The notes under the pieces: model-generated
Told to the model about the DNA's origin: nothing
What the model saw: only the letters and a program-made list of their open reading frames with translations
The model's database searches: none
NCBI GenBank assembly: GCA_965261595.1
Contig: CBDHDG010000007.1
Span: 480,001-544,000 of the forward strand
DNA from: a bacterium
Lineage (GTDB): Bacteria; UBA8248; JACPRG01; G963555815
Length of the DNA stretch: 64,000 nucleotides
Direction of reading: 5' to 3'
Position numbers and translations under genes: made by a program
Shown: in pieces, positions 1-64,000 of the stretch
How positions within the stretch are numbered: position 1 is the first letter of the stretch
Layout: every line of letters begins with the position of its first letter

Positions 1-63
1 CAGAAGGCCCAGGGCCTCCTCGACCGACTCCGGCGAGTGATATTCAAAGGGTTTCACCGCCAT
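1..63 (-). CDS. 5' end of xanthine dehydrogenase/CoxM-family FAD-binding subunit (runs off window)
   Basis: Reverse complement of 1-63 reads MAVKPFEYHSPESVEEALGLL, the typical CoxM/CutM N-terminus (FEYHxPxxxxEAxxLL); GAGG RBS upstream. Not in ORF track. Confidence 0.7.
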   Translation of the reverse strand, partial: MAVKPFEYHSPESVEEALGLL

Positions 64-110
64 TCTCTAACCTCGTTCAGGCCGGGAGCGATACTTTGGG
101 CCAGACAGGC

Positions 111-1109
111 CTAGAGCTTCCATTCGCCGTTCTCCACGACCACCGTATCGTCCACCCTGAAGGTGCAGTTGCGCACCGACCCATCGAGGTGGAGCCGGCA
201 GTCGTTTCGCCCCCCCGGGTAGGCATGACAGTTGTCCCCGAGGGCGAAGTGGGCGGTGCCCAGCTTCCCCTTTTCCGAGGGTCCGCCGAAGGGCGGTTTG
301 TCGCTGATGCCCACGCCGATTTCGCCGATGATCTCCACGTTCTTCACCCCGGCGATGGTCTTCTTGAGGGCCTCGGCCTCGGCCCCCCCGTTGATCTCGA
401 CCGCCCGGCCGTCCTTGACGATCCATTCAATGGGGCGGGGGAGCGTTCCCGGCATTCCGATCCCCAATTGAATGCCGTCCACCACGATGCGTCCCTCGGT
501 TTTGTCCTCGACGCACGCCCAGGCCACTTCGGTCCAGAGCGGGATGGGGGACATCATGATCCCGTTCTGTTTGATGGGGGGGAGAACCAGGGCCGGACGG
601 CCTTCGATGGAGACGCGGATGTCCGTGCCCGCGGGGGAGGTGACCCGGATGTTTTTGGCCCCTTTGGCGAGCGCTCCCAGGTCGCCGCACCGTTTGGCGA
701 CGGTGGCGAGGTCCTCATCGGTGAGGACCCACCGGTCCATCCCTTCTTCGATGGACGCGATTCGGTGGTCGGCGTCCACTGTCTCTTTGACGCAGGGCAC
801 GTGAGCGAAGCGGTTCGCCCATTCCAGGTTCGTGTAAATGAGGGTCACCTCGGCGTCCACGATGGCCCGGGCGATGTGATCGGGCGGTGTCATGGGGTAG
901 CCGGTGTCGGCCTGGCCGGCGGTGACGTAGGGCGTCATGTCGATCAGGGCGGGAAAGGCGCCGAGGGCGAAACAGAGCCCCGAGAGCACCTTGGCGTGAC
1001 GCTCATGGTCCTCGTCGTAGAGGATGACGACCTTCTCGCCCGATTCGACGTGCATGCACGTCTCGACGATGAACCGTCCGCCTTTGATGAGCGTGGTTTC
1101 TGAAATCAT
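111..1109 (-). CDS. M29/aminopeptidase T-like metallo-enzyme (COG2309)
   Basis: RVTSPAGTDI, GEIGVG, GTAHFALGDN, GG..LHLDG motifs; ATG at 1109 with GGAGG RBS. Confidence 0.8.
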   Translation of the reverse strand: MISETTLIKGGRFIVETCMHVESGEKVVILYDEDHERHAKVLSGLCFALGAFPALIDMTPYVTAGQADTGYPMTPPDHIARAIVDAEVTLIYTNLEWANRFAHVPCVKETVDADHRIASIEEGMDRWVLTDEDLATVAKRCGDLGALAKGAKNIRVTSPAGTDIRVSIEGRPALVLPPIKQNGIMMSPIPLWTEVAWACVEDKTEGRIVVDGIQLGIGMPGTLPRPIEWIVKDGRAVEINGGAEAEALKKTIAGVKNVEIIGEIGVGISDKPPFGGPSEKGKLGTAHFALGDNCHAYPGGRNDCRLHLDGSVRNCTFRVDDTVVVENGEWKL

Positions 1110-1539
1110 GAATGTCCTCCCGCGGGTCCGGAGGCGTCGGGGAGCGCGCCTCGCCCGCCTCGGGATCGGGATCCCCGGCCGCACCCACCCCTTCCCGGCT
1201 TGCCTGTCGCAGCCGATCCAAGGCGCCTTTTATCGCCGTCCGGTGAAATCGCGTTTGCCGGATTCAAGAATTGCTTGTACCGGATTAGGGAGTGTCCTGT
1301 CAACATTCGTTGGCGAGGACGGCCGGTGGATTCAAGGCGGGCGTCGTCCGTAGAAGGAAGCCTTGTTTCCCTTGTGGCGCGTGTGATAGGAATAACCTTG
1401 TTCTCCGCCACCCGGTTGTTTTATCAGCGTTTTCGGCCTGTCGGTCATTACCCTTCACCCGGCGGGCGGAGGGAAGGATTGGACGATAGCGCGTCCGGCC
1501 GCAGGGTTTCTTGTTCTTCCGTGTTCGGAGTGAAAAAGG

Positions 1540-2985
1540 ATGACACAAATCCAGACAGCCGTCGGCATCGGGGCGACCTTTCAGCGGATGATCGACGAGG
1601 GCGAGGTCGTCGTTATCGAGCGCGAGGTGGACAGCGTCCACGAGGTCGCCGGGATCTTCATGAAGCTGGACCAGCTCCGGTACACCCCGGCGGTCCTGTT
1701 TCAAAACGTCAAGGGATACACGATGCCCGTCGGGGGGACGCTGTTCAGCGAGCGCTCCCGGGTCAAGCGGCTCCTGGGCATGCCGGAGGAGGACATCGCG
1801 TTCAAGCGCGCCTTCCTGGCCGCGATGGAAAAGCAGGTGGACCCCGTCGTGGTCTCCGACGGCCCCTGCCAGGAGGTCGTCCACACCGAAGGGTTCGACG
1901 CCCTGAGCTTTGTCCCTTCCATCCAGGCGTCGCTCGATGACGGGGGGAAGTACTTCCAGGCCGCCGTCATCACCAAGGATCCGGAAACCGGCACGCGGAA
2001 CATGGGCGTGTACCGGAACATGCTCCTCGATGACAACCGCACGGTCATCAACATCCGGCCCGAGGCCCACATCGGGATGCACTTCCGGAAGGCCAAGGAG
2101 CGGAACGCGCCCTTCCCCGTGGCGCTCATCTTCGGCATGGACGCCGAGATCTACCTTTCCGGGGTGACCAAACTCCCCTTCGGCCGGGAGGAATTCGCCC
2201 TGGCGGGGGTCCTGAAGGGCGAGCCCGTCGAGCTGGTCAAGTGCAAGACCGTGGACCTGGAGGTCCCGGCGTCGGCGAACATCGTCATCGAGGGCGTCGT
2301 CGAGCCGCCTTACGACGAGGAATGGGAGGGGCCCTGGCCGGAATTCTTGAAATACCTGAGCATCCCCCAGCGGAAGCCCATCTTCCGGATCACCGGCGTC
2401 ACGCACTGCGCCCAGCCCATGAGCTACAACATCGTCCCCGGGACGAAAGAGAACTACAACATCCGCATCTCCAACGACGTGGCCTTCTACCAGTACGTCA
2501 AGGCCATCGAGCCCACGTTCGTCGTGGACGCTGCGCTCACGCGCGGCTCGGCCCACTGGCACCACGGCATCCTCCAGCTCAAAAAGGACACCCCGGACCG
2601 GGAGGGCCAGCAGATCCAGGTGGCCCTGGCGGCGTTCGGGTTCTCGGTGTATCTGGAGAGCCTCACGCTGGTGGACGAGGACGTGGACATCTACGACATG
2701 GACGCCATCGACTGGGCCGTCACCACCCGGTGCAACCCCAAGGAGCAGGTCCACATCCTGCCCGAGGCCAAGACCCACCGGAACAACCCCATCGCGGGCG
2801 TGCGCTCGCTCATTCCGGGGGACTCGGTCGTCAAGGCCAAGATGATCACCGACGCCACCATCCCCTGGAAGTACAAGACCATCGAGCAGGAAGGCGTCCC
2901 GCCGCTCTTCATGCGCGCCCGTTTCCAGGAGACGCCCCTCGAAGAGTACCTGAGTCCCGAGGATTTCAAGCGGTGGGCGGGTTGA
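1540..2985 (+). CDS. UbiD-family (prFMN-dependent) decarboxylase
   Basis: LFQNVKG, NMGVYR, VPASANIVIEG, EGPWPE, VDEDVDIYD..IDWAVTTR motifs. Confidence 0.9.
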   Translation: MTQIQTAVGIGATFQRMIDEGEVVVIEREVDSVHEVAGIFMKLDQLRYTPAVLFQNVKGYTMPVGGTLFSERSRVKRLLGMPEEDIAFKRAFLAAMEKQVDPVVVSDGPCQEVVHTEGFDALSFVPSIQASLDDGGKYFQAAVITKDPETGTRNMGVYRNMLLDDNRTVINIRPEAHIGMHFRKAKERNAPFPVALIFGMDAEIYLSGVTKLPFGREEFALAGVLKGEPVELVKCKTVDLEVPASANIVIEGVVEPPYDEEWEGPWPEFLKYLSIPQRKPIFRITGVTHCAQPMSYNIVPGTKENYNIRISNDVAFYQYVKAIEPTFVVDAALTRGSAHWHHGILQLKKDTPDREGQQIQVALAAFGFSVYLESLTLVDEDVDIYDMDAIDWAVTTRCNPKEQVHILPEAKTHRNNPIAGVRSLIPGDSVVKAKMITDATIPWKYKTIEQEGVPPLFMRARFQETPLEEYLSPEDFKRWAG

Positions 2986-3298
2986 GGCGCGGGTCGGTTG
3001 ACCCCTCGGGTTGGATGACCCCTCGGGTCGGGGGACCCCCTGGGCGGGCTGAAGGACTGGCCCATTCGCGGGAAGACCCGGAAGGAACGGGAAGTCGACG
3101 CCCTCACCGTCTTTTCCGCGCGGAAAACCAAGCTTGAGAGATCCCTCGGTTCGCACGGGACTAGCCTCACGCATTCCTTAGAATGCGTCTTTATTTCGTT
3201 TCGGATTGCCGGAGGCCGCCCTATCGGGACCGGCCGGCCGCGGGTCCGTCGCTGAACAGGAAACACCTTCGACGTAACGCGAGAAAGGTGGGCGAGAC

Positions 3299-4081
3299 AT
3301 GGAGGCGGATCTGAAAGGCCGGGTGGCCGTCGTCACGGGGGCGGCCCAGGGGATCGGCAAGGTCGTTGCGGCGGGGCTGGCGCGGGCGGGGGCGGACGTG
3401 GCCCTGGCCGACGTTCAGGACGCGGCCTCGGCGGCGGAGGAGATCGCGGCCGCGGGCGGGAACGCCCGGGCCTTCGAGACGGACGTCGCGGAGGAATCCG
3501 CCGTCAAAGCCCTGGCGGAAGGCGTCGCGGCGGAATTCGGCCGGATCGATGTCTGGGTGAACAACGCCGCGCTCTTCGCGAACCTCAAGAGAGACCAGTC
3601 CCTCGAAGACATCCCCATCGAGGAGTGGGACCGGGTGATGGCCGTCAACGTCCGGGGCGTGTTCCTCGGGATGAAGGCCGCCGCGCCGGCCATGCGGAAA
3701 GCCGGCGGCGGCTCCATCATCAACTTCGCCTCGGACACGGTGCACAAGGGGGTCCCCGGCTTCCTTCACTATGTGGCCTCCAAGGGCGCCGTCATCGGGA
3801 TGACGCGCGCGGCGGCGCGCGAGCTGGGGGAGTCCGACATCCGGGTGAACGCCGTCGCGCCCGGCTTCACGATGAGCGAGGGGAACCGGAGACTGACGGA
3901 GGACCCGGACAAGGCGGAGTGGTGGAATAAGATGGAGGCGCGGATCGTCGGGACACGCTCCCTGAAGCGCCATCAACAGCCCGAGGACCTGGTCGGGACT
4001 GTCGTTTTCCTGGCCTCCGACGCCAGCGCGTTCATGACGGGCCAGACCCTGCTGGTGAACGGTGGGGATGTTTTCGTTTGA
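3299..4081 (+). CDS. SDR family oxidoreductase
   Basis: TGAAQGIG, NNAA, YVASK catalytic motif, VNAVAPG. Confidence 0.93.
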   Translation: MEADLKGRVAVVTGAAQGIGKVVAAGLARAGADVALADVQDAASAAEEIAAAGGNARAFETDVAEESAVKALAEGVAAEFGRIDVWVNNAALFANLKRDQSLEDIPIEEWDRVMAVNVRGVFLGMKAAAPAMRKAGGGSIINFASDTVHKGVPGFLHYVASKGAVIGMTRAAARELGESDIRVNAVAPGFTMSEGNRRLTEDPDKAEWWNKMEARIVGTRSLKRHQQPEDLVGTVVFLASDASAFMTGQTLLVNGGDVFV

Positions 4082-4112
4082 TAGATATCGTACAGTTGAG
4101 AAGGAGAAAAAC

Positions 4113-4352
4113 ATGTTTGGACTTGGACTGCAGGAACTGCTGATCTTGGTTGTGATTTTTGGGCTTTTTGCTTTAGTCACTTGGCCATTTTGGAAAATCT
4201 TCTCAAGAGCGGGGTTTTCTGGATGGCTGAGTTTAACTCAACTAGTTCCCATTCTTAACGTTGTTGTATCATTCTACTTTGCTTTTGCTAAATGGCCTAT
4301 TCAAGAAGAACTGAATCTGATGAAGCAGATGTCGAGGGAAAACGAAGGTTAG
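4113..4352 (+). CDS. small membrane protein (TatA-like N-terminus, WKIFxRAG motif)
   Basis: AAGGAG RBS then ATG 4113; 79 aa hydrophobic; AT-rich relative to neighbours. Confidence 0.7.
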   Translation: MFGLGLQELLILVVIFGLFALVTWPFWKIFSRAGFSGWLSLTQLVPILNVVVSFYFAFAKWPIQEELNLMKQMSRENEG

Positions 4353-4694
4353 TTGAAAATTGACGGGGCTACCTCCGTTTAGAGCAGTTGAGTCTTGCAA
4401 AACAGAACGTCGGATCACCGAAGCGAAGTAGATTCTGCATGAACGCGGTACGGCAATAGGGGGGCGAGACAGCCATCATAACGGTTTGGAAAGATCTCCT
4501 TATCTGCCTAACCGGGATTTCTCACCAATCCGAAGAGCCGAGTCGGCGATCTTCCAGGAAACTCATTGAGGGACAATGACTTGCATGAACAGAGGGTCTT
4601 GGCGAGTCACTGACAGGGTGTGCCTGAGGAAGGGGAGGGATCGAACGGCTCGAAGCTCGTTGGACTGTTTGTTGGTGATTCAACCTGCGAGCGT

Positions 4695-4785
4695 TTGTTG
4701 GGGGCGGGTACAGAGCCCCGCCCCTACATCTGAGGTGCCCTTTGGGAGTTTTGTGTGTAGGGGCCGGGGCTCCGTACCCGCCCCT
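4695..4785. repeat. REP doublet (REPIN-like), family GTAGGGGCGGGGCTCTGTACCCGCCC
   Basis: Inverted pair of GTAG-palindromes; 4695-4728 is identical to 42906-42939. Confidence 0.8.
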
Positions 4786-4886
4786 GTTCGTCCACCTGCT
4801 GGAGCAACAGCGTTGCATCGATGGTGCCCTGCAGTCTCAGCGAACACTTTGTGAGAAATGCGGGCTAAATTGAAACGGAGGATATC

Positions 4887-6479
4887 GTGCCCGATTACGA
4901 TGTGATTGTCGTGGGCGCCGGACACGCCGGGATGATGACCGCAACCTATCTGGCCCGGACGGGACTGGACGTCCTGATCATGGAAAAGGGTCTGGAAGTC
5001 GGCGGGGACATGAACACCGAGTCCTTCACCCACCCCGGCTACTGGCATAACCTCCATTCCTATTACCACCTCGGCGTGGACCGGCTGGCCCCCTTCCGGG
5101 ACCTGGAGTTCGAGCGGTTCCACGCCCGCTACGCAACGCCCGATCCCCAAAACGCCCTTCTCCTGGAAGACGGCCGGACGATCATCGGCTCCCTGGCCGC
5201 GGAGAAGACGGCCGCCTCGGTGGGGGCCGTCTCGGCGGAGGACGGAGAGACGGTCCGGGACGTGAACCGCCGCCTGGGCGGGTTTCTCAAAGAGCAGGTC
5301 GTACCCGCCCTCTACGGCGCGCCCCGAAACGGGGGGGGGGGGGACGGCGGCGCCGATCCGCTCGGCGGGTTGCCGGACTCTCGGGAAGCCCGGGAGATCA
5401 TGGAGTTCAAGGATCTGACGGCGGCAGCGGCGGCGGAGCGCCTCTTCAAAGACCCGGCCGTTCAGGCCTTCTACCTCAATCAACTTCCCGTCATTCGCGG
5501 ACTCCGAACCGATGTCCCCGGTCTCGGCCACGTTGTTCTGCTGGCCGTCGCCCAGGCGGAGACGGCGATGCTCCTCGTCGACGGCGGGCCGCACGTCATG
5601 GCCCACGCCCTCTGGCGGGCGATGCTGGCCGCGAAGGGGAAGGTGAAGACCGTTTGCGATTATCGGAAGATCATCGTCGAGAACGGCCGGGCGGTCGGCG
5701 TCGAGCTGGCCGACGGGACGCGCCTGGGCGCGCGGAAATGTGTCATCGGCGCCCTCGGGCTGGAGGAAATCTTCCTGGATCTCGTGGGGAGGGAGAACCT
5801 GCCCCCGGGGCTGGCCGACGGGATCGGCGGCTTCCATTCCTCCAACTTCGCCGTCCTGAGCGTCCACCTGGCGATTCGGGGATCGATCTCTTTCCGCGGC
5901 CGGCACGCCGAGCTGGAGCGGACGTTCAAGGTGGACCTGGGTCCGCAAACCCCGGAGGGCTGGGCCGACCTCTGGAGTGCCGTGGACGGGGGAAGGCCGC
6001 CCGATCCCCTCTGCCTCTCGGCGAGCATCCCGACGGCGTACGATTCTCTTCACGCCCCCGACGGCGGAAGCACGGCCGTGCTATGGGTGCCCGTCCCGTA
6101 CCGGATCGGAGACCAAGGCGTGGACGGCTGGGACGACGTGAAGGACGCGTTCCGGGACGCCTGCATGGCGCGGTTCAACGAAGTCGCGGACCTGTCCCAG
6201 GCGACCATTCTGGACGCGGAGGTCATCTCCCCGGCCGACATCGACCGGGGCGTGGGCAACCTGGACAAGGGCGCGATCCACATGGGGGAGATCATCTACC
6301 GCCGGGATGAGTACTTTTCCAGCGTCCCCGACCTGGCGAGCTACCGGACGCCCATCGAGGGCCTCTACTACTGCGGGTCGTGCACCCATCCGGGAGGCGG
6401 CGTCATCGGGGCGACGGCGTTCCACACCGTGAACGTCATCGCCGATGATTTGGGGATTGAGAAGTGGTGGGCTCTGTAG
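4887..6479 (+). CDS. phytoene dehydrogenase-like FAD-dependent oxidoreductase (COG1233)
   Basis: GAGHAG Rossmann motif; C-terminal YRTPIEGLYYCGSCTHPGGGV; GGAGG RBS, GTG start. Confidence 0.88.
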   Translation: MPDYDVIVVGAGHAGMMTATYLARTGLDVLIMEKGLEVGGDMNTESFTHPGYWHNLHSYYHLGVDRLAPFRDLEFERFHARYATPDPQNALLLEDGRTIIGSLAAEKTAASVGAVSAEDGETVRDVNRRLGGFLKEQVVPALYGAPRNGGGGDGGADPLGGLPDSREAREIMEFKDLTAAAAAERLFKDPAVQAFYLNQLPVIRGLRTDVPGLGHVVLLAVAQAETAMLLVDGGPHVMAHALWRAMLAAKGKVKTVCDYRKIIVENGRAVGVELADGTRLGARKCVIGALGLEEIFLDLVGRENLPPGLADGIGGFHSSNFAVLSVHLAIRGSISFRGRHAELERTFKVDLGPQTPEGWADLWSAVDGGRPPDPLCLSASIPTAYDSLHAPDGGSTAVLWVPVPYRIGDQGVDGWDDVKDAFRDACMARFNEVADLSQATILDAEVISPADIDRGVGNLDKGAIHMGEIIYRRDEYFSSVPDLASYRTPIEGLYYCGSCTHPGGGVIGATAFHTVNVIADDLGIEKWWAL

Positions 6480-6541
6480 GAGCGGGTCCAAGCCTGCCCT
6501 CTGCGACGGCAGGGGGTCCCCGCCCGCTGTTTTGCTTTCGT

Positions 6542-6595
6542 GGCGGGCAAGATGCCCGCCCCACCTCGGTGGGTAGGCCGGGCATCCTGCCCGGC
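6542..6595. repeat. REP doublet, family GTAGGCCGGGCATCCTGCCCGGC
   Basis: Inverted pair of palindromes; the same unit recurs at 11813, 11856, 12513, 12557 and 44302. Confidence 0.8.
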
Positions 6596-6717
6596 AGGAA
6601 TTGATTCATTGCGGAGGCGCCGGCGGACAAGCCGCCAGTGGCACACGGTCCATCGGAAAGAGGTGAAGGGGCGCCGCCGCTTGGTAGTTCGCACCCGCCC
6701 GCCACAGGAGAGAGATT

Positions 6718-8343
6718 TTGGCGCTGAAGGCCGAATACGACGCGATCATCATCGGGGCGGGGCACAACGGCCTGATCCTGGCGGGGTACATGGCCCGGGC
6801 GGGGCTGGAAGTGGTCGTCCTGGAACGATATCTTGAACAAGGCGGGGGCCTCGACACGCACGTGGACCCGCACCACCCCGGCTTCCTCCACAACATGCAC
6901 TCTTTCTTCCACCGCAACCTCACGAACCTCCCCTGGTGGCGGGACCTCCAGGTCGGAGAGTACGACGTGGAATACCTCTATCCGGAAGTGGGCTGCGGGA
7001 TGATGATGGAAGGAGAGCGGTGCCTCCTGCTCTACTCGGACGTGGAAAAAACCCTGAAATCCATCGCGAAGCTCTCGCCCCGCGACGCGGAGACCTGGAA
7101 GGACGTGTATCGCCGGTGGCAAAACGTTGTCCGGGACGTGAGCGAGCCGATGACCTACTCCCCCCCGATCGGCTGGGAAAAGGTAAAAAGCCTCGCGAAA
7201 GGGAGCGAATCGGGCCGTGAGTTCCTCGCCTTCGCCGACAAGTCGCCCGACGAGGTGGCGTCCGAGCTGTTCGAGAGCGACGCGGTGCGCGCGATCCTTC
7301 TCTATCTTGCCGACATCCGGGGTTACGACTCCCTGTCCAAGCGCCTGGGATGGATCATCCCCCACATGATGGCCACGCGCGTTGGCCCCCAGATGGCGCG
7401 CGGCACCTCTCACCGCCTGGCGCATGCCCTGGACGCCAGCGCGCTTTCCGCCGGAGCGGACGTGGTTGAGGGCAGGGAGGTCACGCGGATCCTGGTCGAG
7501 GGGAGCCGCGCGACGGGCGTCGAGCTGAAAAACGGCGAGCGGATCCGCGCCAAACGGTTCATCGCCACCAACACCGGGCCGGCCCAGACCTTCGTGGACC
7601 TCATCGAGCCCGGCCACGTCGATCCCAAGCTGGCCGAGCGGACCAAGGGCTACGAGTACGGCCCCGTCGGTCCCATCTTCTCCATCAACCTGGCCCTGAA
7701 CGAGCGGCCCGTTTACACCGCCGAGAAGCATGAGCCCGACGCGGCGCGGAGTTTCCTGACCGTCGTGGGCCTGGACGCTCCGGAGGACATGCACGAGCTG
7801 CACCGGGCGCATCAGGAGCGCCGACTGCCCAAGAAGCTTTTCTTCAACGGGACGACGCCCACGGTGTTCGACCCCAGCAAGGCGCCCCCCGGCAAGCACA
7901 CGGCCTTCATGTGGCAGTTGGTTCCTTACCACATCGATAACAATCCGCGGAAGTGGCGGGAGATTCATGAAGAGTTTCTGGACGCCCTCCACGACCGGTG
8001 GGCGCATTTCGCCCCGAACCTCAAGAAGCCCGGCGTTATCGTCAACAAGTTCGGCCAGATGCCGCTCGACATCGAGAGCCACGTCACCACCATGGTGGGC
8101 GGAGACTGGATGCACGGCAACATGAGCGAGAAGCAGTTCTACGACCGGCGGCCCCTGCCCGAGCTCTCGGGTTACCGGACGCCCATCGAGGGACTTTTCC
8201 TGTGCGGCTCCTGCACGCATCCGGGCGGGAACATCACGGGCGGGCCGGGTTACAATTCCGCCAAGGCCATCGCCGAAGATTTGGGCATGGACCCATGGTG
8301 GAAGCCCTTGAACTTCGAGGAGCGCCTGAACGGCCTGAAGTAA
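6718..8343 (+). CDS. phytoene dehydrogenase-like FAD-dependent oxidoreductase (COG1233), second paralog
   Basis: GAGHNG; DPSKAPPGKHTA; YRTPIEGLFLCGSCTHPGGNITGGPGYN. Confidence 0.88.
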   Translation: MALKAEYDAIIIGAGHNGLILAGYMARAGLEVVVLERYLEQGGGLDTHVDPHHPGFLHNMHSFFHRNLTNLPWWRDLQVGEYDVEYLYPEVGCGMMMEGERCLLLYSDVEKTLKSIAKLSPRDAETWKDVYRRWQNVVRDVSEPMTYSPPIGWEKVKSLAKGSESGREFLAFADKSPDEVASELFESDAVRAILLYLADIRGYDSLSKRLGWIIPHMMATRVGPQMARGTSHRLAHALDASALSAGADVVEGREVTRILVEGSRATGVELKNGERIRAKRFIATNTGPAQTFVDLIEPGHVDPKLAERTKGYEYGPVGPIFSINLALNERPVYTAEKHEPDAARSFLTVVGLDAPEDMHELHRAHQERRLPKKLFFNGTTPTVFDPSKAPPGKHTAFMWQLVPYHIDNNPRKWREIHEEFLDALHDRWAHFAPNLKKPGVIVNKFGQMPLDIESHVTTMVGGDWMHGNMSEKQFYDRRPLPELSGYRTPIEGLFLCGSCTHPGGNITGGPGYNSAKAIAEDLGMDPWWKPLNFEERLNGLK

Positions 8344-8406
8344 TTCAGCCGATGCCGGCGGACGGACCCGCGCGGGCGCCGCGATGAACGCGGATGAGGA
8401 GGGACC

Positions 8407-9861
8407 ATGGAACGCGCCGGATTGGCGGCAATGACCGATCTGAGAGACTGGCTCGACGTGGTGGAGGATCTGGGCGAGCTGAAGACGGTCCGGGGGGCGC
8501 ACTGGAACCTGGAGATCGGCGCCCTCTCCGAGGCCAATTACAAACAATCGAAGAGCCCGGCGCTGCTGTTCGATGAGATCCCGGATCACCCCCCGGGCTT
8601 CCGCGTCCTGACGGGCGCGTCGGGCTCCCCCCCCCGCCTGGGCGTCGCGCTGCGCATGGGAAGCGGTTTCACCAACGCGGAGCTTGTCAAGGCCCTCCGC
8701 GGCAAGCCCATCGAGTGGGAGAGCACTGCCCCGAACTTCCCCCCCGAGGTTCTGCCGGACGGCCCCGTGAAAGAGAACGTCCTCCTGGGCGGCCAGGTGG
8801 ACCTGTCGCGCTTCCCCACGCCTTTCTGGCACAAGCACGACGGGGGACGCTACATCGGGACGGGGGACGCCGTCCTCATCAAAGACCCCGAAACCGGCGT
8901 CGTCAACCTGGGCGCCTACCGGGTGATGGTTCTCGACGAGCGCCACGTGTCCGTGATGATCATCCCGGGCAAGCACGGGATGCAGTACGCCCGAAAATGG
9001 TTCGCCCGCGGGGAGCGGTGCCCGGTGGCCATCTCGGTCGGCCACGACCCCCTCCTGGCCATCCTTTTGGGCATAGAGATCCCCACCGGCGTGAGCGAGC
9101 TCAACTACGCGGGGGCGATCATCGGGGGCCGATATCCGGTGGTGGAGGGGGAGGTGACGGGACTCCCTATCCCGGCCGCGAGCGAGATCGTTCTGGAAGG
9201 CTGGCTGGAAGAGGGGAAGACGACGACCGAAGGGCCTTACGGCGAATGGCACGGGTACTACTCGGGCGGCGAATATCCGGCCTTCCGGGTCGAAGTCGAG
9301 GCCGTTCTCCACCGCGACGATCCCATCCTCCTGGGCTCCCCGCCCGGAAAGCCGCCCCACGATTACTCCTACTTCCGGTCGGTGATGAAGTCGGCGCTGA
9401 TCTTCGACTCCCTGGTCAAGGCCGGTGTTCCGGCGGTCCAGGGCGTGTGGTGCGACGAGGCGGGCGGGGGCCGGCTTTGGATCAACGTCTCCATCAAGCA
9501 GCAGTTCCTGGGTCACGCGCGAATGGCCGGGTTCGTCGCCTCGCAATGCCACGCCGGGGCGTATATGGGGCGGTACGTCGTGGTGGTGGACGAGGACATC
9601 GATCCCACCGACATCCATGAAGTCATCTGGGCCATGTGCACCCGCTCCGATCCGGCCGGCGATATCGAGATCATCCGCCGGGCCTGGGGCAGCCCCGCCG
9701 ACCCGCTGAACCCCGACAAGAAGACGCCGAAAAGCTCGCGGGGCATCATCGACGCCTGCCGGCCCTACGAGTGGATGGACGAATTCCCCCGCGTCGCCGC
9801 CGCCGACCCGGAGGACCTCCAGGCGATACGGGAAAAGTTTCCGGAGGTTTTCGGGGATTAG
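8407..9861 (+). CDS. UbiD-family decarboxylase, second copy
   Basis: DLRDWL, ALLFDEI, NLGAYR, EGPYGEWHGYY, VVVDEDIDP..WAMCTR. Confidence 0.92.
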   Translation: MERAGLAAMTDLRDWLDVVEDLGELKTVRGAHWNLEIGALSEANYKQSKSPALLFDEIPDHPPGFRVLTGASGSPPRLGVALRMGSGFTNAELVKALRGKPIEWESTAPNFPPEVLPDGPVKENVLLGGQVDLSRFPTPFWHKHDGGRYIGTGDAVLIKDPETGVVNLGAYRVMVLDERHVSVMIIPGKHGMQYARKWFARGERCPVAISVGHDPLLAILLGIEIPTGVSELNYAGAIIGGRYPVVEGEVTGLPIPAASEIVLEGWLEEGKTTTEGPYGEWHGYYSGGEYPAFRVEVEAVLHRDDPILLGSPPGKPPHDYSYFRSVMKSALIFDSLVKAGVPAVQGVWCDEAGGGRLWINVSIKQQFLGHARMAGFVASQCHAGAYMGRYVVVVDEDIDPTDIHEVIWAMCTRSDPAGDIEIIRRAWGSPADPLNPDKKTPKSSRGIIDACRPYEWMDEFPRVAAADPEDLQAIREKFPEVFGD

Positions 9862-9964
9862 GCCGGTTCACCGGAATGACGGATCGGGCGCGCCGTTTCC
9901 GGCCGCCGTTCCGAATGAGGGGACGCCGACCTTCGCGGGGAACCCGCCCGGGCCGATCATCCTT

Positions 9965-11188
9965 GTGATCGCGTCACTCCTCCCCCCCGGACTGCAAGGC
10001 TCGGGACTGAAGGCGCTCGCGTGGGGGTCGGCGGGGGCCGCGGCCGGGGTGCTTCTGTGGCTCATCCCGACGATCCGGATCTCGGGATTGGGTCCCGCCT
10101 GGGACATGATGATCGTCCTGGCCGCGCGCCAACCCCGGGTTTTTTCCAGCGTGGGACAGGGACCGTTTCCGTCCGCGGCCGTCCTCGCGGCCCTGGGCCT
10201 CTGGGCGGCGTTACGGATCGGCCGGACATCCTGGCGGCCGTGGCGGCCCGCTTTGGCGCTCCTCGTCGCGGCCGGGTGCGGGGTCGGCGTCTCGCTGGTG
10301 GCCTTCCCGAAGCTGCTGACGTTGCTTTCGGAGGCGGGACTGCGCGGGCTTGCCGCCCAGGTCGTCGCGGCGCTCCCCCTCAGCGTGATCCTCGTGAGCG
10401 TCTGGACCCGGGAGGCGGTCCCCGGACGCCGGGTTGCGGCGGCCTTCATCGGATGGCAGGCGCTGTTTCAGGTCTTCCAGATCTACCCGGTTGCCGGGAC
10501 GCAGATGGTCTATGCGACGCCCCTCGTCGTCCTCCTGGCCGGCGCGCTTACGTATGCGCTGCTGGATCGACGCAAGCTGCCCGAGAAAAACCGGCGGCCT
10601 CTCAATCTTCCGGTGTCCCGCTCGATCGCCGAGCTGGTGTTCCCGGCGGCGACGCTCGCCTTCCTGCTGCCGTTCCTGGGCCTGGGGGTGATTCCCCTGG
10701 CGAAGGAGCGCCAAAAGGGAATCCCCCTGTCCGCGCCGTCCGCCGCGGGGGTCCGGTTTCAATCGGAGATCGCCCCCAAATTGGAGGCCCTGATCCGGTA
10801 TCTCCGGAGACGCACGGCGCCGGGCGAGCCGATTTTCACCATGCCGGGAATGTCGAGCATCTACATCTGGACGGGAAGGCCGAGCGTCACCCGCTATAAC
10901 GCCACGACCTGGGGTTTGCTGACGCCGGAGATGCAGGAGAGCATCGTCGAGAGGCTGCCGCGCGTCCGCTTTCTGGTGGTGAACCGCAAGTCGCTTTTCT
11001 GGAAGAGCACGGTTCAGCCTGTACGGCTCGCCGGAGAGGGATCGACCCGGTTGCGGGACCGGGTTTTCCGGGACTACGCCCCTCTTCCGCCCGGAGACTG
11101 GCTCGGACCGGGGGCTTCGGACGAAGACCCGGATTTTGAAATCTGGGTTCGGCGAAAAGGCGCGCCGGCCGGACCGCCGCCGTCCTGA
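9965..11188 (+). CDS. putative polytopic membrane protein (possibly 5'-truncated GT-C-like)
   Basis: Several hydrophobic segments then a soluble C-terminal part (TAPGEPIF..IYIWTGR); start uncertain. Confidence 0.55.
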   Translation: MIASLLPPGLQGSGLKALAWGSAGAAAGVLLWLIPTIRISGLGPAWDMMIVLAARQPRVFSSVGQGPFPSAAVLAALGLWAALRIGRTSWRPWRPALALLVAAGCGVGVSLVAFPKLLTLLSEAGLRGLAAQVVAALPLSVILVSVWTREAVPGRRVAAAFIGWQALFQVFQIYPVAGTQMVYATPLVVLLAGALTYALLDRRKLPEKNRRPLNLPVSRSIAELVFPAATLAFLLPFLGLGVIPLAKERQKGIPLSAPSAAGVRFQSEIAPKLEALIRYLRRRTAPGEPIFTMPGMSSIYIWTGRPSVTRYNATTWGLLTPEMQESIVERLPRVRFLVVNRKSLFWKSTVQPVRLAGEGSTRLRDRVFRDYAPLPPGDWLGPGASDEDPDFEIWVRRKGAPAGPPPS

Positions 11189-11225
11189 CCCGAGGTTTTC
11201 GCAAAGAGAAGAGTCTACGGGGAAA

Positions 11226-11723
11226 TCACGCGGTTGGATCGGGGGGCGCGGCGATGTCCCAGTCGCCGAAGTCCTTGAAGACGGCTTCGGCCCTTTCCTC
11301 CAGGACCCCGCGGATGACCTTCACATTCATGCCCGTCAGCCCGACGAGCCGTTCGATGGTGTAGTCCCCCAGGTCATACCGCCCGTTGGAGCAGCGCCGC
11401 AGGGCCTCGGGTCCCGCGCCGATGACGACGGTTCCGACGCCGGAGTAGATGGCGGCGCCGGCGCACATGGGACAGGGGTCGCAGTTGGCGTACAGGACGC
11501 AGCCTCGCATGTCCCCCGAGCGCATCTTCTTCGCCGCCTCCCGGATCGCCATCATCTCCGCGTGGCACGTGGGATCCTTCAGGGAGATGCCGACGCTTTT
11601 CCCCCGGCCGAGGACCTCGCCGTCCTTGACGATGACGCCCCCGTAAGGCAGGTGCCCCTCCTTCACGCCGTCCTCCGCTTCCTGAATGGCCAGGGCCATG
11701 AATTTTTCGTGATCGCCGCTCAC
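11226..11723 (-). CDS. nucleoside/nucleobase deaminase (CDA/TadA/guanine deaminase fold), copy D1
   Basis: DPTCHAE and PCPMC Zn motifs; GGAG RBS, GTG start. Confidence 0.92.
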   Translation of the reverse strand: MSGDHEKFMALAIQEAEDGVKEGHLPYGGVIVKDGEVLGRGKSVGISLKDPTCHAEMMAIREAAKKMRSGDMRGCVLYANCDPCPMCAGAAIYSGVGTVVIGAGPEALRRCSNGRYDLGDYTIERLVGLTGMNVKVIRGVLEERAEAVFKDFGDWDIAAPPDPTA

Positions 11724-11880
11724 GGGGATGCTCCTGTCTTCGCTGTCCGATGTTTTGGAACCGGATAGATCCGCGTGGGTGTCATGTTTCTCATGCGTCC
11801 TTAAGTCTTTGGGCCGGGCAGGATGCCCGGCCTACCGATCGGGTTGCGAGTTGGCGCCGGGCAAGATGCCCGGCCTGCCG
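11724..11880. repeat. conserved deaminase leader plus two REP palindromes (unit 1)
   Basis: 11724-11829 matches 13177-13282 with 6 mismatches in 106 bp; similar to 12425-12580. Confidence 0.9.
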
Positions 11881-11923
11881 GCCGGTGGACAAGCGGTGTT
11901 TTCAAAACAGGCAGGGCGAGGCG

Positions 11924-12424
11924 CTATTCCGACCGGAGGACATTGGGCGAGGCGTCGCCCCAGTCCTTGTACTCCCGGAAGACGGCCTCGGCTTCCTCTT
12001 CCAGCACCCCGTTGACGACCTCCAGGTCCAGGCCGATCAGCTCGACGACGCGCTCGATGGTGTAATCGTTCATGTCGTAAATCGCTCCGGATTCGCGCTT
12101 GAGGGCGGCCGGGCTCGCGCCGATGACGATGGTCCCCGCCCCGGACCAAAGCGTGGCGCCGGCGCACATGGGACAGGGGTGGCACGAGGTGTAGAGGGTG
12201 CACCCGGTCAATTTTGGGGTCTTGAGGTTGGCCGCCGCGTCGCGGATGGCCGAGGTCTCCGCGTGGGCCGTGGGGTCTCCGGTGGAGTTGACGATGTTGC
12301 GGCCCCGGCCCACGACCTCTCCGTCCCGGACGATGACCGACCCGAAGGGCCGCTCTCCGCTCCGGACGGCGGCGCGGGATTCCTCGATGGCCAGGGCCAT
12401 GAACTTCTCGTGGTCGACGCTCAT
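11924..12424 (-). CDS. nucleoside/nucleobase deaminase, copy D2
   Basis: True start MSVDHEKF at 12424 (GGAG RBS); DPTAHAE, PCPMC. Confidence 0.92.
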   Translation of the reverse strand: MSVDHEKFMALAIEESRAAVRSGERPFGSVIVRDGEVVGRGRNIVNSTGDPTAHAETSAIRDAAANLKTPKLTGCTLYTSCHPCPMCAGATLWSGAGTIVIGASPAALKRESGAIYDMNDYTIERVVELIGLDLEVVNGVLEEEAEAVFREYKDWGDASPNVLRSE

Positions 12425-12580
12425 GGGGATTCTCCTGTTTCCGGTGGTCGATGTTTTGGAACCGGGTGGATCCGAAGGGGTGTCATGTTTCTCATACGCC
12501 CTTACACTTTGGGCCGGGCAGGATGCCCGGCCTACCGAATCGGGGTGCGAGTTGGCGCCGGGCAGGATGCCCGGCCTACC
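12425..12580. repeat. conserved deaminase leader plus two REP palindromes (unit 2)
   Basis: Homologous to 11724-11880. Confidence 0.88.
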
Positions 12581-13176
12581 GGGCCGTGTACGGGCTGACT
12601 CTTCCAATATCCGGTAGGGCGGGCAGCGGGTCGGTTGACCCCTTGCCCGCCCGGATACGACGCGCGTAAGCCTTTCACGATCATTGATAAATTGCGCGGA
12701 CAGCACCCTATCTCCTTGGACCAGCCGAATTCTTCCAGGACTTTCTTGGCCTCGGTCTCCAAAATCCCCCGGATGACCTCGAGTGTCATGTTCATCTGTT
12801 CGCTGAGGCCTTCGGCCGTGTAAGTTCTCGGGGTTCGATTGGAGATGCGCGCCAGGGCGGCGGAGCGGGCCCCTACGACGAGGGTGTCGATGCCGGAAAA
12901 GAGTATGGCGCCGCAGCACATCGGGCAGGGGTCGCACGAGGTGTAGAGGGTGCAGCCCTTCAGGGACAGGCTTTTCAGGTTCGCCGCCGCGTCGCGAATG
13001 GCCATCACCTCCGCGTGCGCCGTCGGGTCCCCGGTCGAGCGGGGATTGGCGTATGCGCGCCCGACGACCTCCCCGTCCCGGACGACGACGGACCCGAAGG
13101 GCCGGTCGCCCGCCCGGAGCCCGGCCCGCGACTCCTCGACGGCCAGGGCCATGAACTTCTCGTGGTCGACGCTCAT
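12532..13176 (-). CDS. nucleoside/nucleobase deaminase, copy D3 (ancestral stop at 12708-12710 out of frame; C-terminal read-through)
   Basis: MSVDHEKF start at 13176; DPTAHAE, PCPMC; one extra base before the TAG relative to D4. Confidence 0.88.
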   Translation of the reverse strand: MSVDHEKFMALAVEESRAGLRAGDRPFGSVVVRDGEVVGRAYANPRSTGDPTAHAEVMAIRDAAANLKSLSLKGCTLYTSCDPCPMCCGAILFSGIDTLVVGARSAALARISNRTPRTYTAEGLSEQMNMTLEVIRGILETEAKKVLEEFGWSKEIGCCPRNLSMIVKGLRASYPGGQGVNRPAARPTGYWKSQPVHGPVGRASCPAPTRTPIR

Positions 13177-13351
13177 GGGGATTCTCCTGTCTTCGCTGCC
13201 CGATGTCTTGGAACCGGATAGATCCGAGGGGGTGTCATGTTTCTCATGCGTCCTTAAGTCTTTGGGCCGGGCAAGATGCCCGCCCGGATACGACGCGCGT
13301 AAGTCTTTCACGGCCATCTGTAGAGCGTCGCCTCCCAGCGCGGACAGCACC
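13177..13351. repeat. conserved deaminase leader (unit 3) plus 3' block shared with 12645-12710
   Basis: Leader nearly identical to unit 1; TGCCCGCCCGGATACGACGCGCGTAAG and GCGGACAGCACCCTA also occur downstream of D3. Confidence 0.88.
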
Positions 13352-13819
13352 CTACAATGTGGACCAGTCGAATTTCGCCAGGACCTCCTCGGCCTCGGTT
13401 TGCAAAACCCCCCGGATGACCTCGAGCTTCATGTGCATCTGCCCGGCGAGGTTCTCGGCGGAGTAGGTCCTCGGGGATTGGCCCCGGATCTCCGCCAGTT
13501 TCGCGGAGCGCGCGCCTATGACCAGCCGCTCGATGCCGGAAAACAGCGTCGCCCCGCAGCACATCGGGCAGGGGTCGCACGAGGTGTAGAGGGTGCACTC
13601 CTTCCAGTCGGAACCCTTCAGGTTGGCTGAAGCGTCGCGAACGGCGGACGTTTCCGCGTGGGTCGTCGGGTCCCCGGAGGAGTTGACGGTGTTGTAGGCC
13701 CGGCCGACGACCTCCCCGTTGCGGACGATGACCGAGCCGAAAGGCTGCTCTCCCTTCTGTAGTCCCTTGCGCGCCTCCTCGATAGCCATCGCCAGGAATT
13801 TTTCGTGCCCGTCGCTCAT
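13352..13819 (-). CDS. nucleoside/nucleobase deaminase, copy D4
   Basis: NTVNSSGDPTTHAE, PCPMC; 15 bp downstream of the LLM gene with GGGAGG RBS. Confidence 0.92.
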   Translation of the reverse strand: MSDGHEKFLAMAIEEARKGLQKGEQPFGSVIVRNGEVVGRAYNTVNSSGDPTTHAETSAVRDASANLKGSDWKECTLYTSCDPCPMCCGATLFSGIERLVIGARSAKLAEIRGQSPRTYSAENLAGQMHMKLEVIRGVLQTEAEEVLAKFDWSTL

Positions 13820-13834
13820 GAAAATCGCCCTCCC

Positions 13835-14851
13835 TTATGGGTTGGATGCGAGCCCATCGGCCAAAAGCCGCAGGGCCTTTTTCCTCTCTTCCGCCGTCCC
13901 GCGCAAGGCCAGGACGGGGACCTCGAGACCCGCATCGATGAACTCCGTGATTCGGTCCGCCGCCATCTCGGGCGTTCCGGTGACGCTGTACGCGTGGACG
14001 ACCTCCTCGGGGATGAGCCGCCGGATCGCCTCCCGGTCCTCTTTAACGAAGGCGTCGTTGATGGCGTCCAGGTCCAGTTTCGCCCCGCTGACTTCGTGGC
14101 TCGCCTTGAGGGCCGGGTTCCGGAGGAGGTAGGCGAGACCGGCCTGACTGGCCGCAAGCGCCTCTTCATACGTCTCGAAGATCGAGGTCACGATCAGCCC
14201 CGCGACCAGGAAGCCGTTCCCGGCGCCGCCCCCCCCGCCGCCGTCCCGCTTCCTTCGGCCCTTTTCGACCTGCTCCAGCACCCACTGAATGTAAGGCGCG
14301 GAGACCCCGGCGGAAAGGACGACGCCGTCGGCCGCCTCCCCGGCGAGCCGACACATCTTCGGTCCCACGGCCGCCAGGTAGATGGGAATTCTCGCCTCCG
14401 GGAGGTCGAAATCGATGTGAGCGCCGTAAAGGTTCAGCGTCTCGCCGCGAAACTCGACGCGCTGCCGGCCGGCGTCCCAGAGCCGCCGGGTGGCGGTGAT
14501 CATCTCTCGCATGGAGGCGAGGGGTTTCTTGGGCGACAGACCCATCTCGGCCATGACGTTCGGGTTGCCCGTCCCGGCGCACAGCGCGATCCGGCCCGGT
14601 GCGCACTCGGCCAGGGTGGCGACGCCCATGGCCCAGTAGAGGGGGTGGGCGACGTAGGGGCTGAGGGCGGTGGGGACGACCCGCACGTGTTTCGTCGCGC
14701 CGAGGAAGGCGACGGAGGTCGAGACCGCGTCCCGGTAGCCCAGGTGCTGGTCCGCCCAGACGGAGTGGAACCCCGCCGCGTCGGCGACTTGGCACATCTC
14801 CACCATGTCCGAAATGGGAATGCGGCCGTCGAGGTCGATGCCGAGTTTCAT
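13835..14851 (-). CDS. LLM-class (luciferase-like/Mer-like) flavin-dependent oxidoreductase
   Basis: AGFHSVWADQH, ATKHVRV, PGRIALCAGTG, IPIYLAAVGPKM.RLAGE.ADG. Confidence 0.9.
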   Translation of the reverse strand: MKLGIDLDGRIPISDMVEMCQVADAAGFHSVWADQHLGYRDAVSTSVAFLGATKHVRVVPTALSPYVAHPLYWAMGVATLAECAPGRIALCAGTGNPNVMAEMGLSPKKPLASMREMITATRRLWDAGRQRVEFRGETLNLYGAHIDFDLPEARIPIYLAAVGPKMCRLAGEAADGVVLSAGVSAPYIQWVLEQVEKGRRKRDGGGGGGAGNGFLVAGLIVTSIFETYEEALAASQAGLAYLLRNPALKASHEVSGAKLDLDAINDAFVKEDREAIRRLIPEEVVHAYSVTGTPEMAADRITEFIDAGLEVPVLALRGTAEERKKALRLLADGLASNP

Positions 14852-14959
14852 AAACCGCCCTGATTGGAATCGGGGTGAGCGCCGTCGCTTAGTGTAACGC
14901 CCTTCTTCCAATCGCGAAAGGACGGGTTTTCGGGTGGGTCCGTCGCGGTGGAACCCCGT

Positions 14960-15445
14960 TCATCCCCGTTGTCCGCTCATGCGCCAGGTCATCAACGCGC
15001 CGAGGGTGAGGAAGGCGATTTGTCTGAGGGCTTCCGTCGGCCGCCCTTTAACGGATATTTGGGGCGTCCAGGAAATCAGCCCTTCCAAAGACGGATTGAG
15101 CTCCCGGGCTGAAAAGCGAATGATTTGCGCGTCCCGCAGGAAATCCAATCCGGACGCGGAAACCGATCCTCGCACGATGGGGATGATCGGCCTTTTGTCG
15201 GACGCGAATTCGACCTCCTGACGAACAAGGTCCGATTGGGACCCCTGATTCGAGATCAACGCCAGGACGCACCCGGACTCCAGAATCCGCTCGCGGACTA
15301 TTTTCGGAAGGGATCGGGCCGCTTTCAGGGGCCGGTCCTCATGCGCAATGAGGGGTCTTTGCCCGCCCAATTGAAGCTGTGACGCGATGAACCGAACGAC
15401 GTCGATGTCACCCGGCCTATTACTGATGAAGATCGTAAACGGCAT
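14960..15445 (-). CDS. TIR-domain protein with short hydrophobic C-terminus
   Basis: IFIS..., ILESGCVLALIS, S.LVRQEVEFA (putative catalytic Glu), RPIIPI; GGAGAGG RBS before ATG 15445. Confidence 0.75.
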   Translation of the reverse strand: MPFTIFISNRPGDIDVVRFIASQLQLGGQRPLIAHEDRPLKAARSLPKIVRERILESGCVLALISNQGSQSDLVRQEVEFASDKRPIIPIVRGSVSASGLDFLRDAQIIRFSARELNPSLEGLISWTPQISVKGRPTEALRQIAFLTLGALMTWRMSGQRG

Positions 15446-15599
15446 TGCGCCCTCTCCGCGCGAACTGAACGAACGGATGCCAAAGTTTATCCATTTACAT
15501 TTCGGCGGAAAAGGTAAAGGACTTAATCGTTGATTTTTGCCGCCCCTTGCCGCGGCCCCGGGGTTTTGGCGTAACGGCCGTGGAGATGGTAGAATCGGA

Positions 15600-15839
15600 A
15601 TCGGCCTGAACATCAAGAATGAAGCGACCTGCCGTTTGGCCGAGGAGTTCGTGCGTTTGACCGGCGAGACCAAGACCAAGGCGATGGAGAAACGTTTGGA
15701 TCGCCAGTTCCAAGGGCGGAACCGCGCGGGCGTTGCCGAGTGGTTGATGGAAATCGGTCGGCGCTGCGCGTCCCAGCCGACGCTCGATACCTGGACGCCC
15801 GAAGGAATTCTTTACGACAAGCATGGTTTGCCCAAATGA
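15600..15839 (+). pseudogene. vapB: VapB-type antitoxin (Rv0623/PSK transcription factor family), start codon decayed
   Basis: (I)GLNIKNEATCRLAEE..LTGETKT...LYDKHGLPK; ATC where ATG is expected; ATGA overlap with the next gene. Confidence 0.75.
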
Positions 15840-15976
15840 GCATGGTGGACACGTTCGCTGTCCTGGCGATTCTGTTCCAGGAAGAAAATGCGACGCGATT
15901 CGCCCGGGCGATCGAGTCGTCGAAACTCCCCTGCTCTCCGCGGCCTCTAAGACGTGGAATTGGGGTCCAGTATTGA
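15836..15976 (+). pseudogene. vapC: VapC PIN toxin, truncated
   Basis: MVDTFAVLAILFQEENATRFARAI resembles a VapC N-terminus; homology is lost after ~35 codons. Confidence 0.7.
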
Positions 15977-16142
15977 CAAGAGACAATCATATGAGTGCCC
16001 GTGTCTATGGCCCGATCACTCCGGATGATGTACGAGGGCGCCTGGTATCACGTGATGAATCGAGGCGCCGGGGGCAACGGATACCGACAATCCTCCCGGC
16101 GCTGACAATTGTATGAAGTCGAGAACTGACCCTGGGACCCCA
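15961..16142 (+). mobile_element. internally deleted RAYT/IS200-like (Y1 transposase) remnant
   Basis: 16007-16105 encodes MARSLRMMYEGAWYHVMNRG..., a Y1/RAYT N-terminus; bounded by near-inverted TGGGGTCCAG / CTGGGACCCCA. Confidence 0.65.
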
Positions 16143-16195
16143 GCCGGAGTGGACCGCCCCTGGGTTATTGGACACTCGGGTGAGGGTATTCGACC

Positions 16196-17104
16196 TCATG
16201 CGGCCTCCGCAACTTGAGCGAGTTTTTCCTGCCTTGCCTGGGCCGGCGTTCGGTAGCCGTAGCCCTCGAGAATCCAATGATGGTTGTACAGGTTCTTGAA
16301 CTCAAGCAGCGCCCACCGCAGTTCCTCTACGGTGGCGAAAGAGCGCACCCACAGGAGATTCTCCTTCAAGATGCGGATAAACCACTCACAGTAGCCATTT
16401 CCCTCGGGCGCCCGCACGAAGCTGGGCGAACTGGTCATGCCCAGGTAGGCGATCTCCCGCTGAAAGTCATCGGACAGATAGGCGGGGCCGTGGTCGTGAC
16501 GAACTTTAAGCCCCTCGGCGACATCCGCCTCCAAGCCGGCGAAGCGCTCGGCGACCCCCTGCCGGATCGGCTCCAGGGCCTCGAAGCGGTTGCCGCTCTT
16601 GGCCGCATGGATCCCCACGCAGTCCACCGAGCAGTGATCCACCGCCACGAACACCGAGGCCATCCCCTCCTCGGTGGTCACCGTCGTCGTCATGTCCGTG
16701 CCCCACATTCGGTCGGGCCGCTCGGTGCGGATGGTCCCGTTGTGGGCCTTGGGACCTCGGGGTTTGCCCACCCGGTGGGGGGCCTGAAGCCCCGCCTCCC
16801 GCATCAGGCGACGCACCCGCTCCTTGCTGGTGCGGATGCCCGCGAAGCGCAGCCTCGCCCACACCTTGCGGTAGCCCTCGCCATGGAAGGGAGAGTCCTC
16901 CAGGACCTGCCGGATGTGGCCGAGGAGTTCCGCATCGGTGCACGGGCCCACAGGGCCGCGCTTATTGGGCGTGGGGCGTTCATGAACGGGGACCGCCTCT
17001 CGCCGCCGTTGCGCGTAGACCGTGGAGCGCGCCAAGCCCCAAAGGGCGCACACCCGCTTCAGGCCGTAGGCTCTGCCCGTGGAGGTGAAGCGGGCCTGAC
17101 TCAT
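16196..17104 (-). CDS. ISa OrfB DDE transposase
   Basis: WGTD, HDHG, GNGYCE rve-core motifs; ATGA overlap with OrfA. Confidence 0.9.
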   Translation of the reverse strand: MSQARFTSTGRAYGLKRVCALWGLARSTVYAQRRREAVPVHERPTPNKRGPVGPCTDAELLGHIRQVLEDSPFHGEGYRKVWARLRFAGIRTSKERVRRLMREAGLQAPHRVGKPRGPKAHNGTIRTERPDRMWGTDMTTTVTTEEGMASVFVAVDHCSVDCVGIHAAKSGNRFEALEPIRQGVAERFAGLEADVAEGLKVRHDHGPAYLSDDFQREIAYLGMTSSPSFVRAPEGNGYCEWFIRILKENLLWVRSFATVEELRWALLEFKNLYNHHWILEGYGYRTPAQARQEKLAQVAEAA

Positions 17105-17487
17105 CGCCTCCACCTCCTGCCGGCTAAAGGGCGGCCGGCCTCCAGGCGGTCGATCTTCTCCCGCAGGACCTCGCCCTCCATCGTGAGTTCGCCCACCTTG
17201 GCCTTGAGCCGGGCGTTCTCCTCGTCCCGCTCATCCGCCGGGCGGGCTTTGAGCGCCGCCTCGCCCCCGCGAAGGAACGCCTCGCGCCAGGCGGAAAGCC
17301 GAGCCGCTGTCGTGCCCAACTCGCGGCAGAGCGTCTCCAGGCTCTCGCCCCGCAAAAGACGCAGGACCGCCTCCCGCTTGCGCTGGCAGGAGAACCGACC
17401 CCGCTCACTGCGATGCCCTGGGGCCTTGGCTCCGTTCGCCCTGCGGGCGCCCTCCGCCAAAGCCCCCTCTTGCTTTTGTTCGTTCAT
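17101..17487 (-). CDS. ISa OrfA (HTH/coiled coil)
   Basis: RKREAVLRLLRGESLETLCRELG HTH; LKAKVGELTM. Confidence 0.88.
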   Translation of the reverse strand: MNEQKQEGALAEGARRANGAKAPGHRSERGRFSCQRKREAVLRLLRGESLETLCRELGTTAARLSAWREAFLRGGEAALKARPADERDEENARLKAKVGELTMEGEVLREKIDRLEAGRPLAGRRWRR

Positions 17488-17553
17488 CGCGACACCCCTT
17501 TCTCCATGAATCATGGATCAATCGAGTGTCCAACAAAACCCTAGAGCGGGGGA

Positions 17554-17627
17554 CTCATTCATAGTCACATATTCGAGCAATTGTCTGGAGATATAGAGAT
17601 TTTGCAAAAGCAAGCAATGTCGTTGAC
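17554..17627 (+). pseudogene. internal fragment of the AbiEii gene stranded between two IS
   Basis: AT-rich; joins 20299 via the GAC target duplication; reads LIHSHIFEQLSGDIEILQKQA (1-bp frameshift before the junction). Confidence 0.6.
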
Positions 17628-17669
17628 TGGACTTACCCCGGTTTCGTGGAGAGTTAAGCACTTGGGTTT

Positions 17670-18518
17670 TCAGGGTGTGCGTTGTTGTCTCCTTTCGTAG
17701 TTAACGGGTGACAGGTTGTCGATGGAGGAGTGCCGACGATGCGGGTTGTAGAAGCCCTCGATGAACCCGAACACCTCCATGCGCGCCTCGGCCCGGGTGC
17801 GGAAACTGTGGCGAGCGAGGAGCTCGCACTCCAGCGTGGCGAAAAAGCTCTCACACAGCGCGTTGTCGTAGCAGTCCCCGACCGAACCCATGGAGGGACG
17901 CACGCCCGCCTGCCGGCAGCGCTGCCCAAAGGCGACCGAGGTGTACTGCGTGCCCTGGTCGGAGTGGTGGATGACGGCCCGGGGACGGCGCTTATACAGC
18001 GCCATGTCGAGCGCGTCGAGCACCAACTCGGCCCGCAGGTGTGTGGCCATCGACCACCCCACGATGCGCCGGCTGAACGCATCGAGCGCCACGGCCAGAT
18101 ACAAAAACCCCGCCCATGTCGGAACGTAGGTGATGTCGGCCACCCACAGCCGGTCGGGGGCCTCGGCCGTGAAGTTGCGGTCCACCAGATCAGGGGCCGG
18201 CCGCGCCTCCTGCCGGCGCTGCGTCGTGCGCGCTCCCTTGCGCCGACTGACGCCCGCAAGTCCCGCCCCACGCATCAGCCTGGCGACGCGCTTGCGGCCC
18301 ACACGCACTCCCTCAGCCTCCAACTCGGCATGGACGCGCGGCACGCCGTAAGTCCCCCGAGAACGCTCGTGGATCGCCTGAATGCGTTTGGTGAGCGCCC
18401 GATCGGCACACGAGCGGGCACACGGCGCGCGCCTGCGCCACGCGTAGTAGCCGCTGGAGGAGACGCCCAGCACCCGGCACATGGTGGCGGTCCGATACAT
18501 GGCCTGGTTCGCCCTCAC
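17670..18518 (-). CDS. ISb OrfB DDE transposase
   Basis: WVADITY, HHSDQG, DNALCESFF. Confidence 0.9.
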   Translation of the reverse strand: MRANQAMYRTATMCRVLGVSSSGYYAWRRRAPCARSCADRALTKRIQAIHERSRGTYGVPRVHAELEAEGVRVGRKRVARLMRGAGLAGVSRRKGARTTQRRQEARPAPDLVDRNFTAEAPDRLWVADITYVPTWAGFLYLAVALDAFSRRIVGWSMATHLRAELVLDALDMALYKRRPRAVIHHSDQGTQYTSVAFGQRCRQAGVRPSMGSVGDCYDNALCESFFATLECELLARHSFRTRAEARMEVFGFIEGFYNPHRRHSSIDNLSPVNYERRQQRTP

Positions 18519-18676
18519 GAACCCGTAGATCCGGACGGGATCGAATCGGTCTCCCGAGCAAACCAGGCCGCGGCTTTTGCTAAGATCTCCCGCTCCTGGC
18601 GGAGCTGTCGTCCCCCGCTCTAGGGTTTTGTTGGACACTCGATTGATCCATGATTCATGGAGAAAGGGGTGTCGCG

Positions 18677-19063
18677 ATGAACGAACAAAAGCAAGAGGGG
18701 GCTTTGGCGGAGGGCGCCCGCAGGGCGAACGGAGCCAAGGCCCCAGGGCATCGCAGTGAGCGGGGTCGGTTCTCCTGCCAGCGCAAGCGGGAGGCGGTCC
18801 TGCGTCTTTTGCGGGGCGAGAGCCTGGAGACGCTCTGCCGCGAGTTGGGCACGACAGCGGCTCGGCTTTCCGCCTGGCGCGAGGCGTTCCTTCGCGGGGG
18901 CGAGGCGGCGCTCAAAGCCCGCCCGGCGGATGAGCGGGCCGAGGAGAACGCCCGGCTCAAGGCCAAGGTGGGCGAACTCACGATGGAGGGCGAGGTCCTG
19001 CGGGAGAAGATCGACCGCCTGGAGGCCGGCCGCCCTTTAGCCGGCAGGAGGTGGAGGCGATGA
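18677..19063 (+). CDS. ISa OrfA
   Basis: As in copy 1. Confidence 0.88.
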   Translation: MNEQKQEGALAEGARRANGAKAPGHRSERGRFSCQRKREAVLRLLRGESLETLCRELGTTAARLSAWREAFLRGGEAALKARPADERAEENARLKAKVGELTMEGEVLREKIDRLEAGRPLAGRRWRR

Positions 19064-19968
19064 GTCAGGCCCGCTTCACCTCCACGGGCAGAGCCTACGG
19101 CCTGAAGCGGGTGTGCGCCCTTTGGGGCTTGGCGCGCTCCACGGTCTACGCGCAACGGCGGCGAGAGGCGGTCCCCGTTCATGAACGCCCCACGCCCAAT
19201 AAGCGCGGCCCTGTGGGCCCGTGCACCGATGCGGAACTCCTCGGCCACATCCGGCAGGTCCTGAAGGACTCTCCCTTCCATGGCGAGGGCTACCGCAAGG
19301 TGTGGGCGAGGCTGCGCTTCGCGGGCATCCGCACCAGCAAGGAGCGGGTGCGTCGCCTGATGCGGGAGGCGGGGCTTCAGGCCCCCCACCGGGTGGGCAA
19401 ACCCCGAGGTCCCAAGGCCCACAACGGGACCATCCGCACCGAGCGGCCCGACCGAATGTGGGGCACGGACATGACGACGACGGTGACCACCGAGGAGGGG
19501 ATGGCCTCGGTGTTCGTGGCGGTGGATCACTGCTCGGTGGACTGCGTGGGGATCCATGCGGCCAAGAGCGGCAACCGCTTCGAGGCCCTGGAGCCGATCC
19601 GGCAGGGGGTCGCCGAGCGCTTCGCCGGCTTGGAGGCGGACGTCGCCGAGGGGCTTAAAGTTCGTCACGACCACGGCCCCGCCTATCTGTCCGATGACTT
19701 TCAGCGGGAGATCGCCTACCTGGGCATGACCAGTTCGCCCAGCTTCGTGCGGGCGCCCGAGGGAAATGGCTACTGTGAGTGGTTTATCCGCATCTTGAAG
19801 GAGAATCTCCTGTGGGTGCGCTCTTTCGCCACCGTAGAGGAACTGCGGTGGGCGCTGCTTGAGTTCAAGAACCTGTACAACCATCATTGGATTCTCGAGG
19901 GCTACGGCTACCGAACGCCGGCCCAGGCAAGGCAGGAAAAACTCGCTCAAGTTGCGGAGGCCGCATGA
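19060..19968 (+). CDS. ISa OrfB DDE transposase
   Basis: As in copy 1. Confidence 0.9.
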   Translation: MSQARFTSTGRAYGLKRVCALWGLARSTVYAQRRREAVPVHERPTPNKRGPVGPCTDAELLGHIRQVLKDSPFHGEGYRKVWARLRFAGIRTSKERVRRLMREAGLQAPHRVGKPRGPKAHNGTIRTERPDRMWGTDMTTTVTTEEGMASVFVAVDHCSVDCVGIHAAKSGNRFEALEPIRQGVAERFAGLEADVAEGLKVRHDHGPAYLSDDFQREIAYLGMTSSPSFVRAPEGNGYCEWFIRILKENLLWVRSFATVEELRWALLEFKNLYNHHWILEGYGYRTPAQARQEKLAQVAEAA

Positions 19969-20014
19969 GGTCGAATACCCTCACCCGAGTGTCCAATAAC
20001 CCAGGGGCGGTCCA

Positions 20015-20237
20015 GTCGGTTCTCGCGGCGAAGTCGGCGCAACTCCTCCCGCTCATCGCTCGTGAGCCCGTCTTTGCGACGCCCCTCGTCAACGTCGGCT
20101 TGATGGGCCCAGGTGCGGATCGTCTGCGCCGAGGGCTCGAACTCGTGCGCCAGCGCCTCGGGCGTGCGTCCCGCCCGGACCAACTCTACCATCTGGCAGC
20201 GGAACTCCATTGGATAGCGTGGGTGAGTCTGTGGCAT
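20015..20237 (-). pseudogene. ISb orfA 5' part (3' part at 18515-18610)
   Basis: MPQTHPRYPMEFR...LRREN, identical to the intact orfA at 22776. Confidence 0.88.
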
Positions 20238-20295
20238 CGTGAACACCTCCTTTACCCCCAAATCATCAGGTGTCCACCAAACCGGGTCAACTCCA

Positions 20296-20769
20296 GACGA
20301 GCGGCAGCGAAAGCGGTTTCGTGTGGATATAAGTAAGCACGAATTTTGTTCACCGAAGAACGAGGCCGAATTAGAGGGCTATACCCTCTATGTTTATACC
20401 CCAACGATGATGGTTTGTGAGAAGCTGAGAGCCATTTGTCAGCAGATGCGCGAATATAGAAAGTTTATGAGAAGTAGCAGCCAGTCTGCCAGGCCAAGGG
20501 ATTTTTTTGACATCTACTATATGGTCGAGCGTTTGGGTGTAAACGTTGAAGAGTCTTTGTCGATGAAGATCTTGAACGCAATGTTCGTGGCCAAAAGGGT
20601 GCCATTAAAATTGCTCGGCCAAATCGGAGATACTCGGGAGTATCATCGCCTAGGTTTCTCGGCGTTTGAATTGACCGTAGGACCTGAGGTGGATTTAGAG
20701 GAGTTTGATTTTTATTTTGATTACGTTTTGGAGCTTGTTGGGAGGTTAAAGTCCTTTTGGAAAGAATAA
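20296..20769 (+). pseudogene. abiEii: AbiEii/AbiGii nucleotidyltransferase toxin, 3' fragment
   Basis: VDIS, CEKLRAI and RPRDFFDIY motifs; AT-rich; 5' end cut by ISb. Confidence 0.8.
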
Positions 20770-21125
20770 TCTCCACCTCTCGGAATACTCTGTTTCCTTC
20801 ATGTTATGTGCCAGAAAGAAATCAAACCGAAATTCCTTTTTCCGCAAGAGGCGCAAGGCGGATTCCGGGTACACATCGGCACGGTCCAGATAAAAACCGA
20901 TGGCCTGCTCGTATGGATAAATGTAATCCAATTTCTTGAGGATTGCTGAGAGGCGGTTGATGGAAATCATTTTCTCTTTGGCCGCTCGAAATGCTTTCAA
21001 GACTTCGAATATACCGCTGGAATACTCCCGCCTAACGGTGATATCGATCAATGTGCGTTCGAGGTTGGTAACACGTATATGGACCGCCCCTGGGTTATTG
21101 GACACTCGGGTGAGGGTATTCGACC

Positions 21126-22035
21126 TCATGCGGCCTCCGCAACTTGAGCGAGTTTTTCCTGCCTTGCCTGGGCCGGCGTTCGGTAGCCGTAGCCCTCGAG
21201 AATCCAATGATGGTTGTACAGGTTCTTGAACTCAAGCAGCGCCCACCGCAGTTCCTCTACGGTGGCGAAAGAGCGCACCCACAGGAGATTCTCCTTCAAG
21301 ATGCGGATAAACCACTCACAGTAGCCATTTCCCTCGGGCGCCCGCACGAAGCTGGGCGAACTGGTCATGCCCAGGTAGGCGATCTCCCGCTGAAAGTCAT
21401 CGGACAGATAGGCGGGGCCGTGGTCGTGACGAACTTTAAGCCCCTCGGCGACGTCCGCCTCCAAGCCGGCGAAGCGCTCGGCGACCCCCTGCCGGATCGG
21501 CTCCAGGGCCTCGAAGCGGTTGCCGCTCTTGGCCGCATGGATCCCCACGCAGTCCACCGAGCAGTGATCCACCGCCACGAACACCGAGGCCACCCCCTCC
21601 TCGGTGGTCACCGTCGTCGTCATGTCCGTGCCCCACATTCGGTCGGGCCGCTCGGTGCGGATGGTCCCGTTGTGGGCCTTGGGACCTCGGGGTTTGCCCA
21701 CCCGGTGGGGGGCCTGAAGCCCCGCCTCCCGCATCAGGCGACGCACCCGCTCCTTGCTGGTGCGGATGCCCGCGAAGCGCAGCCTCGCCCACACCTTGCG
21801 GTAGCCCTCGCCATGGAAGGGAGAGTCCTCCAGGACCTGCCGGATGTGGCCGAGGAGTTCCGCATCGGTGCACGGGCCCACAGGGCCGCGCTTATTGGGC
21901 GTGGGGCGTTCATGAACGGGGACCGCCTCTCGCCGCCGTTGCGCGTAGACCGTGGAGCGCGCCAAGCCCCAAAAGGGCGCACACCCGCTTCAGGCCGTAG
22001 GCTCTGCCCGTGGAGGTGAAGCGGGCCTGACTCAT
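21126..22035 (-). pseudogene. ISa OrfB, +1 frameshift near the 5' end
   Basis: CCCCAAAAGGG vs CCCCAAAGGG in the other copies. Confidence 0.8.
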
Positions 22036-22418
22036 CGCCTCCACCTCCTGCCGGCTAAAGGGCGGCCGGCCTCCAGGCGGTCGATCTTCTCCCGCAGGAC
22101 CTCGCCCTCCATCGTGAGTTCGCCCACCTTGGCCTTGAGCCGGGCGTTCTCCTCGGCCCGCTCATCCGCCGGGCGGGCTTTGAGCGCCGCCTCGCCCCCG
22201 CGAAGGAACGCCTCGCGCCAGGCGGAAAGCCGAGCCGCTGTCGTGCCCAACTCGCGGCAGAGCGTCTCCAGGCTCTCGCCCCGCAAAAGACGCAGGACCG
22301 CCTCCCGCTTGCGCTGGCAGGAGAACCGACCCCGCTCACTGCGATGCCCTGGGGCCTTGGCTCCGTTCGCCCTACGGGCGCCCTCCGCCAAAGCCCCCTC
22401 TTGCTTTTGTTCGTTCAT
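22032..22418 (-). CDS. ISa OrfA
   Basis: As in the other copies. Confidence 0.88.
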   Translation of the reverse strand: MNEQKQEGALAEGARRANGAKAPGHRSERGRFSCQRKREAVLRLLRGESLETLCRELGTTAARLSAWREAFLRGGEAALKARPADERAEENARLKAKVGELTMEGEVLREKIDRLEAGRPLAGRRWRR

Positions 22419-22775
22419 CGCGACACCCCTTTCTCCATGAATCATGGATCAATCGAGTGTCCAACAAAACCCTAGAGCGGGGGATATACGACTCTCATCC
22501 GGAGCGATTGTATCGATCACACCGAGTTGTCCGGTATGTTTCCCATTAACGATGCAAATGCGGTAGTCCAAGTGAGTTGTACAATTATTGGTCTTGCGTT
22601 GAGGACGTTTGAAGGCGGTCCGAATCGATTCTTGTGTTGGCGGGCTTCCAGGCGGGGGCTTTGGTGATTGTTCCTCATTCAGATAAATGGTCTTTGAATT
22701 TGTTCCGTTAGGTCGTGTGGAGTTGACCCGGTTTGGTGGACACCTGATGATTTGGGGGTAAAGGAGGTGTTCACG

Positions 22776-23090
22776 ATGCCACAGACTCACCCACGCTATC
22801 CAATGGAGTTCCGCTGCCAGATGGTAGAGTTGGTCCGGGCGGGACGCACGCCCGAGGCGCTGGCGCACGAGTTCGAGCCCTCGGCGCAGACGATCCGCAC
22901 CTGGGCCCATCAAGCCGACGTTGACGAGGGGCGTCGCAAAGACGGGCTCACGAGCGATGAGCGGGAGGAGTTGCGCCGACTTCGCCGCGAGAACCGACAG
23001 CTCCGCCAGGAGCGGGAGATCTTAGCAAAAGCCGCGGCCTGGTTTGCTCGGGAGACCGATTCGATCCCGTCCGGATCTACGGGTTCGTGA
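22776..23090 (+). CDS. ISb OrfA
   Basis: [38 protein letters not shown]. Confidence 0.9.
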   Translation: MPQTHPRYPMEFRCQMVELVRAGRTPEALAHEFEPSAQTIRTWAHQADVDEGRRKDGLTSDEREELRRLRRENRQLRQEREILAKAAAWFARETDSIPSGSTGS

Positions 23091-23935
23091 GGGCGAACCA
23101 GGCCATGTATCGGACCGCCACCATGTGCCGGGTGCTGGGCGTCTCCTCCAGCGGCTACTACGCGTGGCGCAGGCGCGCGCCGTGTGCCCGCTCGTGTGCC
23201 GATCGGGCGCTCACCAAACGCATTCAGGCGATCCACGAGCGTTCTCGGGGGACTTACGGCGTGCCGCGCGTCCATGCCGAGTTGGAGGCTGAGGGAGTGC
23301 GTGTGGGCCGCAAGCGCGTCGCCAGGCTGATGCGTGGGGCGGGACTTGCGGGCGTCAGTCGGCGCAAGGGAGCGCGCACGACGCAGCGCCGGCAGGAGGC
23401 GCGGCCGGCCCCTGATCTGGTGGACCGCAACTTCACGGCCGAGGCCCCCGACCGGCTGTGGGTGGCCGACATCACCTACGTTCCGACATGGGCGGGGTTT
23501 TTGTATCTGGCCGTGGCGCTCGATGCGTTCAGCCGGCGCATCGTGGGGTGGTCGATGGCCACACACCTGCGGGCCGAGTTGGTGCTCGACGCGCTCGACA
23601 TGGCGCTGTATAAGCGCCGTCCCCGGGCCGTCATCCACCACTCCGACCAGGGCACGCAGTACACCTCGGTCGCCTTTGGGCAGCGCTGCCGCCAGGCGGG
23701 CGGGCGTCCCTCCATGGGTTCGGTCGGGGACTGCTACGACAACGCGCTGTGTGAGAGCTTTTTCGCCACGCTGGAGTGCGAGCTCCTCGCTCGCCACAGT
23801 TTCCGCACCCGGGCCGAGGCGCGCATGGAGGTGTTCGGGTTCATCGAGGGCTTCTACAACCCGCATCGTCGGCACTCCTCCATCGACAACCTGTCACCCG
23901 TTAACTACGAAAGGAGACAACAACGCACACCCTGA
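23087..23935 (+). CDS. ISb OrfB DDE transposase
   Basis: DDE motifs as above; GTGA overlap. Confidence 0.9.
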   Translation: MRANQAMYRTATMCRVLGVSSSGYYAWRRRAPCARSCADRALTKRIQAIHERSRGTYGVPRVHAELEAEGVRVGRKRVARLMRGAGLAGVSRRKGARTTQRRQEARPAPDLVDRNFTAEAPDRLWVADITYVPTWAGFLYLAVALDAFSRRIVGWSMATHLRAELVLDALDMALYKRRPRAVIHHSDQGTQYTSVAFGQRCRQAGGRPSMGSVGDCYDNALCESFFATLECELLARHSFRTRAEARMEVFGFIEGFYNPHRRHSSIDNLSPVNYERRQQRTP

Positions 23936-24313
23936 AAACCCAAGTGCTTAACTCTCCACGAAACCGGGGTAAGTCCAGTTTTTTTCGGGCGTCTTCTATT
24001 GGATTCGAGGACCTGGGTCCGAATGAGAGACCCGATGAAGGGTAGGCGTCCGTCAAGGCCCCATCTTCAGTTCCCCGGATGGGCGACCGCGAAGCCGTCC
24101 CAAGCCGGACAGGGATCGCCCCGTGCGCGCGCGACGGGGTCGAGGTGAGCCCCCCGCCTCCTGCATTGGGGCGGAGCATCCACTCCGCCGCCATCGTATA
24201 TGATTTTGGATCCGAACAGGAGCTTGTGAAACGCGCGGAGCGGGCCGAACCGCTGGATGGCGGAAAGTCCGCGAGTTCCGCGGTCATTCAAAAGGGCGGG
24301 TGAGAAACCCGGC

Positions 24314-26632
24314 CTACCCCCGCCCCCCGTCCGTGGAAGCCTCTTTCGCCTGGATGGCCTTGAGTAGATCCTGGGGGCGAATGGGGATCTTTCGGCACCG
24401 GACGCCGACGGCGTTGTAGATGGCGTTGGCGATGGCCGCGCCGACGGCGTTCACGGGCCCTTCCGAGCAGCCCTTCGCGCCGTGGGGGCCGAGCGGGTCG
24501 TTCGTCTCGATGAACGCGTGCCGGATGGGCGGCATGGATTCGGCCTTGGGAACGGCGTAGTCGGCCAGGTACCCGTTGACCGGCTGGCCGTTCTCGAAGA
24601 TCATTTCCTCGTTATACGCCCAGCCGATCCCCTGGCTGATGGCGCCCTCGGTTTGTCCCTCCGCCCCCAGGGCGGAGATGATCCGCCCGACGTCGTCCAC
24701 CGAGGCGAAATCCAGAAGATCGACCTGACCGGTTTCCGTGTCCACCTCGACTTCGGCGACCTGGGCGACGAATTCGTATCCCGGGGCCACATTTCCGTCG
24801 AGGAGGGGGGGCTTGATGACATCGTTCTCCGCTTCATAGTGGCCGACGGCCATGACCGGACCCCCGTTAGTGCGCTTGTGCTCCAGATGGGCCGCTTCGC
24901 CGATGGTCATGCCCCGATCCGGGGCGGCTTTGATGAAGATCCGACCCCCTTCGAACTCGAGGTCGTCGGGATCGGCCTCCAGCTCGGCCGCGACCACCGC
25001 CGCGAGCTTTTTCCTCAATTCCACCGCCGCCCGGTGCACGGCGTTGCCGCCGATCATCGTAATGCGGCTTGCGAAGGAGCCGAGGGTGTATGGGGCGACG
25101 TCGGTGTCGGCCGCACAGAGATCGATGTCCGTGAGCTCGAGGCCCAACTCCTCGGCGGCGAACATGCACAGCACCGTCGGAGACCCCTGGCCGGTGTCGC
25201 CTTCGCCGATCAGGAGGCCGACCCGCCCGTCATCGTGCGCCTGGAGGATGGCCGTGGAGCCTTCCCAGCCGGCGATGATCCGGTTGCCGCTCACGTGATT
25301 GGCGGCGGCCAACCCGATCCCGCGCCGCTTGGTCCCGGTTCGGTTTTTGAGGTTTTCCCGCGATTTACGCTTCCAATCGGTCATCTCGACCACTTGCTCG
25401 ACACACTCGGGCAGGGCGTTCGTGATGGCGTTCCACTTGTGGATTGAGAGCTCACGGGGCTTCAGGATGTTCTTCATGCGAAGATCCATCGCGTCGATGT
25501 CGAGCGCCTCGGCGAGCATGTCCATCAGTATCTCGCCGGGAACCGTCGTCTGGGGCGTCCCGAAACCCCGGAAGGCGCCTTTGGGCGGGTTGTTGGTGAA
25601 AGCCAGGTGCGCGATGACCCGGCAGGCCTTCCAGCGATAGATGGAGGGCCAGCGGGTAACCATGGTGTTCACGATGCCCGGCGACGGACCGGTGTACCCG
25701 CCGCATTCGGAAACGATGTTCAGCTCATGGGCGGTGAGCGTGCCGTCCTTCATGGCGCCGATCTTCAGGCGGACCCGGGCCGGAACCCGCATCCGCGTGG
25801 CCCCGCGAAACGACTCGGTCCGGAGGTTTTCCAGTTTGACCGGATGGCCGCACTTCAGCGCGAGGAGGCCGCTGATGAAGGCGTTGGGGTCTTCAATGGA
25901 CTTGCCGCCGAACGCGCCGCCGACGTACGGCTGAATCAGCCGCACCTTCGAGGCCTCGAGCCCCAACCCCATGGCGATGCGATCGCGGCCGAGGAAGACC
26001 TTCTGACAGGGGACGTGCATGACCAGCTTGCTGCCGTCCGTCGGGTCGGCGACGGTGCAGTTCGGCTCGGTGAAGGCGTGATACTGGGTGCCGGTGTGGA
26101 ATTCCTCCTCGAGGACGATGTCGGACGCCGCGAAGGCCGCGTCCACGTCTTCGCCCTTATCGAAATTCAGCGCGTGGCAGATGTTTCCGGGGGCGTCGTC
26201 GTGGATGAGGACCGCTCCCTCGGCCATGGCGTCCTCGGGGGTGAAATATGCCGGAAGGACCTCGTACTCCACCCGGATGCGTTCCATGGCCTCCTCGGCG
26301 GCCTCCCGGCTCACCGCCGCGACGGCGGCCACCTCATGGCCGATGAAGAGGACCTTTTCGATGGCCAGTGCGGTTTGGTCCTTGCGGATCGTGCCATAGC
26401 GGGCCCCCGGGGGGAGGTCCCTCCCCGTGACGACGGATTTGACGCCCGGCGTCTTCTCCGCGTCGGAGGTGTCGATGTTCAGGATGCGCGCGTGGGCGTG
26501 CGGGCTTCGAAGCACGCGGGCGTGCAGAAGACCGGGCATGTTCAAATCGGTCGCGAATTTGGCTTGGCCCAGCGTTTTGACCGCCGACCCCAGCAGGGGC
26601 GCGCGTGACCCGATGACTCTTAAGGAACTCAT
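24314..26632 (-). CDS. xanthine dehydrogenase-family molybdopterin-binding large subunit
   Basis: RSPHAHARI, GGAFGGK, AFRGFG, GSFASR, GAKGCSEG motifs; ATG 26632 with GGGAG RBS. Confidence 0.92.
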   Translation of the reverse strand: MSSLRVIGSRAPLLGSAVKTLGQAKFATDLNMPGLLHARVLRSPHAHARILNIDTSDAEKTPGVKSVVTGRDLPPGARYGTIRKDQTALAIEKVLFIGHEVAAVAAVSREAAEEAMERIRVEYEVLPAYFTPEDAMAEGAVLIHDDAPGNICHALNFDKGEDVDAAFAASDIVLEEEFHTGTQYHAFTEPNCTVADPTDGSKLVMHVPCQKVFLGRDRIAMGLGLEASKVRLIQPYVGGAFGGKSIEDPNAFISGLLALKCGHPVKLENLRTESFRGATRMRVPARVRLKIGAMKDGTLTAHELNIVSECGGYTGPSPGIVNTMVTRWPSIYRWKACRVIAHLAFTNNPPKGAFRGFGTPQTTVPGEILMDMLAEALDIDAMDLRMKNILKPRELSIHKWNAITNALPECVEQVVEMTDWKRKSRENLKNRTGTKRRGIGLAAANHVSGNRIIAGWEGSTAILQAHDDGRVGLLIGEGDTGQGSPTVLCMFAAEELGLELTDIDLCAADTDVAPYTLGSFASRITMIGGNAVHRAAVELRKKLAAVVAAELEADPDDLEFEGGRIFIKAAPDRGMTIGEAAHLEHKRTNGGPVMAVGHYEAENDVIKPPLLDGNVAPGYEFVAQVAEVEVDTETGQVDLLDFASVDDVGRIISALGAEGQTEGAISQGIGWAYNEEMIFENGQPVNGYLADYAVPKAESMPPIRHAFIETNDPLGPHGAKGCSEGPVNAVGAAIANAIYNAVGVRCRKIPIRPQDLLKAIQAKEASTDGGRG

Positions 26633-26782
26633 GGATTCACTCCCACAAAAACCCCACGGCCCGAGCAGAGGCCATTCAGCAATCGGGCGGCCCCTACTGC
26701 ACATCCGGTGACGGCTGGAAATCAGGTTCAGAGCCGGAGCATCGACTCCAACGTTCACCATAGCACCGAATGACGCGCCCGC

Positions 26783-27661
26783 TCAACCCCGGAGGAGCGT
26801 GATGAGAAGGACGCCAAGCACAATAGAAGCAGTCCCGAGATACGTTCTCAGGGTAATGCGCTCCAGGTCGCCCAGGAAGATCGCCGCCATCGCGACGGAC
26901 AGCATGGGCGTGGCCCCCATGATGGCCATCACGCGGGAGACTTCCCCCAGCCGGATCGCGGAGAAGAGGAAATAAAAAGTGACCGCGAGGGTGGTGCCCG
27001 CCAAGATGAAGAACATCAGCGCCCTCCCCGATCGCACGAAGCGCCGGCCTTTCGGAAAGAACCCGTAAGTCAGCAACAGGACCACCAGGGCGGAAAAGGT
27101 GGAGAACACGATGCCCACATGAGGCAAAGGCAGGATCTCCAGGCCGATCTTCCGGATGACGGCGGCCAATCCCCAAAAGAAGCCGCCGGACAAAGGAATG
27201 ATGGTCTCGGTCCACTTCATGCGGGACTCGCCCTTGGGGCGGGTGATCACCCAGATCCCGCCGATGATGAGCGCCGTCCCCGCATAAAGGGATGCGGGCG
27301 GGCGCTCCCCCAGAATCACAGTGCCCAGCAGGACGGAAAAGAGCGGGCTCGATCCCATGCAGATGGGAACGGCCTTGGCCACGCCGAAGCGGTTCAAGGA
27401 AATGTAATACGCGGTGATCGATAGAGCCGGTGAGCTGACTCCCCCGACCAGGAACCAGAAGACGCCCGCACGGGGCAGCTCCAGCCAGCGGATTCCGATC
27501 GCCGTGCAAATCACCGAATAAATGATCAGGATCGTCAGGTTGACTGTCACCGCCGCCATGTAAGGCGAGCCCGACTGGAACCCCCGACGGTTCAGGATGC
27601 TCACCGTCGACATAGACACGGCCGCCAATATGGCGATGAGATCGATGGGAAGAGATTGCAA
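26783..27661 (-). CDS. EamA/DMT-family transporter
   Basis: ~10 TM segments, two EamA repeats (ILGE.P; LG.LERIT). Confidence 0.88.
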   Translation of the reverse strand: MQSLPIDLIAILAAVSMSTVSILNRRGFQSGSPYMAAVTVNLTILIIYSVICTAIGIRWLELPRAGVFWFLVGGVSSPALSITAYYISLNRFGVAKAVPICMGSSPLFSVLLGTVILGERPPASLYAGTALIIGGIWVITRPKGESRMKWTETIIPLSGGFFWGLAAVIRKIGLEILPLPHVGIVFSTFSALVVLLLTYGFFPKGRRFVRSGRALMFFILAGTTLAVTFYFLFSAIRLGEVSRVMAIMGATPMLSVAMAAIFLGDLERITLRTYLGTASIVLGVLLITLLRG

Positions 27662-27785
27662 GTTCGTGTATGTCCGAAAAATGGAAACGGGACCGAAGGA
27701 TCAAACCGGAACGGGAGTCAGGAACCGGACAACGGGGTGTCCGCCCGGGAGCCCTCCGTCCCTCCTTGCGGTTCGGGAAGCGGAT

Positions 27786-28673
27786 TCACCCGCCCAAAAG
27801 CGCGATCAACACGATGCCCGTTACAATGGAGACCGTGCCCCCATAAATTCTCGACGTGATGTTTTCCAGGTTGCCCAGGAAGATGGCCGCCAGCATGATG
27901 GAAAGCAGCGGGGTGACCCCGAAGATGGCCATCACACGCGAGACCTCTCCCAGGTTGATGGCGGTAAAGAGAAAGAAGAACGAGATCGATAAGGAGACCC
28001 CCGCGAAAAGTGAGTACTTCACCGCCCGGGCCGAACGGACCATTCGCTTGCCCTTTGGGAACAGCGGATAGGTCAAGATCAGACACACGAGCGCGGTTGT
28101 CGAGGAAATCATCACCCCGACATGGGGGAGCGGGAGGATGTTCAGGCCGAGTTTTCGGATGACCGTGGACAGACCGAAGAAAAATCCCGCCGCCAGGGGG
28201 ATGACGGCCTCGCTCCATTTGAGGGACGGTTCCCCCTTGGGGCGGGCGATGATCCAGATCCCCCCGATGATCAGAACCGCCCCCAGGTAAAGGGACCAGT
28301 AGGGCCTCTCTCCGAGAATCAGGATTCCCAGGAGGACGCCGAACAACGGATTCCCGCCCATCGCGATGGGGCCGGCCTTGCCCACACCGAAGCGGCTGAG
28401 CGAGATATAGTACAGGGTCATCGAAAGGGCGGGGGAGGAAATCCCGGCCAGGAGAAACCAGCCGACCGCGGCGCCGGGAAGCTCCATCCAGCGGATGCCC
28501 AGGGCTGTACAGATTCCGAGATAGACGGTCAAGACGGTCGCGTTGATGATGACCGCCGCCATGTAAGGTGAACCCGTTTGAAGCCCCCGGCGGTTCAGGA
28601 TGCTCATGGTCGACATGGCCGCCGCCGCCAGAAGGGCGGTGATTTCTATGGGGATGTATTGAATGAAGGACAA
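27786..28673 (-). CDS. EamA/DMT-family transporter, tandem paralog
   Basis: Highly similar to the neighbour; AGGAGG RBS fits TTG at 28673 (ORF track gives 28685). Confidence 0.88.
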   Translation of the reverse strand: MSFIQYIPIEITALLAAAAMSTMSILNRRGLQTGSPYMAAVIINATVLTVYLGICTALGIRWMELPGAAVGWFLLAGISSPALSMTLYYISLSRFGVGKAGPIAMGGNPLFGVLLGILILGERPYWSLYLGAVLIIGGIWIIARPKGEPSLKWSEAVIPLAAGFFFGLSTVIRKLGLNILPLPHVGVMISSTTALVCLILTYPLFPKGKRMVRSARAVKYSLFAGVSLSISFFFLFTAINLGEVSRVMAIFGVTPLLSIMLAAIFLGNLENITSRIYGGTVSIVTGIVLIALLGG

Positions 28674-29006
28674 GGCTGGCGCCACCTCCTATCGAAAATC
28701 GGATTCTTCGGGGAAGCCGTTGTTTGTTAGAAGCATCCGCATGTGAAGGCGCTCTTCGCCCCCCTGGAAAGTCAACGGTGACGGTCGGGGGAGCCACGGC
28801 CGGGAATTCGGCCGAAAACCGCCGCCGGGACACGCTCAAGAAATCCGTATTCCCCGAATTTTTCAGGGCAGCGTTTCAGGCGTGACCGTCCAGGCGATGC
28901 GCCATACCTGTTCCGTGAGGCCGCCCGCGTTCGGCGTCCCTCCCCCGCTCTAGGGTTTTGTTGGACACTCGATTGATCCATGATTCATGGAGAAAGGGGT
29001 GTCGCG

Positions 29007-29393
29007 ATGAACGAACAAAAGCAAGAGGGGGCTTTGGCGGAGGGCGCCCGCAGGGCGAACGGAGCCAAGGCCCCAGGGCATCGCAGTGAGCGGGGTCGGT
29101 TCTCCTGCCAGCGCAAGCGGGAGGCGGTCCTGCGTCTTTTGCGGGGCGAGAGCCTGGAGACGCTCTGCCGCGAGTTGGGCACGACAGCGGCTCGGCTTTC
29201 CGCCTGGCGCGAGGCGTTCCTTCGCGGGGGCGAGGCGGCGCTCAAAGCCCGCCCGGCGGATGAGCGGGACGAGGAGAACGCCCGGCTCAAGGCCAAGGTG
29301 GGCGAACTCACGATGGAGGGCGAGGTCCTGCGGGAGAAGATCGACCGCCTGGAGGCCGGCCGCCCTTTAGCCGGCAGGAGGTGGAGGCGATGA
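29007..29393 (+). CDS. ISa OrfA
   Basis: As in the other copies. Confidence 0.88.
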   Translation: MNEQKQEGALAEGARRANGAKAPGHRSERGRFSCQRKREAVLRLLRGESLETLCRELGTTAARLSAWREAFLRGGEAALKARPADERDEENARLKAKVGELTMEGEVLREKIDRLEAGRPLAGRRWRR

Positions 29394-30298
29394 GTCAGGC
29401 CCGCTTCACCTCCACGGGCAGAGCCTACGGCCTGAAGCGGGTGTGCGCCCTTTGGGGCTTGGCGCGCTCCACGGTCTACGCGCAACGGCGGCGAGAGGCG
29501 GTCCCCGTTCATGAACGCCCCACGCCCAATAAGCGCGGCCCTGTGGGCCCGTGCACCGATGCGGAACTCCTCGGCCACATCCGGCAGGTCCTGGAGGACT
29601 CTCCCTTCCATGGCGAGGGCTACCGCAAGGTGTGGGCGAGGCTGCGCTTCGCGGGCATCCGCACCAGCAAGGAGCGGGTGCGTCGCCTGATGCGGGAGGC
29701 GGGGCTTCAGGCCCCCCACCGGGTGGGCAAACCCCGAGGTCCCAAGGCCCACAACGGGACCATCCGCACCGAGCGGCCCGACCGAATGTGGGGCACGGAC
29801 ATGACGACGACGGTGACCACCGAGGAGGGGGTGGCCTCGGTGTTCGTGGCGGTGGATCACTGCTCGGTGGACTGCGTGGGGATCCATGCGGCCAAGAGCG
29901 GCAACCGCTTCGAGGCCCTGGAGCCGATCCGGCAGGGGGTCGCCGAGCGCTTCGCCGGCTTGGAGGCGGACGTCGCCGAGGGGCTTAAAGTTCGTCACGA
30001 CCACGGCCCCGCCTATCTGTCCGATGACTTTCAGCGGGAGATCGCCTACCTGGGCATGACCAGTTCGCCCAGCTTCGTGCGGGCGCCCGAGGGAAATGGC
30101 TACTGTGAGTGGTTTATCCGCATCTTGAAGGAGAATCTCCTGTGGGTGCGCTCTTTCGCCACCGTAGAGGAACTGCGGTGGGCGCTGCTTGAGTTCAAAA
30201 ACCTGTACAACCATCATTGGATTCTCGAGGGCTACGGCTACCGAACGCCGGCCCAGGCAAGGCAGGAAAAACTCGCTCAAGTTGCGGAGGCCGCATGA
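29390..30298 (+). CDS. ISa OrfB DDE transposase
   Basis: As in the other copies. Confidence 0.9.
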   Translation: MSQARFTSTGRAYGLKRVCALWGLARSTVYAQRRREAVPVHERPTPNKRGPVGPCTDAELLGHIRQVLEDSPFHGEGYRKVWARLRFAGIRTSKERVRRLMREAGLQAPHRVGKPRGPKAHNGTIRTERPDRMWGTDMTTTVTTEEGVASVFVAVDHCSVDCVGIHAAKSGNRFEALEPIRQGVAERFAGLEADVAEGLKVRHDHGPAYLSDDFQREIAYLGMTSSPSFVRAPEGNGYCEWFIRILKENLLWVRSFATVEELRWALLEFKNLYNHHWILEGYGYRTPAQARQEKLAQVAEAA

Positions 30299-31044
30299 GG
30301 TCGAATACCCTCACCCGAGTGTCCAATAACCCAGGGGCGGTCCATCCCCTCCAGGCAAACCGCCGCCGCTTCCCGAAATGCGACAATCTCCCGCTCTGGA
30401 TTTCCAACAACCAGCAAGGCCGCCAGCCTGCCCAGAAACGGCAAATGCCCCACGATCATCAGCCCCCCCGTCTCTCCCCCGAGTTCATCGGCCAAGGGTT
30501 CGACGGGATCCATCGGACTGAGCCCGGATCGCTCCCGGACGCCTTCCCCGGAGATGACCGACCCGGCCAGGACCCCGGCCGTCTGGGCCGCCCGGAGCTT
30601 TTCACTGTGCGAGATGGAGCGCACGGAGATCCCGAGGGGCTTCAGGAATCGCGTAATCTTCTCCGCCTGTTCTTTCCCCCGGGCAGACAGCGGCCTCGCG
30701 GGGTCCGCCTCTTCGGAAACGGCCGCGCCGTGCCGGACCAGATAAAGACGCATGACTCACCTCCGCCCGCGATGACCGCGAGCGCGATAAAGTTGATCCC
30801 CGACCAGAGGCGCTCCGGCGACGGCCGTTTGAAAGAACCCCATGATATTCTATTCCGAATCCGGGTTCAAAATGAACCGGCCGTCCCGCGCGATATGTCT
30901 TCGGCCCGAAGCCCCGCGGGGGAGAAGAAAGGCGCTTTCTCGAAAGTCGCTGGATGGAAACGCCCGTCCATTTACAATACACTGTTCGAAAGAATCATTT
31001 CCAGAACACCCGTCGATCCATGGAATGAATTGGAGGATTGAGCA

Positions 31045-32112
31045 TTGAGCGGCGATGTTATCGCGGAAATCATGGAAAGCAGCAAAGGCCGGATGATCGG
31101 CGACGGGCTTCAGGCCGCCGACATCGATGAAATTCTTGAGCGATGCACCGGCTGGGGCGACTGGTACGAAGTCGTCACGGACATCGGCGACCGGTACGAG
31201 GCCATGGCCGAGGAACGGCTCTCCGGGGGATTTTCGATGTCGGCCGGCGAGTACCTTTGGCGGGCCTGCATGTATTACCACTATGCCCAGTTCTATATGT
31301 TCGAGCGCCCCGATCTCAGGGAGGCCGGACAGAAGAAAAAGGTCGAGTTGTATCAGAGGGCGGCGCCCCTCTTTTTTCCCCCGGCCGAGCGCGTCGATAT
31401 CCCGTTCGAAGAATTCACCATCCCCGGGTATCTTCGGCTCCCCCCCGGGGTGGAGAAGCCTCCCTGCGCCGTTCTCATCGGGGGGCTGGAAAGCACCAAG
31501 GAGGAAAGCCTCCTTTTCGAGCGCATGTGCCACGATCGGGGCCTGGCCACCTTCGCCTTCGACGGTCCCGGACAGGGGGAGATGTATTTCCAGACCCCGA
31601 TCCGCCCGGATTTCGAGCGGTTCACCTCGGCGGTGCTCGATTATCTGGAGACCCGGCCGGAAATCGACTCCTCGAAGTTCGGCGTCCTGGGCAGAAGCTT
31701 CGGCGGCCACTACGCCCCGAAGAGCGCGGCCCACGACGACCGGATCGCCGTCTGCGTCTGCTGGGGGGTCCTTTACGAGCTTCAGACCTACTGGTGGGAC
31801 ATGCACGACATCACGCGCAACGGCTTTACGTACTGCGCCGGGGAGACCGACCCGGAGAAGGGCAAAGAAGTCCTGAAAATGATCGACCTGAGCTCCTCAT
31901 CGGCGAAAATCACCTGCCCCCTCTACCTCCAGCACGGCGTGAAGGATGACCTCATCCCGCTCCACCAAGCCACTCGGCTGGAGAAGGAGGCCGTGAACGC
32001 GAGCGAGGTTGTCACCCAGTACGAACCCGAAGGGATTCACTGCTGCCACAACCTCTACCACACCACCCGGCTTCCGATGGCCGATTTCCTGGCGAAGCAT
32101 TTGAACCGTTGA
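31045..32112 (+). CDS. alpha/beta hydrolase, 2,6-dihydroxypseudooxynicotine hydrolase-like
   Basis: GGLESTKEE, FDGPGQGEM, GRSFGG nucleophile elbow, HCCHNL. Confidence 0.85.
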   Translation: MSGDVIAEIMESSKGRMIGDGLQAADIDEILERCTGWGDWYEVVTDIGDRYEAMAEERLSGGFSMSAGEYLWRACMYYHYAQFYMFERPDLREAGQKKKVELYQRAAPLFFPPAERVDIPFEEFTIPGYLRLPPGVEKPPCAVLIGGLESTKEESLLFERMCHDRGLATFAFDGPGQGEMYFQTPIRPDFERFTSAVLDYLETRPEIDSSKFGVLGRSFGGHYAPKSAAHDDRIAVCVCWGVLYELQTYWWDMHDITRNGFTYCAGETDPEKGKEVLKMIDLSSSSAKITCPLYLQHGVKDDLIPLHQATRLEKEAVNASEVVTQYEPEGIHCCHNLYHTTRLPMADFLAKHLNR

Positions 32113-32338
32113 TTGGAAACCCCCCGGAGGCCTTGATCCCGCGCAAGGGGGCCGTCCGTCCGGCCACGAATAAGGTTCGGGTTGATGAGGGGGGAGGGGA
32201 GTCCGAATTGGAAGCCCCTGGTCCGGGTGCGCCTTTCGGCCGATGATTCCTCGTCCCGATCGGGGATGCGGCATCATTCGCGGGGATGACCGGACCGGTC
32301 AACCAACCCGCCGCCTCGGGCCCGGCCGGGTCCGGGTT

Positions 32339-33250
32339 CTACTTCGCGCCTTTCCCGCCTTTTGCGGCCCTGCCTTCCACGCATTCCCCCGTCCAATCCT
32401 CGAGCATGCGGATCAGCGCCGTGTGGTCCCGGTCGCCCGCGCCGCCCTTGACGGCGAAGGCCAGCATTTGTTCCAGCAGGTTGCCGGTATGCATGGGAAT
32501 GTTCTCTTCCCTCGCCAGGCGGGTCGCGATGGAGATGTCCTTGAGCAGGAGTTTCAGGGGAAAGCCGGCGTCGAATGTCCGGGGCAGAATGTATTTGGGA
32601 AATTTGACTTCCGAGGTGTTGCTTCGGCCCGTACTCTGGTTGAGGATTTCAATCGTCCGGTCCGGATCGAGCCCCAGGCGCGTCGCGAGGATCATCGCCT
32701 CGCTCGTGGCCAGGAGGTGTGAGGCCGAAAGAAAGTTGTTCAGGGCCTTGAGAACGTGGCCCGCGCCCGGCCCGCCGACGTAATGGACGTTCGGACCGAA
32801 GACGCGGAGGACGGGTTCCGACTTCTCGAACAGATTTTCCTCCCCGCCGACCATGACGGTGAGCGTTCCCGCCACCGCCCCCCGGACGCCCCCGCTCACC
32901 GGGGCGTCGAGGAAGTCGATCCCTTTCTCCTTCAGAAGCGTTCCCAGCCGCCGGGTGCTGGACGGGTGGGACGTGCTCATGTCGATGATGACCTGCCCGG
33001 CCGCGGCCGTCCGGAGGAGCCCCCCTTCTCCCTCGACGACACCTTCCACGGCCTTCGAGTCCGGCAGGCTCAGCAGGATCGTCGGGGCATTTTCCGCGAT
33101 CTCGCCGAGGGATGCGGCGGCGCGTCCTCCGGCCTGGACAAAGGCCTCGACCGCGTCCGGGTTGATGTCATATCCCCAGACTTCGTGCCCGGCCTCGAGC
33201 AGCCGCCCCGATATGGGAATTCCCATGTTCCCGAGCCCGATGAAACCCAC
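32339..33250 (-). CDS. 3-hydroxyisobutyrate dehydrogenase/tartronate semialdehyde reductase-family oxidoreductase
   Basis: GFIGLGNMG, DAPVSGG, GAGHVLKALNN; start uncertain. Confidence 0.88.
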   Translation of the reverse strand: MGFIGLGNMGIPISGRLLEAGHEVWGYDINPDAVEAFVQAGGRAAASLGEIAENAPTILLSLPDSKAVEGVVEGEGGLLRTAAAGQVIIDMSTSHPSSTRRLGTLLKEKGIDFLDAPVSGGVRGAVAGTLTVMVGGEENLFEKSEPVLRVFGPNVHYVGGPGAGHVLKALNNFLSASHLLATSEAMILATRLGLDPDRTIEILNQSTGRSNTSEVKFPKYILPRTFDAGFPLKLLLKDISIATRLAREENIPMHTGNLLEQMLAFAVKGGAGDRDHTALIRMLEDWTGECVEGRAAKGGKGAK

Positions 33251-33414
33251 GCGCTTTTCGATCGGTTCAGATCCCTGGACGAATGCGTAGCATGGACGGC
33301 TTTAAATCGGGCCGGCGCGTTTCTTTGATGTTCCTGCTGCAAACTTGAAAAGACGCCGTGGTTTTCACCTTAGCTGTCAAGAATCTTCGTTGCATGGGAC
33401 ACAATTCTTCACCC

Positions 33415-34218
33415 TCAGTCCGCCATTCGGTTACGGTATAAACGGAGATCGGCATCCGTCACCTCATCCGGCGGCACAAGTTTATAGTGCTTTTCTGAAG
33501 AGATGCCGACGCCCTCTTCGTCTTTTTCGAATTCGAAAAGGGCGATGACATCATTCTGCATGAACTGAGCACCAACGGGTCGGCAGATCAGAGATGGAAA
33601 TTTGTGTGCACAGACCGCCAAATCCTGCTCAATCTGTACGATACTCAATTTATCGTTGCCCGCCTTGGCCTGGATGGGAAAGACGTAATGTGAGCCTCTC
33701 TTGTCTACACCGACGTACAACTCGTCCGTCTCCACTTGGCCGATATCCGGTGCGGTTGTGCGGAGATGGTTCTGGATCGAGTAGCAGGCAACACCCGTGA
33801 AGATATCCACCAGCCGATTGTATCGGACCTTCGCGAGAAGCGCCTGTTCATCGTTGAGAGCGTACTTCGCCACGAGTCCTGGCGTAGCATCCGGGACTTT
33901 GGTCGCGACCATGTTTTCGTTTGGGACAAGCGGTTTGTCGGTGACCAAAGCAAAACAGTATTTGGCCCGCCCTGCGGGCCGAATGATCCAGATGGTCTTT
34001 TCCGGCGCATGTTGCCTTATGCTCTCGGTTAATTCCGCGCGGTAGCGGAAGCTGTAGACTAGGTCACCTGGATTTTTGGGTAGTTTGAGCTTCATTTCGC
34101 TCGCGAATTTTACGATGTCCTCGCGCTCGAACGCAACTTCCCGCATTCCAGGCCTGAATTTCGAGTGGAAAATCTTCTCGATAATCGACGAGTAAACGTT
34201 TTTGTTTTTCCGGCTCAA
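33415..34218 (-). CDS. putative restriction endonuclease (PD-(D/E)xK-like)
   Basis: VETDELY...PIQAK motif; directly downstream of the MTase; atypical composition. Confidence 0.7.
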   Translation of the reverse strand: MSRKNKNVYSSIIEKIFHSKFRPGMREVAFEREDIVKFASEMKLKLPKNPGDLVYSFRYRAELTESIRQHAPEKTIWIIRPAGRAKYCFALVTDKPLVPNENMVATKVPDATPGLVAKYALNDEQALLAKVRYNRLVDIFTGVACYSIQNHLRTTAPDIGQVETDELYVGVDKRGSHYVFPIQAKAGNDKLSIVQIEQDLAVCAHKFPSLICRPVGAQFMQNDVIALFEFEKDEEGVGISSEKHYKLVPPDEVTDADLRLYRNRMAD

Positions 34219-34233
34219 ATGGGTGTTCCTTGT

Positions 34234-35592
34234 TCAGACCTTATCGCCCTGCCACCGAAGGACAACAACCTCCTCCCGGAGTTGTTTCTTGGTGGCCGTC
34301 GCCAATCGGGTGCGGAACAGGTCAATGCCGACCACTTCATATCCCAGAGATTGCGCAAGGTCGGCCACCAGCTGCCCTGTCCGAATCATCACTTGTAAAT
34401 AGGAAGCTTGGTCCCCCACCACATAGGCGAGAAGGGCGTCGGGCCGCAGGACGGCGCGCAGGTCGGAAAGATGCCGGTACATGCCTCCGAAATACAGCTT
34501 TGTCACCCTTGCGTACATTCTCTCAAAACCGGAGGTCTTGCCGAGTTCAAGCCGTCGATTCTCGATGGTCTCGGCGATTTGTTGTATCGCCTCATGATCG
34601 GCCACCAAGAGGTCGTCGCAATCGCCCTTGTAGACACCTCGGGTGTTGGAGCGCACCAAATTCTGCTTGAGCGAGCGTAAATCCTGCTTGTTCCGGATGA
34701 ACCCCAAAAGTACGGACTCCAGGCGCGTGGTTCGGGTGTAGTCCTTTTCATTCGGGTACGGCGGCGACGTGATCACGGCATCCACCGAGTTCGGCTCAAG
34801 GACGCCGCGAAGAGAACGAGAATCGGCCGGATGGACGATGGCCTCAGTGGGGGCTTTGTTTTTCAACGCTCGAAGGTCGTCCGCCATTGACCGAACGGCG
34901 CTCAACCATGTCGCGACCACCGGGGTGTTTGTCTTTGTAACGCGGACTCCGACCTCCGGTCCGAAGTGCAGATTGCTCACACCGGATAGGACCGCTTTCG
35001 CAACGGCCAAACGCTCATGCCGGACAAATCGCTCGTTTCTTTCCTTCTGGATCGTCTCAAGCAAGAGCAAAGTTTTGTGCAGTTGTAGAGGACTGATGGA
35101 ATCCTTAAGGAGCAAATTAAACGATTCTTCCGGGAGTGTTCGCAGCTTCAGACCGGAGGTCATGGAACTCCGAAACAACGGCCTGTCCTCGACATCTATA
35201 TCCTCCAGACCGTCTTCAGCGAACTTTTTCGTCGTCCGCTCCGCGATTCGATGCGCGTCTTCGACAAGTCCGTCCGGGTTAACGCGCCAATCGACTTTGA
35301 CCCGGCTGGCGAAGCACGCAATGGGGTTAGGTTCCGTCCCGACACTCGGAATGCCCAACTTCTTGCACTCGACCAAGGTTGTTCCAGTACCGCAGAACGG
35401 ATCCAAGACGCGCTTGCGGCCGTCCACGCCAAGTTTTTGCAAGTATTCGCGCACCAAGTGAGGCGGAAACGAAAGGACGAAACGATACCAGTCGTGAGCG
35501 GCGCGGTCGGCAAGCCGAAGACGGTTGTCCTCCCGTCCCCCCTTCTGCGGGGCGCGGTTTTCAGACTTAATCGCGATGGAGTTCGTTTTCAT
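34234..35592 (-). CDS. amino-type (probably N4-cytosine) DNA methyltransferase
   Basis: DPFCGTGTT (motif I) precedes TSPPY (motif IV). Confidence 0.9.
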   Translation of the reverse strand: MKTNSIAIKSENRAPQKGGREDNRLRLADRAAHDWYRFVLSFPPHLVREYLQKLGVDGRKRVLDPFCGTGTTLVECKKLGIPSVGTEPNPIACFASRVKVDWRVNPDGLVEDAHRIAERTTKKFAEDGLEDIDVEDRPLFRSSMTSGLKLRTLPEESFNLLLKDSISPLQLHKTLLLLETIQKERNERFVRHERLAVAKAVLSGVSNLHFGPEVGVRVTKTNTPVVATWLSAVRSMADDLRALKNKAPTEAIVHPADSRSLRGVLEPNSVDAVITSPPYPNEKDYTRTTRLESVLLGFIRNKQDLRSLKQNLVRSNTRGVYKGDCDDLLVADHEAIQQIAETIENRRLELGKTSGFERMYARVTKLYFGGMYRHLSDLRAVLRPDALLAYVVGDQASYLQVMIRTGQLVADLAQSLGYEVVGIDLFRTRLATATKKQLREEVVVLRWQGDKV

Positions 35593-35819
35593 TTTGTCAC
35601 GCTCAAGATGCGCTACAGCAAGCGCATGGTTAAAACGAAATCCGATTCTACCCTTTGTTGTCCCTCAAGGCCAATTCACGTATACTCGCGCACCAATTTA
35701 GAAAAATCATTCAATCGGCCTCAGTTTGAAACCGCCCCTTGAGCTCCAATCCGAAATTTAAAGGGCTCTCGGGAGCGTGCTTGGCCTGTTGCACAACCCC
35801 TCCCATGTGAGGATTCAAA

Positions 35820-36194
35820 ATGAAGATCGTGAATTCCCACGAGATCAAGGGCCACACCGCCGCGGGGGGGCGGCTCACGCGGATTCTCCTGGACCATGAA
35901 GTCGGCCTGGAAGACGCCGCGGTGGTCCAGGTGGACTTTGCCGAGGGGACGGCCTCGGAGTTTCATGCGCGCGAGGGACAAATCGAGATCCTTTACTCCC
36001 TCAAAGGGGTTAACGCCGTCGGCTATCCCGACGGGCGGCGTGATCTGCTTCCCGAAGGCAGCGCCGCTTACATGACCCCCGGCATCGAGCACCGGCACGA
36101 AAACGGCGGAACCCCCATGGCCACGCTCCTGGTCGTCTTCATTCCGCCCGGGAGCGTCACCGACGCCGTCCGCAAGCGCCCCCTGGAGGACTGA
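35820..36194 (+). CDS. cupin-domain protein
   Basis: FHAREGQIEILY and PGIEHRHEN cupin motifs. Confidence 0.8.
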   Translation: MKIVNSHEIKGHTAAGGRLTRILLDHEVGLEDAAVVQVDFAEGTASEFHAREGQIEILYSLKGVNAVGYPDGRRDLLPEGSAAYMTPGIEHRHENGGTPMATLLVVFIPPGSVTDAVRKRPLED

Positions 36195-36197
36195 CCG

Positions 36198-37556
36198 GTG
36201 GCCTCCCACATGGTGGACTCCGCGCTCTTCAAGGACCAGTTCGGCACCGAGGAGATGCGGCGGATTTTCGACGACCGGAACCTGCTTCAGAGGTGGATGG
36301 ACGTGGAGGCGGCCCTCGCCCGGGCGGAGGCGGCCGTGGGGCTGATCCCCGACTCCGCGGCGGAGGAGATCTCCCGCAGGTGCGAGGCGGACCTCCTGGA
36401 CGTCGAGGCCATCAAACGGGGCATCGACGAGACGAGCCACCCGATTGTGCCCTTCCTGCACGCCTACCAGGCGGTCTGCGGGAAGGAGGCGGGCGAATAC
36501 CTTCACTGGGGGGCGACGACCCAGGACATCATCGACTCGGGGATGGTTCTCCAGATTCGCGAGGCTTACGACGCCATCCAGCGCGACGTGTCGGAGATCA
36601 TCCGGATCATCTGCGACATGGCCCGGAAGTATCGGGACACGCTCATGGCGGGCCGGACCCACGGCGTCCACGCCCTGCCCATCACGTACGGTTTCAAGGT
36701 GGCGATCTGGGCGTGCGAGCTTCACCGCCACCAGGAGCGTCTCCGGGCGGCGAGGCCGCGGGTCCTCGTCTCCAGCTTGTTCGGGGCCGTCGGCACGCTC
36801 AACAGCTTCGGCAAGGACGCCTTGGAGATCCAGCGGCTCGTCTCGGAGGACCTGGGGCTCGACGTCCCGGAGATTTCGTGGCACTCGGCCCGGGACGGCG
36901 TGGCCGAGTGGACGGCCCTGCTCGGGCTTCTGGCGGGGACAATGGGGAAGATCGCCAACGAGATCATCAACCTGATGAAGACCGAGGTGGATGAGGTCGA
37001 GGAGCCCTTTCATCACGGGAAAATCGGAAGCTCCACCATGCCCCACAAGCGCAATCCGATGATCTGCGAAGCGGTGCTCGCCGCCTCGCGCATCGTGCGG
37101 AGTCACGTCCCGCTGGCGCTGGAGGTCATGATGTCCGAGCACGAGCGGGACATGTCCGCCTGGCAGGCGGAGTGGGAGTTCGTCCCCGAGGCCTGCATCC
37201 TGACCGGGGCCGTCCTCCATCAGATGAAGTTTGTTCTGTCGAACCTCATCGTGAAGCCCGACAACATGCGGAAGAACCTCGATGCCCTGGGCGGTCTGAT
37301 ACTCTCGGAAGCGGTTATGCTCCGCCTGGGCGAGTCCATCGGCCGGCAGACGGCTCACGATTTGGTGTATGAGATCAGCATGGAAACTTTCGAGAAAGGG
37401 GTCCCCTTCGCCGATCTGCTCGCAAAGGATGAGAAGGTCTCCGCCCATCTCTCCCCGGAAGAAATTGAGGGGCTGCTCGATCCCGCGAACTACGTCGCCC
37501 ATTGCGGAACCCTGGTGGATCGGGCCGTCGCGGCGTGCGAATCGGGTTCTTCCTGA
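36198..37556 (+). CDS. adenylosuccinate lyase/PcaB-like fumarate lyase family protein
   Basis: HWGATTQD, GRTHG, GSSTMPHKRNP signature. Confidence 0.88.
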   Translation: MASHMVDSALFKDQFGTEEMRRIFDDRNLLQRWMDVEAALARAEAAVGLIPDSAAEEISRRCEADLLDVEAIKRGIDETSHPIVPFLHAYQAVCGKEAGEYLHWGATTQDIIDSGMVLQIREAYDAIQRDVSEIIRIICDMARKYRDTLMAGRTHGVHALPITYGFKVAIWACELHRHQERLRAARPRVLVSSLFGAVGTLNSFGKDALEIQRLVSEDLGLDVPEISWHSARDGVAEWTALLGLLAGTMGKIANEIINLMKTEVDEVEEPFHHGKIGSSTMPHKRNPMICEAVLAASRIVRSHVPLALEVMMSEHERDMSAWQAEWEFVPEACILTGAVLHQMKFVLSNLIVKPDNMRKNLDALGGLILSEAVMLRLGESIGRQTAHDLVYEISMETFEKGVPFADLLAKDEKVSAHLSPEEIEGLLDPANYVAHCGTLVDRAVAACESGSS

Positions 37557-37750
37557 CCCGACCCATTCGGGCTTGAAACCCTCCGGACGCTGTGGTAAAT
37601 GGGAAGGGTTCGGAAACCGAAGGCGCGGCGATTGAGAATTCCTGGTGGGGTTGTCTCCGGCGGGGGAGGAGGGGAGCGGGTTTTGCGCGTCCGGCCGGGT
37701 CCCGGAAGGGGCTGGAGCGGGCGAAATCACAATGAGGGAGGACTGGTCTC

Positions 37751-38833
37751 ATGTCGAACGACTGGCCCGTAGCGGCCCACGATCCCAAAGACAGGGCGCT
37801 CGATTATTACATCTGCGATTGCGAAGCGCACATCATGCCGGAGGACTACCGGCGCTTCATCAAGTACTTCCCCGCCACGGCGACGTTCGAGTACGCCCAC
37901 AAGATGTGCAAGCACTGGCAGTGGACCGATCACGTCACGGGGAAGGAGTACAAACAACCGGGGATGGACTGGACCATGGAGAAGATCATCGCCGATTACG
38001 ATTCGTGCGGCGTCGATCAGTCCTGCCTGATGCGCGAGTCCTTCATCGACACAGCCATGGACCACGCCCCCTTCTCCACCAACCAGCACGTCATCGACGC
38101 CCTGGAGAAATACCCGGACCGCTTCATCGGCTGCTCCAACGTCGGTCCCTTCAGCAAGCGGAAGACCAGCGACATCCTCTGGGAGCTGGACTACCTCCAC
38201 ACGAACTTCAACTTCAAGACGACGAAGTTCTACATGCCCGAAGACACCTACATGAACGACCGGCGGCTCTGGCCCGTCTACGAGAAGTGCGAAGAGATGG
38301 GCATTGTCTGCTTCTTCCACACGGGGCTGACGATCCGCATCGGCTACACCAAGTACACCCTGCCGCGGCTCCTGGACGACGTGATGATCGATTTCCCCGA
38401 CCTCAAGGTGGTGGCCTACCACGGCGGCTACCCGTACTGGGAAGAGGCGGCCATGCTGGCGTGGAAGCACCCAAACTTCCACATCAGCTACTCGATCCTC
38501 CTGCCCTGGCTGCTGCGCGCGCCCGAGCGGTTCCTTCACATGGTCGGGACGACGATGCAGATCGCCGGGTCCGACCGCTTCATCTGGGGGAGCGACTGGC
38601 CGGCCTCGGATCCGGGACAGAGCATCCAGGCCGTCCTGAACCTCAAGATGACCGAAGAGCTTCAGGAGAAATACGGCTACCCGGAGATCACCAAAGAGGA
38701 CAAGTTCAAGTTTCTCGGCGGCAACTTGGCCCGCTTGATGGGCATCGACCCGAAGAAGGGCATGCTCAAGGCGAAGCGCGACGGGGCCCGGAAGAAACCC
38801 GCAAAGAAGCGCGCGGCGGGCGGAAAGCGTTAA
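37751..38833 (+). CDS. amidohydrolase family protein (Amidohydro_2)
   Basis: DCEAH, YPDRF, FHTG, FPDLKVVAYHGGYP, WGSDWP. Confidence 0.88.
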   Translation: MSNDWPVAAHDPKDRALDYYICDCEAHIMPEDYRRFIKYFPATATFEYAHKMCKHWQWTDHVTGKEYKQPGMDWTMEKIIADYDSCGVDQSCLMRESFIDTAMDHAPFSTNQHVIDALEKYPDRFIGCSNVGPFSKRKTSDILWELDYLHTNFNFKTTKFYMPEDTYMNDRRLWPVYEKCEEMGIVCFFHTGLTIRIGYTKYTLPRLLDDVMIDFPDLKVVAYHGGYPYWEEAAMLAWKHPNFHISYSILLPWLLRAPERFLHMVGTTMQIAGSDRFIWGSDWPASDPGQSIQAVLNLKMTEELQEKYGYPEITKEDKFKFLGGNLARLMGIDPKKGMLKAKRDGARKKPAKKRAAGGKR

Positions 38834-38890
38834 GAGATCGGGCGGCGCGAGTTTCTCGGCGCTCCATTCCGGAAATGGTTTCTCAGATCA

Positions 38891-38917
38891 AGCGGGCGGC
38901 CCGGCGGGCCGCCCGCT
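38891..38917. terminator. hairpin between convergent genes (probable terminator)
   Basis: Perfect 12-bp stem AGCGGGCGGCCC/GGGCCGCCCGCT; weak U tract. Confidence 0.55.
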
Positions 38918-39102
38918 CGCGTTTGTCGCGGAATGGGCCGGTGCGGTGATAAAACCGCTTAACCCGTATTTTCCTCAGACATTCCAAACAGGGCGGGTTT
39001 GGCGAAGGGTCTGACCCAACCCCGTCCGGACCCGGCCGCGCCGGGGTTTTCAATACGCCCCCCGGTCTTGCCGGGATTCGATGGTTTGCAAGAAATCCCC
39101 GA

Positions 39103-40185
39103 CTACTCCTTGTACTTGAACACCGGCGCCGCCCGGCGGCCGCGCTTGGGCAGCTTGATCCCGGGCAGGTAGGCGTTGGTGTAAAGCTCCGAGACGGAAG
39201 GCTTTTTCTTCAGCCTAAGAGGCTTGGCCAGGAAGTCGATGGTTTTCTGCCACCTCTCGTCGGTCATCCCCCCGAGCCCCTTCGCCCGGCCGCTCTTCGT
39301 GTACCAGAGGTCGCCCGTGATGTCCCAGACCTCGCGGTTGGATTGCTTTTCGCACACGGGACATTGCTTCATCAGGTAATTGATGGATTCATCCGGATTC
39401 TGAAGGGCGTAGGCGATCCCGCGGCCGGCGGCCTTCAAGAATTTTCGGACGTCCCCGCCCCTCTGCTCGAGCGTCTTGTCCAGAACAATGAGACCCGTGC
39501 CGTAAATTCTCAGGCCCTCGTTGGCAAGGGGAACAAAGTGGATCTCTTTTCCAACCTGCTTGGCCTTCCGGGACAGGATGGGGTACTGCGTGACGAAGCC
39601 GGTAGAGGCCAGGTACGCCCCGGCCAGCATTCCGGCGTCCCGCGCGGCGGGGGTTGTGTTCACAAACTTGACCTTCTTCAGGTCGTAGCCTTTGATGCCG
39701 TAAAGGAGCTTGATGCTCGGCCAGATGGCGTCGTTCTCCGGCGCGCCGATGCTCTTGCCCATGAGGTCCTTGAGCGAGTTGATCCCTCGGTCCTTGAGGG
39801 TCCAGACAACCATCGGCGGGATGTCGTGGTTCATCATCACCGTTTTGGACTTGACACCTTTTCTCCAAGCGATGATCTGGGAGATGGACGGCACGGACCC
39901 TCCCACGGTGTAGGTGCCCGCGCCCACCTTCGTCATCGTGGCCCCGCCGCCGAAACCGCGGATAATTTTGACGTTGTCCAAGCCCTCTTCTTGAAAAAAC
40001 CCCTTGTCGCGGGCCGTCAGCCACCCCAGGTCGCGCCCGTAGAACACCCAGCCGATGCTGAAGACGAAGTCCTTCTGGGCATGGACCATTTGCGGCGCCC
40101 AAACCCCGACCGCAAGCGTCGCGGCCAGGAAACCGGAAACGCCCAGGAGCAACAACCGACGCATTTTCGATTCTCGCCTTCGCAT
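39103..40185 (-). CDS. ABC transporter substrate-binding protein, NMT1/THI5/SsuA-like
   Basis: Signal peptide; KGFFQEEGL, GINSLKDLMGKSIG, LYTNAYLP. Confidence 0.85.
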   Translation of the reverse strand: MRRRESKMRRLLLLGVSGFLAATLAVGVWAPQMVHAQKDFVFSIGWVFYGRDLGWLTARDKGFFQEEGLDNVKIIRGFGGGATMTKVGAGTYTVGGSVPSISQIIAWRKGVKSKTVMMNHDIPPMVVWTLKDRGINSLKDLMGKSIGAPENDAIWPSIKLLYGIKGYDLKKVKFVNTTPAARDAGMLAGAYLASTGFVTQYPILSRKAKQVGKEIHFVPLANEGLRIYGTGLIVLDKTLEQRGGDVRKFLKAAGRGIAYALQNPDESINYLMKQCPVCEKQSNREVWDITGDLWYTKSGRAKGLGGMTDERWQKTIDFLAKPLRLKKKPSVSELYTNAYLPGIKLPKRGRRAAPVFKYKE

Positions 40186-40244
40186 TGATTTTCCCTCCAT
40201 TCGGTGATCGAAATACTGGTTCCGAGCCGCGATCGCGCGACCGA

Positions 40245-40492
40245 TCAGCTCACCACGCCCACCGCCCGGACGGGACTTCCGTCGGCCCCGGCCATCGGAA
40301 GCGGAGAGGCGATAATTTGAATCCCGTTCTCGGGGAGCCGATGTGGACGCTCATCGAGAATTTGCAGTTGTGGCGGAAACGCGTCTTCAGCCGCGCGAAC
40401 ACCTCCAGACCAAAATCCGGATGGCTCGGCGGATGGAAGTCGCTGAAGGTCTCGTCCAGCGGCAGGGTGAGATCGATGATCCTCACGGCCAC
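40245..40492 (-). pseudogene. cyclase/kynurenine formamidase family gene with large internal deletion
   Basis: N-terminal IIDLTLPL..SMSVHIG fused out of frame to C-terminal SPLPMAGADGSPVRAV. Confidence 0.7.
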
Positions 40493-40786
40493 GGCTCTCC
40501 AATTGTGCACGTAAATCCCATTTAACAGAAACGCGAGCGCCGGAGTCAAGGGATATGGACGATGTGAGGCCCCCCGGTCCCCCCCCCCCCCCGAGTCCCC
40601 ACGCCGAGGGTGCGTTTCCTGTCATGGATGCCCGCGTAAATGGTATCCTGTTCCGCGATGGGCCTCTGATCGCAGGTTGGTGCGGGCAATCACCCACGAT
40701 CTTGCGATACGGCGGGTCGGCCCTTCCACCGGGTCTTTCCGCGGCCGCCTTGACCGCCGCGTCCCCTATCCGATTAGAGTGACCGC

Positions 40787-41479
40787 ATGAAGCTTTCCAT
40801 CGTCATGCCCGTCTACAACGAGCGCGACACCATCGAGGAGATCCTCCGGCAGGTCATGGCCCTGGAGCTGGAGAAAGAGATCATCCTGGTGGACGACTGC
40901 TCGACGGACGGAACCCGCGAGTGGCTCCGGGAACGGAAAGAGGGGGGGGGGGATGGGCTCCGGGTGCTGTACCACGAGCGGAACAGCGGGAAGGGGGCCG
41001 CGCTGAGAACGGGGTTCGCCCACGTCACGGGCGATGTGGTCGTCCCCCAGGACGCCGATCTGGAGTACGACCCGCAGGACCTCATCCGGCTGATGGAGCT
41101 CTTCAAGCGGGGCGTGGCCGACGCCGTTTACGGGTCCCGGCTGATGGGGGGCGCACCGCAGCGCGTCCACCTCTTCTGGCACAAGGTGGGCAACGGCCTC
41201 CTCTCTTTCCTCACCAACCTCCTGTTCAACTCCACGCTGAGCGACATGGAGACCTGCTACAAGATGATCCGGGCGGACGTTCTCCGCGATCTGAACCTGG
41301 TCTCCAACGGCTTCTCCATCGAGCCCGAGATCACCGCCAAGATTCTCAAGCGCAAGCTGCGGGTTTACGAGATGCCCATCTCCTATTACGGCCGGACGTA
41401 CGAGGAAGGGAAGAAGATCACCTGGTTGCATGGCTTCGAGGCGCTGTGGACCCTGCTCAAATACCGGTTCGTGAGCTGA
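40787..41479 (+). CDS. GT2 glycosyltransferase (polyprenol-phosphate sugar synthase-like)
   Basis: SIVMPVYNE, VDDCSTDGT, GKGAA, QDADLEYDP, DMETCYK. Confidence 0.92.
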   Translation: MKLSIVMPVYNERDTIEEILRQVMALELEKEIILVDDCSTDGTREWLRERKEGGGDGLRVLYHERNSGKGAALRTGFAHVTGDVVVPQDADLEYDPQDLIRLMELFKRGVADAVYGSRLMGGAPQRVHLFWHKVGNGLLSFLTNLLFNSTLSDMETCYKMIRADVLRDLNLVSNGFSIEPEITAKILKRKLRVYEMPISYYGRTYEEGKKITWLHGFEALWTLLKYRFVS

Positions 41480-41488
41480 GGACCCGCG

Positions 41489-42880
41489 TTGGACGCACCT
41501 CGAAACGCCCATTCCTCGGATTGGTTTCCCGCCCGCGGTCGCGCGAACGGCCCGCTTTTGCGAGACCTGTTCTATTTGGCCCTGGCGATCCGGGCGCTGG
41601 CGCTCATCCCCGTCCTCTGGGCGTTCGCGGCGGGAGAGCCGCCCTACCTGGGCGGGGACTGGGGCGCGTTTCATGAATGGGCGAAGGGCATCCTCTCCGG
41701 CGCCGGCATGCTCGCCGACGGCCTCCCCACGGCCGAGTATGCGCCCCTTTATCCGCTTTTCATCGCCGGCGTTTACGCGATAGCGGGGGTTTCTCCCTGG
41801 GCCGTCCTGGTTGCGCAGACGGTCGTGGGCGCGCTGGCCTGTCCCATCATCGCGGCCGCCGCCGGGGATTTGGGCGGGGGGGCCGGGGGGATCGGCAGAA
41901 AATGCGCCACCGTCGCCGGCCTTCTCTACGCCCTCTATCCGCCTTTTATCAAGGCGGAGCATCTCGTCATGACGGAATCCCTGTACGTCTTTTGGGTGAT
42001 CGCGTGCCTGTGGGTCCTGGTCCGGCTCAACCGTAGGTTCTCCTGGGGCGGGATGGCCCTGCTGGGTCTGGCGGGCGCGCTCGGCTCTTTGACGAAGCCG
42101 TCCCTTGCGATCTTCCCGGTGGTATGCGGTGCGGCCCTGGTGGTCCGGGACTGGGCCCGGACGAAAGATTTTTGGAGACCGGCCGGCAAGGGCCTCGTCA
42201 TGGCGCTGGTCTTCGCGGCGGTTCTCTCCCCCTGGGTGGTCCGGAACTACGGGATTTTCGGCCGGTTCGTCCCCCTGGGGACGGAGGGGGGGGCCGTCTT
42301 CTACGACGGCGTCAACCTCAAGGACGGCTGGAAGCCGGGGTTCCGGACGAAGGACGAGGTCACGGCCCGGGCCGCGCGGATCGCCTCCGAGCCGGAGCGC
42401 AGCGCGTTCCTGATGAGGGCCGGTCTGAAGAAGATCGTCTCCGATCCGTCCCGGCTGCCTCGGCTTCTCGCCGTCAAGGCCGCCTTTTTCTGGAGCCCGT
42501 TCGATTGGGAGATCTTCCTCGGGGGAACGTACAGCTTCGGGTTCGTGTTCCTTCTTCCGTTCGCGGTCTGCGCCTTTTTCAAGCGCCGGCCCGCCGGCGG
42601 AATGGGCCGGGAGGACGGCTGGAGGGCTTCGGCGCTCTGGCCGGCCTGGGGGATCGTGATCTACTACTTTCTCCTGGGCATTGCCTTCATCGGCTCGCCC
42701 CGGTTGCGGCTTCCGGCCGAGGCGGGCATCCTGATCCTGGCGGCCCTGGGGGTCGTCCGGTTTCTGGAGACCTCCCGGCGCGGGACGCTCTGGACGGCCT
42801 CGGGGGCCTGGCTGGCGGTGAACCTCCTGGTCTTCTTTCTCTCGGACGCCCTGCGGTCTATGCTGAGGGGGATTTTTTGA
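41489..42880 (+). CDS. ArnT/PMT-like (GT-C, GT39/83) membrane glycosyltransferase
   Basis: PTAEYAPLYPLF, MTESLY, PWVVRNY; many TM segments. Confidence 0.82.
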   Translation: MDAPRNAHSSDWFPARGRANGPLLRDLFYLALAIRALALIPVLWAFAAGEPPYLGGDWGAFHEWAKGILSGAGMLADGLPTAEYAPLYPLFIAGVYAIAGVSPWAVLVAQTVVGALACPIIAAAAGDLGGGAGGIGRKCATVAGLLYALYPPFIKAEHLVMTESLYVFWVIACLWVLVRLNRRFSWGGMALLGLAGALGSLTKPSLAIFPVVCGAALVVRDWARTKDFWRPAGKGLVMALVFAAVLSPWVVRNYGIFGRFVPLGTEGGAVFYDGVNLKDGWKPGFRTKDEVTARAARIASEPERSAFLMRAGLKKIVSDPSRLPRLLAVKAAFFWSPFDWEIFLGGTYSFGFVFLLPFAVCAFFKRRPAGGMGREDGWRASALWPAWGIVIYYFLLGIAFIGSPRLRLPAEAGILILAALGVVRFLETSRRGTLWTASGAWLAVNLLVFFLSDALRSMLRGIF

Positions 42881-42905
42881 GGCGACGCATTTTGAATTCG
42901 GCCGA

Positions 42906-42993
42906 TTGTTGGGGGCGGGTACAGAGCCCCGCCCCTACACGCGAACGCCTTCACGATTACTCAATTGTAGGGGCGGGGCTTCAGCCGGGGGGC
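42906..42993. repeat. REP doublet, family 1
   Basis: 34 bp identical to 4695-4728, followed by an inverted GTAGGGGCGGGGC. Confidence 0.8.
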
Positions 42994-43026
42994 TGTATGT
43001 ACCCGGTCGTCTAAGGAGGAAGGACG

Positions 43027-44016
43027 CTGAGCTGGCGGGATAAGAAGGTTTTGGTCACCGGGGCGGGCGGATTCATCGGGAGCCACCTGGTCGAGGGGCT
43101 TCTGCGCGAGGGGGCGCGGGTCCGGGGGCTGGTCCGGTACAACTCCCGGGGCGGCGCCGGGTTCCTCTCCGAATCCGCGGCGGAGCACGGCGACCGTCTG
43201 GAGATCATCCACGGCGATCTCAACGTCGAGGAGACCGTCCGCAAGGCCGTCCGGGGCATGGAAGTCGTCTTTCATCTCGCGGCCCTCATCGGCATCCCGT
43301 ACTCCTACGTCCATCCGGCCGAGGTCGTCCGGACCAACGTTATCGGGACGCTCAATGTCCTCCTCGCGGGACGGGACGAGGGAGTCGACCGTGTCATCCA
43401 CACGTCGACCAGCGAGGTGTACGGCTCGGCCGTCTCCGTTCCCATCGCCGAGAGCCATCCCCTTCAGCCCCAATCGCCCTACTCGGCGTCGAAGATCGGC
43501 GCTGACGCCGTCGCCCTCAGCTTTCAGAACGCCTTCGACCTGCCGGTCGCCGTCATCCGGCCCTTCAACGTCTACGGCCCCCGCCAGTCGGCCCGGGCGG
43601 TGATCCCGGCCGTCATCGTCCAGGCGCTCACGCGGGACGTCGTCCGTATCGGCGCGACGCATCCCACCCGGGACCTGACGTTCGTCGGCGACACGGTCCG
43701 GGGGTTCATGGCGATGGGCGAGGTCCCCGGCGCCATCGGGCAGACCGTCAACATCGGCTCAGGGTTCGAGATCTCGATTGGCGAATTGGCCGAAAAGATC
43801 ATCGAGCGCGTCGGCCGTCCCGTCCGGCTGGAGACCGACGCCTCCCGCCTGCGTCCCGCCAAGAGCGAGGTCACGCGCCTTTGGGCGTACAACAAGAAGG
43901 CCAAGGACCTGCTCGGCTGGGAACCCGAAGTCTCCCTGGATGAGGGCCTCGACCGGACCATCGCGTATATCAAAGACCACCTGGACGATTACGACCCGGA
44001 CCGCTACGCGGTGTAG
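43027..44016 (+). CDS. NDP-sugar epimerase/dehydratase (extended SDR)
   Basis: TGAGGFIG, HLAALIGIPYSY, YSASK; RBS points to a CTG start at 43027 (ORF track: 43051). Confidence 0.9.
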   Translation: MSWRDKKVLVTGAGGFIGSHLVEGLLREGARVRGLVRYNSRGGAGFLSESAAEHGDRLEIIHGDLNVEETVRKAVRGMEVVFHLAALIGIPYSYVHPAEVVRTNVIGTLNVLLAGRDEGVDRVIHTSTSEVYGSAVSVPIAESHPLQPQSPYSASKIGADAVALSFQNAFDLPVAVIRPFNVYGPRQSARAVIPAVIVQALTRDVVRIGATHPTRDLTFVGDTVRGFMAMGEVPGAIGQTVNIGSGFEISIGELAEKIIERVGRPVRLETDASRLRPAKSEVTRLWAYNKKAKDLLGWEPEVSLDEGLDRTIAYIKDHLDDYDPDRYAV

Positions 44017-44514
44017 GGGGCTGCGCTGAGCAGTTGGTGTCATTCCGAGAGCAACGAGGAATCTCGCCTTGGTTCAAGCCCTTCAGGGCGGCGCCCCGTG
44101 GAGAGATCCCGCGATGGCGTTTTCCGATGTCTCGCTAAGACGAAGATCCTATTTTGAGGACCACATATTCCTTAATCCACTGATTTTATTGTGATTCAGC
44201 CTTTGGGTTTGGATCGTACTTTTACATTGTGCGCGGCCCCCCCCCTCCTAATCGGTGTGACCGTCCATCCTTCGGCAAGCCGGGCATCATGTCATCCATC
44301 GGTAGGCCGGGCATCCTGCCCGGCTGTATGGAACAATTCGGGTCTCGAAACGCAATGCCATTGACCAGACACCCCACCAACTCGCGTACCAGTCGCCCTT
44401 TCTTTGAAGCAGGGATTGGGCGGTTTTGGTTGTATTGGCTGAAAAGGTTCATAGGATTGAATTTAGGAAATATAAAGCGAAAGTCAAATCATCTGCGGCG
44501 GGCCCCACGTCACC

Positions 44515-44922
44515 CAGGGTAATGTCACGAGTTTTGTGTAGAAGTGCAGAGAGGGTTTGTCTCCCACTAGGTGTTAATGCGGTGGAACACGCTGTAGGCG
44601 ACGCGTTCCAGGGACTCGTTGTTGTTCATGACGGTCATGGGTCTGGTTCTTCGTCTCACCTCCCGAAAGACCCGCTCAATGGGGTTTATCGTGCGCAGGG
44701 TGACCCGAAGGGCGGGGGGCTCTTGGAAGTGGGCCAACAACGTCTCGAGGTCGCTCTCGATGCACGCCACCGCCTTGGGCTCCCGCCCTCGCCACTGCTT
44801 GGCACATCGCCAAAAGGCGGCGATGGCCGCCCGGCGGCTGTGGGCCTCGTAGATCCTTTGTGCGCCCGAGACCACCGCCTCCTGGTTGCGCTTTCGGACC
44901 TTCTTCACGACGTTTTGCATCT
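44515..44922 (-). pseudogene. IS256-family transposase 3' remnant with end sequence
   Basis: RTINPIERVFREVRRRTR; internal stop; TACACAAAA..TGACA end. Confidence 0.78.
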
Positions 44923-45127
44923 TGATTCATCCGTAAAGCCGTTCTTTCCAGCCGTGAGGTCCTATTATCCTATTGATATTATTGAGAATATATATGATTT
45001 CCAATCTCATTCAGAACCTGCCTTCTGCAGTCCGTAATCAAAATGAAAGCGGATTCGTTAAAACTCCTGCGCATCTCGGCGAGTCCCTGTCGGTAACCGT
45101 TCGGACGGGCCGTGATGGGGGGTTAAT

Positions 45128-45445
45128 TTAGCTGTTGAGGGTTCGTTTCCAATTTTTTTTGAGGGGGCGGAGCCAGATATCCTTTTTCGGTTGGGCGCGT
45201 CTCGTGTACCTGTCGTAGCGTCCGCGTCCCTGGGTGGTTCCGACGTGGGTCCATCCCGATGCCCTGTAGACGGCGCCGGTGTAGCGGGGGGTCTCGACGA
45301 AGGTTTCGATGAGCACGGGGGTGGTGTTGTAGCGCTCGGCCCAGTCCTGGGGCAGGCGACGGCGGACGATGGCGAGGATGTGCGAGCCCAGGTTGGGGAT
45401 CTTGATCCAGGGCAGGATGAGGAACCTCGGGTTGTCGACCACGAG
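45128..45445 (-). pseudogene. DUF4338 (DruA-like, IS-associated) C-terminal fragment
   Basis: RFLILPW..NLGSHIL, ETFVE..RYTG..YRASGW..VG.T.GRG; cut by an IS3 element. Confidence 0.75.
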
Positions 45446-46857
45446 TGGAGTTACCCCGTTTTTGTGGACACCTTCAGACTGTGCGGAGGAGGTGTTCAGA
45501 TGCCGAAAACTCATTCACCCTACGCGCCGGAGTACCGGCGCCAGATGGTTGAGCTGGTTCGCTCGGGGCGTACGCCCGGGGAGCTGGCCCTGGAGTTCGA
45601 GTGTTCCGCTTCGGCGATTCGCAACTAGGTGCGCCAGGCCGACCGCGACGAGGGCCGTCGTGAGGACGGTCTGACAAGCTCAGAGCTCGAGGAGCTACGG
45701 CGGCTTCGTCGGGACAATCGTCAGCTTCGCGAAGAACGCGAGATACTGGCAAAAGCTACGGCCTGGTTCGCTCGGGAGACCGGCTCGGTCCGGGCGAAGT
45801 CTTCGAGCTCGTGAAGGCGAATCAGGCCCATCATCGGGTGGCCACGATGTGCCGGGTGCTGGGCGTCTCCCCCAGCGGGTACTACGCGTGGCGAGGCCGT
45901 GGGCGTTCTCCTCGTGCGAAGCGCGACGAGGTGTTGGGGGGCACGATACGGGCCATCCACGAGGCATCTGGTGGCACCTACGGGGCGCCTCGGGTTCATG
46001 CCGAGCTGATGGCCGGCGGCTGCCGGGTGAGCCGAAAACGGGTGGCTCGTCTGATGCGCGAGGCAGGGTTGGCCGGGGTGAGCCGACGCCGAGGCATGCG
46101 CACTACGCGCGTGGACCAGAGCCATTGTGTGGTCCCGGACCGGGTCGAACGCCAGTTCCAGGCCGATGGGCCGGACCGAATCTGGGTGGCCGACATCACC
46201 TACGTGCCGACCTGGGCGGGGTTCGTGTACTTGGCCATCGTGCTCGACGTGTTCAGCCGCCGGGTGGTGGGATGGTCGATGGCCCATCATCTTCGCACCG
46301 AGCGGGTGCTCGGGGCGCTCAACATGGCGCTGGGACAGCAGCCGGCCCTATAGGGTCGTGCATCATTCGGACCGGGGAACGCAGTACACTTCGCTCGCCT
46401 TTGGCAAGCGTTGCCGGGAGATGGGGGTGCTTCCATCGACCGGGTCGGCCGGGGACTGCTTTGATAACGCCATGGCCGAGAGCTTTTTCGCCGCGCTGGA
46501 GTGCGAGATCATCGACCGGCGTTCGTTCCGTACCCAGGCCGAAGCGCGCATGGCGATCTTCCAATTCATCGAAGGCTGGTACAACCCACGCCGCCGGCAC
46601 TCCGCCCTGGGTTACCTCAGCCCCAACGACTACGAGCGGTCCGCGGCGAAGGAAACGCCACGTGCAGTGCGCAACGCTCATCGTCCGGCTCGAGCCGGCC
46701 CCGGTGCTTCCCGGAGCAGCGAGCCAAAGGTCAAGACATACCCCCCGGGGGCACCCTGTCTATCGGATCGGGAGAAGACTGTACGTCCACCGGCTGTCGC
46801 CCACCTCAGGGCTGGGGACGACAGCCCTAAACTGTCCACTGAAACGGGGTAACTCCA
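45446..46857 (+). mobile_element. IS3-family element ISc (degenerate relative of ISb)
   Basis: 16-bp perfect IR TGGAGTTACCCCGTTT; orfA 45500-45814 has TAG at 45626; orfB frameshifted near 46350; no TSD. Confidence 0.88.
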
Positions 46858-47288
46858 CTTCGTCATTTTGCCCTTGTGTGGACTCCGCTTAGGGTCGCTA
46901 GACAGGCACCGGGCATCATCGCTTGATTCTCTCCAAGATAAGGGCAAATGTCTTCCTGGATACACCGACCTCGGCCAACTGGAAGGTGATGTGGCGGGCG
47001 TACCGCACGAGCCGGCCGCCCATTTTGAGGAGCTTAAGCTGAAGGCCGCGTAACGACCAGTGCTTGATCCCTCTCGGCAGGCCAGCAATCCCGCATCCGA
47101 AGTCATTCTGGTTCCGTGAAACTCAAGCCTCAGCCGACGCTCAAAACGGACCTTCAACGCCCACTTTTTCGCTTCACCCATTGGATTACCCCGCGAGAGG
47201 ATGGCTCGGGGAGGCTCATGCATTGATTTTACTCCAGAAAATGTCCTCCGGTCCGACAAAAGTTATGATCCATATGGGATATCTGGGG
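46858..47288 (-). mobile_element. IS1380-family remnant with internal deletion
   Basis: N-terminal LEFHG..TSDAGLL joined to C-terminal LKMGGRLVRYAR..FQLAE; end CCCAGATATCCCATATGG. Confidence 0.75.
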
Positions 47289-47453
47289 TAAATACGACCA
47301 TTCGGTAACTTTTGAATGGGATTTGCATTACGAATTATCAATTAAGCTATCTCACTTAGTTTTAGATTAATGACTATGTGTGCGGATTAATTTCAGTCTT
47401 CATATATAGTATAAATTACCCGTTTGTGGGTCACTCGATCGGGAGAAATATCC

Positions 47454-48194
47454 ATGTCCACACCGAAAATTCTCTTCATTGATGACGAAGAAAACATTCG
47501 CACCTTTGTTCAGGTTAGTCTTGAGGTCATCGCCGGGTTTGAGGTTCTTCTGGCTTCCAGCGGCGCCGAGGGGCTTGAAATGGCCGCCCGGGAAAAGCCC
47601 GTCGCCATTTTGCTGAATGTCGTCATGCCCGACATGGAGGGTCCGGAAGTTCTGGAGAAGCTGAGGCAGGATGAGCGCTGCGTCGGCATTCCGGTCATTT
47701 TCCTGACCGCAAGATCCAGGTTGGCGCAGATCGAGCATCTGAAATCGCTCGGTGCCCTGGAGGTCTTGGCGAAGCCGCTCCACCCCATGGAATTCGCGGA
47801 GAATGTGCGGCGGATCATCTCCCGGTTTCATCCCTTCCAATCAGACAAACTCACCCTTTTGGACCTGGAAGAGCGCTATCTCCAGCGGCTGGAGGGGCGG
47901 GTTCAAGACCTCAGGGCGCGATTTGGAGAATTGAAAGAGCGCGAGGGCGGCGCGCCCCCGAGTGAGGGCCTTCAGAAAACGAAGGAAGTCCTGCTCTACC
48001 TGGCCAACGCGTTTCACAGTCTCGCCGGCAGCGGGACAACGCACGGGTTCGCGGCGATCCGCCGGGTCGCGGGTTCGGCGGAAAGCTGTATCCTGGGCCA
48101 CCTGGAAATGGAGGCCGAGCTGTCGGGCGAGGCGATGGCCAAGATCAGTGCGTACATCGATGAGCTGGACCGCTATCGGAAGATCGCCGTTTAG
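47454..48194 (+). CDS. response regulator receiver (Asp->Asn) fused to HPt domain
   Basis: IDDE, ILLNVVMP, FLTA, KP; HPt motif FHSLAGSG..GF. Confidence 0.85.
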   Translation: MSTPKILFIDDEENIRTFVQVSLEVIAGFEVLLASSGAEGLEMAAREKPVAILLNVVMPDMEGPEVLEKLRQDERCVGIPVIFLTARSRLAQIEHLKSLGALEVLAKPLHPMEFAENVRRIISRFHPFQSDKLTLLDLEERYLQRLEGRVQDLRARFGELKEREGGAPPSEGLQKTKEVLLYLANAFHSLAGSGTTHGFAAIRRVAGSAESCILGHLEMEAELSGEAMAKISAYIDELDRYRKIAV

Positions 48195-48440
48195 CGCCAT
48201 TCTCGTGTGTTCCCGGCTCTCGCGCCGTGTGCCGGCGCAGGCGCGAATGCCCGTTTTGAAACCGGCTTCTCGGGGGGAGGCGTTTGGCCGAACCCCTATC
48301 GCGGTTCCGTAGACCGTATGGGCGAGACCGGCCCCCGGTGCGGATGTACAATTGCGCGCGGAGTTCGGCGCGTGTATGTTGAGGGTGGACTTGGGTCCGC
48401 GGCGGTGAAACCGGCCGCCCGAATTTTTGCTGACTTTGTC

Positions 48441-48502
48441 TTGACAGAAGGGCCGAATCCCAAACATTATATAACCCGTGTAGGCTGTGATTTATTTCAC
48501 AA
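48441..48502 (+). promoter_or_regulatory. putative sigma70 promoter plus Rex/CRP-type palindrome for the cox operon
   Basis: TTGACA-N18-CATTAT; TGTGA-TTTATT-TCACA at 48486-48501. Confidence 0.6.
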
Positions 48503-48678
48503 GATGAAGCGTCCGGAAAGCGGAGGTTCATGCGTCGAATCTCGGCGGCGGTCGGGGAATACCGCACTTTCGTTCTGAACGGACGAGTTTTCGGAGGGAA
48601 TGTCACCGGGTCGGTCGGGTTCTGAGGGGGCGCCGTCGTTATCACTTCGCCGAACAGGCAAGAAAAAGGATACGGGAC

Positions 48679-49419
48679 ATGCGCAGAAGTCTAATCGGTT
48701 TCATCGCACTCGGATTGAGCGTGGCTCTCGTGGCGCCCGCCTCGGCCTACAAATCGAAAAAGGGCATCGAAGGAGGAACCATCGCGGGCGTGGTGAAGTT
48801 TGACGGAACGCCGCCCGCTCCAATGAAGCTCGAGGTCAACAAGAACCCGGAAGTCTGCGGCAAAAATCCGATCTTTGATGAAAGCCTGGTGGTGGGCGAA
48901 GGCGGCGGCATCCGTTGGGCGGTCGCCCGGCTCATCGATATCAAGAGCGGGAAGAAGTGGAGCAAAAAGGTTTGGGGCAAGAAGAAGGCGGTCATCGATC
49001 AAAACGGGTGCTTTTTCTCCCCGCATGTCTTGCTCCTGAAAAGAAAGCGGTCCCTGACGATCTTGAACAACGACGGGCTCCTCCATAACTTCCATAGCTT
49101 CCCCGAGGTGAACAAGGGCGTGAACCGGGCGCAGCCCAAGTTCCTGAAGAAGATGACCCTGAAGGGGAAGAAATACTTTTCAAAGCCCGAGATTCTCACC
49201 GTCAAGTGCGACGTTCACGGCTGGATGAAGGGCGTCGTCGTAGTGGCCGAGCACCCCTACTACGCGGTGACCGGAGCGGACGGCAAGTTCGAGCTGACCC
49301 GTGTTCCACCCGGCGAATACAAGCTCGAGATCTGGCACGAGACCCTGGGCGTATCGGTCCAGGCGGTGACGGTCAAGGCCAATGAAACAGCGACCGTTGC
49401 CGTAAGCCTGAAGAAATAG
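48679..49419 (+). CDS. exported cupredoxin-like/carboxypeptidase-regulatory-like domain protein
   Basis: Signal peptide; DQNGCFFSPH, LHNFH, KCDVHGWM, HPYYAVT, WHETLG. Confidence 0.8.
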   Translation: MRRSLIGFIALGLSVALVAPASAYKSKKGIEGGTIAGVVKFDGTPPAPMKLEVNKNPEVCGKNPIFDESLVVGEGGGIRWAVARLIDIKSGKKWSKKVWGKKKAVIDQNGCFFSPHVLLLKRKRSLTILNNDGLLHNFHSFPEVNKGVNRAQPKFLKKMTLKGKKYFSKPEILTVKCDVHGWMKGVVVVAEHPYYAVTGADGKFELTRVPPGEYKLEIWHETLGVSVQAVTVKANETATVAVSLKK

Positions 49420-49599
49420 GGATGTTTCGGAAGGCTGTCCGGCCTTCTTCGGAGTTCCCCGAATCGCGTAGGATTCGGCGAAGTGCAGGGGGGAGAGAAG
49501 GGACTTTGTGTGACCGCGATCGGCGCTTGCCGGCGCACGACCCGGGACGGCGCTCTTCCCATAGGCGACGATTAACCTGAGAAGGACGGATCAAGGCCC

Positions 49600-50259
49600 A
49601 TGCTGAGCTGGCTCCCAGAAAATGTTTCCACCTACGGAGGGGAGATCGATTCCCTCTTCTATGTCATCTACTACATCACACTGATCGCCTTCCTGCTGGT
49701 GGCGATCACGATGATCGTCTTTCTCATCAAATATCGGCATCGGGAAGGTCGGCGCGCGACCTACACCCACGGGAACAACACCCTCGAGGTGATCTGGACC
49801 ATTGTTCCGGCCGTTATCCTCGTCATCCTGGCCTTCATGGGGCAGGATTTGTGGGAAAATATCAAAATGCGAACCCCCCCGGGGGACGTCCATGTCCAAG
49901 TGACCTCGAAGCAGTTCAACTGGGACATGGTTTATCCCGGACCGGACAAGAAGTTCGGGACGAAGGACGACCTCAAGATCGAGAACGAGCTGCACGTTCC
50001 GGTCAACAAGGTCGTGATCCTGACGCTGATGTCGACGGACGTGATTCACAGCTTCTTCGTCCCCAACCTGAGGCTCAAGCAGGACACCCTGCCGGGCAGG
50101 GAGATCCCGGCTTGGTTCGAGGCCATCAAGGCCGGAACCTACGAAATCCCGTGCGCCGAGTTGTGCGGGTTCGGCCATTCAGGCATGAAGGGAACATTGA
50201 TTGTTCACACCCCGGCCGATTACGCCAAGTGGGTCAAGAAGCATTGGCCGTCCTCCTAG
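49600..50259 (+). CDS. coxB: cytochrome c oxidase subunit II
   Basis: EVIWT, DVIHSF, CAELCGFGHSGM CuA motif. Confidence 0.95.
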   Translation: MLSWLPENVSTYGGEIDSLFYVIYYITLIAFLLVAITMIVFLIKYRHREGRRATYTHGNNTLEVIWTIVPAVILVILAFMGQDLWENIKMRTPPGDVHVQVTSKQFNWDMVYPGPDKKFGTKDDLKIENELHVPVNKVVILTLMSTDVIHSFFVPNLRLKQDTLPGREIPAWFEAIKAGTYEIPCAELCGFGHSGMKGTLIVHTPADYAKWVKKHWPSS

Positions 50260-50331
50260 CCCGCCGGAACCGGAAGGGCACGAGGGCGATTCGAAACAAC
50301 CCCAGGAGTTCCCGATTGCAAAGGGGGGGAG

Positions 50332-52083
50332 ATGAGTGAAGCGGCTGCCGGCCATGCGGCGCATGAGCAGGCTCACGGCCACGGCGAGAGTTTCATCGAC
50401 AAATACATTTTCTCGACCGACCACAAGATGATCGCCAAGCAGTTTCTTTGGTACGGCTTGATCATGATGATTTTCGGCGGGTTGTTCGCCATGATGGTCC
50501 GCTGGCAGCTGGCGTGGCCGGAGACGGCGGTGCCCGGGTTCGGATGGGTTCCCGAGCCCTATATGTACGGTGGGATCATTCCGCCCGCGTTTTACAACAC
50601 GCTGTTCACCATGCACGCCACCATCATGATCTTCTTCGTGGTCATGCCGATCCTGGTGGGCTGCTTCGGGAATTACCTGATCCCGCTGATGATCGGCGCC
50701 GAGGACATGGCGTTCCCCAAGCTCAACATGCTCTCCTTCTGGGTGGCCGTGATAGCCGCCGTCGTGATGATCGCGGGGTTCTTCGTCCCCGGCGGGCATG
50801 CGGCCGGGGGCTGGACGGCGTACGCGCCCCTCTCGGCGAAAGAAGAGTTCACCAGCGTCGGAATGGGCATGAACCTTTGGATCATCAGTCTGATCATCCT
50901 GGGGTTCTCCTCGATGGGCGGCTCCATCAATTACATCACCACCACCATCAACATGCGCGCCTCCGGGATGACGTTCTTCCGGATGCCCCTCGTCCTGTGG
51001 TCCCTCTTTGTCGTCGCGGTCCTTCTTCTGCTGGCGCTGCCGGTCCTGGTGGCCGGTTTGGCGATGCTGCTGTTCGACCGGATGTTGGGCTCCAGCTTCT
51101 TCCTGGCCGAGGGCGGCGGCGACCCCCTGCTCTGGCAGCATATATTCTGGTTTTTCGGCCATCCCGAGGTGTACGTCCTGATCCTGCCAGCGATGGGGAT
51201 CGCCTCCGATGTCCTCTCGACCTTCTCGCGGAAACCCGTCTTCGGCTACCGCTCGATGGCCTACGCGTTGATCGCCATCGGTTTCCTCGGGTTCGTCGTC
51301 TGGGGCCACCACATGTTCCAGAGCGGGATGAACCCGGCCCTGGGAACCGGCTTCATGATCTCGACAATGGTCATCGCGGTTCCCTCCGCCATCAAGACCT
51401 TCAACTGGCTGGGCACGCTGTGGGGGGGGCAGATCCGCTTCACCGTCCCCATGCTGAACGCCCTGGCCTTCGTTTCGATGTTCGTGATCGGCGGCCTGAG
51501 CGGAATCTACATGGCTTCCACCCCCGTGGATATTTATATCCACGACACCTACTTCATCGTGGCCCACATCCATTACGTCGTCTTCGGAGGCAGCTTCTTC
51601 GGCCTCTTCGCCGGCATCTATTACTGGTACCCGAAGATGTTCGGAAAAGAGATGAGCAAGAAACTGGGCTACTGGCATTTTTTCCCGACGTTCGTTTTCT
51701 TCAACTGCACGTTCTTCCCGATGCACATTCTGGGCGTGGGCGGAATGATGCGACGAATTTACAACCCGGCGGAGTATGATTTTCTCCAGCCCCTCCTGCC
51801 CATGAATGTGTTCGTGACGGTCAGCGCCATCCTGCTCGGATTCTCCCAGATCCCCTTCGTCATCAACTTCATCGGGAGCATGGTGAAAGGGAAGAAGGCC
51901 GCTGAGAACCCCTGGCAGGCCAACACCGTGGAGTGGAGCGCGCCGACGCCCGTTCCACACGGCAACTTCCCGGTCGCCCCGGTGGTATACCGGGGCCCCT
52001 ATGAGTACAGCTCGCCCGAGGTGACCGAGGACTGGCTTCCCCAGACCAAGAAGCTCGAGACCCAAGCGGATTCGGCCCACTGA
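50332..52083 (+). CDS. ctaD: cytochrome c oxidase subunit I (type A1)
   Basis: DMAFP, GHPEVY, WGHHM, HDTYFIVAHIHY, MMRR. Confidence 0.97.
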   Translation: MSEAAAGHAAHEQAHGHGESFIDKYIFSTDHKMIAKQFLWYGLIMMIFGGLFAMMVRWQLAWPETAVPGFGWVPEPYMYGGIIPPAFYNTLFTMHATIMIFFVVMPILVGCFGNYLIPLMIGAEDMAFPKLNMLSFWVAVIAAVVMIAGFFVPGGHAAGGWTAYAPLSAKEEFTSVGMGMNLWIISLIILGFSSMGGSINYITTTINMRASGMTFFRMPLVLWSLFVVAVLLLLALPVLVAGLAMLLFDRMLGSSFFLAEGGGDPLLWQHIFWFFGHPEVYVLILPAMGIASDVLSTFSRKPVFGYRSMAYALIAIGFLGFVVWGHHMFQSGMNPALGTGFMISTMVIAVPSAIKTFNWLGTLWGGQIRFTVPMLNALAFVSMFVIGGLSGIYMASTPVDIYIHDTYFIVAHIHYVVFGGSFFGLFAGIYYWYPKMFGKEMSKKLGYWHFFPTFVFFNCTFFPMHILGVGGMMRRIYNPAEYDFLQPLLPMNVFVTVSAILLGFSQIPFVINFIGSMVKGKKAAENPWQANTVEWSAPTPVPHGNFPVAPVVYRGPYEYSSPEVTEDWLPQTKKLETQADSAH

Positions 52084-52105
52084 GAGCGGCTTTGAGAAGC
52101 GGAGA

Positions 52106-53119
52106 ATGATGGGGAGCGCCGACCGTCAAATCCGAGACCGGAGGGAAAGCCGATCCGGGTTGCTCCACGGATTTGCCGTCCTGACGGCGTGGTGCACCTT
52201 CGGGTTGATCTTCATCGGCGGACTCGTCACGAGCACCGGTTCGGGCCTAGCCGTCCCGGACTGGCCGCTTGCCTTCGGCCAGGTATTCCCGAAGCTGGCC
52301 GGCGGGGTGCTCTTTGAGCACGGCCACCGTCTGGCCGCCGCCGCGGTGGGCCTGTTGACGGTCATCCTCACGGTCTGGATCTGCATGAGGGACTCCCGAA
52401 AATGGGTCCGGGTTCTGGCCCTGTCGGGTCTGGGCGCGGTCATTTTCCAGGGATTGCTCGGGGGCGCCACCGTCGTCCTGCAACTGCCGACGGCGGTTTC
52501 CGTTTCACACGCCCTGCTCGCCCAGGTCTTCTTTTGCGTGATGGTGACGCTCGCAATTGTCACGAACCCCGGTTGGAGAACCCGATCCCCTGAAGAATCG
52601 GCCAAGGGAGCGGCGGCGGGAGAGGGGGGAGGAGACCCCGGCTTGCAAAGGCTTTGCGTCGCGACGGCTGCGGTCATCTTCATCCAGTTGCTGCTCGGGG
52701 CGCTGATGCGGCACACCCACGCGGGGCTCGCCATTCCGGATTTCCCGCTCGCCTTCGGGGGCCTTGTTCCGCCGCTGGGCGATCCGCGCGTTGTGATCCA
52801 TTTTCTGCACCGCCTGGGCGCGGCGGCCGTGGCCGGGTTCGTGATTTGGACCGCGACGCGGGTCATCCGCCGCCGCCCGGAAGAATCGAAACTGCTTTGG
52901 CCCGCTTGTTCTCTGCTCGCCCTGTTGGCCTTTCAGATCATCCTGGGCGCTTTGATCATCTGGACGCGCAAGGCGGTGATCCCGACGACGGCCCACGTGG
53001 CCGTCGGCGCGGGGATCCTGGCCGTCACGGTGATCCTGACGCTACGCCTCCGGGCGCGCCGGGAGACGGAAGACGCCCCGGGCGCGCACCGGTGGGTTGC
53101 GGAGGGCGTTCCGGTATGA
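52106..53119 (+). CDS. ctaA: heme A synthase (COX15/CtaA)
   Basis: GLAVPDWP, EHGHR, HFLHR; position in the operon. Confidence 0.88.
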   Translation: MMGSADRQIRDRRESRSGLLHGFAVLTAWCTFGLIFIGGLVTSTGSGLAVPDWPLAFGQVFPKLAGGVLFEHGHRLAAAAVGLLTVILTVWICMRDSRKWVRVLALSGLGAVIFQGLLGGATVVLQLPTAVSVSHALLAQVFFCVMVTLAIVTNPGWRTRSPEESAKGAAAGEGGGDPGLQRLCVATAAVIFIQLLLGALMRHTHAGLAIPDFPLAFGGLVPPLGDPRVVIHFLHRLGAAAVAGFVIWTATRVIRRRPEESKLLWPACSLLALLAFQIILGALIIWTRKAVIPTTAHVAVGAGILAVTVILTLRLRARRETEDAPGAHRWVAEGVPV

Positions 53120-54021
53120 CGACGCGCGCGCAGACCCTGTCAATCGGTTTCACGGGCGTACGCCGGCGGGCCGGGGATTTTCTGGAGATGAGCAAACCCC
53201 GCGTCGTCTTGATGGTCCTGACGTCGATCCTCGTCGGCTTCTACCTGGGCGCGAGGGGGGTTGTGGATTATTGGGTTTTGCTTCAGACCCTGGCGGCGAC
53301 GGGGCTGACCACCGGGGGGACGCTCGCGTTGAACCAATACCTGGAGCGGGAGGTGGACGCCCAAATGGAGAGGACCCGGCTCCGGCCATTGCCGGACGGC
53401 CGTCTGAAGCCGGCGGAGGCCCTGGGATTCGGTGTGATCCTCGTCACCGCGGGTTTGCTCTACGCGACGTTTGCGGTGAACGTGCTGACGGGCTTTCTGA
53501 CCGCCTTGATCGTCGGCGCCTATCTCCTTCTGTATACGCCGCTGAAGGTGAAAACCGAGTTTTGCAATCTTCCCGGCGCCGTTGCGGGCGCGCTCCCGCC
53601 GGTGGTGGGGTGGGCCGCGGCCACCGGATCGCTGGAAATGAAGGCATGGGTGCTGTTCGCCATCATGTTCGTCTGGCAGTTCCCTCACCTGTTGGCCATT
53701 GGCTGGCTGTACAAGGAGGAATACGCGCGCGCGGGCGTCCGGCACATTGTGAGCAAGGACGCGAACCCCAGGGGCATCGGCCGGCAGATTGTGATCAACT
53801 GCTTGGCCCTCCTGGTCCTGGGATTGATGCCCACGCTGGTCGGTCTGGCGGGATCGGTTTACTTCATCGCCGCCCTGGCCGTCGGAATCGCTTTCCTGGT
53901 GTGCGGGATCGGGGCCGCCTTCTCGTTGACGGAATCCAGCGCCCGAAGGCTCCTGGTGGCCTCGCTGGTGCACTTGCCGGTCCTGCTCCTGTTGATGGTG
54001 ATCGACAAGGTTCCGGCCTAG
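53116..54021 (+). CDS. cyoE: protoheme IX farnesyltransferase (heme O synthase)
   Basis: KPRV, NQYLEREVDAQMERTRLRPLP, YTPLK, WQFPH; ATGA overlap. Confidence 0.93.
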   Translation: MTTRAQTLSIGFTGVRRRAGDFLEMSKPRVVLMVLTSILVGFYLGARGVVDYWVLLQTLAATGLTTGGTLALNQYLEREVDAQMERTRLRPLPDGRLKPAEALGFGVILVTAGLLYATFAVNVLTGFLTALIVGAYLLLYTPLKVKTEFCNLPGAVAGALPPVVGWAAATGSLEMKAWVLFAIMFVWQFPHLLAIGWLYKEEYARAGVRHIVSKDANPRGIGRQIVINCLALLVLGLMPTLVGLAGSVYFIAALAVGIAFLVCGIGAAFSLTESSARRLLVASLVHLPVLLLLMVIDKVPA

Positions 54022-54041
54022 CGGGGCGGGTTGTTGAATCG

Positions 54042-54152
54042 ATGAGCGCCCTGAGCGTAAAAGAGCGAAACCGGCGTTTGGTCGCAATCCTGGCGCTGAC
54101 CGCCGGGGGGATTTTCGTCCTCGCGGTGGTCGGCATCTTGACTTTGAACTGA
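54042..54152 (+). CDS. small single-TM protein in the cox operon
   Basis: MSALSVKERNRRLVAILALTAGGIFVLAVVGILTLN fills the intergenic gap. Confidence 0.5.
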   Translation: MSALSVKERNRRLVAILALTAGGIFVLAVVGILTLN

Positions 54153-54192
54153 GGTCGCTGAAGGTTCTTGGCGCCTTTCGGGGAGCCGGAGG

Positions 54193-54882
54193 ATGGTTGG
54201 GACAATCCCGGCGGATGCGGCCGTTGAAGAAAAGCTCGGAGGTTCCATTCCGCCGGAGCCGCCCGGGGGGCCGCCGCGCGACGACGGGGGACCGCGACCC
54301 GACTCCTCCCCGCGGGGCGAGCCGGGGAAACGGCCCGTGGGCAACGCCTACATCGGCCTGGCCATGTTTCTGGGGGCGGAAGCGATGTTTTTCGCCGGGC
54401 TCATCGCGGCCTTTCTGGTTTTCCGGTACGGAAGCCTGGTTTGGCCCCCGCCGTTTCAGCCCCGCCTGCCGTTGGGGGTGACGTGGGCCAACACGGGGGT
54501 CCTGCTCCTCAGCGCGCTGACGATGTTGTTGGCCTGGATGGCCTGGAAGAAGAGAGATCGGAAGAGGCTGATCAGACACCTGATCATCACGTCGGTGTTG
54601 GGGGGGGTGTTCCTGGCCGTTCAGGGCTCCGAGTGGGCCCGTCTCCTCCACTTCGGTCTTACGATCTCCAGCGGGGTGTATGGCGCGACCTTCTACACGC
54701 TGATCGGTTTTCACGGACTCCACGTCATCGGCGCGGTGATCTGGCTTGTGAGTGTTTCCGTCATGCTCCGGCGGGCGCCCTTCGCCCCGCGCTTTCGGAT
54801 AAGGCTTGAATTGTGCGCCATCTACTGGTATTTCGTCGTTGGGCTTTGGCCGGTGTTGTTCGGTTTGGTGTACTTGAGCTGA
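54193..54882 (+). CDS. cytochrome c oxidase subunit III family protein
   Basis: FLGAEAMFFAGL, FYTLIGFHGLHV, YWYFV. Confidence 0.9.
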   Translation: MVGTIPADAAVEEKLGGSIPPEPPGGPPRDDGGPRPDSSPRGEPGKRPVGNAYIGLAMFLGAEAMFFAGLIAAFLVFRYGSLVWPPPFQPRLPLGVTWANTGVLLLSALTMLLAWMAWKKRDRKRLIRHLIITSVLGGVFLAVQGSEWARLLHFGLTISSGVYGATFYTLIGFHGLHVIGAVIWLVSVSVMLRRAPFAPRFRIRLELCAIYWYFVVGLWPVLFGLVYLS

Positions 54883-54910
54883 GCGAGCCGAATCGAAGGG
54901 TGGCGGGAGG

Positions 54911-55207
54911 ATGAAGTTGGAACGGGTTTCGAGGTTTAGGAAGAGGGCGCATTCCGGCGTTGCCTGGACGGCCGCCTTTGTCTGGGCGCTCTCGCCCGGG
55001 CCCGCCAGGGCCTGCGCGCTCTGCTTCGGAGACGTGGAATCCCTGGCGGGTTTCACCGTAAGCTGGCTTTTTCTCGTATTGATGCCCTTCGCCGTATTCG
55101 GCTCCGTCGGGGGATGGATCTATTGGATCCACCGGCGGAATGCATCGCGGAATTCGCCTGAGCGTTCGGGACGCCCGGCCTTGACACAGAAGGAGAGCGG
55201 ATGTTGA
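54911..55207 (+). CDS. small membrane protein with exported CxxC (ACALCFG)
   Basis: Signal-like segment, CxxC, one TM; in the operon. Confidence 0.65.
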   Translation: MKLERVSRFRKRAHSGVAWTAAFVWALSPGPARACALCFGDVESLAGFTVSWLFLVLMPFAVFGSVGGWIYWIHRRNASRNSPERSGRPALTQKESGC

Positions 55208-55821
55208 CGCAAGAAGCGGCTGTTCACGCCGGCGCGGGGACGCACGAATCTCCTCTGACGCCGGAAAGCTGGGGCAAGCTGGGGATGTGGCTCTTCCTCG
55301 TGGGGGACGCCATGTCCTTCGGCGGTCTGCTGGCCGCCTATGGCGCGGCCCGGCTGGGAAGCGTCGATTGGCCGAATTCATCGGAGGTTCTGGGGATCAA
55401 CCTGACGGCGTTCATGACCTTCCTGCTGATTTGCAGCAGCTTGACGATGGTCAAGGCCCTTGCGGCCGTGAAACAAGGAGATGGGAAGGGTTTTCAGAAG
55501 TTCATGCTCCTGACCATCTCGGGGGGTGTCATCTTCCTCGCCCTCCAGGCGTATGAGTGGAACCATCTCATCAATACGGGCCTGAATATCAGCAGCAACC
55601 CGTGGGGAGCCTCGCTCTTCGGAGCGACTTTCTTCGCGATTACGGGTTTCCACGGACTGCATGTGACGGGCGGGGTCATCTATCTGAGCTGCGTTCTGAT
55701 TGAAGGTAAACGGGGACGGTTCGCCGGTGGAAAGTTCCAGCGGGTCGAAGTCGTGGGCCTCTACTGGCACTTCGTCGACTTGGTCTGGATTCTGGTGTTC
55801 ACGTTCGTTTACCTGTTGTGA
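55201..55821 (+). CDS. cytochrome c oxidase subunit III family protein, second
   Basis: KLGMWLFL, TGFHGLHV, GLYWHFVDLVW. Confidence 0.92.
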   Translation: MLTQEAAVHAGAGTHESPLTPESWGKLGMWLFLVGDAMSFGGLLAAYGAARLGSVDWPNSSEVLGINLTAFMTFLLICSSLTMVKALAAVKQGDGKGFQKFMLLTISGGVIFLALQAYEWNHLINTGLNISSNPWGASLFGATFFAITGFHGLHVTGGVIYLSCVLIEGKRGRFAGGKFQRVEVVGLYWHFVDLVWILVFTFVYLL

Positions 55822-55852
55822 ACCCTCGGCATGAAATGAAGGGAACGCCCTG

Positions 55853-56245
55853 ATGGCGGAAGAACACAAAGACACCAATTACATGGCCATCTTCTGGTGG
55901 CTTCTGGCGCTGACGATCCTCGAGGTTCTGGCGGCCATCTCTCCGATCGGCCAGGGCGCAAAGGCGACGCTTCTGGTGGTGATGGCCCTGGCCAAAGCCA
56001 TTCTGGTCGCCATGTATTTCATGCACCTGCGGTTCGAGACGAGAACCTTGGCCGCGATCGTCGTCACGCCGCTTGTTTTGTGCGTGTTCCTGTTGGTCAT
56101 GCTGTTCCCCGACATGCTGACGAATCCCAGCCAAACGGCGAAAACCTGGGGCGTTGAGAAGGTCAAGAAGGTGGACGCCGCTGACACGGACGATGATGAC
56201 GATGATGATGAAGATGATGATGAAGATGATGATGAAGATGATTGA
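55853..56245 (+). CDS. cytochrome c oxidase subunit IV family protein with acidic tail
   Basis: LTILEV, KAILVAMYFMHLRFE. Confidence 0.88.
   Translation: MAEEHKDTNYMAIFWWLLALTILEVLAAISPIGQGAKATLLVVMALAKAILVAMYFMHLRFETRTLAAIVVTPLVLCVFLLVMLFPDMLTNPSQTAKTWGVEKVKKVDAADTDDDDDDDEDDDEDDDEDD
56189..56242 (+). repeat. GAY/GAA trinucleotide-type repeat encoding poly-Asp/Glu
   Basis: (GATGATGATGAA)x3 within 18 consecutive acidic codons. Confidence 0.85.
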
Positions 56246-56346
56246 CCGGGACGTCCGGAAGGCCTCGTCCTCCTGGGGCGGCGCGCCGCCCATCCGCTTT
56301 TCTCCGGTCCGTGAACCGGATTTCCCTTTGAAGAGAACGGCCGCCC

Positions 56347-56802
56347 GTGCTCTCGGTTGCTGACCTTCCCGCGGTCAACGCGACGCTCAACGCCATCAGC
56401 GCGGCGCTCCTGATCTGTGGTTACGCGTTCATCCGGCGGAAAAACGTAACGGCCCACAAGGCGTGCATGCTCTCCGCTTTCGTGGTCTCGATCCTCTTTC
56501 TGGCCTCTTATCTGACCTACCATTACCACGTGGGTTCCGTCCCGTTCGGAGGCCAGGGCAGGGCCCGGCCTGTCTATTTCACCATTCTCATCTCCCACAC
56601 CGTCTTGGCGGCGGCCATCCCGCCTTTGGCGCTGGTCACGCTTTACCGGGCGTGGAAGGAACAATTCGAAAAGCACAGGCGCATCGCCCAGTGGACGCTC
56701 CCGATCTGGATCTACGTTTCGCTCACGGGGGTGGTGGTCTATTTGATGCTTTACCGGATTTACGGGCCGGCCCTACCGATCCAGCCGCTTGGAGGCGGAT
56801 AG
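56347..56802 (+). CDS. DUF420 membrane protein
   Basis: LPAVNATLN, HKACM, FLASYL.YH, HRRIAQWT.PIW.YVS.TG. Confidence 0.9.
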   Translation: MLSVADLPAVNATLNAISAALLICGYAFIRRKNVTAHKACMLSAFVVSILFLASYLTYHYHVGSVPFGGQGRARPVYFTILISHTVLAAAIPPLALVTLYRAWKEQFEKHRRIAQWTLPIWIYVSLTGVVVYLMLYRIYGPALPIQPLGGG

Positions 56803-56862
56803 CGCCCGCGCCCCGGACGCCCGTGTTGTGATTTGTCCAGGGATGAAAGCACAGGGAATCGG

Positions 56863-57234
56863 ATGGACGGCCCGGGTGGTCTCAGCATCCTGCGCAGGGG
56901 CGCGCGCCTGAAATGCCCGCGCTGCGGAACCGGCGCATTGTTCCGGGGGTTCTTCGCGATGCGTCCTGAGTGTCCGGATTGCGGTCTTCTCACCGAGCCG
57001 GAGATGGGGTATTACGTGGGCGCGATTTACATCAACTACGGGTTCACCGTCGGGATCGCCGTGACGGGATATTTTCTTCTGGATGCGTACACAAACATCG
57101 CGCTGAAAGGCCAGCTTGTCCTGTGGATCCCGTTTTGCGTCTTGTTTCCACTCTTATTCTTCCGGCATTCCAAGAGCCTGTGGTTGAGTCTCGACATCCT
57201 CTTCAACCCGCCGAAGGAAGGCGGATCTCCGTAG
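56863..57234 (+). CDS. DUF983 domain protein
   Basis: CPRCG.G.LF...CPDCG plus two TM segments. Confidence 0.8.
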   Translation: MDGPGGLSILRRGARLKCPRCGTGALFRGFFAMRPECPDCGLLTEPEMGYYVGAIYINYGFTVGIAVTGYFLLDAYTNIALKGQLVLWIPFCVLFPLLFFRHSKSLWLSLDILFNPPKEGGSP

Positions 57235-57248
57235 AAAGCGTCCCGGCC

Positions 57249-58271
57249 GTGAGCCAACCCCCCATAAGCGTTGAACCCCTCCCCCCTGATTCGGCCGGCT
57301 CGCAGACCGAGCCGCCCGCGGTCGTCACCGAGGATCTCCACCACGCCTATGGCGCGCACATCGCGTTGAAAGGGGTCTCGCTCTCCGTCCGCCGGGGCGA
57401 GATTTTCGGCGTCCTGGGCGAGAATGGTGGCGGGAAGACCACGTTGTTCAAGATCCTCTCCACGCTCATGCCCCCCACCGGCGGAAGGGTCTCTCTCCTG
57501 GGTCGGGACGCCCTGAGGAATCCGCACGCCGTCCGAAAGCGCATCGGGGTGGTTTTCCAGCACGCGAGCCTCGACCCCAAGCTCACGGTCATCGAGAACC
57601 TCTTGCACCAGGGCCGGCTCTACGGCATGCGGGGAAGGGCCCTCAAAGAGCGGGCCCGGACAAACCTGGATCGCCTGGGCCTGGCCGGCCGGAGCCGGGA
57701 CCGGGCGGAAACCCTTTCCAGCGGCTTGAAACGCAGGGCGGAGCTGGCCAAGGCCCTCCTGCACCGGCCGGAAGTCCTCATCATGGATGAGCCTGGAACC
57801 GGTCTCGACCCCGGCGCCCGTTGTGATTTCGACGATTATCTGGCCGAGCTTCGGGAGTCGGATGGGACGACCGTTTTGTTGACGACGCATTTTCTGGAAG
57901 AGGCCGAGCGGTGCGACCGCGTCGCCTTCCTTCATCGGGGGGAGGTCGTCGCCCTGGGCGCGCCCGAGGAGATCAAGGCCCGCGTCGGCGGGGACGTGGT
58001 GGCTATCCACTCGGGCAATCCCGAAGGGTTGGGCGCGAAGGTGCGGGAGCGCTTCGGCTGCAAGGCGCAAGTCGTGCGCGGCGCGCTTCGCGTCGAGCGG
58101 CCGGAGGGCCATGAGTTCGTCCGGGAGGTGGTCAACGCCTTCCCCGGCGACATCCGCTCCGTCGCCTTCGGCAAGCCGACGCTGGAGGACGTCTTCGTCC
58201 GGCTGACCGGCCGCGGGCTCGACGACGGCGAGGCGGCGGAAAATGAGGGGGGGGGGGGGGCGGCGGCGTGA
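57249..58271 (+). CDS. ABC transporter ATP-binding protein (DrrA-like)
   Basis: GENGGGKTT, LSSG, IMDEP, TTH, PTLEDVF; start approximate. Confidence 0.9.
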   Translation: MSQPPISVEPLPPDSAGSQTEPPAVVTEDLHHAYGAHIALKGVSLSVRRGEIFGVLGENGGGKTTLFKILSTLMPPTGGRVSLLGRDALRNPHAVRKRIGVVFQHASLDPKLTVIENLLHQGRLYGMRGRALKERARTNLDRLGLAGRSRDRAETLSSGLKRRAELAKALLHRPEVLIMDEPGTGLDPGARCDFDDYLAELRESDGTTVLLTTHFLEEAERCDRVAFLHRGEVVALGAPEEIKARVGGDVVAIHSGNPEGLGAKVRERFGCKAQVVRGALRVERPEGHEFVREVVNAFPGDIRSVAFGKPTLEDVFVRLTGRGLDDGEAAENEGGGGAAA

Positions 58272-59068
58272 TGGGGTTCTGGCTGCCGGTCCTGTCCCTT
58301 TGGCGGCGGGAGATCGTCCGGTTCGTGAGACAAAGGAGCCGGGTCGTCGGCGCGCTGGTTCAGCCGCTGCTCTTCTGGGTCCTGCTGGGGAGCGGGTTCC
58401 GGGCGTCGTTCCGGGCGCCGGGAACGCCGGAGGGGGGGGGGGGAGGGGGGGGGATGAGCTATGCCGAGTATTTCTATCCGGGGATCATCGCGCTCGTCCT
58501 TCTCTTCACAGCGATCTTCTCGACCATTTCCACCGTCCAGGACCGGAGCGAAGGTTTTCTTCAGGGCGTGCTGGTGGCCCCGGCGCCCCGTTCGAGCATT
58601 GTCCTCGGGCAGGCCCTGGGCGGGACAACCCTGGCCCTCGTCGAGGGGCTGCTTCTCCTTCTCCTCGCCCCGCTGGCGGGCATCCCGCTGACGGTTCAAT
58701 CCGTGGTTCTGTCCCTGGCGGTGATGGCCCTGCTCTCTTTCGGGATGACGAGTCTGGGCCTCGCGATTGCCTGGCGGATGGAGTCGGTCCAGGGGTTTCA
58801 CGCCATCATGAACCTGTTCCTGATGCCGCTGTGGCTGCTTTCGGGGGCCATTTTTCCCGCCGAAGGGGCCCCTGTCTGGCTTGGATGGGTGATGCGGGTG
58901 AACCCGATGACCTACGGCGTCGCGGCCCTGCGGCGTTCCATGTACTGGGGGGGGGGAGGCCCGGCGAGTCCGCTTCCCTCTTTTTCGGCCTCCCTGACCG
59001 TCATGATCTTCTTTTCGGTCCTGATCTTCCTGACAACCGTCTGGATTGCTACGCGGCGCTCCGTCTAA
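58271..59068 (+). CDS. ABC-2 type transporter permease
   Basis: REIVRF, YFYPG, LSGAIFP, NPMTY. Confidence 0.9.
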   Translation: MGFWLPVLSLWRREIVRFVRQRSRVVGALVQPLLFWVLLGSGFRASFRAPGTPEGGGGGGGMSYAEYFYPGIIALVLLFTAIFSTISTVQDRSEGFLQGVLVAPAPRSSIVLGQALGGTTLALVEGLLLLLLAPLAGIPLTVQSVVLSLAVMALLSFGMTSLGLAIAWRMESVQGFHAIMNLFLMPLWLLSGAIFPAEGAPVWLGWVMRVNPMTYGVAALRRSMYWGGGGPASPLPSFSASLTVMIFFSVLIFLTTVWIATRRSV

Positions 59069-59123
59069 ACATCCGCGGAGGGAGAATTTTCCCCTGTGAG
59101 GATTGAGGGGAGTGTTTTTTTTA

Positions 59124-59152
59124 TTGACTTTCGTGTATTATTTGTCTATATT
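59124..59152 (+). promoter_or_regulatory. putative sigma70 promoter overlapping the IS1595 target site
   Basis: TTGACT-N17-TATATT. Confidence 0.5.
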
Positions 59153-59181
59153 CAAGGCGATTATATACTTCACAGGACCAA

Positions 59182-59340
59182 TCAGGAGTGGAGTTCGAGG
59201 GGATCGCTGATTTCCTCGTCGTTCTTGTCGGTGTTCTTCGCCTTTACTTTCTCTTTCTTGGGTTTATTCATAGTTAAGAGTTTCTCTAACAGCTTTCTGA
59301 ATTTCTTCTCATCTAAATTTTCGTCGTTACTCTTGCTCAT
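59182..59340 (-). CDS. small charged protein at the IS1595 end
   Basis: 52 aa MSKSNDENLDEKKFRKLLEKLL...; stops just inside the IR. Confidence 0.5.
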   Translation of the reverse strand: MSKSNDENLDEKKFRKLLEKLLTMNKPKKEKVKAKNTDKNDEEISDPLELHS

Positions 59341-59869
59341 CTTGCCCTGGGGTCCTTTGGTCTCTAGTCCCATAACCTAGCTCTCCTTGGTCAGGCTGTG
59401 GGGGGGTGCAAATCTTCAGCTTTTCACCATCCTCTCTGTCAATCAGCCCATCGAGAGATAAAAGGTCGGAGCCATTAAAGGTGTGAAACTTGTCAACGTT
59501 ATGAAGGGCGGCTGAGGCGAGATGAATTGCATCCTGGGGTTTCAGCGTCTTGTCGGGGAGTGCGTTTATGGATCTGAGAATCCGCCGCGCCAAGATACCG
59601 ACGTCTCTATCCAATTGGATGTAAACAACATAATCTTGCTCAAGGAATTCCTCAAACATGGCGTCTTTTGCCTGAGCCAATCCTTTGTTCACCCCTTCAC
59701 ACTTTTTCTTGAAGACCTCTGCGAGGGTAAATGTTGACGTTAGTATCACAACCTCTTTTACCTCGGCCTGTTTGATGGCATGCCTACATGCAACTAGCCT
59801 GCCTTCTTCCTCGTTGATCAGGCCAATCCACACGCATGAATCCCAGTAGACCCGAGACTTATCCGTCAA
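59327..59869 (-). CDS. PIN-domain (VapC-like) ribonuclease
   Basis: YWDSC, TLAEV, PQDAIHLASA, HTFN. Confidence 0.85.
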   Translation of the reverse strand: MTDKSRVYWDSCVWIGLINEEEGRLVACRHAIKQAEVKEVVILTSTFTLAEVFKKKCEGVNKGLAQAKDAMFEEFLEQDYVVYIQLDRDVGILARRILRSINALPDKTLKPQDAIHLASAALHNVDKFHTFNGSDLLSLDGLIDREDGEKLKICTPPQPDQGELGYGTRDQRTPGQDEQE

Positions 59870-60722
59870 GGTTCTCTTCCCTAAGATTGTCTAAATACTC
59901 CGACGGTCCCATGCCACCGGTGAAATCAGGATCTCGAATATCGTCAATGGACACGTTCGTCGGATCAATCAGGGTTACACTAGAGGCCTGGACCCGAGAA
60001 ATAGAACCGCCATCCGTATAGCTGATTATCCCTCGAACCAGAATCCGCTTCTGCCTCCAGACATCCAGGAGAGTCGCTTCTCCGGCAATCGTTTCTTGGA
60101 GGTCGTCCGAGATCCGACACCAAAATTTTTTTCTGGTTACCCTCTCGATTATCCAGAGCGCTGGGTTGTTGGATTTCGTGCCCACATCATGCAGATACCC
60201 TTCAACAGATCCGAGTTCACTCCGTGCGCTTCTTGCAATCTTTTGCTCGATCTCAACTAAAACTTCAACCATTCTTTCGTACTCCAGAATAGCGCGACTG
60301 GCTTTTTGTGGGGTGATCTCGATAGGTGGCGCGTCTTTTTCTAAGACGATTTCGGTCTTTCCTATGCCGTTGGCACATCTCTCAAGGATTCCTCCAACGA
60401 GTTCCGCCGGAGGCCCGGAGCGCCACCGCTGGGGGATTCGGCCTTCGGACAGCTCCCTGATATCGTTCCCGAAACGCTCCTTCTGGTGTTTGGCAATTCG
60501 ATCAACGTCAACGGTTTGGGTCTTCCCAACGGCTTCCCCTTCAACCATTAACGGGCTATCCATGCTTACAGCGGCCAATCGCCAGAATATCTCTTTTCCC
60601 TCCGGATCGTCTTGAAGGGCAAGATCAAAAATGTCCAACACCTGTTGCATTGCGTCTTGGACCGTTAGTAAATCAGGGGTTTTGCTCGGACCCTGAACAC
60701 CCACCTGGATGAATTCAGCCAT
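59859..60722 (-). CDS. hypothetical 287-aa protein coupled to the PIN gene
   Basis: GGAG RBS, ATG 60722; overlaps the PIN start by 11 nt; no family recognised. Confidence 0.8.
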   Translation of the reverse strand: MAEFIQVGVQGPSKTPDLLTVQDAMQQVLDIFDLALQDDPEGKEIFWRLAAVSMDSPLMVEGEAVGKTQTVDVDRIAKHQKERFGNDIRELSEGRIPQRWRSGPPAELVGGILERCANGIGKTEIVLEKDAPPIEITPQKASRAILEYERMVEVLVEIEQKIARSARSELGSVEGYLHDVGTKSNNPALWIIERVTRKKFWCRISDDLQETIAGEATLLDVWRQKRILVRGIISYTDGGSISRVQASSVTLIDPTNVSIDDIRDPDFTGGMGPSEYLDNLREENLDG

Positions 60723-60779
60723 GATTTTTTCTCCGCCTGCGAAGGATCCGCCTGCGCTTAGATTTGCGTTCTCGCCCAA

Positions 60780-61709
60780 TTATGAGTGCCGATACAAGAG
60801 CCGTTTCCCCTCAAATCCGCTTAGGGCGAGGCGCATCCTCTCGACATCCCCCATCTTACGGCTGTTCCATCGGAAATTAAACTCCGCCAGGTAGCGGTCC
60901 ATGTGCCCTTCGCTGATATGGTGGAAGGCCCCCATAATGCCGCGTTTAAACAGGGAAAAGTACGACTCCGCGAAGTTCGTGTGAACGATTCCGCGGACAT
61001 AGGTTTTCGCATGGTCAACAGTCTGATGGCTTTTGAAGTGTTTGTCCAGCCCGGAATAGGACTGAAACTTGTCGGTCATAATGTCGGCGGTGATCTCAAC
61101 ATTTTCCCGAATGAGCCGACGCAGGGTTCCCTTTCCAACATTGGGAACGGTGAAGGCCTTAACCCGGCCATCCCTCTCAATCAGCGTGACAACCGGGGTC
61201 TTTTTGTCAGCCCCACGTCCACGAGTCCCGGTTCCCCTCTTCCTTCCGAATCGGTTGCGGACCTTTCCGCCGACATAGGTTTCATCAACCTCAACGATTC
61301 CGGTGAGCATTTCCTGGACATCGGGATCACCCATGGCATGGCGGATACGGTGACAAAGGAACCACGCGCTTTTGTAGGTGATACCTACAGACCGTTCTAT
61401 CTGTTTCGCAGAGATTCCCTTCTTGCTGGAGGACATCAAATAGACGGTGGCCAGCCATTTATTCAGGGGGATATGGGAAGCCTCAAAAATGGTCCCTACC
61501 GTCACAGAAAATTTCTTGCGGCAGGAAGCGCACTTGTAAGACCTCCGCTTGCTCTTCTTGTTCTTGGAGTTCGGGGCAGTCAACCAGGATTTCCCATGCC
61601 CGCAATGAGAACAGATTCGACCATCTGCCCATCGAACTTCCTCAATTAAATCAATGGCCTTTTCTTCATCGGCGAAACAGGAAGAAAGCTTAATCAAGTT
61701 GGATTCCAT
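60780..61709 (-). CDS. IS1595-family transposase
   Basis: CSHC..CASC Zn ribbon, GTIFE.SH, EVDETY, TD, HTN.AES, YLAEF.FRWN. Confidence 0.95.
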   Translation of the reverse strand: MESNLIKLSSCFADEEKAIDLIEEVRWADGRICSHCGHGKSWLTAPNSKNKKSKRRSYKCASCRKKFSVTVGTIFEASHIPLNKWLATVYLMSSSKKGISAKQIERSVGITYKSAWFLCHRIRHAMGDPDVQEMLTGIVEVDETYVGGKVRNRFGRKRGTGTRGRGADKKTPVVTLIERDGRVKAFTVPNVGKGTLRRLIRENVEITADIMTDKFQSYSGLDKHFKSHQTVDHAKTYVRGIVHTNFAESYFSLFKRGIMGAFHHISEGHMDRYLAEFNFRWNSRKMGDVERMRLALSGFEGKRLLYRHS

Positions 61710-61733
61710 GACAAATGTCTCCTTTCAAGACTG

Positions 61734-61762
61734 AATATAGACCATGGGAGAGGTCCTGTCAA
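61734..61762 (-). promoter_or_regulatory. transposase promoter overlapping the IR
   Basis: TTGACA-N17-TATATT on the minus strand; AAGGAG RBS downstream. Confidence 0.7.
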
Positions 61763-61793
61763 GTATATAATCACCATATTCAATGGAACCGAA

Positions 61794-61809
61794 CGGCACG
61801 AAAATCGCT
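61794..61809 (+). promoter_or_regulatory. putative sigma54 -24/-12 promoter
   Basis: CGGCACG-AAAA-TCGCT (GG-N10-GC). Confidence 0.45.
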
Positions 61810-61895
61810 CCAATCATTAAGGCAGGGATTAGATTTACAGGTAGTGGAGACTTTCATCCGCTGTTTCAAGGGGTGGGAGAAAGGAGATCCCGGCG

Positions 61896-62096
61896 ATGAA
61901 AACGCTGAAAGAGAAGGAAGTGGCGCTCCTTTCCATCCGCAACCTGAACCGCTATCTCCATGGAGAGATCAAAAAAGAGGAGTGGCGGGAGAACATGCGC
62001 TGGATCGAGGACATGCTCGCCCGCCAGCAGGCCCTGCCGTTATCCGGGGACAAACTGGACGACCCCCCCCGGGCCGGATCGGTCTCGGACAATTGA
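61896..62096 (+). CDS. small hypothetical protein
   Basis: AGGAG RBS; host-like codon use; 66 aa. Confidence 0.55.
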   Translation: MKTLKEKEVALLSIRNLNRYLHGEIKKEEWRENMRWIEDMLARQQALPLSGDKLDDPPRAGSVSDN

Positions 62097-62336
62097 AGCG
62101 CATCGGGCAAAACATCGGGGCCGTCTCGACTAACTCGCGCAGCTTGCCCCGGGATGCCCGCGAGGGCGTGTCACCCTCCCGGTCCGCGTCCGGGATGTCC
62201 CCTTGATGGAGGGGCCTCGCAGCGGACTTCCCGGATGATCGTCCGTCAATCAAAACCAACATCATTAAATTGGAAGACCTGCCCCCCCCGGGCTGAATCC
62301 TCAGCGCCCTTTCCGGGTCCTGCCCCGGGAGCGTCC

Positions 62337-63368
62337 TCACGATTGCACCTCGCTCGTCTCCGTCTTCGTCGGGACCTGCCAGCGCCCGCCCAGTTGATAG
62401 CGCGAGAAGAGAAGCATGCCGAGGGAGATGTAAAATATTTCCCGGAAGCGGCGAAGGATGCTGAACGAGAGGGCGGTTGTGGCGGGGAGGCCGTAAGCCG
62501 CGAAAATAAGGATGTTTCCCCCCTCCGTCGCGCCGATCCCCCCCGGGATAAAGAAAATCGCCCCCTTGATCATCGCGACGATGGATTCGATGGCAAAGGC
62601 CATCCCCCAATTGACGGGGACGCCCAGGAGCCAAAGCACGAAGTACGTTTCCCCGACTCCCGCCACCCAACCTAGAAAATGAAAGAGAATCCCGAGCGTC
62701 ATCCCCCGGCGGTTTTCCCGGTAATAACGGGAAAGTTTCTCGTCCAGGCTGATCATTCGGCTTTCCACTTTGGCCAGCGCGGCCCCCTTCAGTCCGAGGT
62801 ATCGCAAAAACCGCATGATGGCCCCGAACATTCCCAGCCGCTGCGCGACCAGGAGCGCGACACACAGGGGGATGAAGGCCACCATCGTCCACATCAGCCC
62901 TTTTATGATCGCCGGGCCGGTCCCGATTTGGTAGATGGCGATGCAGATTCCGATCAGCACAAAGAGCGCCTCGGCAATCGTCATGACCGTCTTGGCCACG
63001 ACCACTGAGGAAGCGCCATCCACCATGTTCACGCCGTGGCGCTCCAGGAAGAACACCTTGACCGGCTCCCCCCCCATATACGCGGTGGGGGTGATGGTGT
63101 TCATCGTTTCGCCGATGAGGCGCAGCCAAAGGAGGCGAACCATCCGGATGGCCGGTTTCTCGGAAAAACAGTAGCGCCACCCGACGTTGTTAATCCAGGT
63201 GGCGACGAAATACGGAAGGATGATGAAGGGAAAGTAGATCCCCGCCCGGCCGAGCTCTCTTCCAATGGCGCGCGCGTCGAGGAAGTAGAGCAGAACGCCG
63301 AAGAATGCGAGTCCCGCCGCCAGAAAAAACAGACTGATCAGACGCCCAACCGTGGAGCTCGCGGACAT
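62337..63368 (-). CDS. lysylphosphatidylglycerol synthase TM/flippase-like (UPF0104) protein
   Basis: NTITPTAYMGGEPVK, IPGGIGATEG, RRFRE. Confidence 0.85.
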   Translation of the reverse strand: MSASSTVGRLISLFFLAAGLAFFGVLLYFLDARAIGRELGRAGIYFPFIILPYFVATWINNVGWRYCFSEKPAIRMVRLLWLRLIGETMNTITPTAYMGGEPVKVFFLERHGVNMVDGASSVVVAKTVMTIAEALFVLIGICIAIYQIGTGPAIIKGLMWTMVAFIPLCVALLVAQRLGMFGAIMRFLRYLGLKGAALAKVESRMISLDEKLSRYYRENRRGMTLGILFHFLGWVAGVGETYFVLWLLGVPVNWGMAFAIESIVAMIKGAIFFIPGGIGATEGGNILIFAAYGLPATTALSFSILRRFREIFYISLGMLLFSRYQLGGRWQVPTKTETSEVQS

Positions 63369-63523
63369 AAACACCCAAACTTTCCGGAAACAGATCCGCC
63401 GCAACCGACTTCAGGGGGAAAGGGGCCGTTCAGAAAACCTCTGCTACAATACCACACTTGGTAGAACCCAGCGCTTGATTCAACCATTCCTGCTGATCGG
63501 GGACCACCGATTTGCCGCCTCCC

Positions 63524-64000
63524 ATGGAACCCCTTCTGCGGGCCATCGTGATTTCCCCGGGGCCCGAAAAGGACTCGGCCCCTTGTCCGTCTTTCCTTCG
63601 CGCCGGGGGGCTTTCCATCCTCGTTCGCGCGCTCCTCACCCTGAAACGGGGCGGGGTGAGCGATTTCACCGTCGTTGCGTTGGGCGAGAGGGACGCGATC
63701 CATGAAGAAGTCCGCCGGGAACCCGGGTTGCGAGAAACCCGAATCCTGGATGTCTCCGAGGCGACCCATGAAGCGGCTTTGGCCGGAGGGGGGGAGGGGG
63801 GGGGGAGGGGGGGGGATTTCCTCCTCGTCCTGGGCGACCGGGTCTTCTCCGCGGATGCGGCCGACGACCTGAACCGCGCGAGATCGGCGGAGGGCAAGGG
63901 CCTGATCCTCCTGGAAGAAGGCGGGGGGTTTTCAGGGTTGGCGTTCTGCCGGGCCGCGCGTGCGGCCGAAATCTGGGCCGCCCTGTCGGGGACCGGCGAT
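63524..64000 (+). CDS. partial: NTP-transferase-like N-terminal domain (as in CDP-alcohol phosphatidyltransferase fusions), runs off window
   Basis: Open frame from ATG 63524: LRAGGLSILVRALLTLKRGG...FLLVLGDRVF. Confidence 0.55.
   Translation, partial: MEPLLRAIVISPGPEKDSAPCPSFLRAGGLSILVRALLTLKRGGVSDFTVVALGERDAIHEEVRREPGLRETRILDVSEATHEAALAGGGEGGGRGGDFLLVLGDRVFSADAADDLNRARSAEGKGLILLEEGGGFSGLAFCRAARAAEIWAALSGTGD

Follow-up and report, generated by a model that had tools for sequence, protein, structure and literature searches.

The window, a 64,000-nucleotide stretch of bacterial DNA, carries a tandem array of four diverged zinc deaminases directly behind a gene for an LLM-class oxidoreductase. 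Sequence comparison indicates that this array is old and conserved, and not a recent amplification. With moderate confidence, it is considered part of a catabolic or salvage operon, in which the four enzymes would be small-molecule aminohydrolases with differing substrate preference. Most likely, its products deaminate a range of nitrogen-ring compounds. The sequence-only reading knew of no described four-copy operon of this kind, and a literature search likewise found no description of such a deaminase array.

All genes of the unit lie on the minus strand. The LLM gene (13835-14851, 338 aa) comes first, and its stop codon is 15 nt away from the ATG of D4 at position 13819 (D4, 13352-13819, 155 aa). 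D3 (12532-13176, 214 aa as read in this genome), D2 (11924-12424, 166 aa) and D1 (11226-11723, 165 aa, with a GTG start) follow. The original description of four co-oriented deaminases after the LLM gene with a 15-bp gap was re-confirmed in its coordinates and in every quoted detail. This includes the loops preceding the DPTxHAE motif (GKSVGISLK in D1, GRNIVNSTG in D2, AYANPRSTG in D3 and AYNTVNSSG in D4) and the catalytic motifs, as H54-A55-E56 and P83-C84-P85-M86-C87 are invariant in the alignment of D1-D4. The four proteins share 45-67% identity in pairwise comparison. Within the array, a search of the minus strand gave no promoter-like or terminator-like site.

On sequence grounds, D1-D4 are classed as separate members of the TadA/GuaD/GSDA-like group of COG0590, with the CDA fold. 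Their PF00383 scores reach 86-93 bits against a Pfam cut-off of 25. In NCBIfam, each of them scores highest with the TadA model, but an assignment as TadA was rejected, the scores being 78-85 bits against the equivalog cut-off of 150. The true TadA of the genome (score 167.7) is encoded away from the array, at C7:834269. Close relatives in the databases bear automatic names only, either "nucleoside deaminase" or "TadA". Among solved structures, TadA and small-molecule enzymes are the nearest relatives. For instance, D4 is matched best by a plant guanosine deaminase from Arabidopsis (PDB 7dbf, E 5e-27) and D2 by the guanine deaminase of Bacillus subtilis (E 9e-24). These matches span only about residues 4-107, and the specificity-setting C-terminal part of the array deaminases has no characterised counterpart by sequence. 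The AlphaFold model of D4 (pLDDT 94.8) was superposed on guanosine deaminase with a TM score of 0.79 (40-43% identity) and on TadA with 0.82-0.85.

The fold is about equally close to TadA and to the small-molecule enzymes, which speaks for an action on nucleic acids or nucleotides, namely tRNA, RNA or DNA editing, anti-phage nucleotide depletion, or toxicity. The MafB19, SNAD4 and Bd3614 deaminase models are matched weakly, as is an anti-phage dCTP deaminase, and a TIR-domain ORF and IS elements adjoin the LLM gene, all of which points in the same direction. Nevertheless, such a role is quite improbable. In addition to the missed TadA cut-off and the true TadA elsewhere, the defence and toxin matches are at motif level (about 46 residues aligned, scoring 18-31 bits where the cut-offs are 27-400), and proteins of 155-166 residues are too small for a toxin-delivery or immunity module. 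Moreover, relatives have neither the TIR ORF nor the IS cluster at that place, and the conserved neighbours are metabolic.

The differences among D1-D4 concentrate in two elements, namely the C-terminal segment and the pocket-forming beta2-alpha2 loop. The loop Asn of guanosine and guanine deaminase is retained at position 43 in the aligned D2 and D4, is moved by one position in D3 (Ala43-Asn44), and is replaced by Ser43 in D1, as in all four sequences of the D1 clade. Both elements had been proposed to shape the substrate pocket. This agrees with the available portions of two papers, which call them specificity elements and describe them as gates deciding substrate choice (PMC11963756, PMC9081823). 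With such differences in the elements that close the pocket, D1-D4 would act on different substrates, or on successive amino groups of one. Small-molecule substrates and distinct specificities are suggested for the four enzymes.

Within the family, two genera have an orthologous LLM gene followed by three to four deaminase copies. Three copies stand behind the LLM gene in G001 and four in both G004 and G006, with at least three in L068 and at least one each in G003 and L066, whose contigs end there. Comparing copy numbers thus gave three to four in relatives, and four copies are not peculiar to this genome. An LLM gene adjoins a deaminase gene in 4 of 26 deaminase loci, which are only those of this bacterial family. 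Two paralogue types can be distinguished, B (D4 and D3) and A (D2 and D1), and the four-copy arrays of the two genera contain two B followed by two A. In the trees, the type-B clade comprises D3, D4 with p2, and p1, and the type-A clade comprises D2 with p3 and D1 with p4. Support for the D1 clade is 99/100 in one tree and 100 in another. Orthologues of D4 were found in G001, L066 and L068 and as copy p2 of G004 and G006; those of D2 are copy p3 in G004 and G006 and also occur in G001 and L068. The fourth member is replaceable, as D3 is lacking in G001 and its place is taken by p1 in the g4 genus, in contrast to g1.

Purifying selection is evident from dN/dS values of 0.04-0.25 in seven orthologue pairs; in an eighth, synonymous sites were too saturated for a ratio. 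The dS values are lower among paralogues within the genome (0.63-0.65) than among orthologues between genera (1.0-3.3), which may reflect shared codon bias or gene conversion. The repertoire had been called diversifying. With old paralogue lineages common to genera and under purifying selection, it is better described as maintained.

These data also bear on the possibility that the copies are redundant, i.e., that one activity was amplified for dosage and some of the copies are on their way to loss. A hint of decay would be D3 itself, which in this genome has one surplus base at 12711 compared with other populations. Its normal stop is thereby out of frame, and 59 residues read from the spacer are appended. 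D3 is also missing from G001, a relic of a deaminase C-terminus is present in a G006 spacer, and contig C5 carries a further copy of the entire array. However, the additional residues of D3 merely follow its complete native C-terminus. The L068 orthologue, 90% identical, stops at 155 aa (...DWSKE*), and the base is missing from contigs of runs X6 and X15 and present in X1. With copies just 45-67% identical and in lineages common to genera, with the low dN/dS of their orthologues, and with differences concentrated in the pocket-forming loop and C-terminus, redundancy is considered improbable.

The constant make-up of two type B and then two type A in both genera could also be expected if the paralogues were subunits of one hetero-oligomeric deaminase, e.g., type-A/type-B heterodimers or a mixed tetramer, in which each subunit would complete or gate the active site of its partner. 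Orthologues of D1, D2 and D4 occur together in G000, G001, G004 and G006, and the non-canonical loops of D1 and D3 could mark specialised partner subunits. The relatives are, in the accessible parts of the reports, obligate dimers with subunit communication, and the active site of guanine deaminase is inter-subunit. Precedents are the swapped C-terminus of B. subtilis guanine deaminase and the eukaryotic ADAT2/ADAT3. Yet the catalytic set is complete in all four enzymes, which sets them apart from ADAT3-type partners, and the fourth member is dispensable or exchangeable, as seen from the three copies of G001 and from p1 in place of D3 in g4. Furthermore, single-gene type-B relatives exist in other phyla (L015, L016). 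A search for a fused two-domain form of at least 292 residues found none for D2 at E <= 1e-25, which is weak evidence. A hetero-oligomer is judged rather unlikely. Each deaminase would most likely form its own dimer, as the solved relatives do, and a homodimeric state is inferred for them.

The preferred reading of a small-molecule operon draws further on the upstream neighbours. Two EamA-family transporter genes, a molybdenum subunit gene, the LLM gene and the four zinc aminohydrolase genes are ordered on one strand. The first EamA ORF (27786-28685, minus strand) forms the upstream end of the conserved cluster, and tblastn with the L013 EamA protein aligns to it at C7:507795-508607 with 63% identity; to the second (26783-27661, minus strand) it aligns at C7:506789-507604 with 66%. 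The L013 EamA protein matches Pfam PF00892, and the upstream EamA genes are common to L013 and the window. The molybdopterin-binding large subunit of the xanthine-dehydrogenase family (24314-26761, minus strand) has Pfam matches to Ald_Xan_dh_C, MoCoBD_1 and MoCoBD_2 and shares 79% identity with the L013 gene immediately upstream of the LLM gene. Its best solved relative is the 4-hydroxybenzoyl-CoA reductase alpha subunit (E 2.4e-128) and not a purine hydroxylase. No gene for an Fe-S or FAD subunit adjoins it. The subunit gene lies directly upstream of the LLM gene in L013 and in the near relatives L067 and L066, and in L012 an Amidohydro_2 gene stands between the two. Another deaminase paralogue (C7:457090) is likewise located directly behind a molybdenum subunit gene.

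In the window, the molybdenum gene and the LLM gene are separated by a cluster of IS copies (16150-23980, no strand), each element having many near-identical copies in the genome. The cluster is missing from that position in L067, L066, L012 and L013, and sequence comparison thus indicates a late insertion which split the two genes in this genome. A TIR_2-domain ORF (14960-15679, minus strand; Pfam PF13676, E 2.4e-9) lies between the IS cluster and the LLM gene. It had no PADLOC match, is represented by its C-terminal half only in L066, and is absent from L067. It is probably not part of the operon.

The LLM protein matches PF00296 with 177.6 bits. Its best NCBIfam matches are Mer and F420-type LLM models, every one below its cut-off, and among solved structures it is closest to F420-dependent Mer enzymes (E 1e-31). 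The F420 biosynthesis genes CofD and CofE are present in the genome. By homology, the protein is probably a Mer-like, F420-dependent enzyme. An involvement in N-heterocycle metabolism had been proposed, and the neighbouring EamA transporters, molybdenum hydroxylase and F420-type LLM fit a small-molecule role. The cluster would then handle amino-substituted nitrogen heterocycles such as nucleobases, nucleosides, and pterin-like or triazine-like compounds. Their exocyclic amino group would be hydrolysed with the zinc bound by His/Cys/Cys and the Glu in the HAE motif, and the oxo-products would then be hydroxylated or reduced by the molybdenum enzyme and the LLM. We infer a functional tie of the deaminases to both enzymes; for the molybdenum enzyme, gene order is its sole basis.

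The three long spacers of the array share one conserved leader in the spacer alignment, which was found only in the two arrays of this genome. Its copies lie on the minus strand upstream of D3 (13177-13285, with a hairpin at 13265-13285 at the 5' end), D2 (12425-12532, with a hairpin at 12512-12532) and D1 (11724-11832, with a hairpin at 11812-11832). A second hairpin accompanies the D2 copy at 12557-12576 and the D1 copy at 11856-11875. Such repeats could have been mis-joined in an IS-rich long-read assembly, the more so as one IS has at least 179 copies in the genome and two deaminase genes are never bridged by one short-read contig, because contigs break at the repeated spacers. An assembly artefact is, however, extremely improbable. 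The same LLM-plus-array structure, in identical order, is found in independent assemblies of relatives (G001, G004, the single-contig G006 and L068). The LLM gene and the whole array are present twice in the genome, the second time on contig C5, at 99.95% identity (2 differences in 4362 positions), yet with unlike flanks. Moreover, every unique array segment is covered by contigs at flank-like depth in two DNA runs from different studies. In two metatranscriptome libraries, contigs cover the LLM gene, D4, D3, part of D1 and spacers, and are absent over the flanks 10400-11175 and 14862-16025. This is a hint of expression, as assembled contigs cannot prove transcription.

Compared with known systems, the LLM protein resembles Mer in its full-length alignment (E 1e-31 to PDB 1z69, 160 bits on NCBIfam NF002619) and in the presence of F420 ligase and CofD genes in this genome. 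It differs in scoring below the Mer equivalog cut-off (160 against 276 bits) and in its placement in a bacterial operon with deaminases. As for the deaminases, TadA has the same fold (the TM range given above for D4), in contrast to their sub-threshold scores and the separate TadA of the genome. The heterodimeric ADAT2/ADAT3 is a precedent for paralogues acting together, according to the available part of its description. All four array deaminases keep the catalytic Glu, which ADAT3 is not known to have.

The CDA-fold guanine deaminases (B. subtilis GuaD, PDB 1wkq/1tiy; Nitrosomonas europaea NE0047) share the fold, the HAE/PCxxC zinc site and a similar size, as well as the conserved loop Asn with D2 and D4. 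They are described, in the accessible text, as dimers with a pocket gated by a C-terminal element. Unlike them, D1 and D3 do not have Asn at the canonical position. The match of D2 to GuaD extends only to about residue 103, which leaves the C-terminal specificity segment with no sequence relationship. To our knowledge, guanine deaminase is encoded by a single gene and not by a four-gene array, and the literature search gave no match. The plant guanosine deaminase GSDA (Arabidopsis, PDB 7dbf) is the best match of D4, with the loop Asn aligned, but the sequence alignment is limited to residues 6-106, and nucleoside specificity of D4 is not inferable from it. We know of no link of GSDA to an LLM or a molybdenum enzyme. 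The mycobacterial Msd (PDB 5xko, 8wlw) is more distantly related, matching D2 and D4 with E values of 1e-14 to 1e-16, and its neighbours, in the portions of the reports available, are efflux genes with no molybdenum enzyme or LLM. In the same portions, Msd is nonetheless comparable in several respects: it is a COG0590 dimer with the CDA fold which deaminates 5-azacytosine, ammeline and other mutagenic bases, i.e., non-canonical N-heterocycles, gating loops determine its specificity, and its gene belongs to a conserved cluster.

The array lies on the minus strand and starts with the gene of an LLM-class oxidoreductase (LLM, 13835-14851, 338 aa), whose stop codon stands 15 nt ahead of the first of four deaminase genes. 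These genes are D4 (13352-13819, 155 aa), D3 (12532-13176, 214 aa as read in the window), D2 (11924-12424, 166 aa) and D1 (11226-11723, GTG start, 165 aa). All four products pass the PF00383 (dCMP_cyt_deam_1) cut-off of 25 bits by a wide span, with 88.1 bits for D1, 93.3 for D2, 86.4 for D3 and 92.7 for D4. In their alignment H54, A55, E56, P83, C84 and C87 are invariant, and the HAE and PCxxC motifs were also found in all 14 array members read from relatives and in the single-copy genes of L015 and L016. D4 shares 67% identity with D3 and 58% with D2, and D1 is 45-55% identical to the others. The C-terminal thirds are of two kinds, '...YD..DYTIER...' in D1 and D2 and '...SPRTY.AE...' in D3 and D4. 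As for the loop ahead of the HAE motif, the four sequences quoted by the sequence-only reading proved correct in the alignment.

The studied genome holds 14 PF00383 matches. Eight belong to two arrays, three are further paralogues, one is TadA, one is a 400-aa open frame taken to be RibD, and one is another protein. The TadA of the genome is encoded separately (C7:834269, C7 being the contig of the window) and scores 167.7 bits on NF008113, whose equivalog cut-off is 150 bits. D1-D4 reach 79.5, 78.0, 84.6 and 84.8 bits on this model, respectively, and were rejected as TadA. Among solved sequences, the best relative of D4 is the Arabidopsis guanosine deaminase (5e-27), next to plant cytidine/deoxycytidine deaminase, TadA and the B. 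subtilis guanine deaminase; D2 is closest to guanine deaminase (9e-24), and TadA and guanosine deaminase were also matched. A predicted model of D4, the one protein modelled, has a pLDDT of 94.8 from a 42-row alignment and the alpha/beta/alpha deaminase fold, and deaminases with this fold make up all of its top PDB matches. It superimposes on guanosine deaminase with a TM of 0.79 at 40-43% identity and on TadA structures with a TM of 0.82-0.85 at 28-35% identity. An anti-phage dCTP deaminase was also considered and rejected, as the NF041025/PADLOC dCTPase matches stay at 19-28 bits where 400 are required, and span about 46 residues around the zinc motifs. The PADLOC scan returned such motif-level dCTPase matches only, and a TIR-domain open reading frame next to the array had no match in it. 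Action of the array on nucleic acids, or a role in defence, is accordingly regarded as very improbable.

The LLM gene product belongs to the PF00296 family (177.6 bits, cut-off 27.9) and is closest to the F420-dependent Mer. None of the curated F420-LLM/Mer models reaches its cut-off with it, the best being NF002619 (Mer) with 160.1 against 276 bits. The check for F420 genes was limited to CofE and CofD, whose genes (252 and 171 bits) adjoin each other on C7. Upstream of LLM and on the same strand are the gene of a molybdopterin-binding large subunit of the xanthine-dehydrogenase family (24314-26761), 79% identical to the gene in L013, and two EamA transporter genes (26783-27661 and 27786-28685). 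A cluster of insertion sequences (16150-23980) parts them from LLM, and a TIR_2-domain frame (14960-15679, E 2.4e-9) lies between this cluster and LLM. In the metagenome contig L067 the molybdenum gene is followed by LLM after a gap of 425 nt and the TIR frame is absent; in a second contig, L066, the C-terminal half of the TIR frame alone stands between the two genes. Because the molybdenum gene runs directly into LLM in near relatives, the IS cluster is a late insertion. Comparable orders were found in another genus, g4: the EamA transporter, molybdenum subunit, LLM and four deaminases follow each other on one strand in L013, and the molybdenum subunit, an Amidohydro_2 gene, LLM and four deaminases in L012.

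The nearest solved relative of the molybdenum subunit is the 4-hydroxybenzoyl-CoA reductase alpha subunit (2.4e-128), followed by enzymes of the nicotine pathway and by CO and quinoline enzymes. None of the 28 Fer2_2 matches of the genome adjoins it. This number of small-subunit matches makes the genome unusually rich in molybdenum hydroxylase genes, and more than 20 large-subunit paralogues are 30-46% identical to the subunit in the window. One of the three deaminase paralogues outside the arrays (C7:457090; 48% identity to D4) immediately follows a 971-aa molybdenum-enzyme frame with an Fe-S domain and molybdopterin-binding domains; the locus, C7:454411-457533, is the second place in this genome where a molybdenum enzyme and a deaminase are paired. 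Of the other two paralogues, one has an SDR gene and a gene of the creatininase family as neighbours, the other an octopine-dehydrogenase-like gene and one for an amidohydrolase.

Downstream of D1, genes for a membrane protein, a UbiD-family decarboxylase and two FAD oxidoreductases converge on the array and were not counted as part of the LLM-deaminase unit. The FAD-dependent oxidoreductases, of amine-oxidase/phytoene-desaturase type, and the decarboxylase occupy 4887-9861 of the window. The FkbM methyltransferase, two DHO_dh-like genes and the tetrapyrrole methylase found downstream in the g4 genomes (G004 and G006) were also left out of the cluster, because they are about 500 kb away in the studied genome. 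In single-copy relatives, an Amidohydro_2 gene adjoins the L015 deaminase and a UbiD gene lies near that of L016; neither context contains an LLM or a molybdenum gene.

On balance, D1-D4 are read as deaminases of small molecules that belong to a gene cluster for the catabolism or salvage of amino-substituted N-heterocycles. This reading is favoured because the metabolic neighbours are conserved, TadA is encoded elsewhere, the catalytic sites are intact and the two gating elements of the pocket differ between copies. Purines, pterins and triazines are guesses at the substrates, by analogy with relatives and neighbours.

The sequence-only reading had named a misassembly as a possible refutation. 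That the array is such an artefact is now hardly credible: Logan contigs of the DNA runs X1 and X6, which come from different studies, cover all unique array segments about as deeply as the flanks (depths of about 6-9 and 7-11, respectively), and relatives have the same structure. The contigs break at the repeated spacers and none bridges two deaminase genes; three contig joints with short sides of 22-26 letters at hairpin repeats were treated as repeat joins. Moreover, a second copy of the segment 10513-14874, which comprises the array, LLM and a portion of the downstream gene, lies at C5:131009-135369 on another contig with 99.95% identity, so that eight array deaminase genes are present in the genome. 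Over this segment the copies differ by one substitution (14352) and one indel (14871). The duplication is larger, about 16 kb (window 1-16149 and C5:128160-146290, above 99% identity), with different IS insertions in each copy, and the C5 copy is devoid of the segment 4244-10512, which holds the two FAD oxidoreductases, UbiD and part of the membrane protein gene. A 1.4-kb two-ORF element, taken to be of the IS3 family, has no fewer than 179 full-length and 16 partial copies with a median identity of 99.7%, and a 1.26-kb element has 35 full-length and 9 partial copies. The two elements together account for about 5% of the 6.17-Mb genome. IS copies in the window lie at 16150-17553, 18655-20050, 21080-22484, 28940-30340 and elsewhere.

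The length of D3 is explained by one extra base at 12711 compared with the orthologue of the metagenome contig L068, which ends ...DWSKE*. The extra base shifts the normal TAG out of frame, and D3 gains 59 residues from the spacer, which follow a complete native C-terminus; the form of D3 in other populations has 155 aa. Both copies in the assembly and run X1 have the base; run X6, the RNA-library run X15 and the L068 orthologue do not. Since X6 and X15 are without it and X1 has it, the base is considered a polymorphism of the strain.

Spacers of about 109 nt precede the starts of D1 (11724-11832), D2 (12425-12532) and D3 (13177-13285). Each consists of a GC-rich hairpin and a leader of about 85 nt ending in AGGAG, and they are more similar to each other (86-90% identity) than the coding sequences are (67-82%). 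With some 40 genomic copies, the hairpin (GGCCGGGCAGGATGCCCGGCC and variants) resembles a REP element, and the leader is restricted to the two arrays in a search of the same genome. An Rfam scan of 10500-16200 at E <= 1 gave five weak matches well under the gathering scores, all on hairpins. The consensus fold of five leader copies has 25 predicted pairs, none with a compensatory change, and thus offers no evidence for a structured leader RNA. Spacers in genus g4 are short and carry no leader, and the D3-D2 spacer of L068 is just about 30 nt long; the leader seems to have spread inside the array within genus g1, that of the studied genome. A promoter and terminator scan of 10900-15300 yielded no promoter-like site and one terminator-like site, on the plus strand, fewer than in shuffled sequences. 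In two metatranscriptome libraries, contigs were found over parts of LLM, D4, D3, the spacers and a piece of D1, and one of them spans the LLM-D4 junction. No such contig was found over the flanks 10400-11175 and 14862-16025, though the DNA runs cover both. These contigs prove neither transcription nor a single transcript, and the lack of coverage over most of D2 and D1 does not mean silence.

The copy-number comparison proposed by the sequence-only reading was carried out. A homologue search with one genome per species returned 26 related loci. LLM followed by deaminases occurs in four of them, all from the same bacterial family; the other 22, from other phyla, have a single deaminase and no LLM. 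The genome of the same genus (G001, locus L011) has three deaminase genes in the order LLM-D4-D2-D1, and both g4 genomes have four, LLM-p1-p2-p3-p4 (L013 in G004; L012 in G006, listed as a single contig). In G003, LLM and a D2-like gene are followed by the contig end (L014). Metagenome contigs add LLM-D4-D3-D2 before the contig end, hence at least three genes (L068, with a D3 90% identical to that of the window), and LLM-D4 before the end (L066), while L067 ends at LLM. An LLM orthologue (E <= 1e-60) was detected in 7 of the 41 genomes searched, the studied one included. Besides the studied genome, four of six members of the family have it; the pair from genus g2, 2.1 Mb each, lacks it, and in a second family only LLM relatives of 43% identity were found, in two genomes. 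The second LLM copy of G003, 62% identical, has no deaminase inside the 10 kb fetched.

Trees were built with 23 rows and with 51, the latter enlarged by four L066 and L068 sequences and by 24 relatives picked from 120 database entries listed. Two deaminase clades resulted. Type B (support 100 in the 51-row tree) comprises the D3 clade, the D4 clade with g4 p2, the g4 p1 clade and single-copy genes of other phyla, L015 and L016 among them. Type A (support 86) contains D2 with p3, the D1 clade with p4 and the G003 gene; the grouping of D1 and p4 has a support of 99/100 in the 23-row tree and 100 in the 51-row tree. These clades imply that in both genera a four-copy array starts with a pair of type-B genes and ends with a pair of type-A genes. 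Orthologues of D1, D2 and D4 are shared between genera; the fourth place is taken by D3 in g1 and by p1 in g4, and G001 is without D3. In G006 the p2-p3 spacer (L012 5316-5441) still encodes a type-B C-terminal end (...VVRGVLQDEAEKVLEEYDRSKL), a relic of a lost deaminase copy.

For seven orthologue pairs dN/dS is 0.04-0.25; dS is saturated for G006_p4/G004_p4, and this pair is therefore given no ratio. Paralogues within the studied genome reach 0.39 (D3-D4) and 0.59 (D1-D2), with a dS of just 0.63-0.65. This dS is lower than that of orthologues between genera, a pattern in which shared codon bias and gene conversion are not distinguishable. The array had been described as a diversifying repertoire; ongoing diversification finds no support here, with orthologues common to the genera and low orthologue ratios. 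The array is rather a set maintained for long with some birth and death of copies.

The conservation of two deaminase types side by side raises the question of a hetero-oligomeric enzyme, which is a minority possibility. An ADAT2/ADAT3-type arrangement with a non-catalytic partner was rejected, as ADAT3 has no catalytic Glu and HAE is kept in all four array deaminases. Fused D2 forms of at least 292 residues were not found at E <= 1e-25, which is weak evidence. It is likewise conceivable, at rather low probability, that type-A and type-B subunits of the array pair with each other, either in a mixed complex or as an assembly line. As a complex, the A/B partners would form one multi-site deaminase. 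As an assembly line, the enzymes would remove several amino groups of a poly-amino N-heterocycle one after another; candidates would be a diaminopurine, a triazine of the melamine/ammeline kind, and a pterin or deazaflavin precursor. The oxo-products might be handled by the Mer-like F420 enzyme and the molybdenum enzyme. If true, this would mean an undescribed pathway and, for the TadA/GuaD family, the first heteromeric small-molecule enzyme from bacteria. Full-text searches of openly accessible papers, together with passages of Iyer et al. 2011 (PMC3239186), PMC11963756 and PMC9081823, brought up no tandem GuaD/TadA-like array and no link of such an array to an LLM.

With regard to the favoured small-molecule reading, an array working with an F420-type reductase and a molybdenum enzyme would represent an uncharacterised breakdown route for amino-substituted nitrogen rings, in an uncultured group with unusually many molybdenum hydroxylases. 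Four ordinary base deaminases with overlapping activities would be of local interest.

According to two studies, deaminases of the COG0590 type act as dimers, the beta2-alpha2 loop together with a helix or loop at the C-terminus closes their pocket, and the C-terminal element decides the substrate in yeast cytosine deaminase, guanine deaminase and TadA (PMC11963756, PMC9081823). Guanine and guanosine deaminases (bGD, NE0047, GSDA) have a substrate-binding Asn in the beta2-alpha2 loop, 11 residues ahead of the zinc His. D2 and D4 have this Asn, aligned with that of guanosine deaminase and guanine deaminase. The position is Ser in all four sequences of the D1 clade; in D3 and its L068 orthologue it is Ala, with Asn one residue later. 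The alignments to 7dbf and 1wkq stop near residue 103-107 of 155-166 and leave the C-terminal third unaligned. In this respect the array deaminases differ from guanine and guanosine deaminases, whose C-terminal gating segment with substrate-contacting residues was not recognised in them. Redundancy of the four copies, that is, one and the same function in each, is considered unlikely. Known COG0590 deaminases serve as base editors and prodrug activators and are a textbook example of gating loops setting substrate choice. Next to them, four natural variants with a common catalytic core and different gates, long kept together, provide a comparison set for the specificity of the loop and the C-terminus.

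Follow-up and report, generated by a model that had tools for sequence, protein, structure and literature searches.

A young, genus-restricted REP-plus-leader module, probably homogenised by recombination within an old row of deaminase paralogs

Introduction

The window analysed here—a stretch of 64,000 nucleotides from contig CBDHDG010000007.1 of the bacterial assembly GCA_965261595.1—carries on its minus strand four tandem genes for CDA-fold deaminases, D1 to D4. Three of these (D1, D2 and D3) are each preceded by a REP palindrome and an 87–88-nt non-coding leader, D3's REP being a hybrid half-REP. A first-pass annotation of this DNA had pointed out that the REP-inclusive leaders of D1 (11724–11829) and D3 (13177–13282) are far more alike than the genes that they precede, and its coordinates and counts proved correct: blastn aligns the two leaders at 94.34% identity over 106 nt, with 0 gaps and 6 differences, whereas the coding sequences share 63.6% of their nucleotides.

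How, then, can the spacers of a tandem array resemble one another more closely than its genes, when—as that annotation rightly reasoned—an old duplication should erode spacers first? Two kinds of answer had been proposed: that the leader is a selected cis-element (a structured RNA, operator or promoter) or that it is a recombination module, homogenised or used to add cassettes. We compared genes, leaders and flanking repeats within the window's own genome (G000), among related genomes and metagenome contigs and in independent sequencing runs, and find that the spacers are alike despite the old duplication because the genes are far older than the spacer.

Results

The gene row is headed by a luciferase-like oxidoreductase gene (LLM class, F420-type; 13835..14911, on the minus strand, like all features given below unless stated otherwise; PF00296, E 4.1e-52), the product of which matches NCBIfam LLM/F420 families under their cut-offs. 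D4 (13352..13819; 155 aa, PF00383) starts about 18 nt past the stop of this upstream gene and has no comparable leader in front of it. There follow D3 (12532..13176), an open frame of 214 aa with a PF00383 match and a deaminase core that ends at about 12721, D2 (11924..12424; 166 aa; PF00383, E 9.8e-27) and D1 (11226..11723; 165 aa, GTG start; PF00383, E 3.9e-25). The D3 stop seen in the related metagenome contig L057 is displaced in G000, so that the D3 frame continues through the spacer and its REPs; runs X6 and X15 show a variant with a 1-nt deletion within this frame, at 12711. The solved structures closest to the deaminases are guanine deaminase 1wkq, guanosine deaminase and TadA. A scan of the immediate neighbours of the array—an IS3 transposase, a UbiD-family decarboxylase and the LLM gene—found no integrase among them.

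The deaminase paralogs show dS values of 0.51–0.77 and amino-acid identities of 44–66%, with D1 and D3 standing at 49.7% amino-acid identity and a dS of 0.68 over 155 aligned codons. In the coding tree, D1 and its orthologs in genomes G001, G006 and G004 form one clade (support 100/99), D2 joins G006_c and G004_c (89/88) and D4 joins the orthologs of the sister genus g4, represented by G006 and G004 (89/86). In the sister genus, the LLM gene is likewise followed by genes of the D4, D2 and D1 types, which keep the same succession relative to one another, and the LLM gene precedes the deaminases in G001, G006, G004, G003 and L057. The paralogs are, on this evidence, old. A separate model, in which D3 is a recent unequal-crossover chimera of a D2 5′ part and a D4 3′ part, was rejected as far as a recent origin is concerned: D3 is only 69% identical in nucleotides to D2 and 74% to D4, and the presence of a D3 ortholog in L057 also counters it.

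The leaders tell another story. Measured from REP to start codon, the D1 leader (11724..11811) and the D3 leader (13177..13264; an identical copy occurs in metagenome contig L056) are each 88 nt long and differ at 5 of 88 positions (94.3% identity), while identity in the D1/D3 coding alignment, scanned in 375 sliding windows of 88 nt, never rises above 72.7%. The D2 leader (12425..12511; 87 nt) is, as described earlier, a third and more diverged copy, with 15/87 differences from D1 and 13/87 from D3 (84.9% and 85.7% identity by blastn). The shared motifs reported before were likewise recovered: a REP at the start (the hybrid half-REP in D3), CATG-N5-CATG (TATG-N5-CATG in D2), CGGATCTATCCG (CGGATCCACCCG in D2) and a ribosome-binding site, which reads AGGAG in all three leaders. 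Between D2 and D3, the first 36 coding nucleotides are identical (36/36), against a mean coding identity of 68%.

Each leader adjoins a REP at its 5′ end. Pattern matches place a REP doublet upstream of the D1 leader (11812..11875; REPs at 11812–11832 and 11855–11875, with a 22-nt spacer), a second doublet with the same type of spacer upstream of the D2 leader (12512..12576; REPs at 12512–12532 and 12556–12576) and, upstream of the D3 leader, the hybrid half-REP GGGCGGGCATCTTGCCCGGCC (13265..13285), in which the downstream hairpin arm of D4 is fused to a REP. Beyond the hybrid lies flankA, the 3′ flank of D4 (13286..13351), with 2/66 substitutions relative to L057 and 7/66 relative to G001. 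A diverged copy, flankA′ (12653..12720; 18/63 substitutions relative to the D4 flank), follows the D4-like end of D3, and downstream of D3 there is also a GC-rich hairpin, read from the sequence (12617..12652; 9-bp outer stem GGGCGGGCA/TGCCCGCCC, without a T-run), homologues of which follow D4 in L057 and G001. Behind D3 of G000 there stands a copy of the complete D4-type 3′ flank, joined at the stop codon.

The REP itself is a GC-rich 21-nt palindrome with many dispersed copies: its pattern, allowing up to 2 mismatches, matches 62 times in G000 (3 times for the reversed control) and 33 times in G001. A Y1_Tnp gene (G000:C7:1197215-1197496; 47.3 bits, over the cut-off) has REPs on both sides, at 1196914, 1197054 and 1197588. 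The 22–23-nt spacer of the REP doublets occurs in both the D3–D2 and the D2–D1 spacers of G000; its motif has 10 matches in the genome, and lies between REPs only at these two loci and their two copies on contig C5. In G001 and L057, each leader-bearing spacer holds one REP. The 87–88-nt post-REP leader does not belong to the dispersed family, being confined genome-wide to the three array sites and three C5 copies, and its 5′ half has no other blastn match in its own genome.

Among relatives, searches recovered the leader nowhere outside the window's own genus: it is present in G000, G001 and metagenome contigs L056 and L057. Across 41 genomes of the class, real matches were restricted to G000 and G001, the next best having an E value of 0.033 over 23 nt. 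A leader pattern that demands an exact match at 22 specified bases, and that more diverged copies could therefore escape, hit only a G001 contig among the genome contigs and two contigs among the metagenome contigs. The idea that the leader might stand before other genes was not borne out: blastn of its own genome and the search of relatives placed it only before these deaminases and only in one genus. G006 and G004, which have the LLM gene and four orthologous deaminases, carry short, unrelated spacers without the leader (by eye, 45, 158 and 49 nt in G006 and ~28–49 nt in G004), and the 62-nt spacer of G003 lacks it too.

Within the genus, the unit content of the array differs between the close relatives G000, G001 and L057. 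G001 has no D3. In L057, the contig of which holds no D1, D2 is preceded only by a 48-nt spacer, which corresponds by homology to the 3′ portion of the leader; this short spacer may be ancestral, or else a deletion. Only the last ~40 nt of the leader, the AGGAG site included, are common to the short spacer of a relative. Joints in the public runs that skip 709 nt (11918>12628; X1 and X6) and 675 nt (12588>13264; X6) might mark haplotypes that lack D2 or D3; with only 24 and 22 nt on the shorter side, they were not counted.

A comparison of leaders across genomes bears on the origin of the likeness. The D3 leader of G000, so close to the D1 leader of the same genome, differs from its own ortholog in L057 at 12 of 87 positions and by one gap, although the D3 coding sequences of G000 and L057 are 92.4% identical. 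In the quartet G000_D1, G000_D3, G001_D1 and L057_D3, derived states are shared within a genome: all four informative leader columns group by genome and none by locus, the four comprising three substitutions and one indel in two clusters and possibly reflecting only two mutational events. The REP doublet with its distinctive spacer, present twice in the array of G000 where G001 and L057 show single REPs, is another state shared within a genome. Start codon and coding sequence, unlike the leader, group by locus. Adjacent segments are therefore discordant—coding sequence follows locus, leader follows genome—with homology at the ends of the tract. These comparisons, which draw on six leader copies, few and closely related, support homogenisation of the leader between paralogs within a genome. 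On this reading, it is the recent coalescence of its copies, at most ~17% apart against a saturated synonymous divergence of the genes, that makes the leader look better conserved than the genes.

Orthologous leaders were also compared between species. Substitutions number 5/87 for D1, 14/87 for D2 and 12/87 for D3, alongside pS values of 0.099, 0.183 and 0.155 for the matching ortholog genes and 6/100, 3/37, 2/47 and 7/66 differences in neighbouring non-coding DNA. Leader divergence is thus about that of synonymous and neighbouring non-coding sites, near neutral, in a test weakened by a D3 ortholog distance that the presumed conversion would inflate. The D1 ortholog leaders fall slightly below neutral (5/87 against a pS of 0.099), and the blocks TGAGA.ACATGACACCC and CGGATC.A.CCGGTTCCAA are unchanged in all six leader copies; given so few close sequences, there may be moderate constraint on these invariant blocks.

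Discussion

We consider it likely that REP and leader together form a young intergenic module, confined to one genus, in an old, operon-like row of paralogs, spread and homogenised by non-allelic homologous recombination rather than conserved as an RNA or operator. Neighbouring units would exchange by ectopic gene conversion or unequal crossover, with the REP palindrome, or else the paralogous 3′ gene ends and flanks, as the upstream anchor and the conserved first ~36 nt of coding sequence (MSxDHEKFMALA) as the downstream anchor. The intervening 87–88 nt would be carried along as passengers, and copying probably ran from the D1 type into D3.

The alternative that survives best, though we hold it to be unlikely, is that the leader is a selected cis-element, acting as promoter or operator, as a 5′ UTR bound by protein or, together with the REP hairpin, as a signal for processing or stability, through which every deaminase would come under the same control, and that conversion merely helps its copies to stay alike. 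The invariant blocks in all six copies would suit such an element, as would the presence of the leader before all three downstream deaminase genes of G000 (D1–D3) and the fact that in every copy a strong AGGAG ribosome-binding site accompanies the REP hairpin. Contigs from RNA libraries also run over the leaders (X15 record 14, 13161–13330; X16 record 22, 13244–13426; X16 record 18, 11791–11977), and the leaders probably belong to transcripts; however, these contigs cross the ends of upstream genes, which fits read-through rather than a start within the leader, and some may be DNA carry-over. Other observations also tell against the element. An Rfam search of 10500–15500 gave 14 matches at E values up to 10, all of them on REP hairpins and under the gathering score, the best (21.4 bits against a required 39) falling on the REP. 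None of 36 consensus pairs showed a compensatory change, and the RNAalifold covariation term was +1.03, in an alignment of six close sequences with low power. Fold z-scores of −0.4 to −3.6 were driven by the REP and the start-codon hairpin. No sigma-70-like promoter was predicted in 11100–15100, and a terminator scan returned a single terminator-like site, which lies on the plus strand within D1 coding sequence; shuffled sequence gave 3.4 such sites on average. The leader is, moreover, missing from the orthologous arrays of sister genera and, in its full form, from D2 of L057, and it diverges between species about as fast as neutral sites. Of the two answers first proposed, homogenisation is accordingly the one upheld, by the grouping of leaders by genome and by the differing unit content of close relatives, while a selected RNA, operator or promoter is disfavoured by the want of Rfam matches, covarying pairs and promoters, by restriction to one genus and by near-neutral divergence.

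A mixed reading seems to us decidedly improbable: that the REP-plus-leader is a selected modular expression cassette, in which the REP hairpin terminates or shields the message of the gene before it and is followed by a standard 5′ UTR, perhaps including a coupled upstream frame of 24 codons, the whole having been retrofitted onto one paralog after another by REP-anchored recombination. If true, it would place anciently diverged enzymes under identical post-transcriptional control in one genus.

That upstream frame has also been weighed by itself. The leader could be read as a 24-codon uORF (ATG AGA AAC ATG ...), the TGA of which overlaps the deaminase start (ATGA or GTGA), so that a leader peptide and the deaminase would be translated in a coupled fashion. 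As read from the alignment, the frame is open in all six copies and always ends at the overlapping TGA; the CATG-N5-CATG motif supplies two in-frame ATG codons, and AAGGA stands 3 nt ahead of the first ATG in most copies. Yet about 12 of about 15 in-frame changes, by our own count on the alignment, alter the peptide, which gives no sign of peptide constraint, and on this substitution pattern a conserved peptide was rejected. The first ATG is CTG in G001_D2, the TGA is imposed by the Met-Ser start of every deaminase, and an open frame of 24 codons would, by our own rough estimate, arise by chance about one time in three. We regard the coupling uORF as very unlikely.

An autonomous mobile or cassette-forming element—integron attC-like, or a REP moved by a Y1 transposase—that inserts before genes or recruits cassettes is extremely unlikely. 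The dispersal of the REP family, the REPs flanking the Y1_Tnp gene and the varying number of units among relatives are what such an element might leave behind; the non-REP part of the leader, however, occurs only before these deaminases, at three sites and their C5 duplicate, and the deaminase genes, far from being unrelated cassettes, are paralogs of long standing that the sister genus also has behind its LLM gene. The copies, moreover, have flanks in common past the REP and are joined within coding-sequence homology, which is what recombination would predict.

Assembly or polishing of collapsed or cross-polished repeats, raised earlier as a source of the identity and conceivable in a very repeat-rich genome with 178 near-full IS copies and the entire locus present twice (on C7 and C5, at 99.95% identity), can be dismissed almost entirely, given that the three distinct leader versions each recur with 0 differences inside contigs of independent public runs X1, X6 and X15 (X1 records 1, 3, 6 and 7 cover all three leaders, X6 records 24 and 26 cover D1 and D2, and RNA-library contig X15 record 14, 13161–13330, covers D3), that metagenome contig L056 has the identical D3 leader and that the independently assembled G001 and L057 carry the same kind of leader.

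Recombination within the genus being the reading that we prefer, the locus offers a bacterial case in which non-coding DNA appears more conserved than coding DNA through recent copying, not constraint, and a caution for regulatory-RNA scans that compare paralogous leaders. It indicates that recombination can homogenise an intergenic module while the flanking enzyme genes remain anciently diverged, and suggests that dispersed REPs, together with the conserved 5′ ends of coding sequences, probably anchor the exchange. The case opens no new kind of system, and its features can be set against several known ones.

The purine riboswitch is an example of a structured 5′ leader of nucleobase-metabolism genes, and here too some 90 nt precede a nucleobase/nucleoside deaminase-like gene; unlike riboswitch leaders, these have no Rfam match and no covariation and are confined to one genus. 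Integron attC arrays share with this locus a repeat at each gene boundary, a row running in one direction and a varying number of units, but all four genes here are PF00383 paralogs with orthologs behind the same LLM gene rather than unrelated acquisitions, what repeats is a 5′ leader carrying a ribosome-binding site and the boundaries fall in coding-sequence homology. REP/BIME elements with Y1 (RAYT-type) transposases are found in operon intergenic regions of E. coli and Pseudomonas; the palindrome described here, 21 nt long and GC-rich, likewise lies between genes of one unit, sometimes as doublets, and is dispersed, with one Y1_Tnp gene flanked by REPs, but, unlike REP/BIME elements, it has attached to it an 87–88-nt leader that lies outside the dispersed family and is confined to this array.

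Concerted evolution provides the remaining comparison, the tufA/tufB genes of bacteria being a further example of it. As in concerted tandem arrays, copies within a genome are closer than orthologs, trees of adjacent segments are discordant and units are gained and lost by misaligned recombination. Published examples of ectopic gene conversion or unequal crossover in tandem arrays are those of Trypanosoma brucei (PMC1855330) and of HMA4 in Arabidopsis halleri (PMC3749932). The present array differs from such arrays in that homogenisation reaches no further than the intergenic module and the first ~36 nt of coding sequence, while the anciently diverged coding bodies stand at 44–66% amino-acid identity, and in that its upstream anchor would be a dispersed REP element.

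Results

The window carries a gene for an LLM class (luciferase-like) oxidoreductase (13835-14911, minus strand), followed on the same strand by four paralogous genes for CDA-fold deaminases: D4 (13352-13819), D3 (start at 13176), D2 (11924-12424) and D1 (11226-11723, with a GTG start). All four products match PF00383 (E 1e-25 to 1e-27), fall under the cut-offs of the NCBIfam families (TadA model: 78-85 bits, cut-off 150) and have guanine deaminase (1wkq), guanosine deaminase and TadA as their closest solved structures. The neighbourhood includes a UbiD-family decarboxylase gene (8407-9861, plus strand; TIGR00148 above cut-off) and an ORF of 239 aa (14960-15679, minus strand) with no NCBIfam match. 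On L056, a metagenome contig 98.6% identical to the window's genome (G000), the end of an upstream gene (2180-2579) resembles, by eye only, a molybdopterin (xanthine-dehydrogenase-type) subunit. The deaminase row may be part of N-heterocycle catabolism.

D4 starts ~18 nt past the oxidoreductase stop codon and lacks a leader. Upstream of each of D3, D2 and D1 lies a 21-nt REP palindrome, with a leader of 87-88 nt between it and the gene that ends in an AGGAG ribosome-binding site; the REP is doubled upstream of D2 and of D1, and a hybrid half-REP lies upstream of D3. The REP is a member of a dispersed family in G000, to which the leader proper does not belong. Beyond the window, palindromes of the same family (1196914-1197608) lie on either side of a Y1_Tnp (PF01797) gene (G000:C7:1197215-1197496), the layout expected for a REP-associated transposase; there are four more Y1_Tnp matches in the genome.

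As the first-pass annotation had claimed, the leaders are far more alike than the genes behind them. Those of D1 and D3 differ at 6 of 106 positions (REP part included) with no gaps, against 63.6% nucleotide identity, 49.7% amino-acid identity and a dS of 0.68 for the coding sequences, and none of 375 windows of 88 nt slid along the D1/D3 coding alignment exceeded 72.7% identity. Leader identity is 84.9% for D1/D2 and 85.7% for D2/D3, and divergence among all leader copies reaches ~17% at most, whereas synonymous sites are saturated between the genes downstream.

The genes are old. In the sister genus (G006, complete, and G004), the same oxidoreductase gene is followed by four deaminase genes on a single strand, and a maximum-likelihood tree places each of D1, D2 and D4 with an ortholog from that genus (support 100/99, 89/88 and 89/86); the paralogs therefore split before the genera did. 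D3, from G000 and from L057 (a metagenome contig ~92% identical to G000), branches within the half of the tree on the D4 side.

The leader is young. Sister-genus spacers, counted on the sequences, are short and unrelated to it (45, 158 and 49 nt in G006; ~28-49 nt in G004), and in G003, from a third genus, the spacer has 62 nt and lacks the leader. Among 41 genomes of the class, leader matches occurred only in G000 and G001, which belong to one genus (next best E 0.033 over 23 nt). An exact-pattern scan of 185,579 species genomes returned the G001 contig alone, and the same scan of a metagenome collection two contigs, L056 and L057. Within G000, the leader is confined to three array sites and their copies on another contig, C5. 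The check proposed earlier, whether the leader precedes other genes in the genome or in relatives, found it only in this genus and, within G000, only in this array.

The C5 copies reflect a second occurrence of the locus: window 1-16149 matches G000:C5:128160-146290 at 99.2-99.95% identity, the two copies being broken by different IS insertions. Across the array (window 10513-14874) only two positions differ, neither of them in a deaminase gene. Either the segment is genuinely duplicated, with IS copies as its bounds, or the assembly combines two strains (contamination 5.57%). An IS3-family element of ~1.4 kb (NCBIfam transpos_IS3) lies at 16150-17553 and 28941-30344; G000 has 178 near-full-length copies (99.0-100% identity) on all seven contigs, an unusually large and recent burst amounting to ~4% of the genome.

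Several patterns support one of the earlier proposals, that leaders are homogenised between units. The G000 D3 leader differs from the G000 D1 leader at 5 of 88 positions, but from its L057 ortholog at 12 of 87 plus one indel, the D3 coding sequences being 92.4% identical. For the quartet of G000 D1, G000 D3, G001 D1 and L057 D3, all four informative leader columns, comprising three substitutions and an indel that fall into two clusters, unite the G000 leaders and none unites orthologs; unlike the leader, start codons and coding sequences group by orthology. Both the D3-D2 and D2-D1 spacers of G000 carry a REP doublet with a common 22-23-nt spacer, a motif found between REPs in 4 of 10 hits (these two sites and their C5 copies only), and the leader-bearing spacers of G001 and L057 have a single REP. 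Over the first 36 coding nucleotides D2 and D3 do not differ at all, even at synonymous sites, compared with an average identity of 68% across their coding sequences. Behind D3, G000 has a duplicate of the D4 3' flank, joined at the stop codon.

Array content also varies. G001 has D4-D2-D1, without D3; in L057, where the order is D4-D3-D2, the spacer ahead of D2 is just 48 nt long and matches the 3' part of the leader, and the start of an IS3-type gene takes the place of D1. The L057 ortholog retains the D3 stop codon that G000 has lost: because one extra base before TAG displaces it, the G000 frame continues for ~55 more codons, across the spacer and two REPs (12532-12721, minus strand). In contigs from X6 and X15, two independent public runs, the loss of 1 nt at 12711 would terminate the frame earlier, and the tail seems accidental. 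Contigs from X6 and a further run, X1, contain joints (11918>12628 and 12588>13264) skipping 709 and 675 nt, about one unit each, with shorter sides of just 24 and 22 nt; such joints hint weakly at a population that includes haplotypes without D2 or without D3.

Discussion

Misaligned homologous recombination between adjacent units, by gene conversion or unequal crossover, is the probable source of these patterns. It would carry a spacer from one unit to another, anchored on one side by the REP or by paralogous 3' gene ends and on the other by the conserved 5' coding end, and would yield whole-unit deletions and duplications as by-products; the event, its anchors and its direction are read from sequence patterns, whereas the restricted range of the leader, the age of the paralogs, the sharing of derived states within a genome, unit turnover and near-neutral divergence are observed. 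In G006 (L052; G006:C1 ~4476-4633, minus strand) the second and third deaminases are separated by the 158-nt spacer, in which an in-frame piece of a deaminase C-terminus survives (LGVVRGVLQDEAEKVLEEYDRSKLQ...); this piece would represent a scar of unequal recombination in the sister-genus array as well.

Selection on the module for a function in regulation or processing, perhaps together with conversion, appears unlikely but is the next best reading. Single-sequence folds gave z-scores of -0.4 to -3.6, mostly due to the REP and to a hairpin predicted at the start codon (11694-11726, 12395-12427 and 13147-13179, minus strand), which pairs CCAUGAGC with GUUCAUGG ~20 nt downstream in all six leader-plus-CDS sequences; it may be incidental, since its sequence is fixed by the conserved N-terminus MSxDHEKFMA. 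In a consensus fold of the six copies the covariation term was positive, with compensatory change in none of 36 pairs, and an Rfam search yielded no family at gathering score, the best matches falling on REP hairpins. RNA-library contigs from one study connect the D3 leader with the 3' end of D4 and the D1 leader with the 3' end of D2, which fits read-through of a single message, though these are contigs and may include DNA carry-over; no sigma-70-like promoter was found in 11100-15100. The structured RNA and the promoter put forward in the first-pass annotation thus went unsupported. From one species to another the leader differs at 5/87, 14/87 and 12/87 positions—small numbers, with the D3 value inflated by the putative conversion—against synonymous differences of 0.099, 0.183 and 0.155 in adjoining genes and 6/100, 3/37, 2/47 and 7/66 in neighbouring non-coding stretches, so that no slowing of the leader relative to neutral sites can be measured.

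A translated upstream frame, a mobile cassette and an artefact share the small probability that is left. A frame of 24 codons, beginning at the first ATG in CATG-N5-CATG and ending at a TGA that overlaps the start codon, is uninterrupted in every copy, but most changes alter the peptide and one copy lacks the first ATG. Assembly error is contradicted by contigs from independent runs (X1 and X6; the RNA-library run X15 for the D3 leader), where each leader version recurs unchanged; the D3 leader in L056 is an identical copy.

In the features tested, the leader resembles neither a known structured RNA nor an integron-like cassette. The deaminase array shows the pattern of concerted evolution in tandem arrays, familiar from many systems, bacterial ones among them. 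What is particular to this array is that homogenisation is limited to the intergenic module and to the opening codons, while the enzyme bodies remain old.
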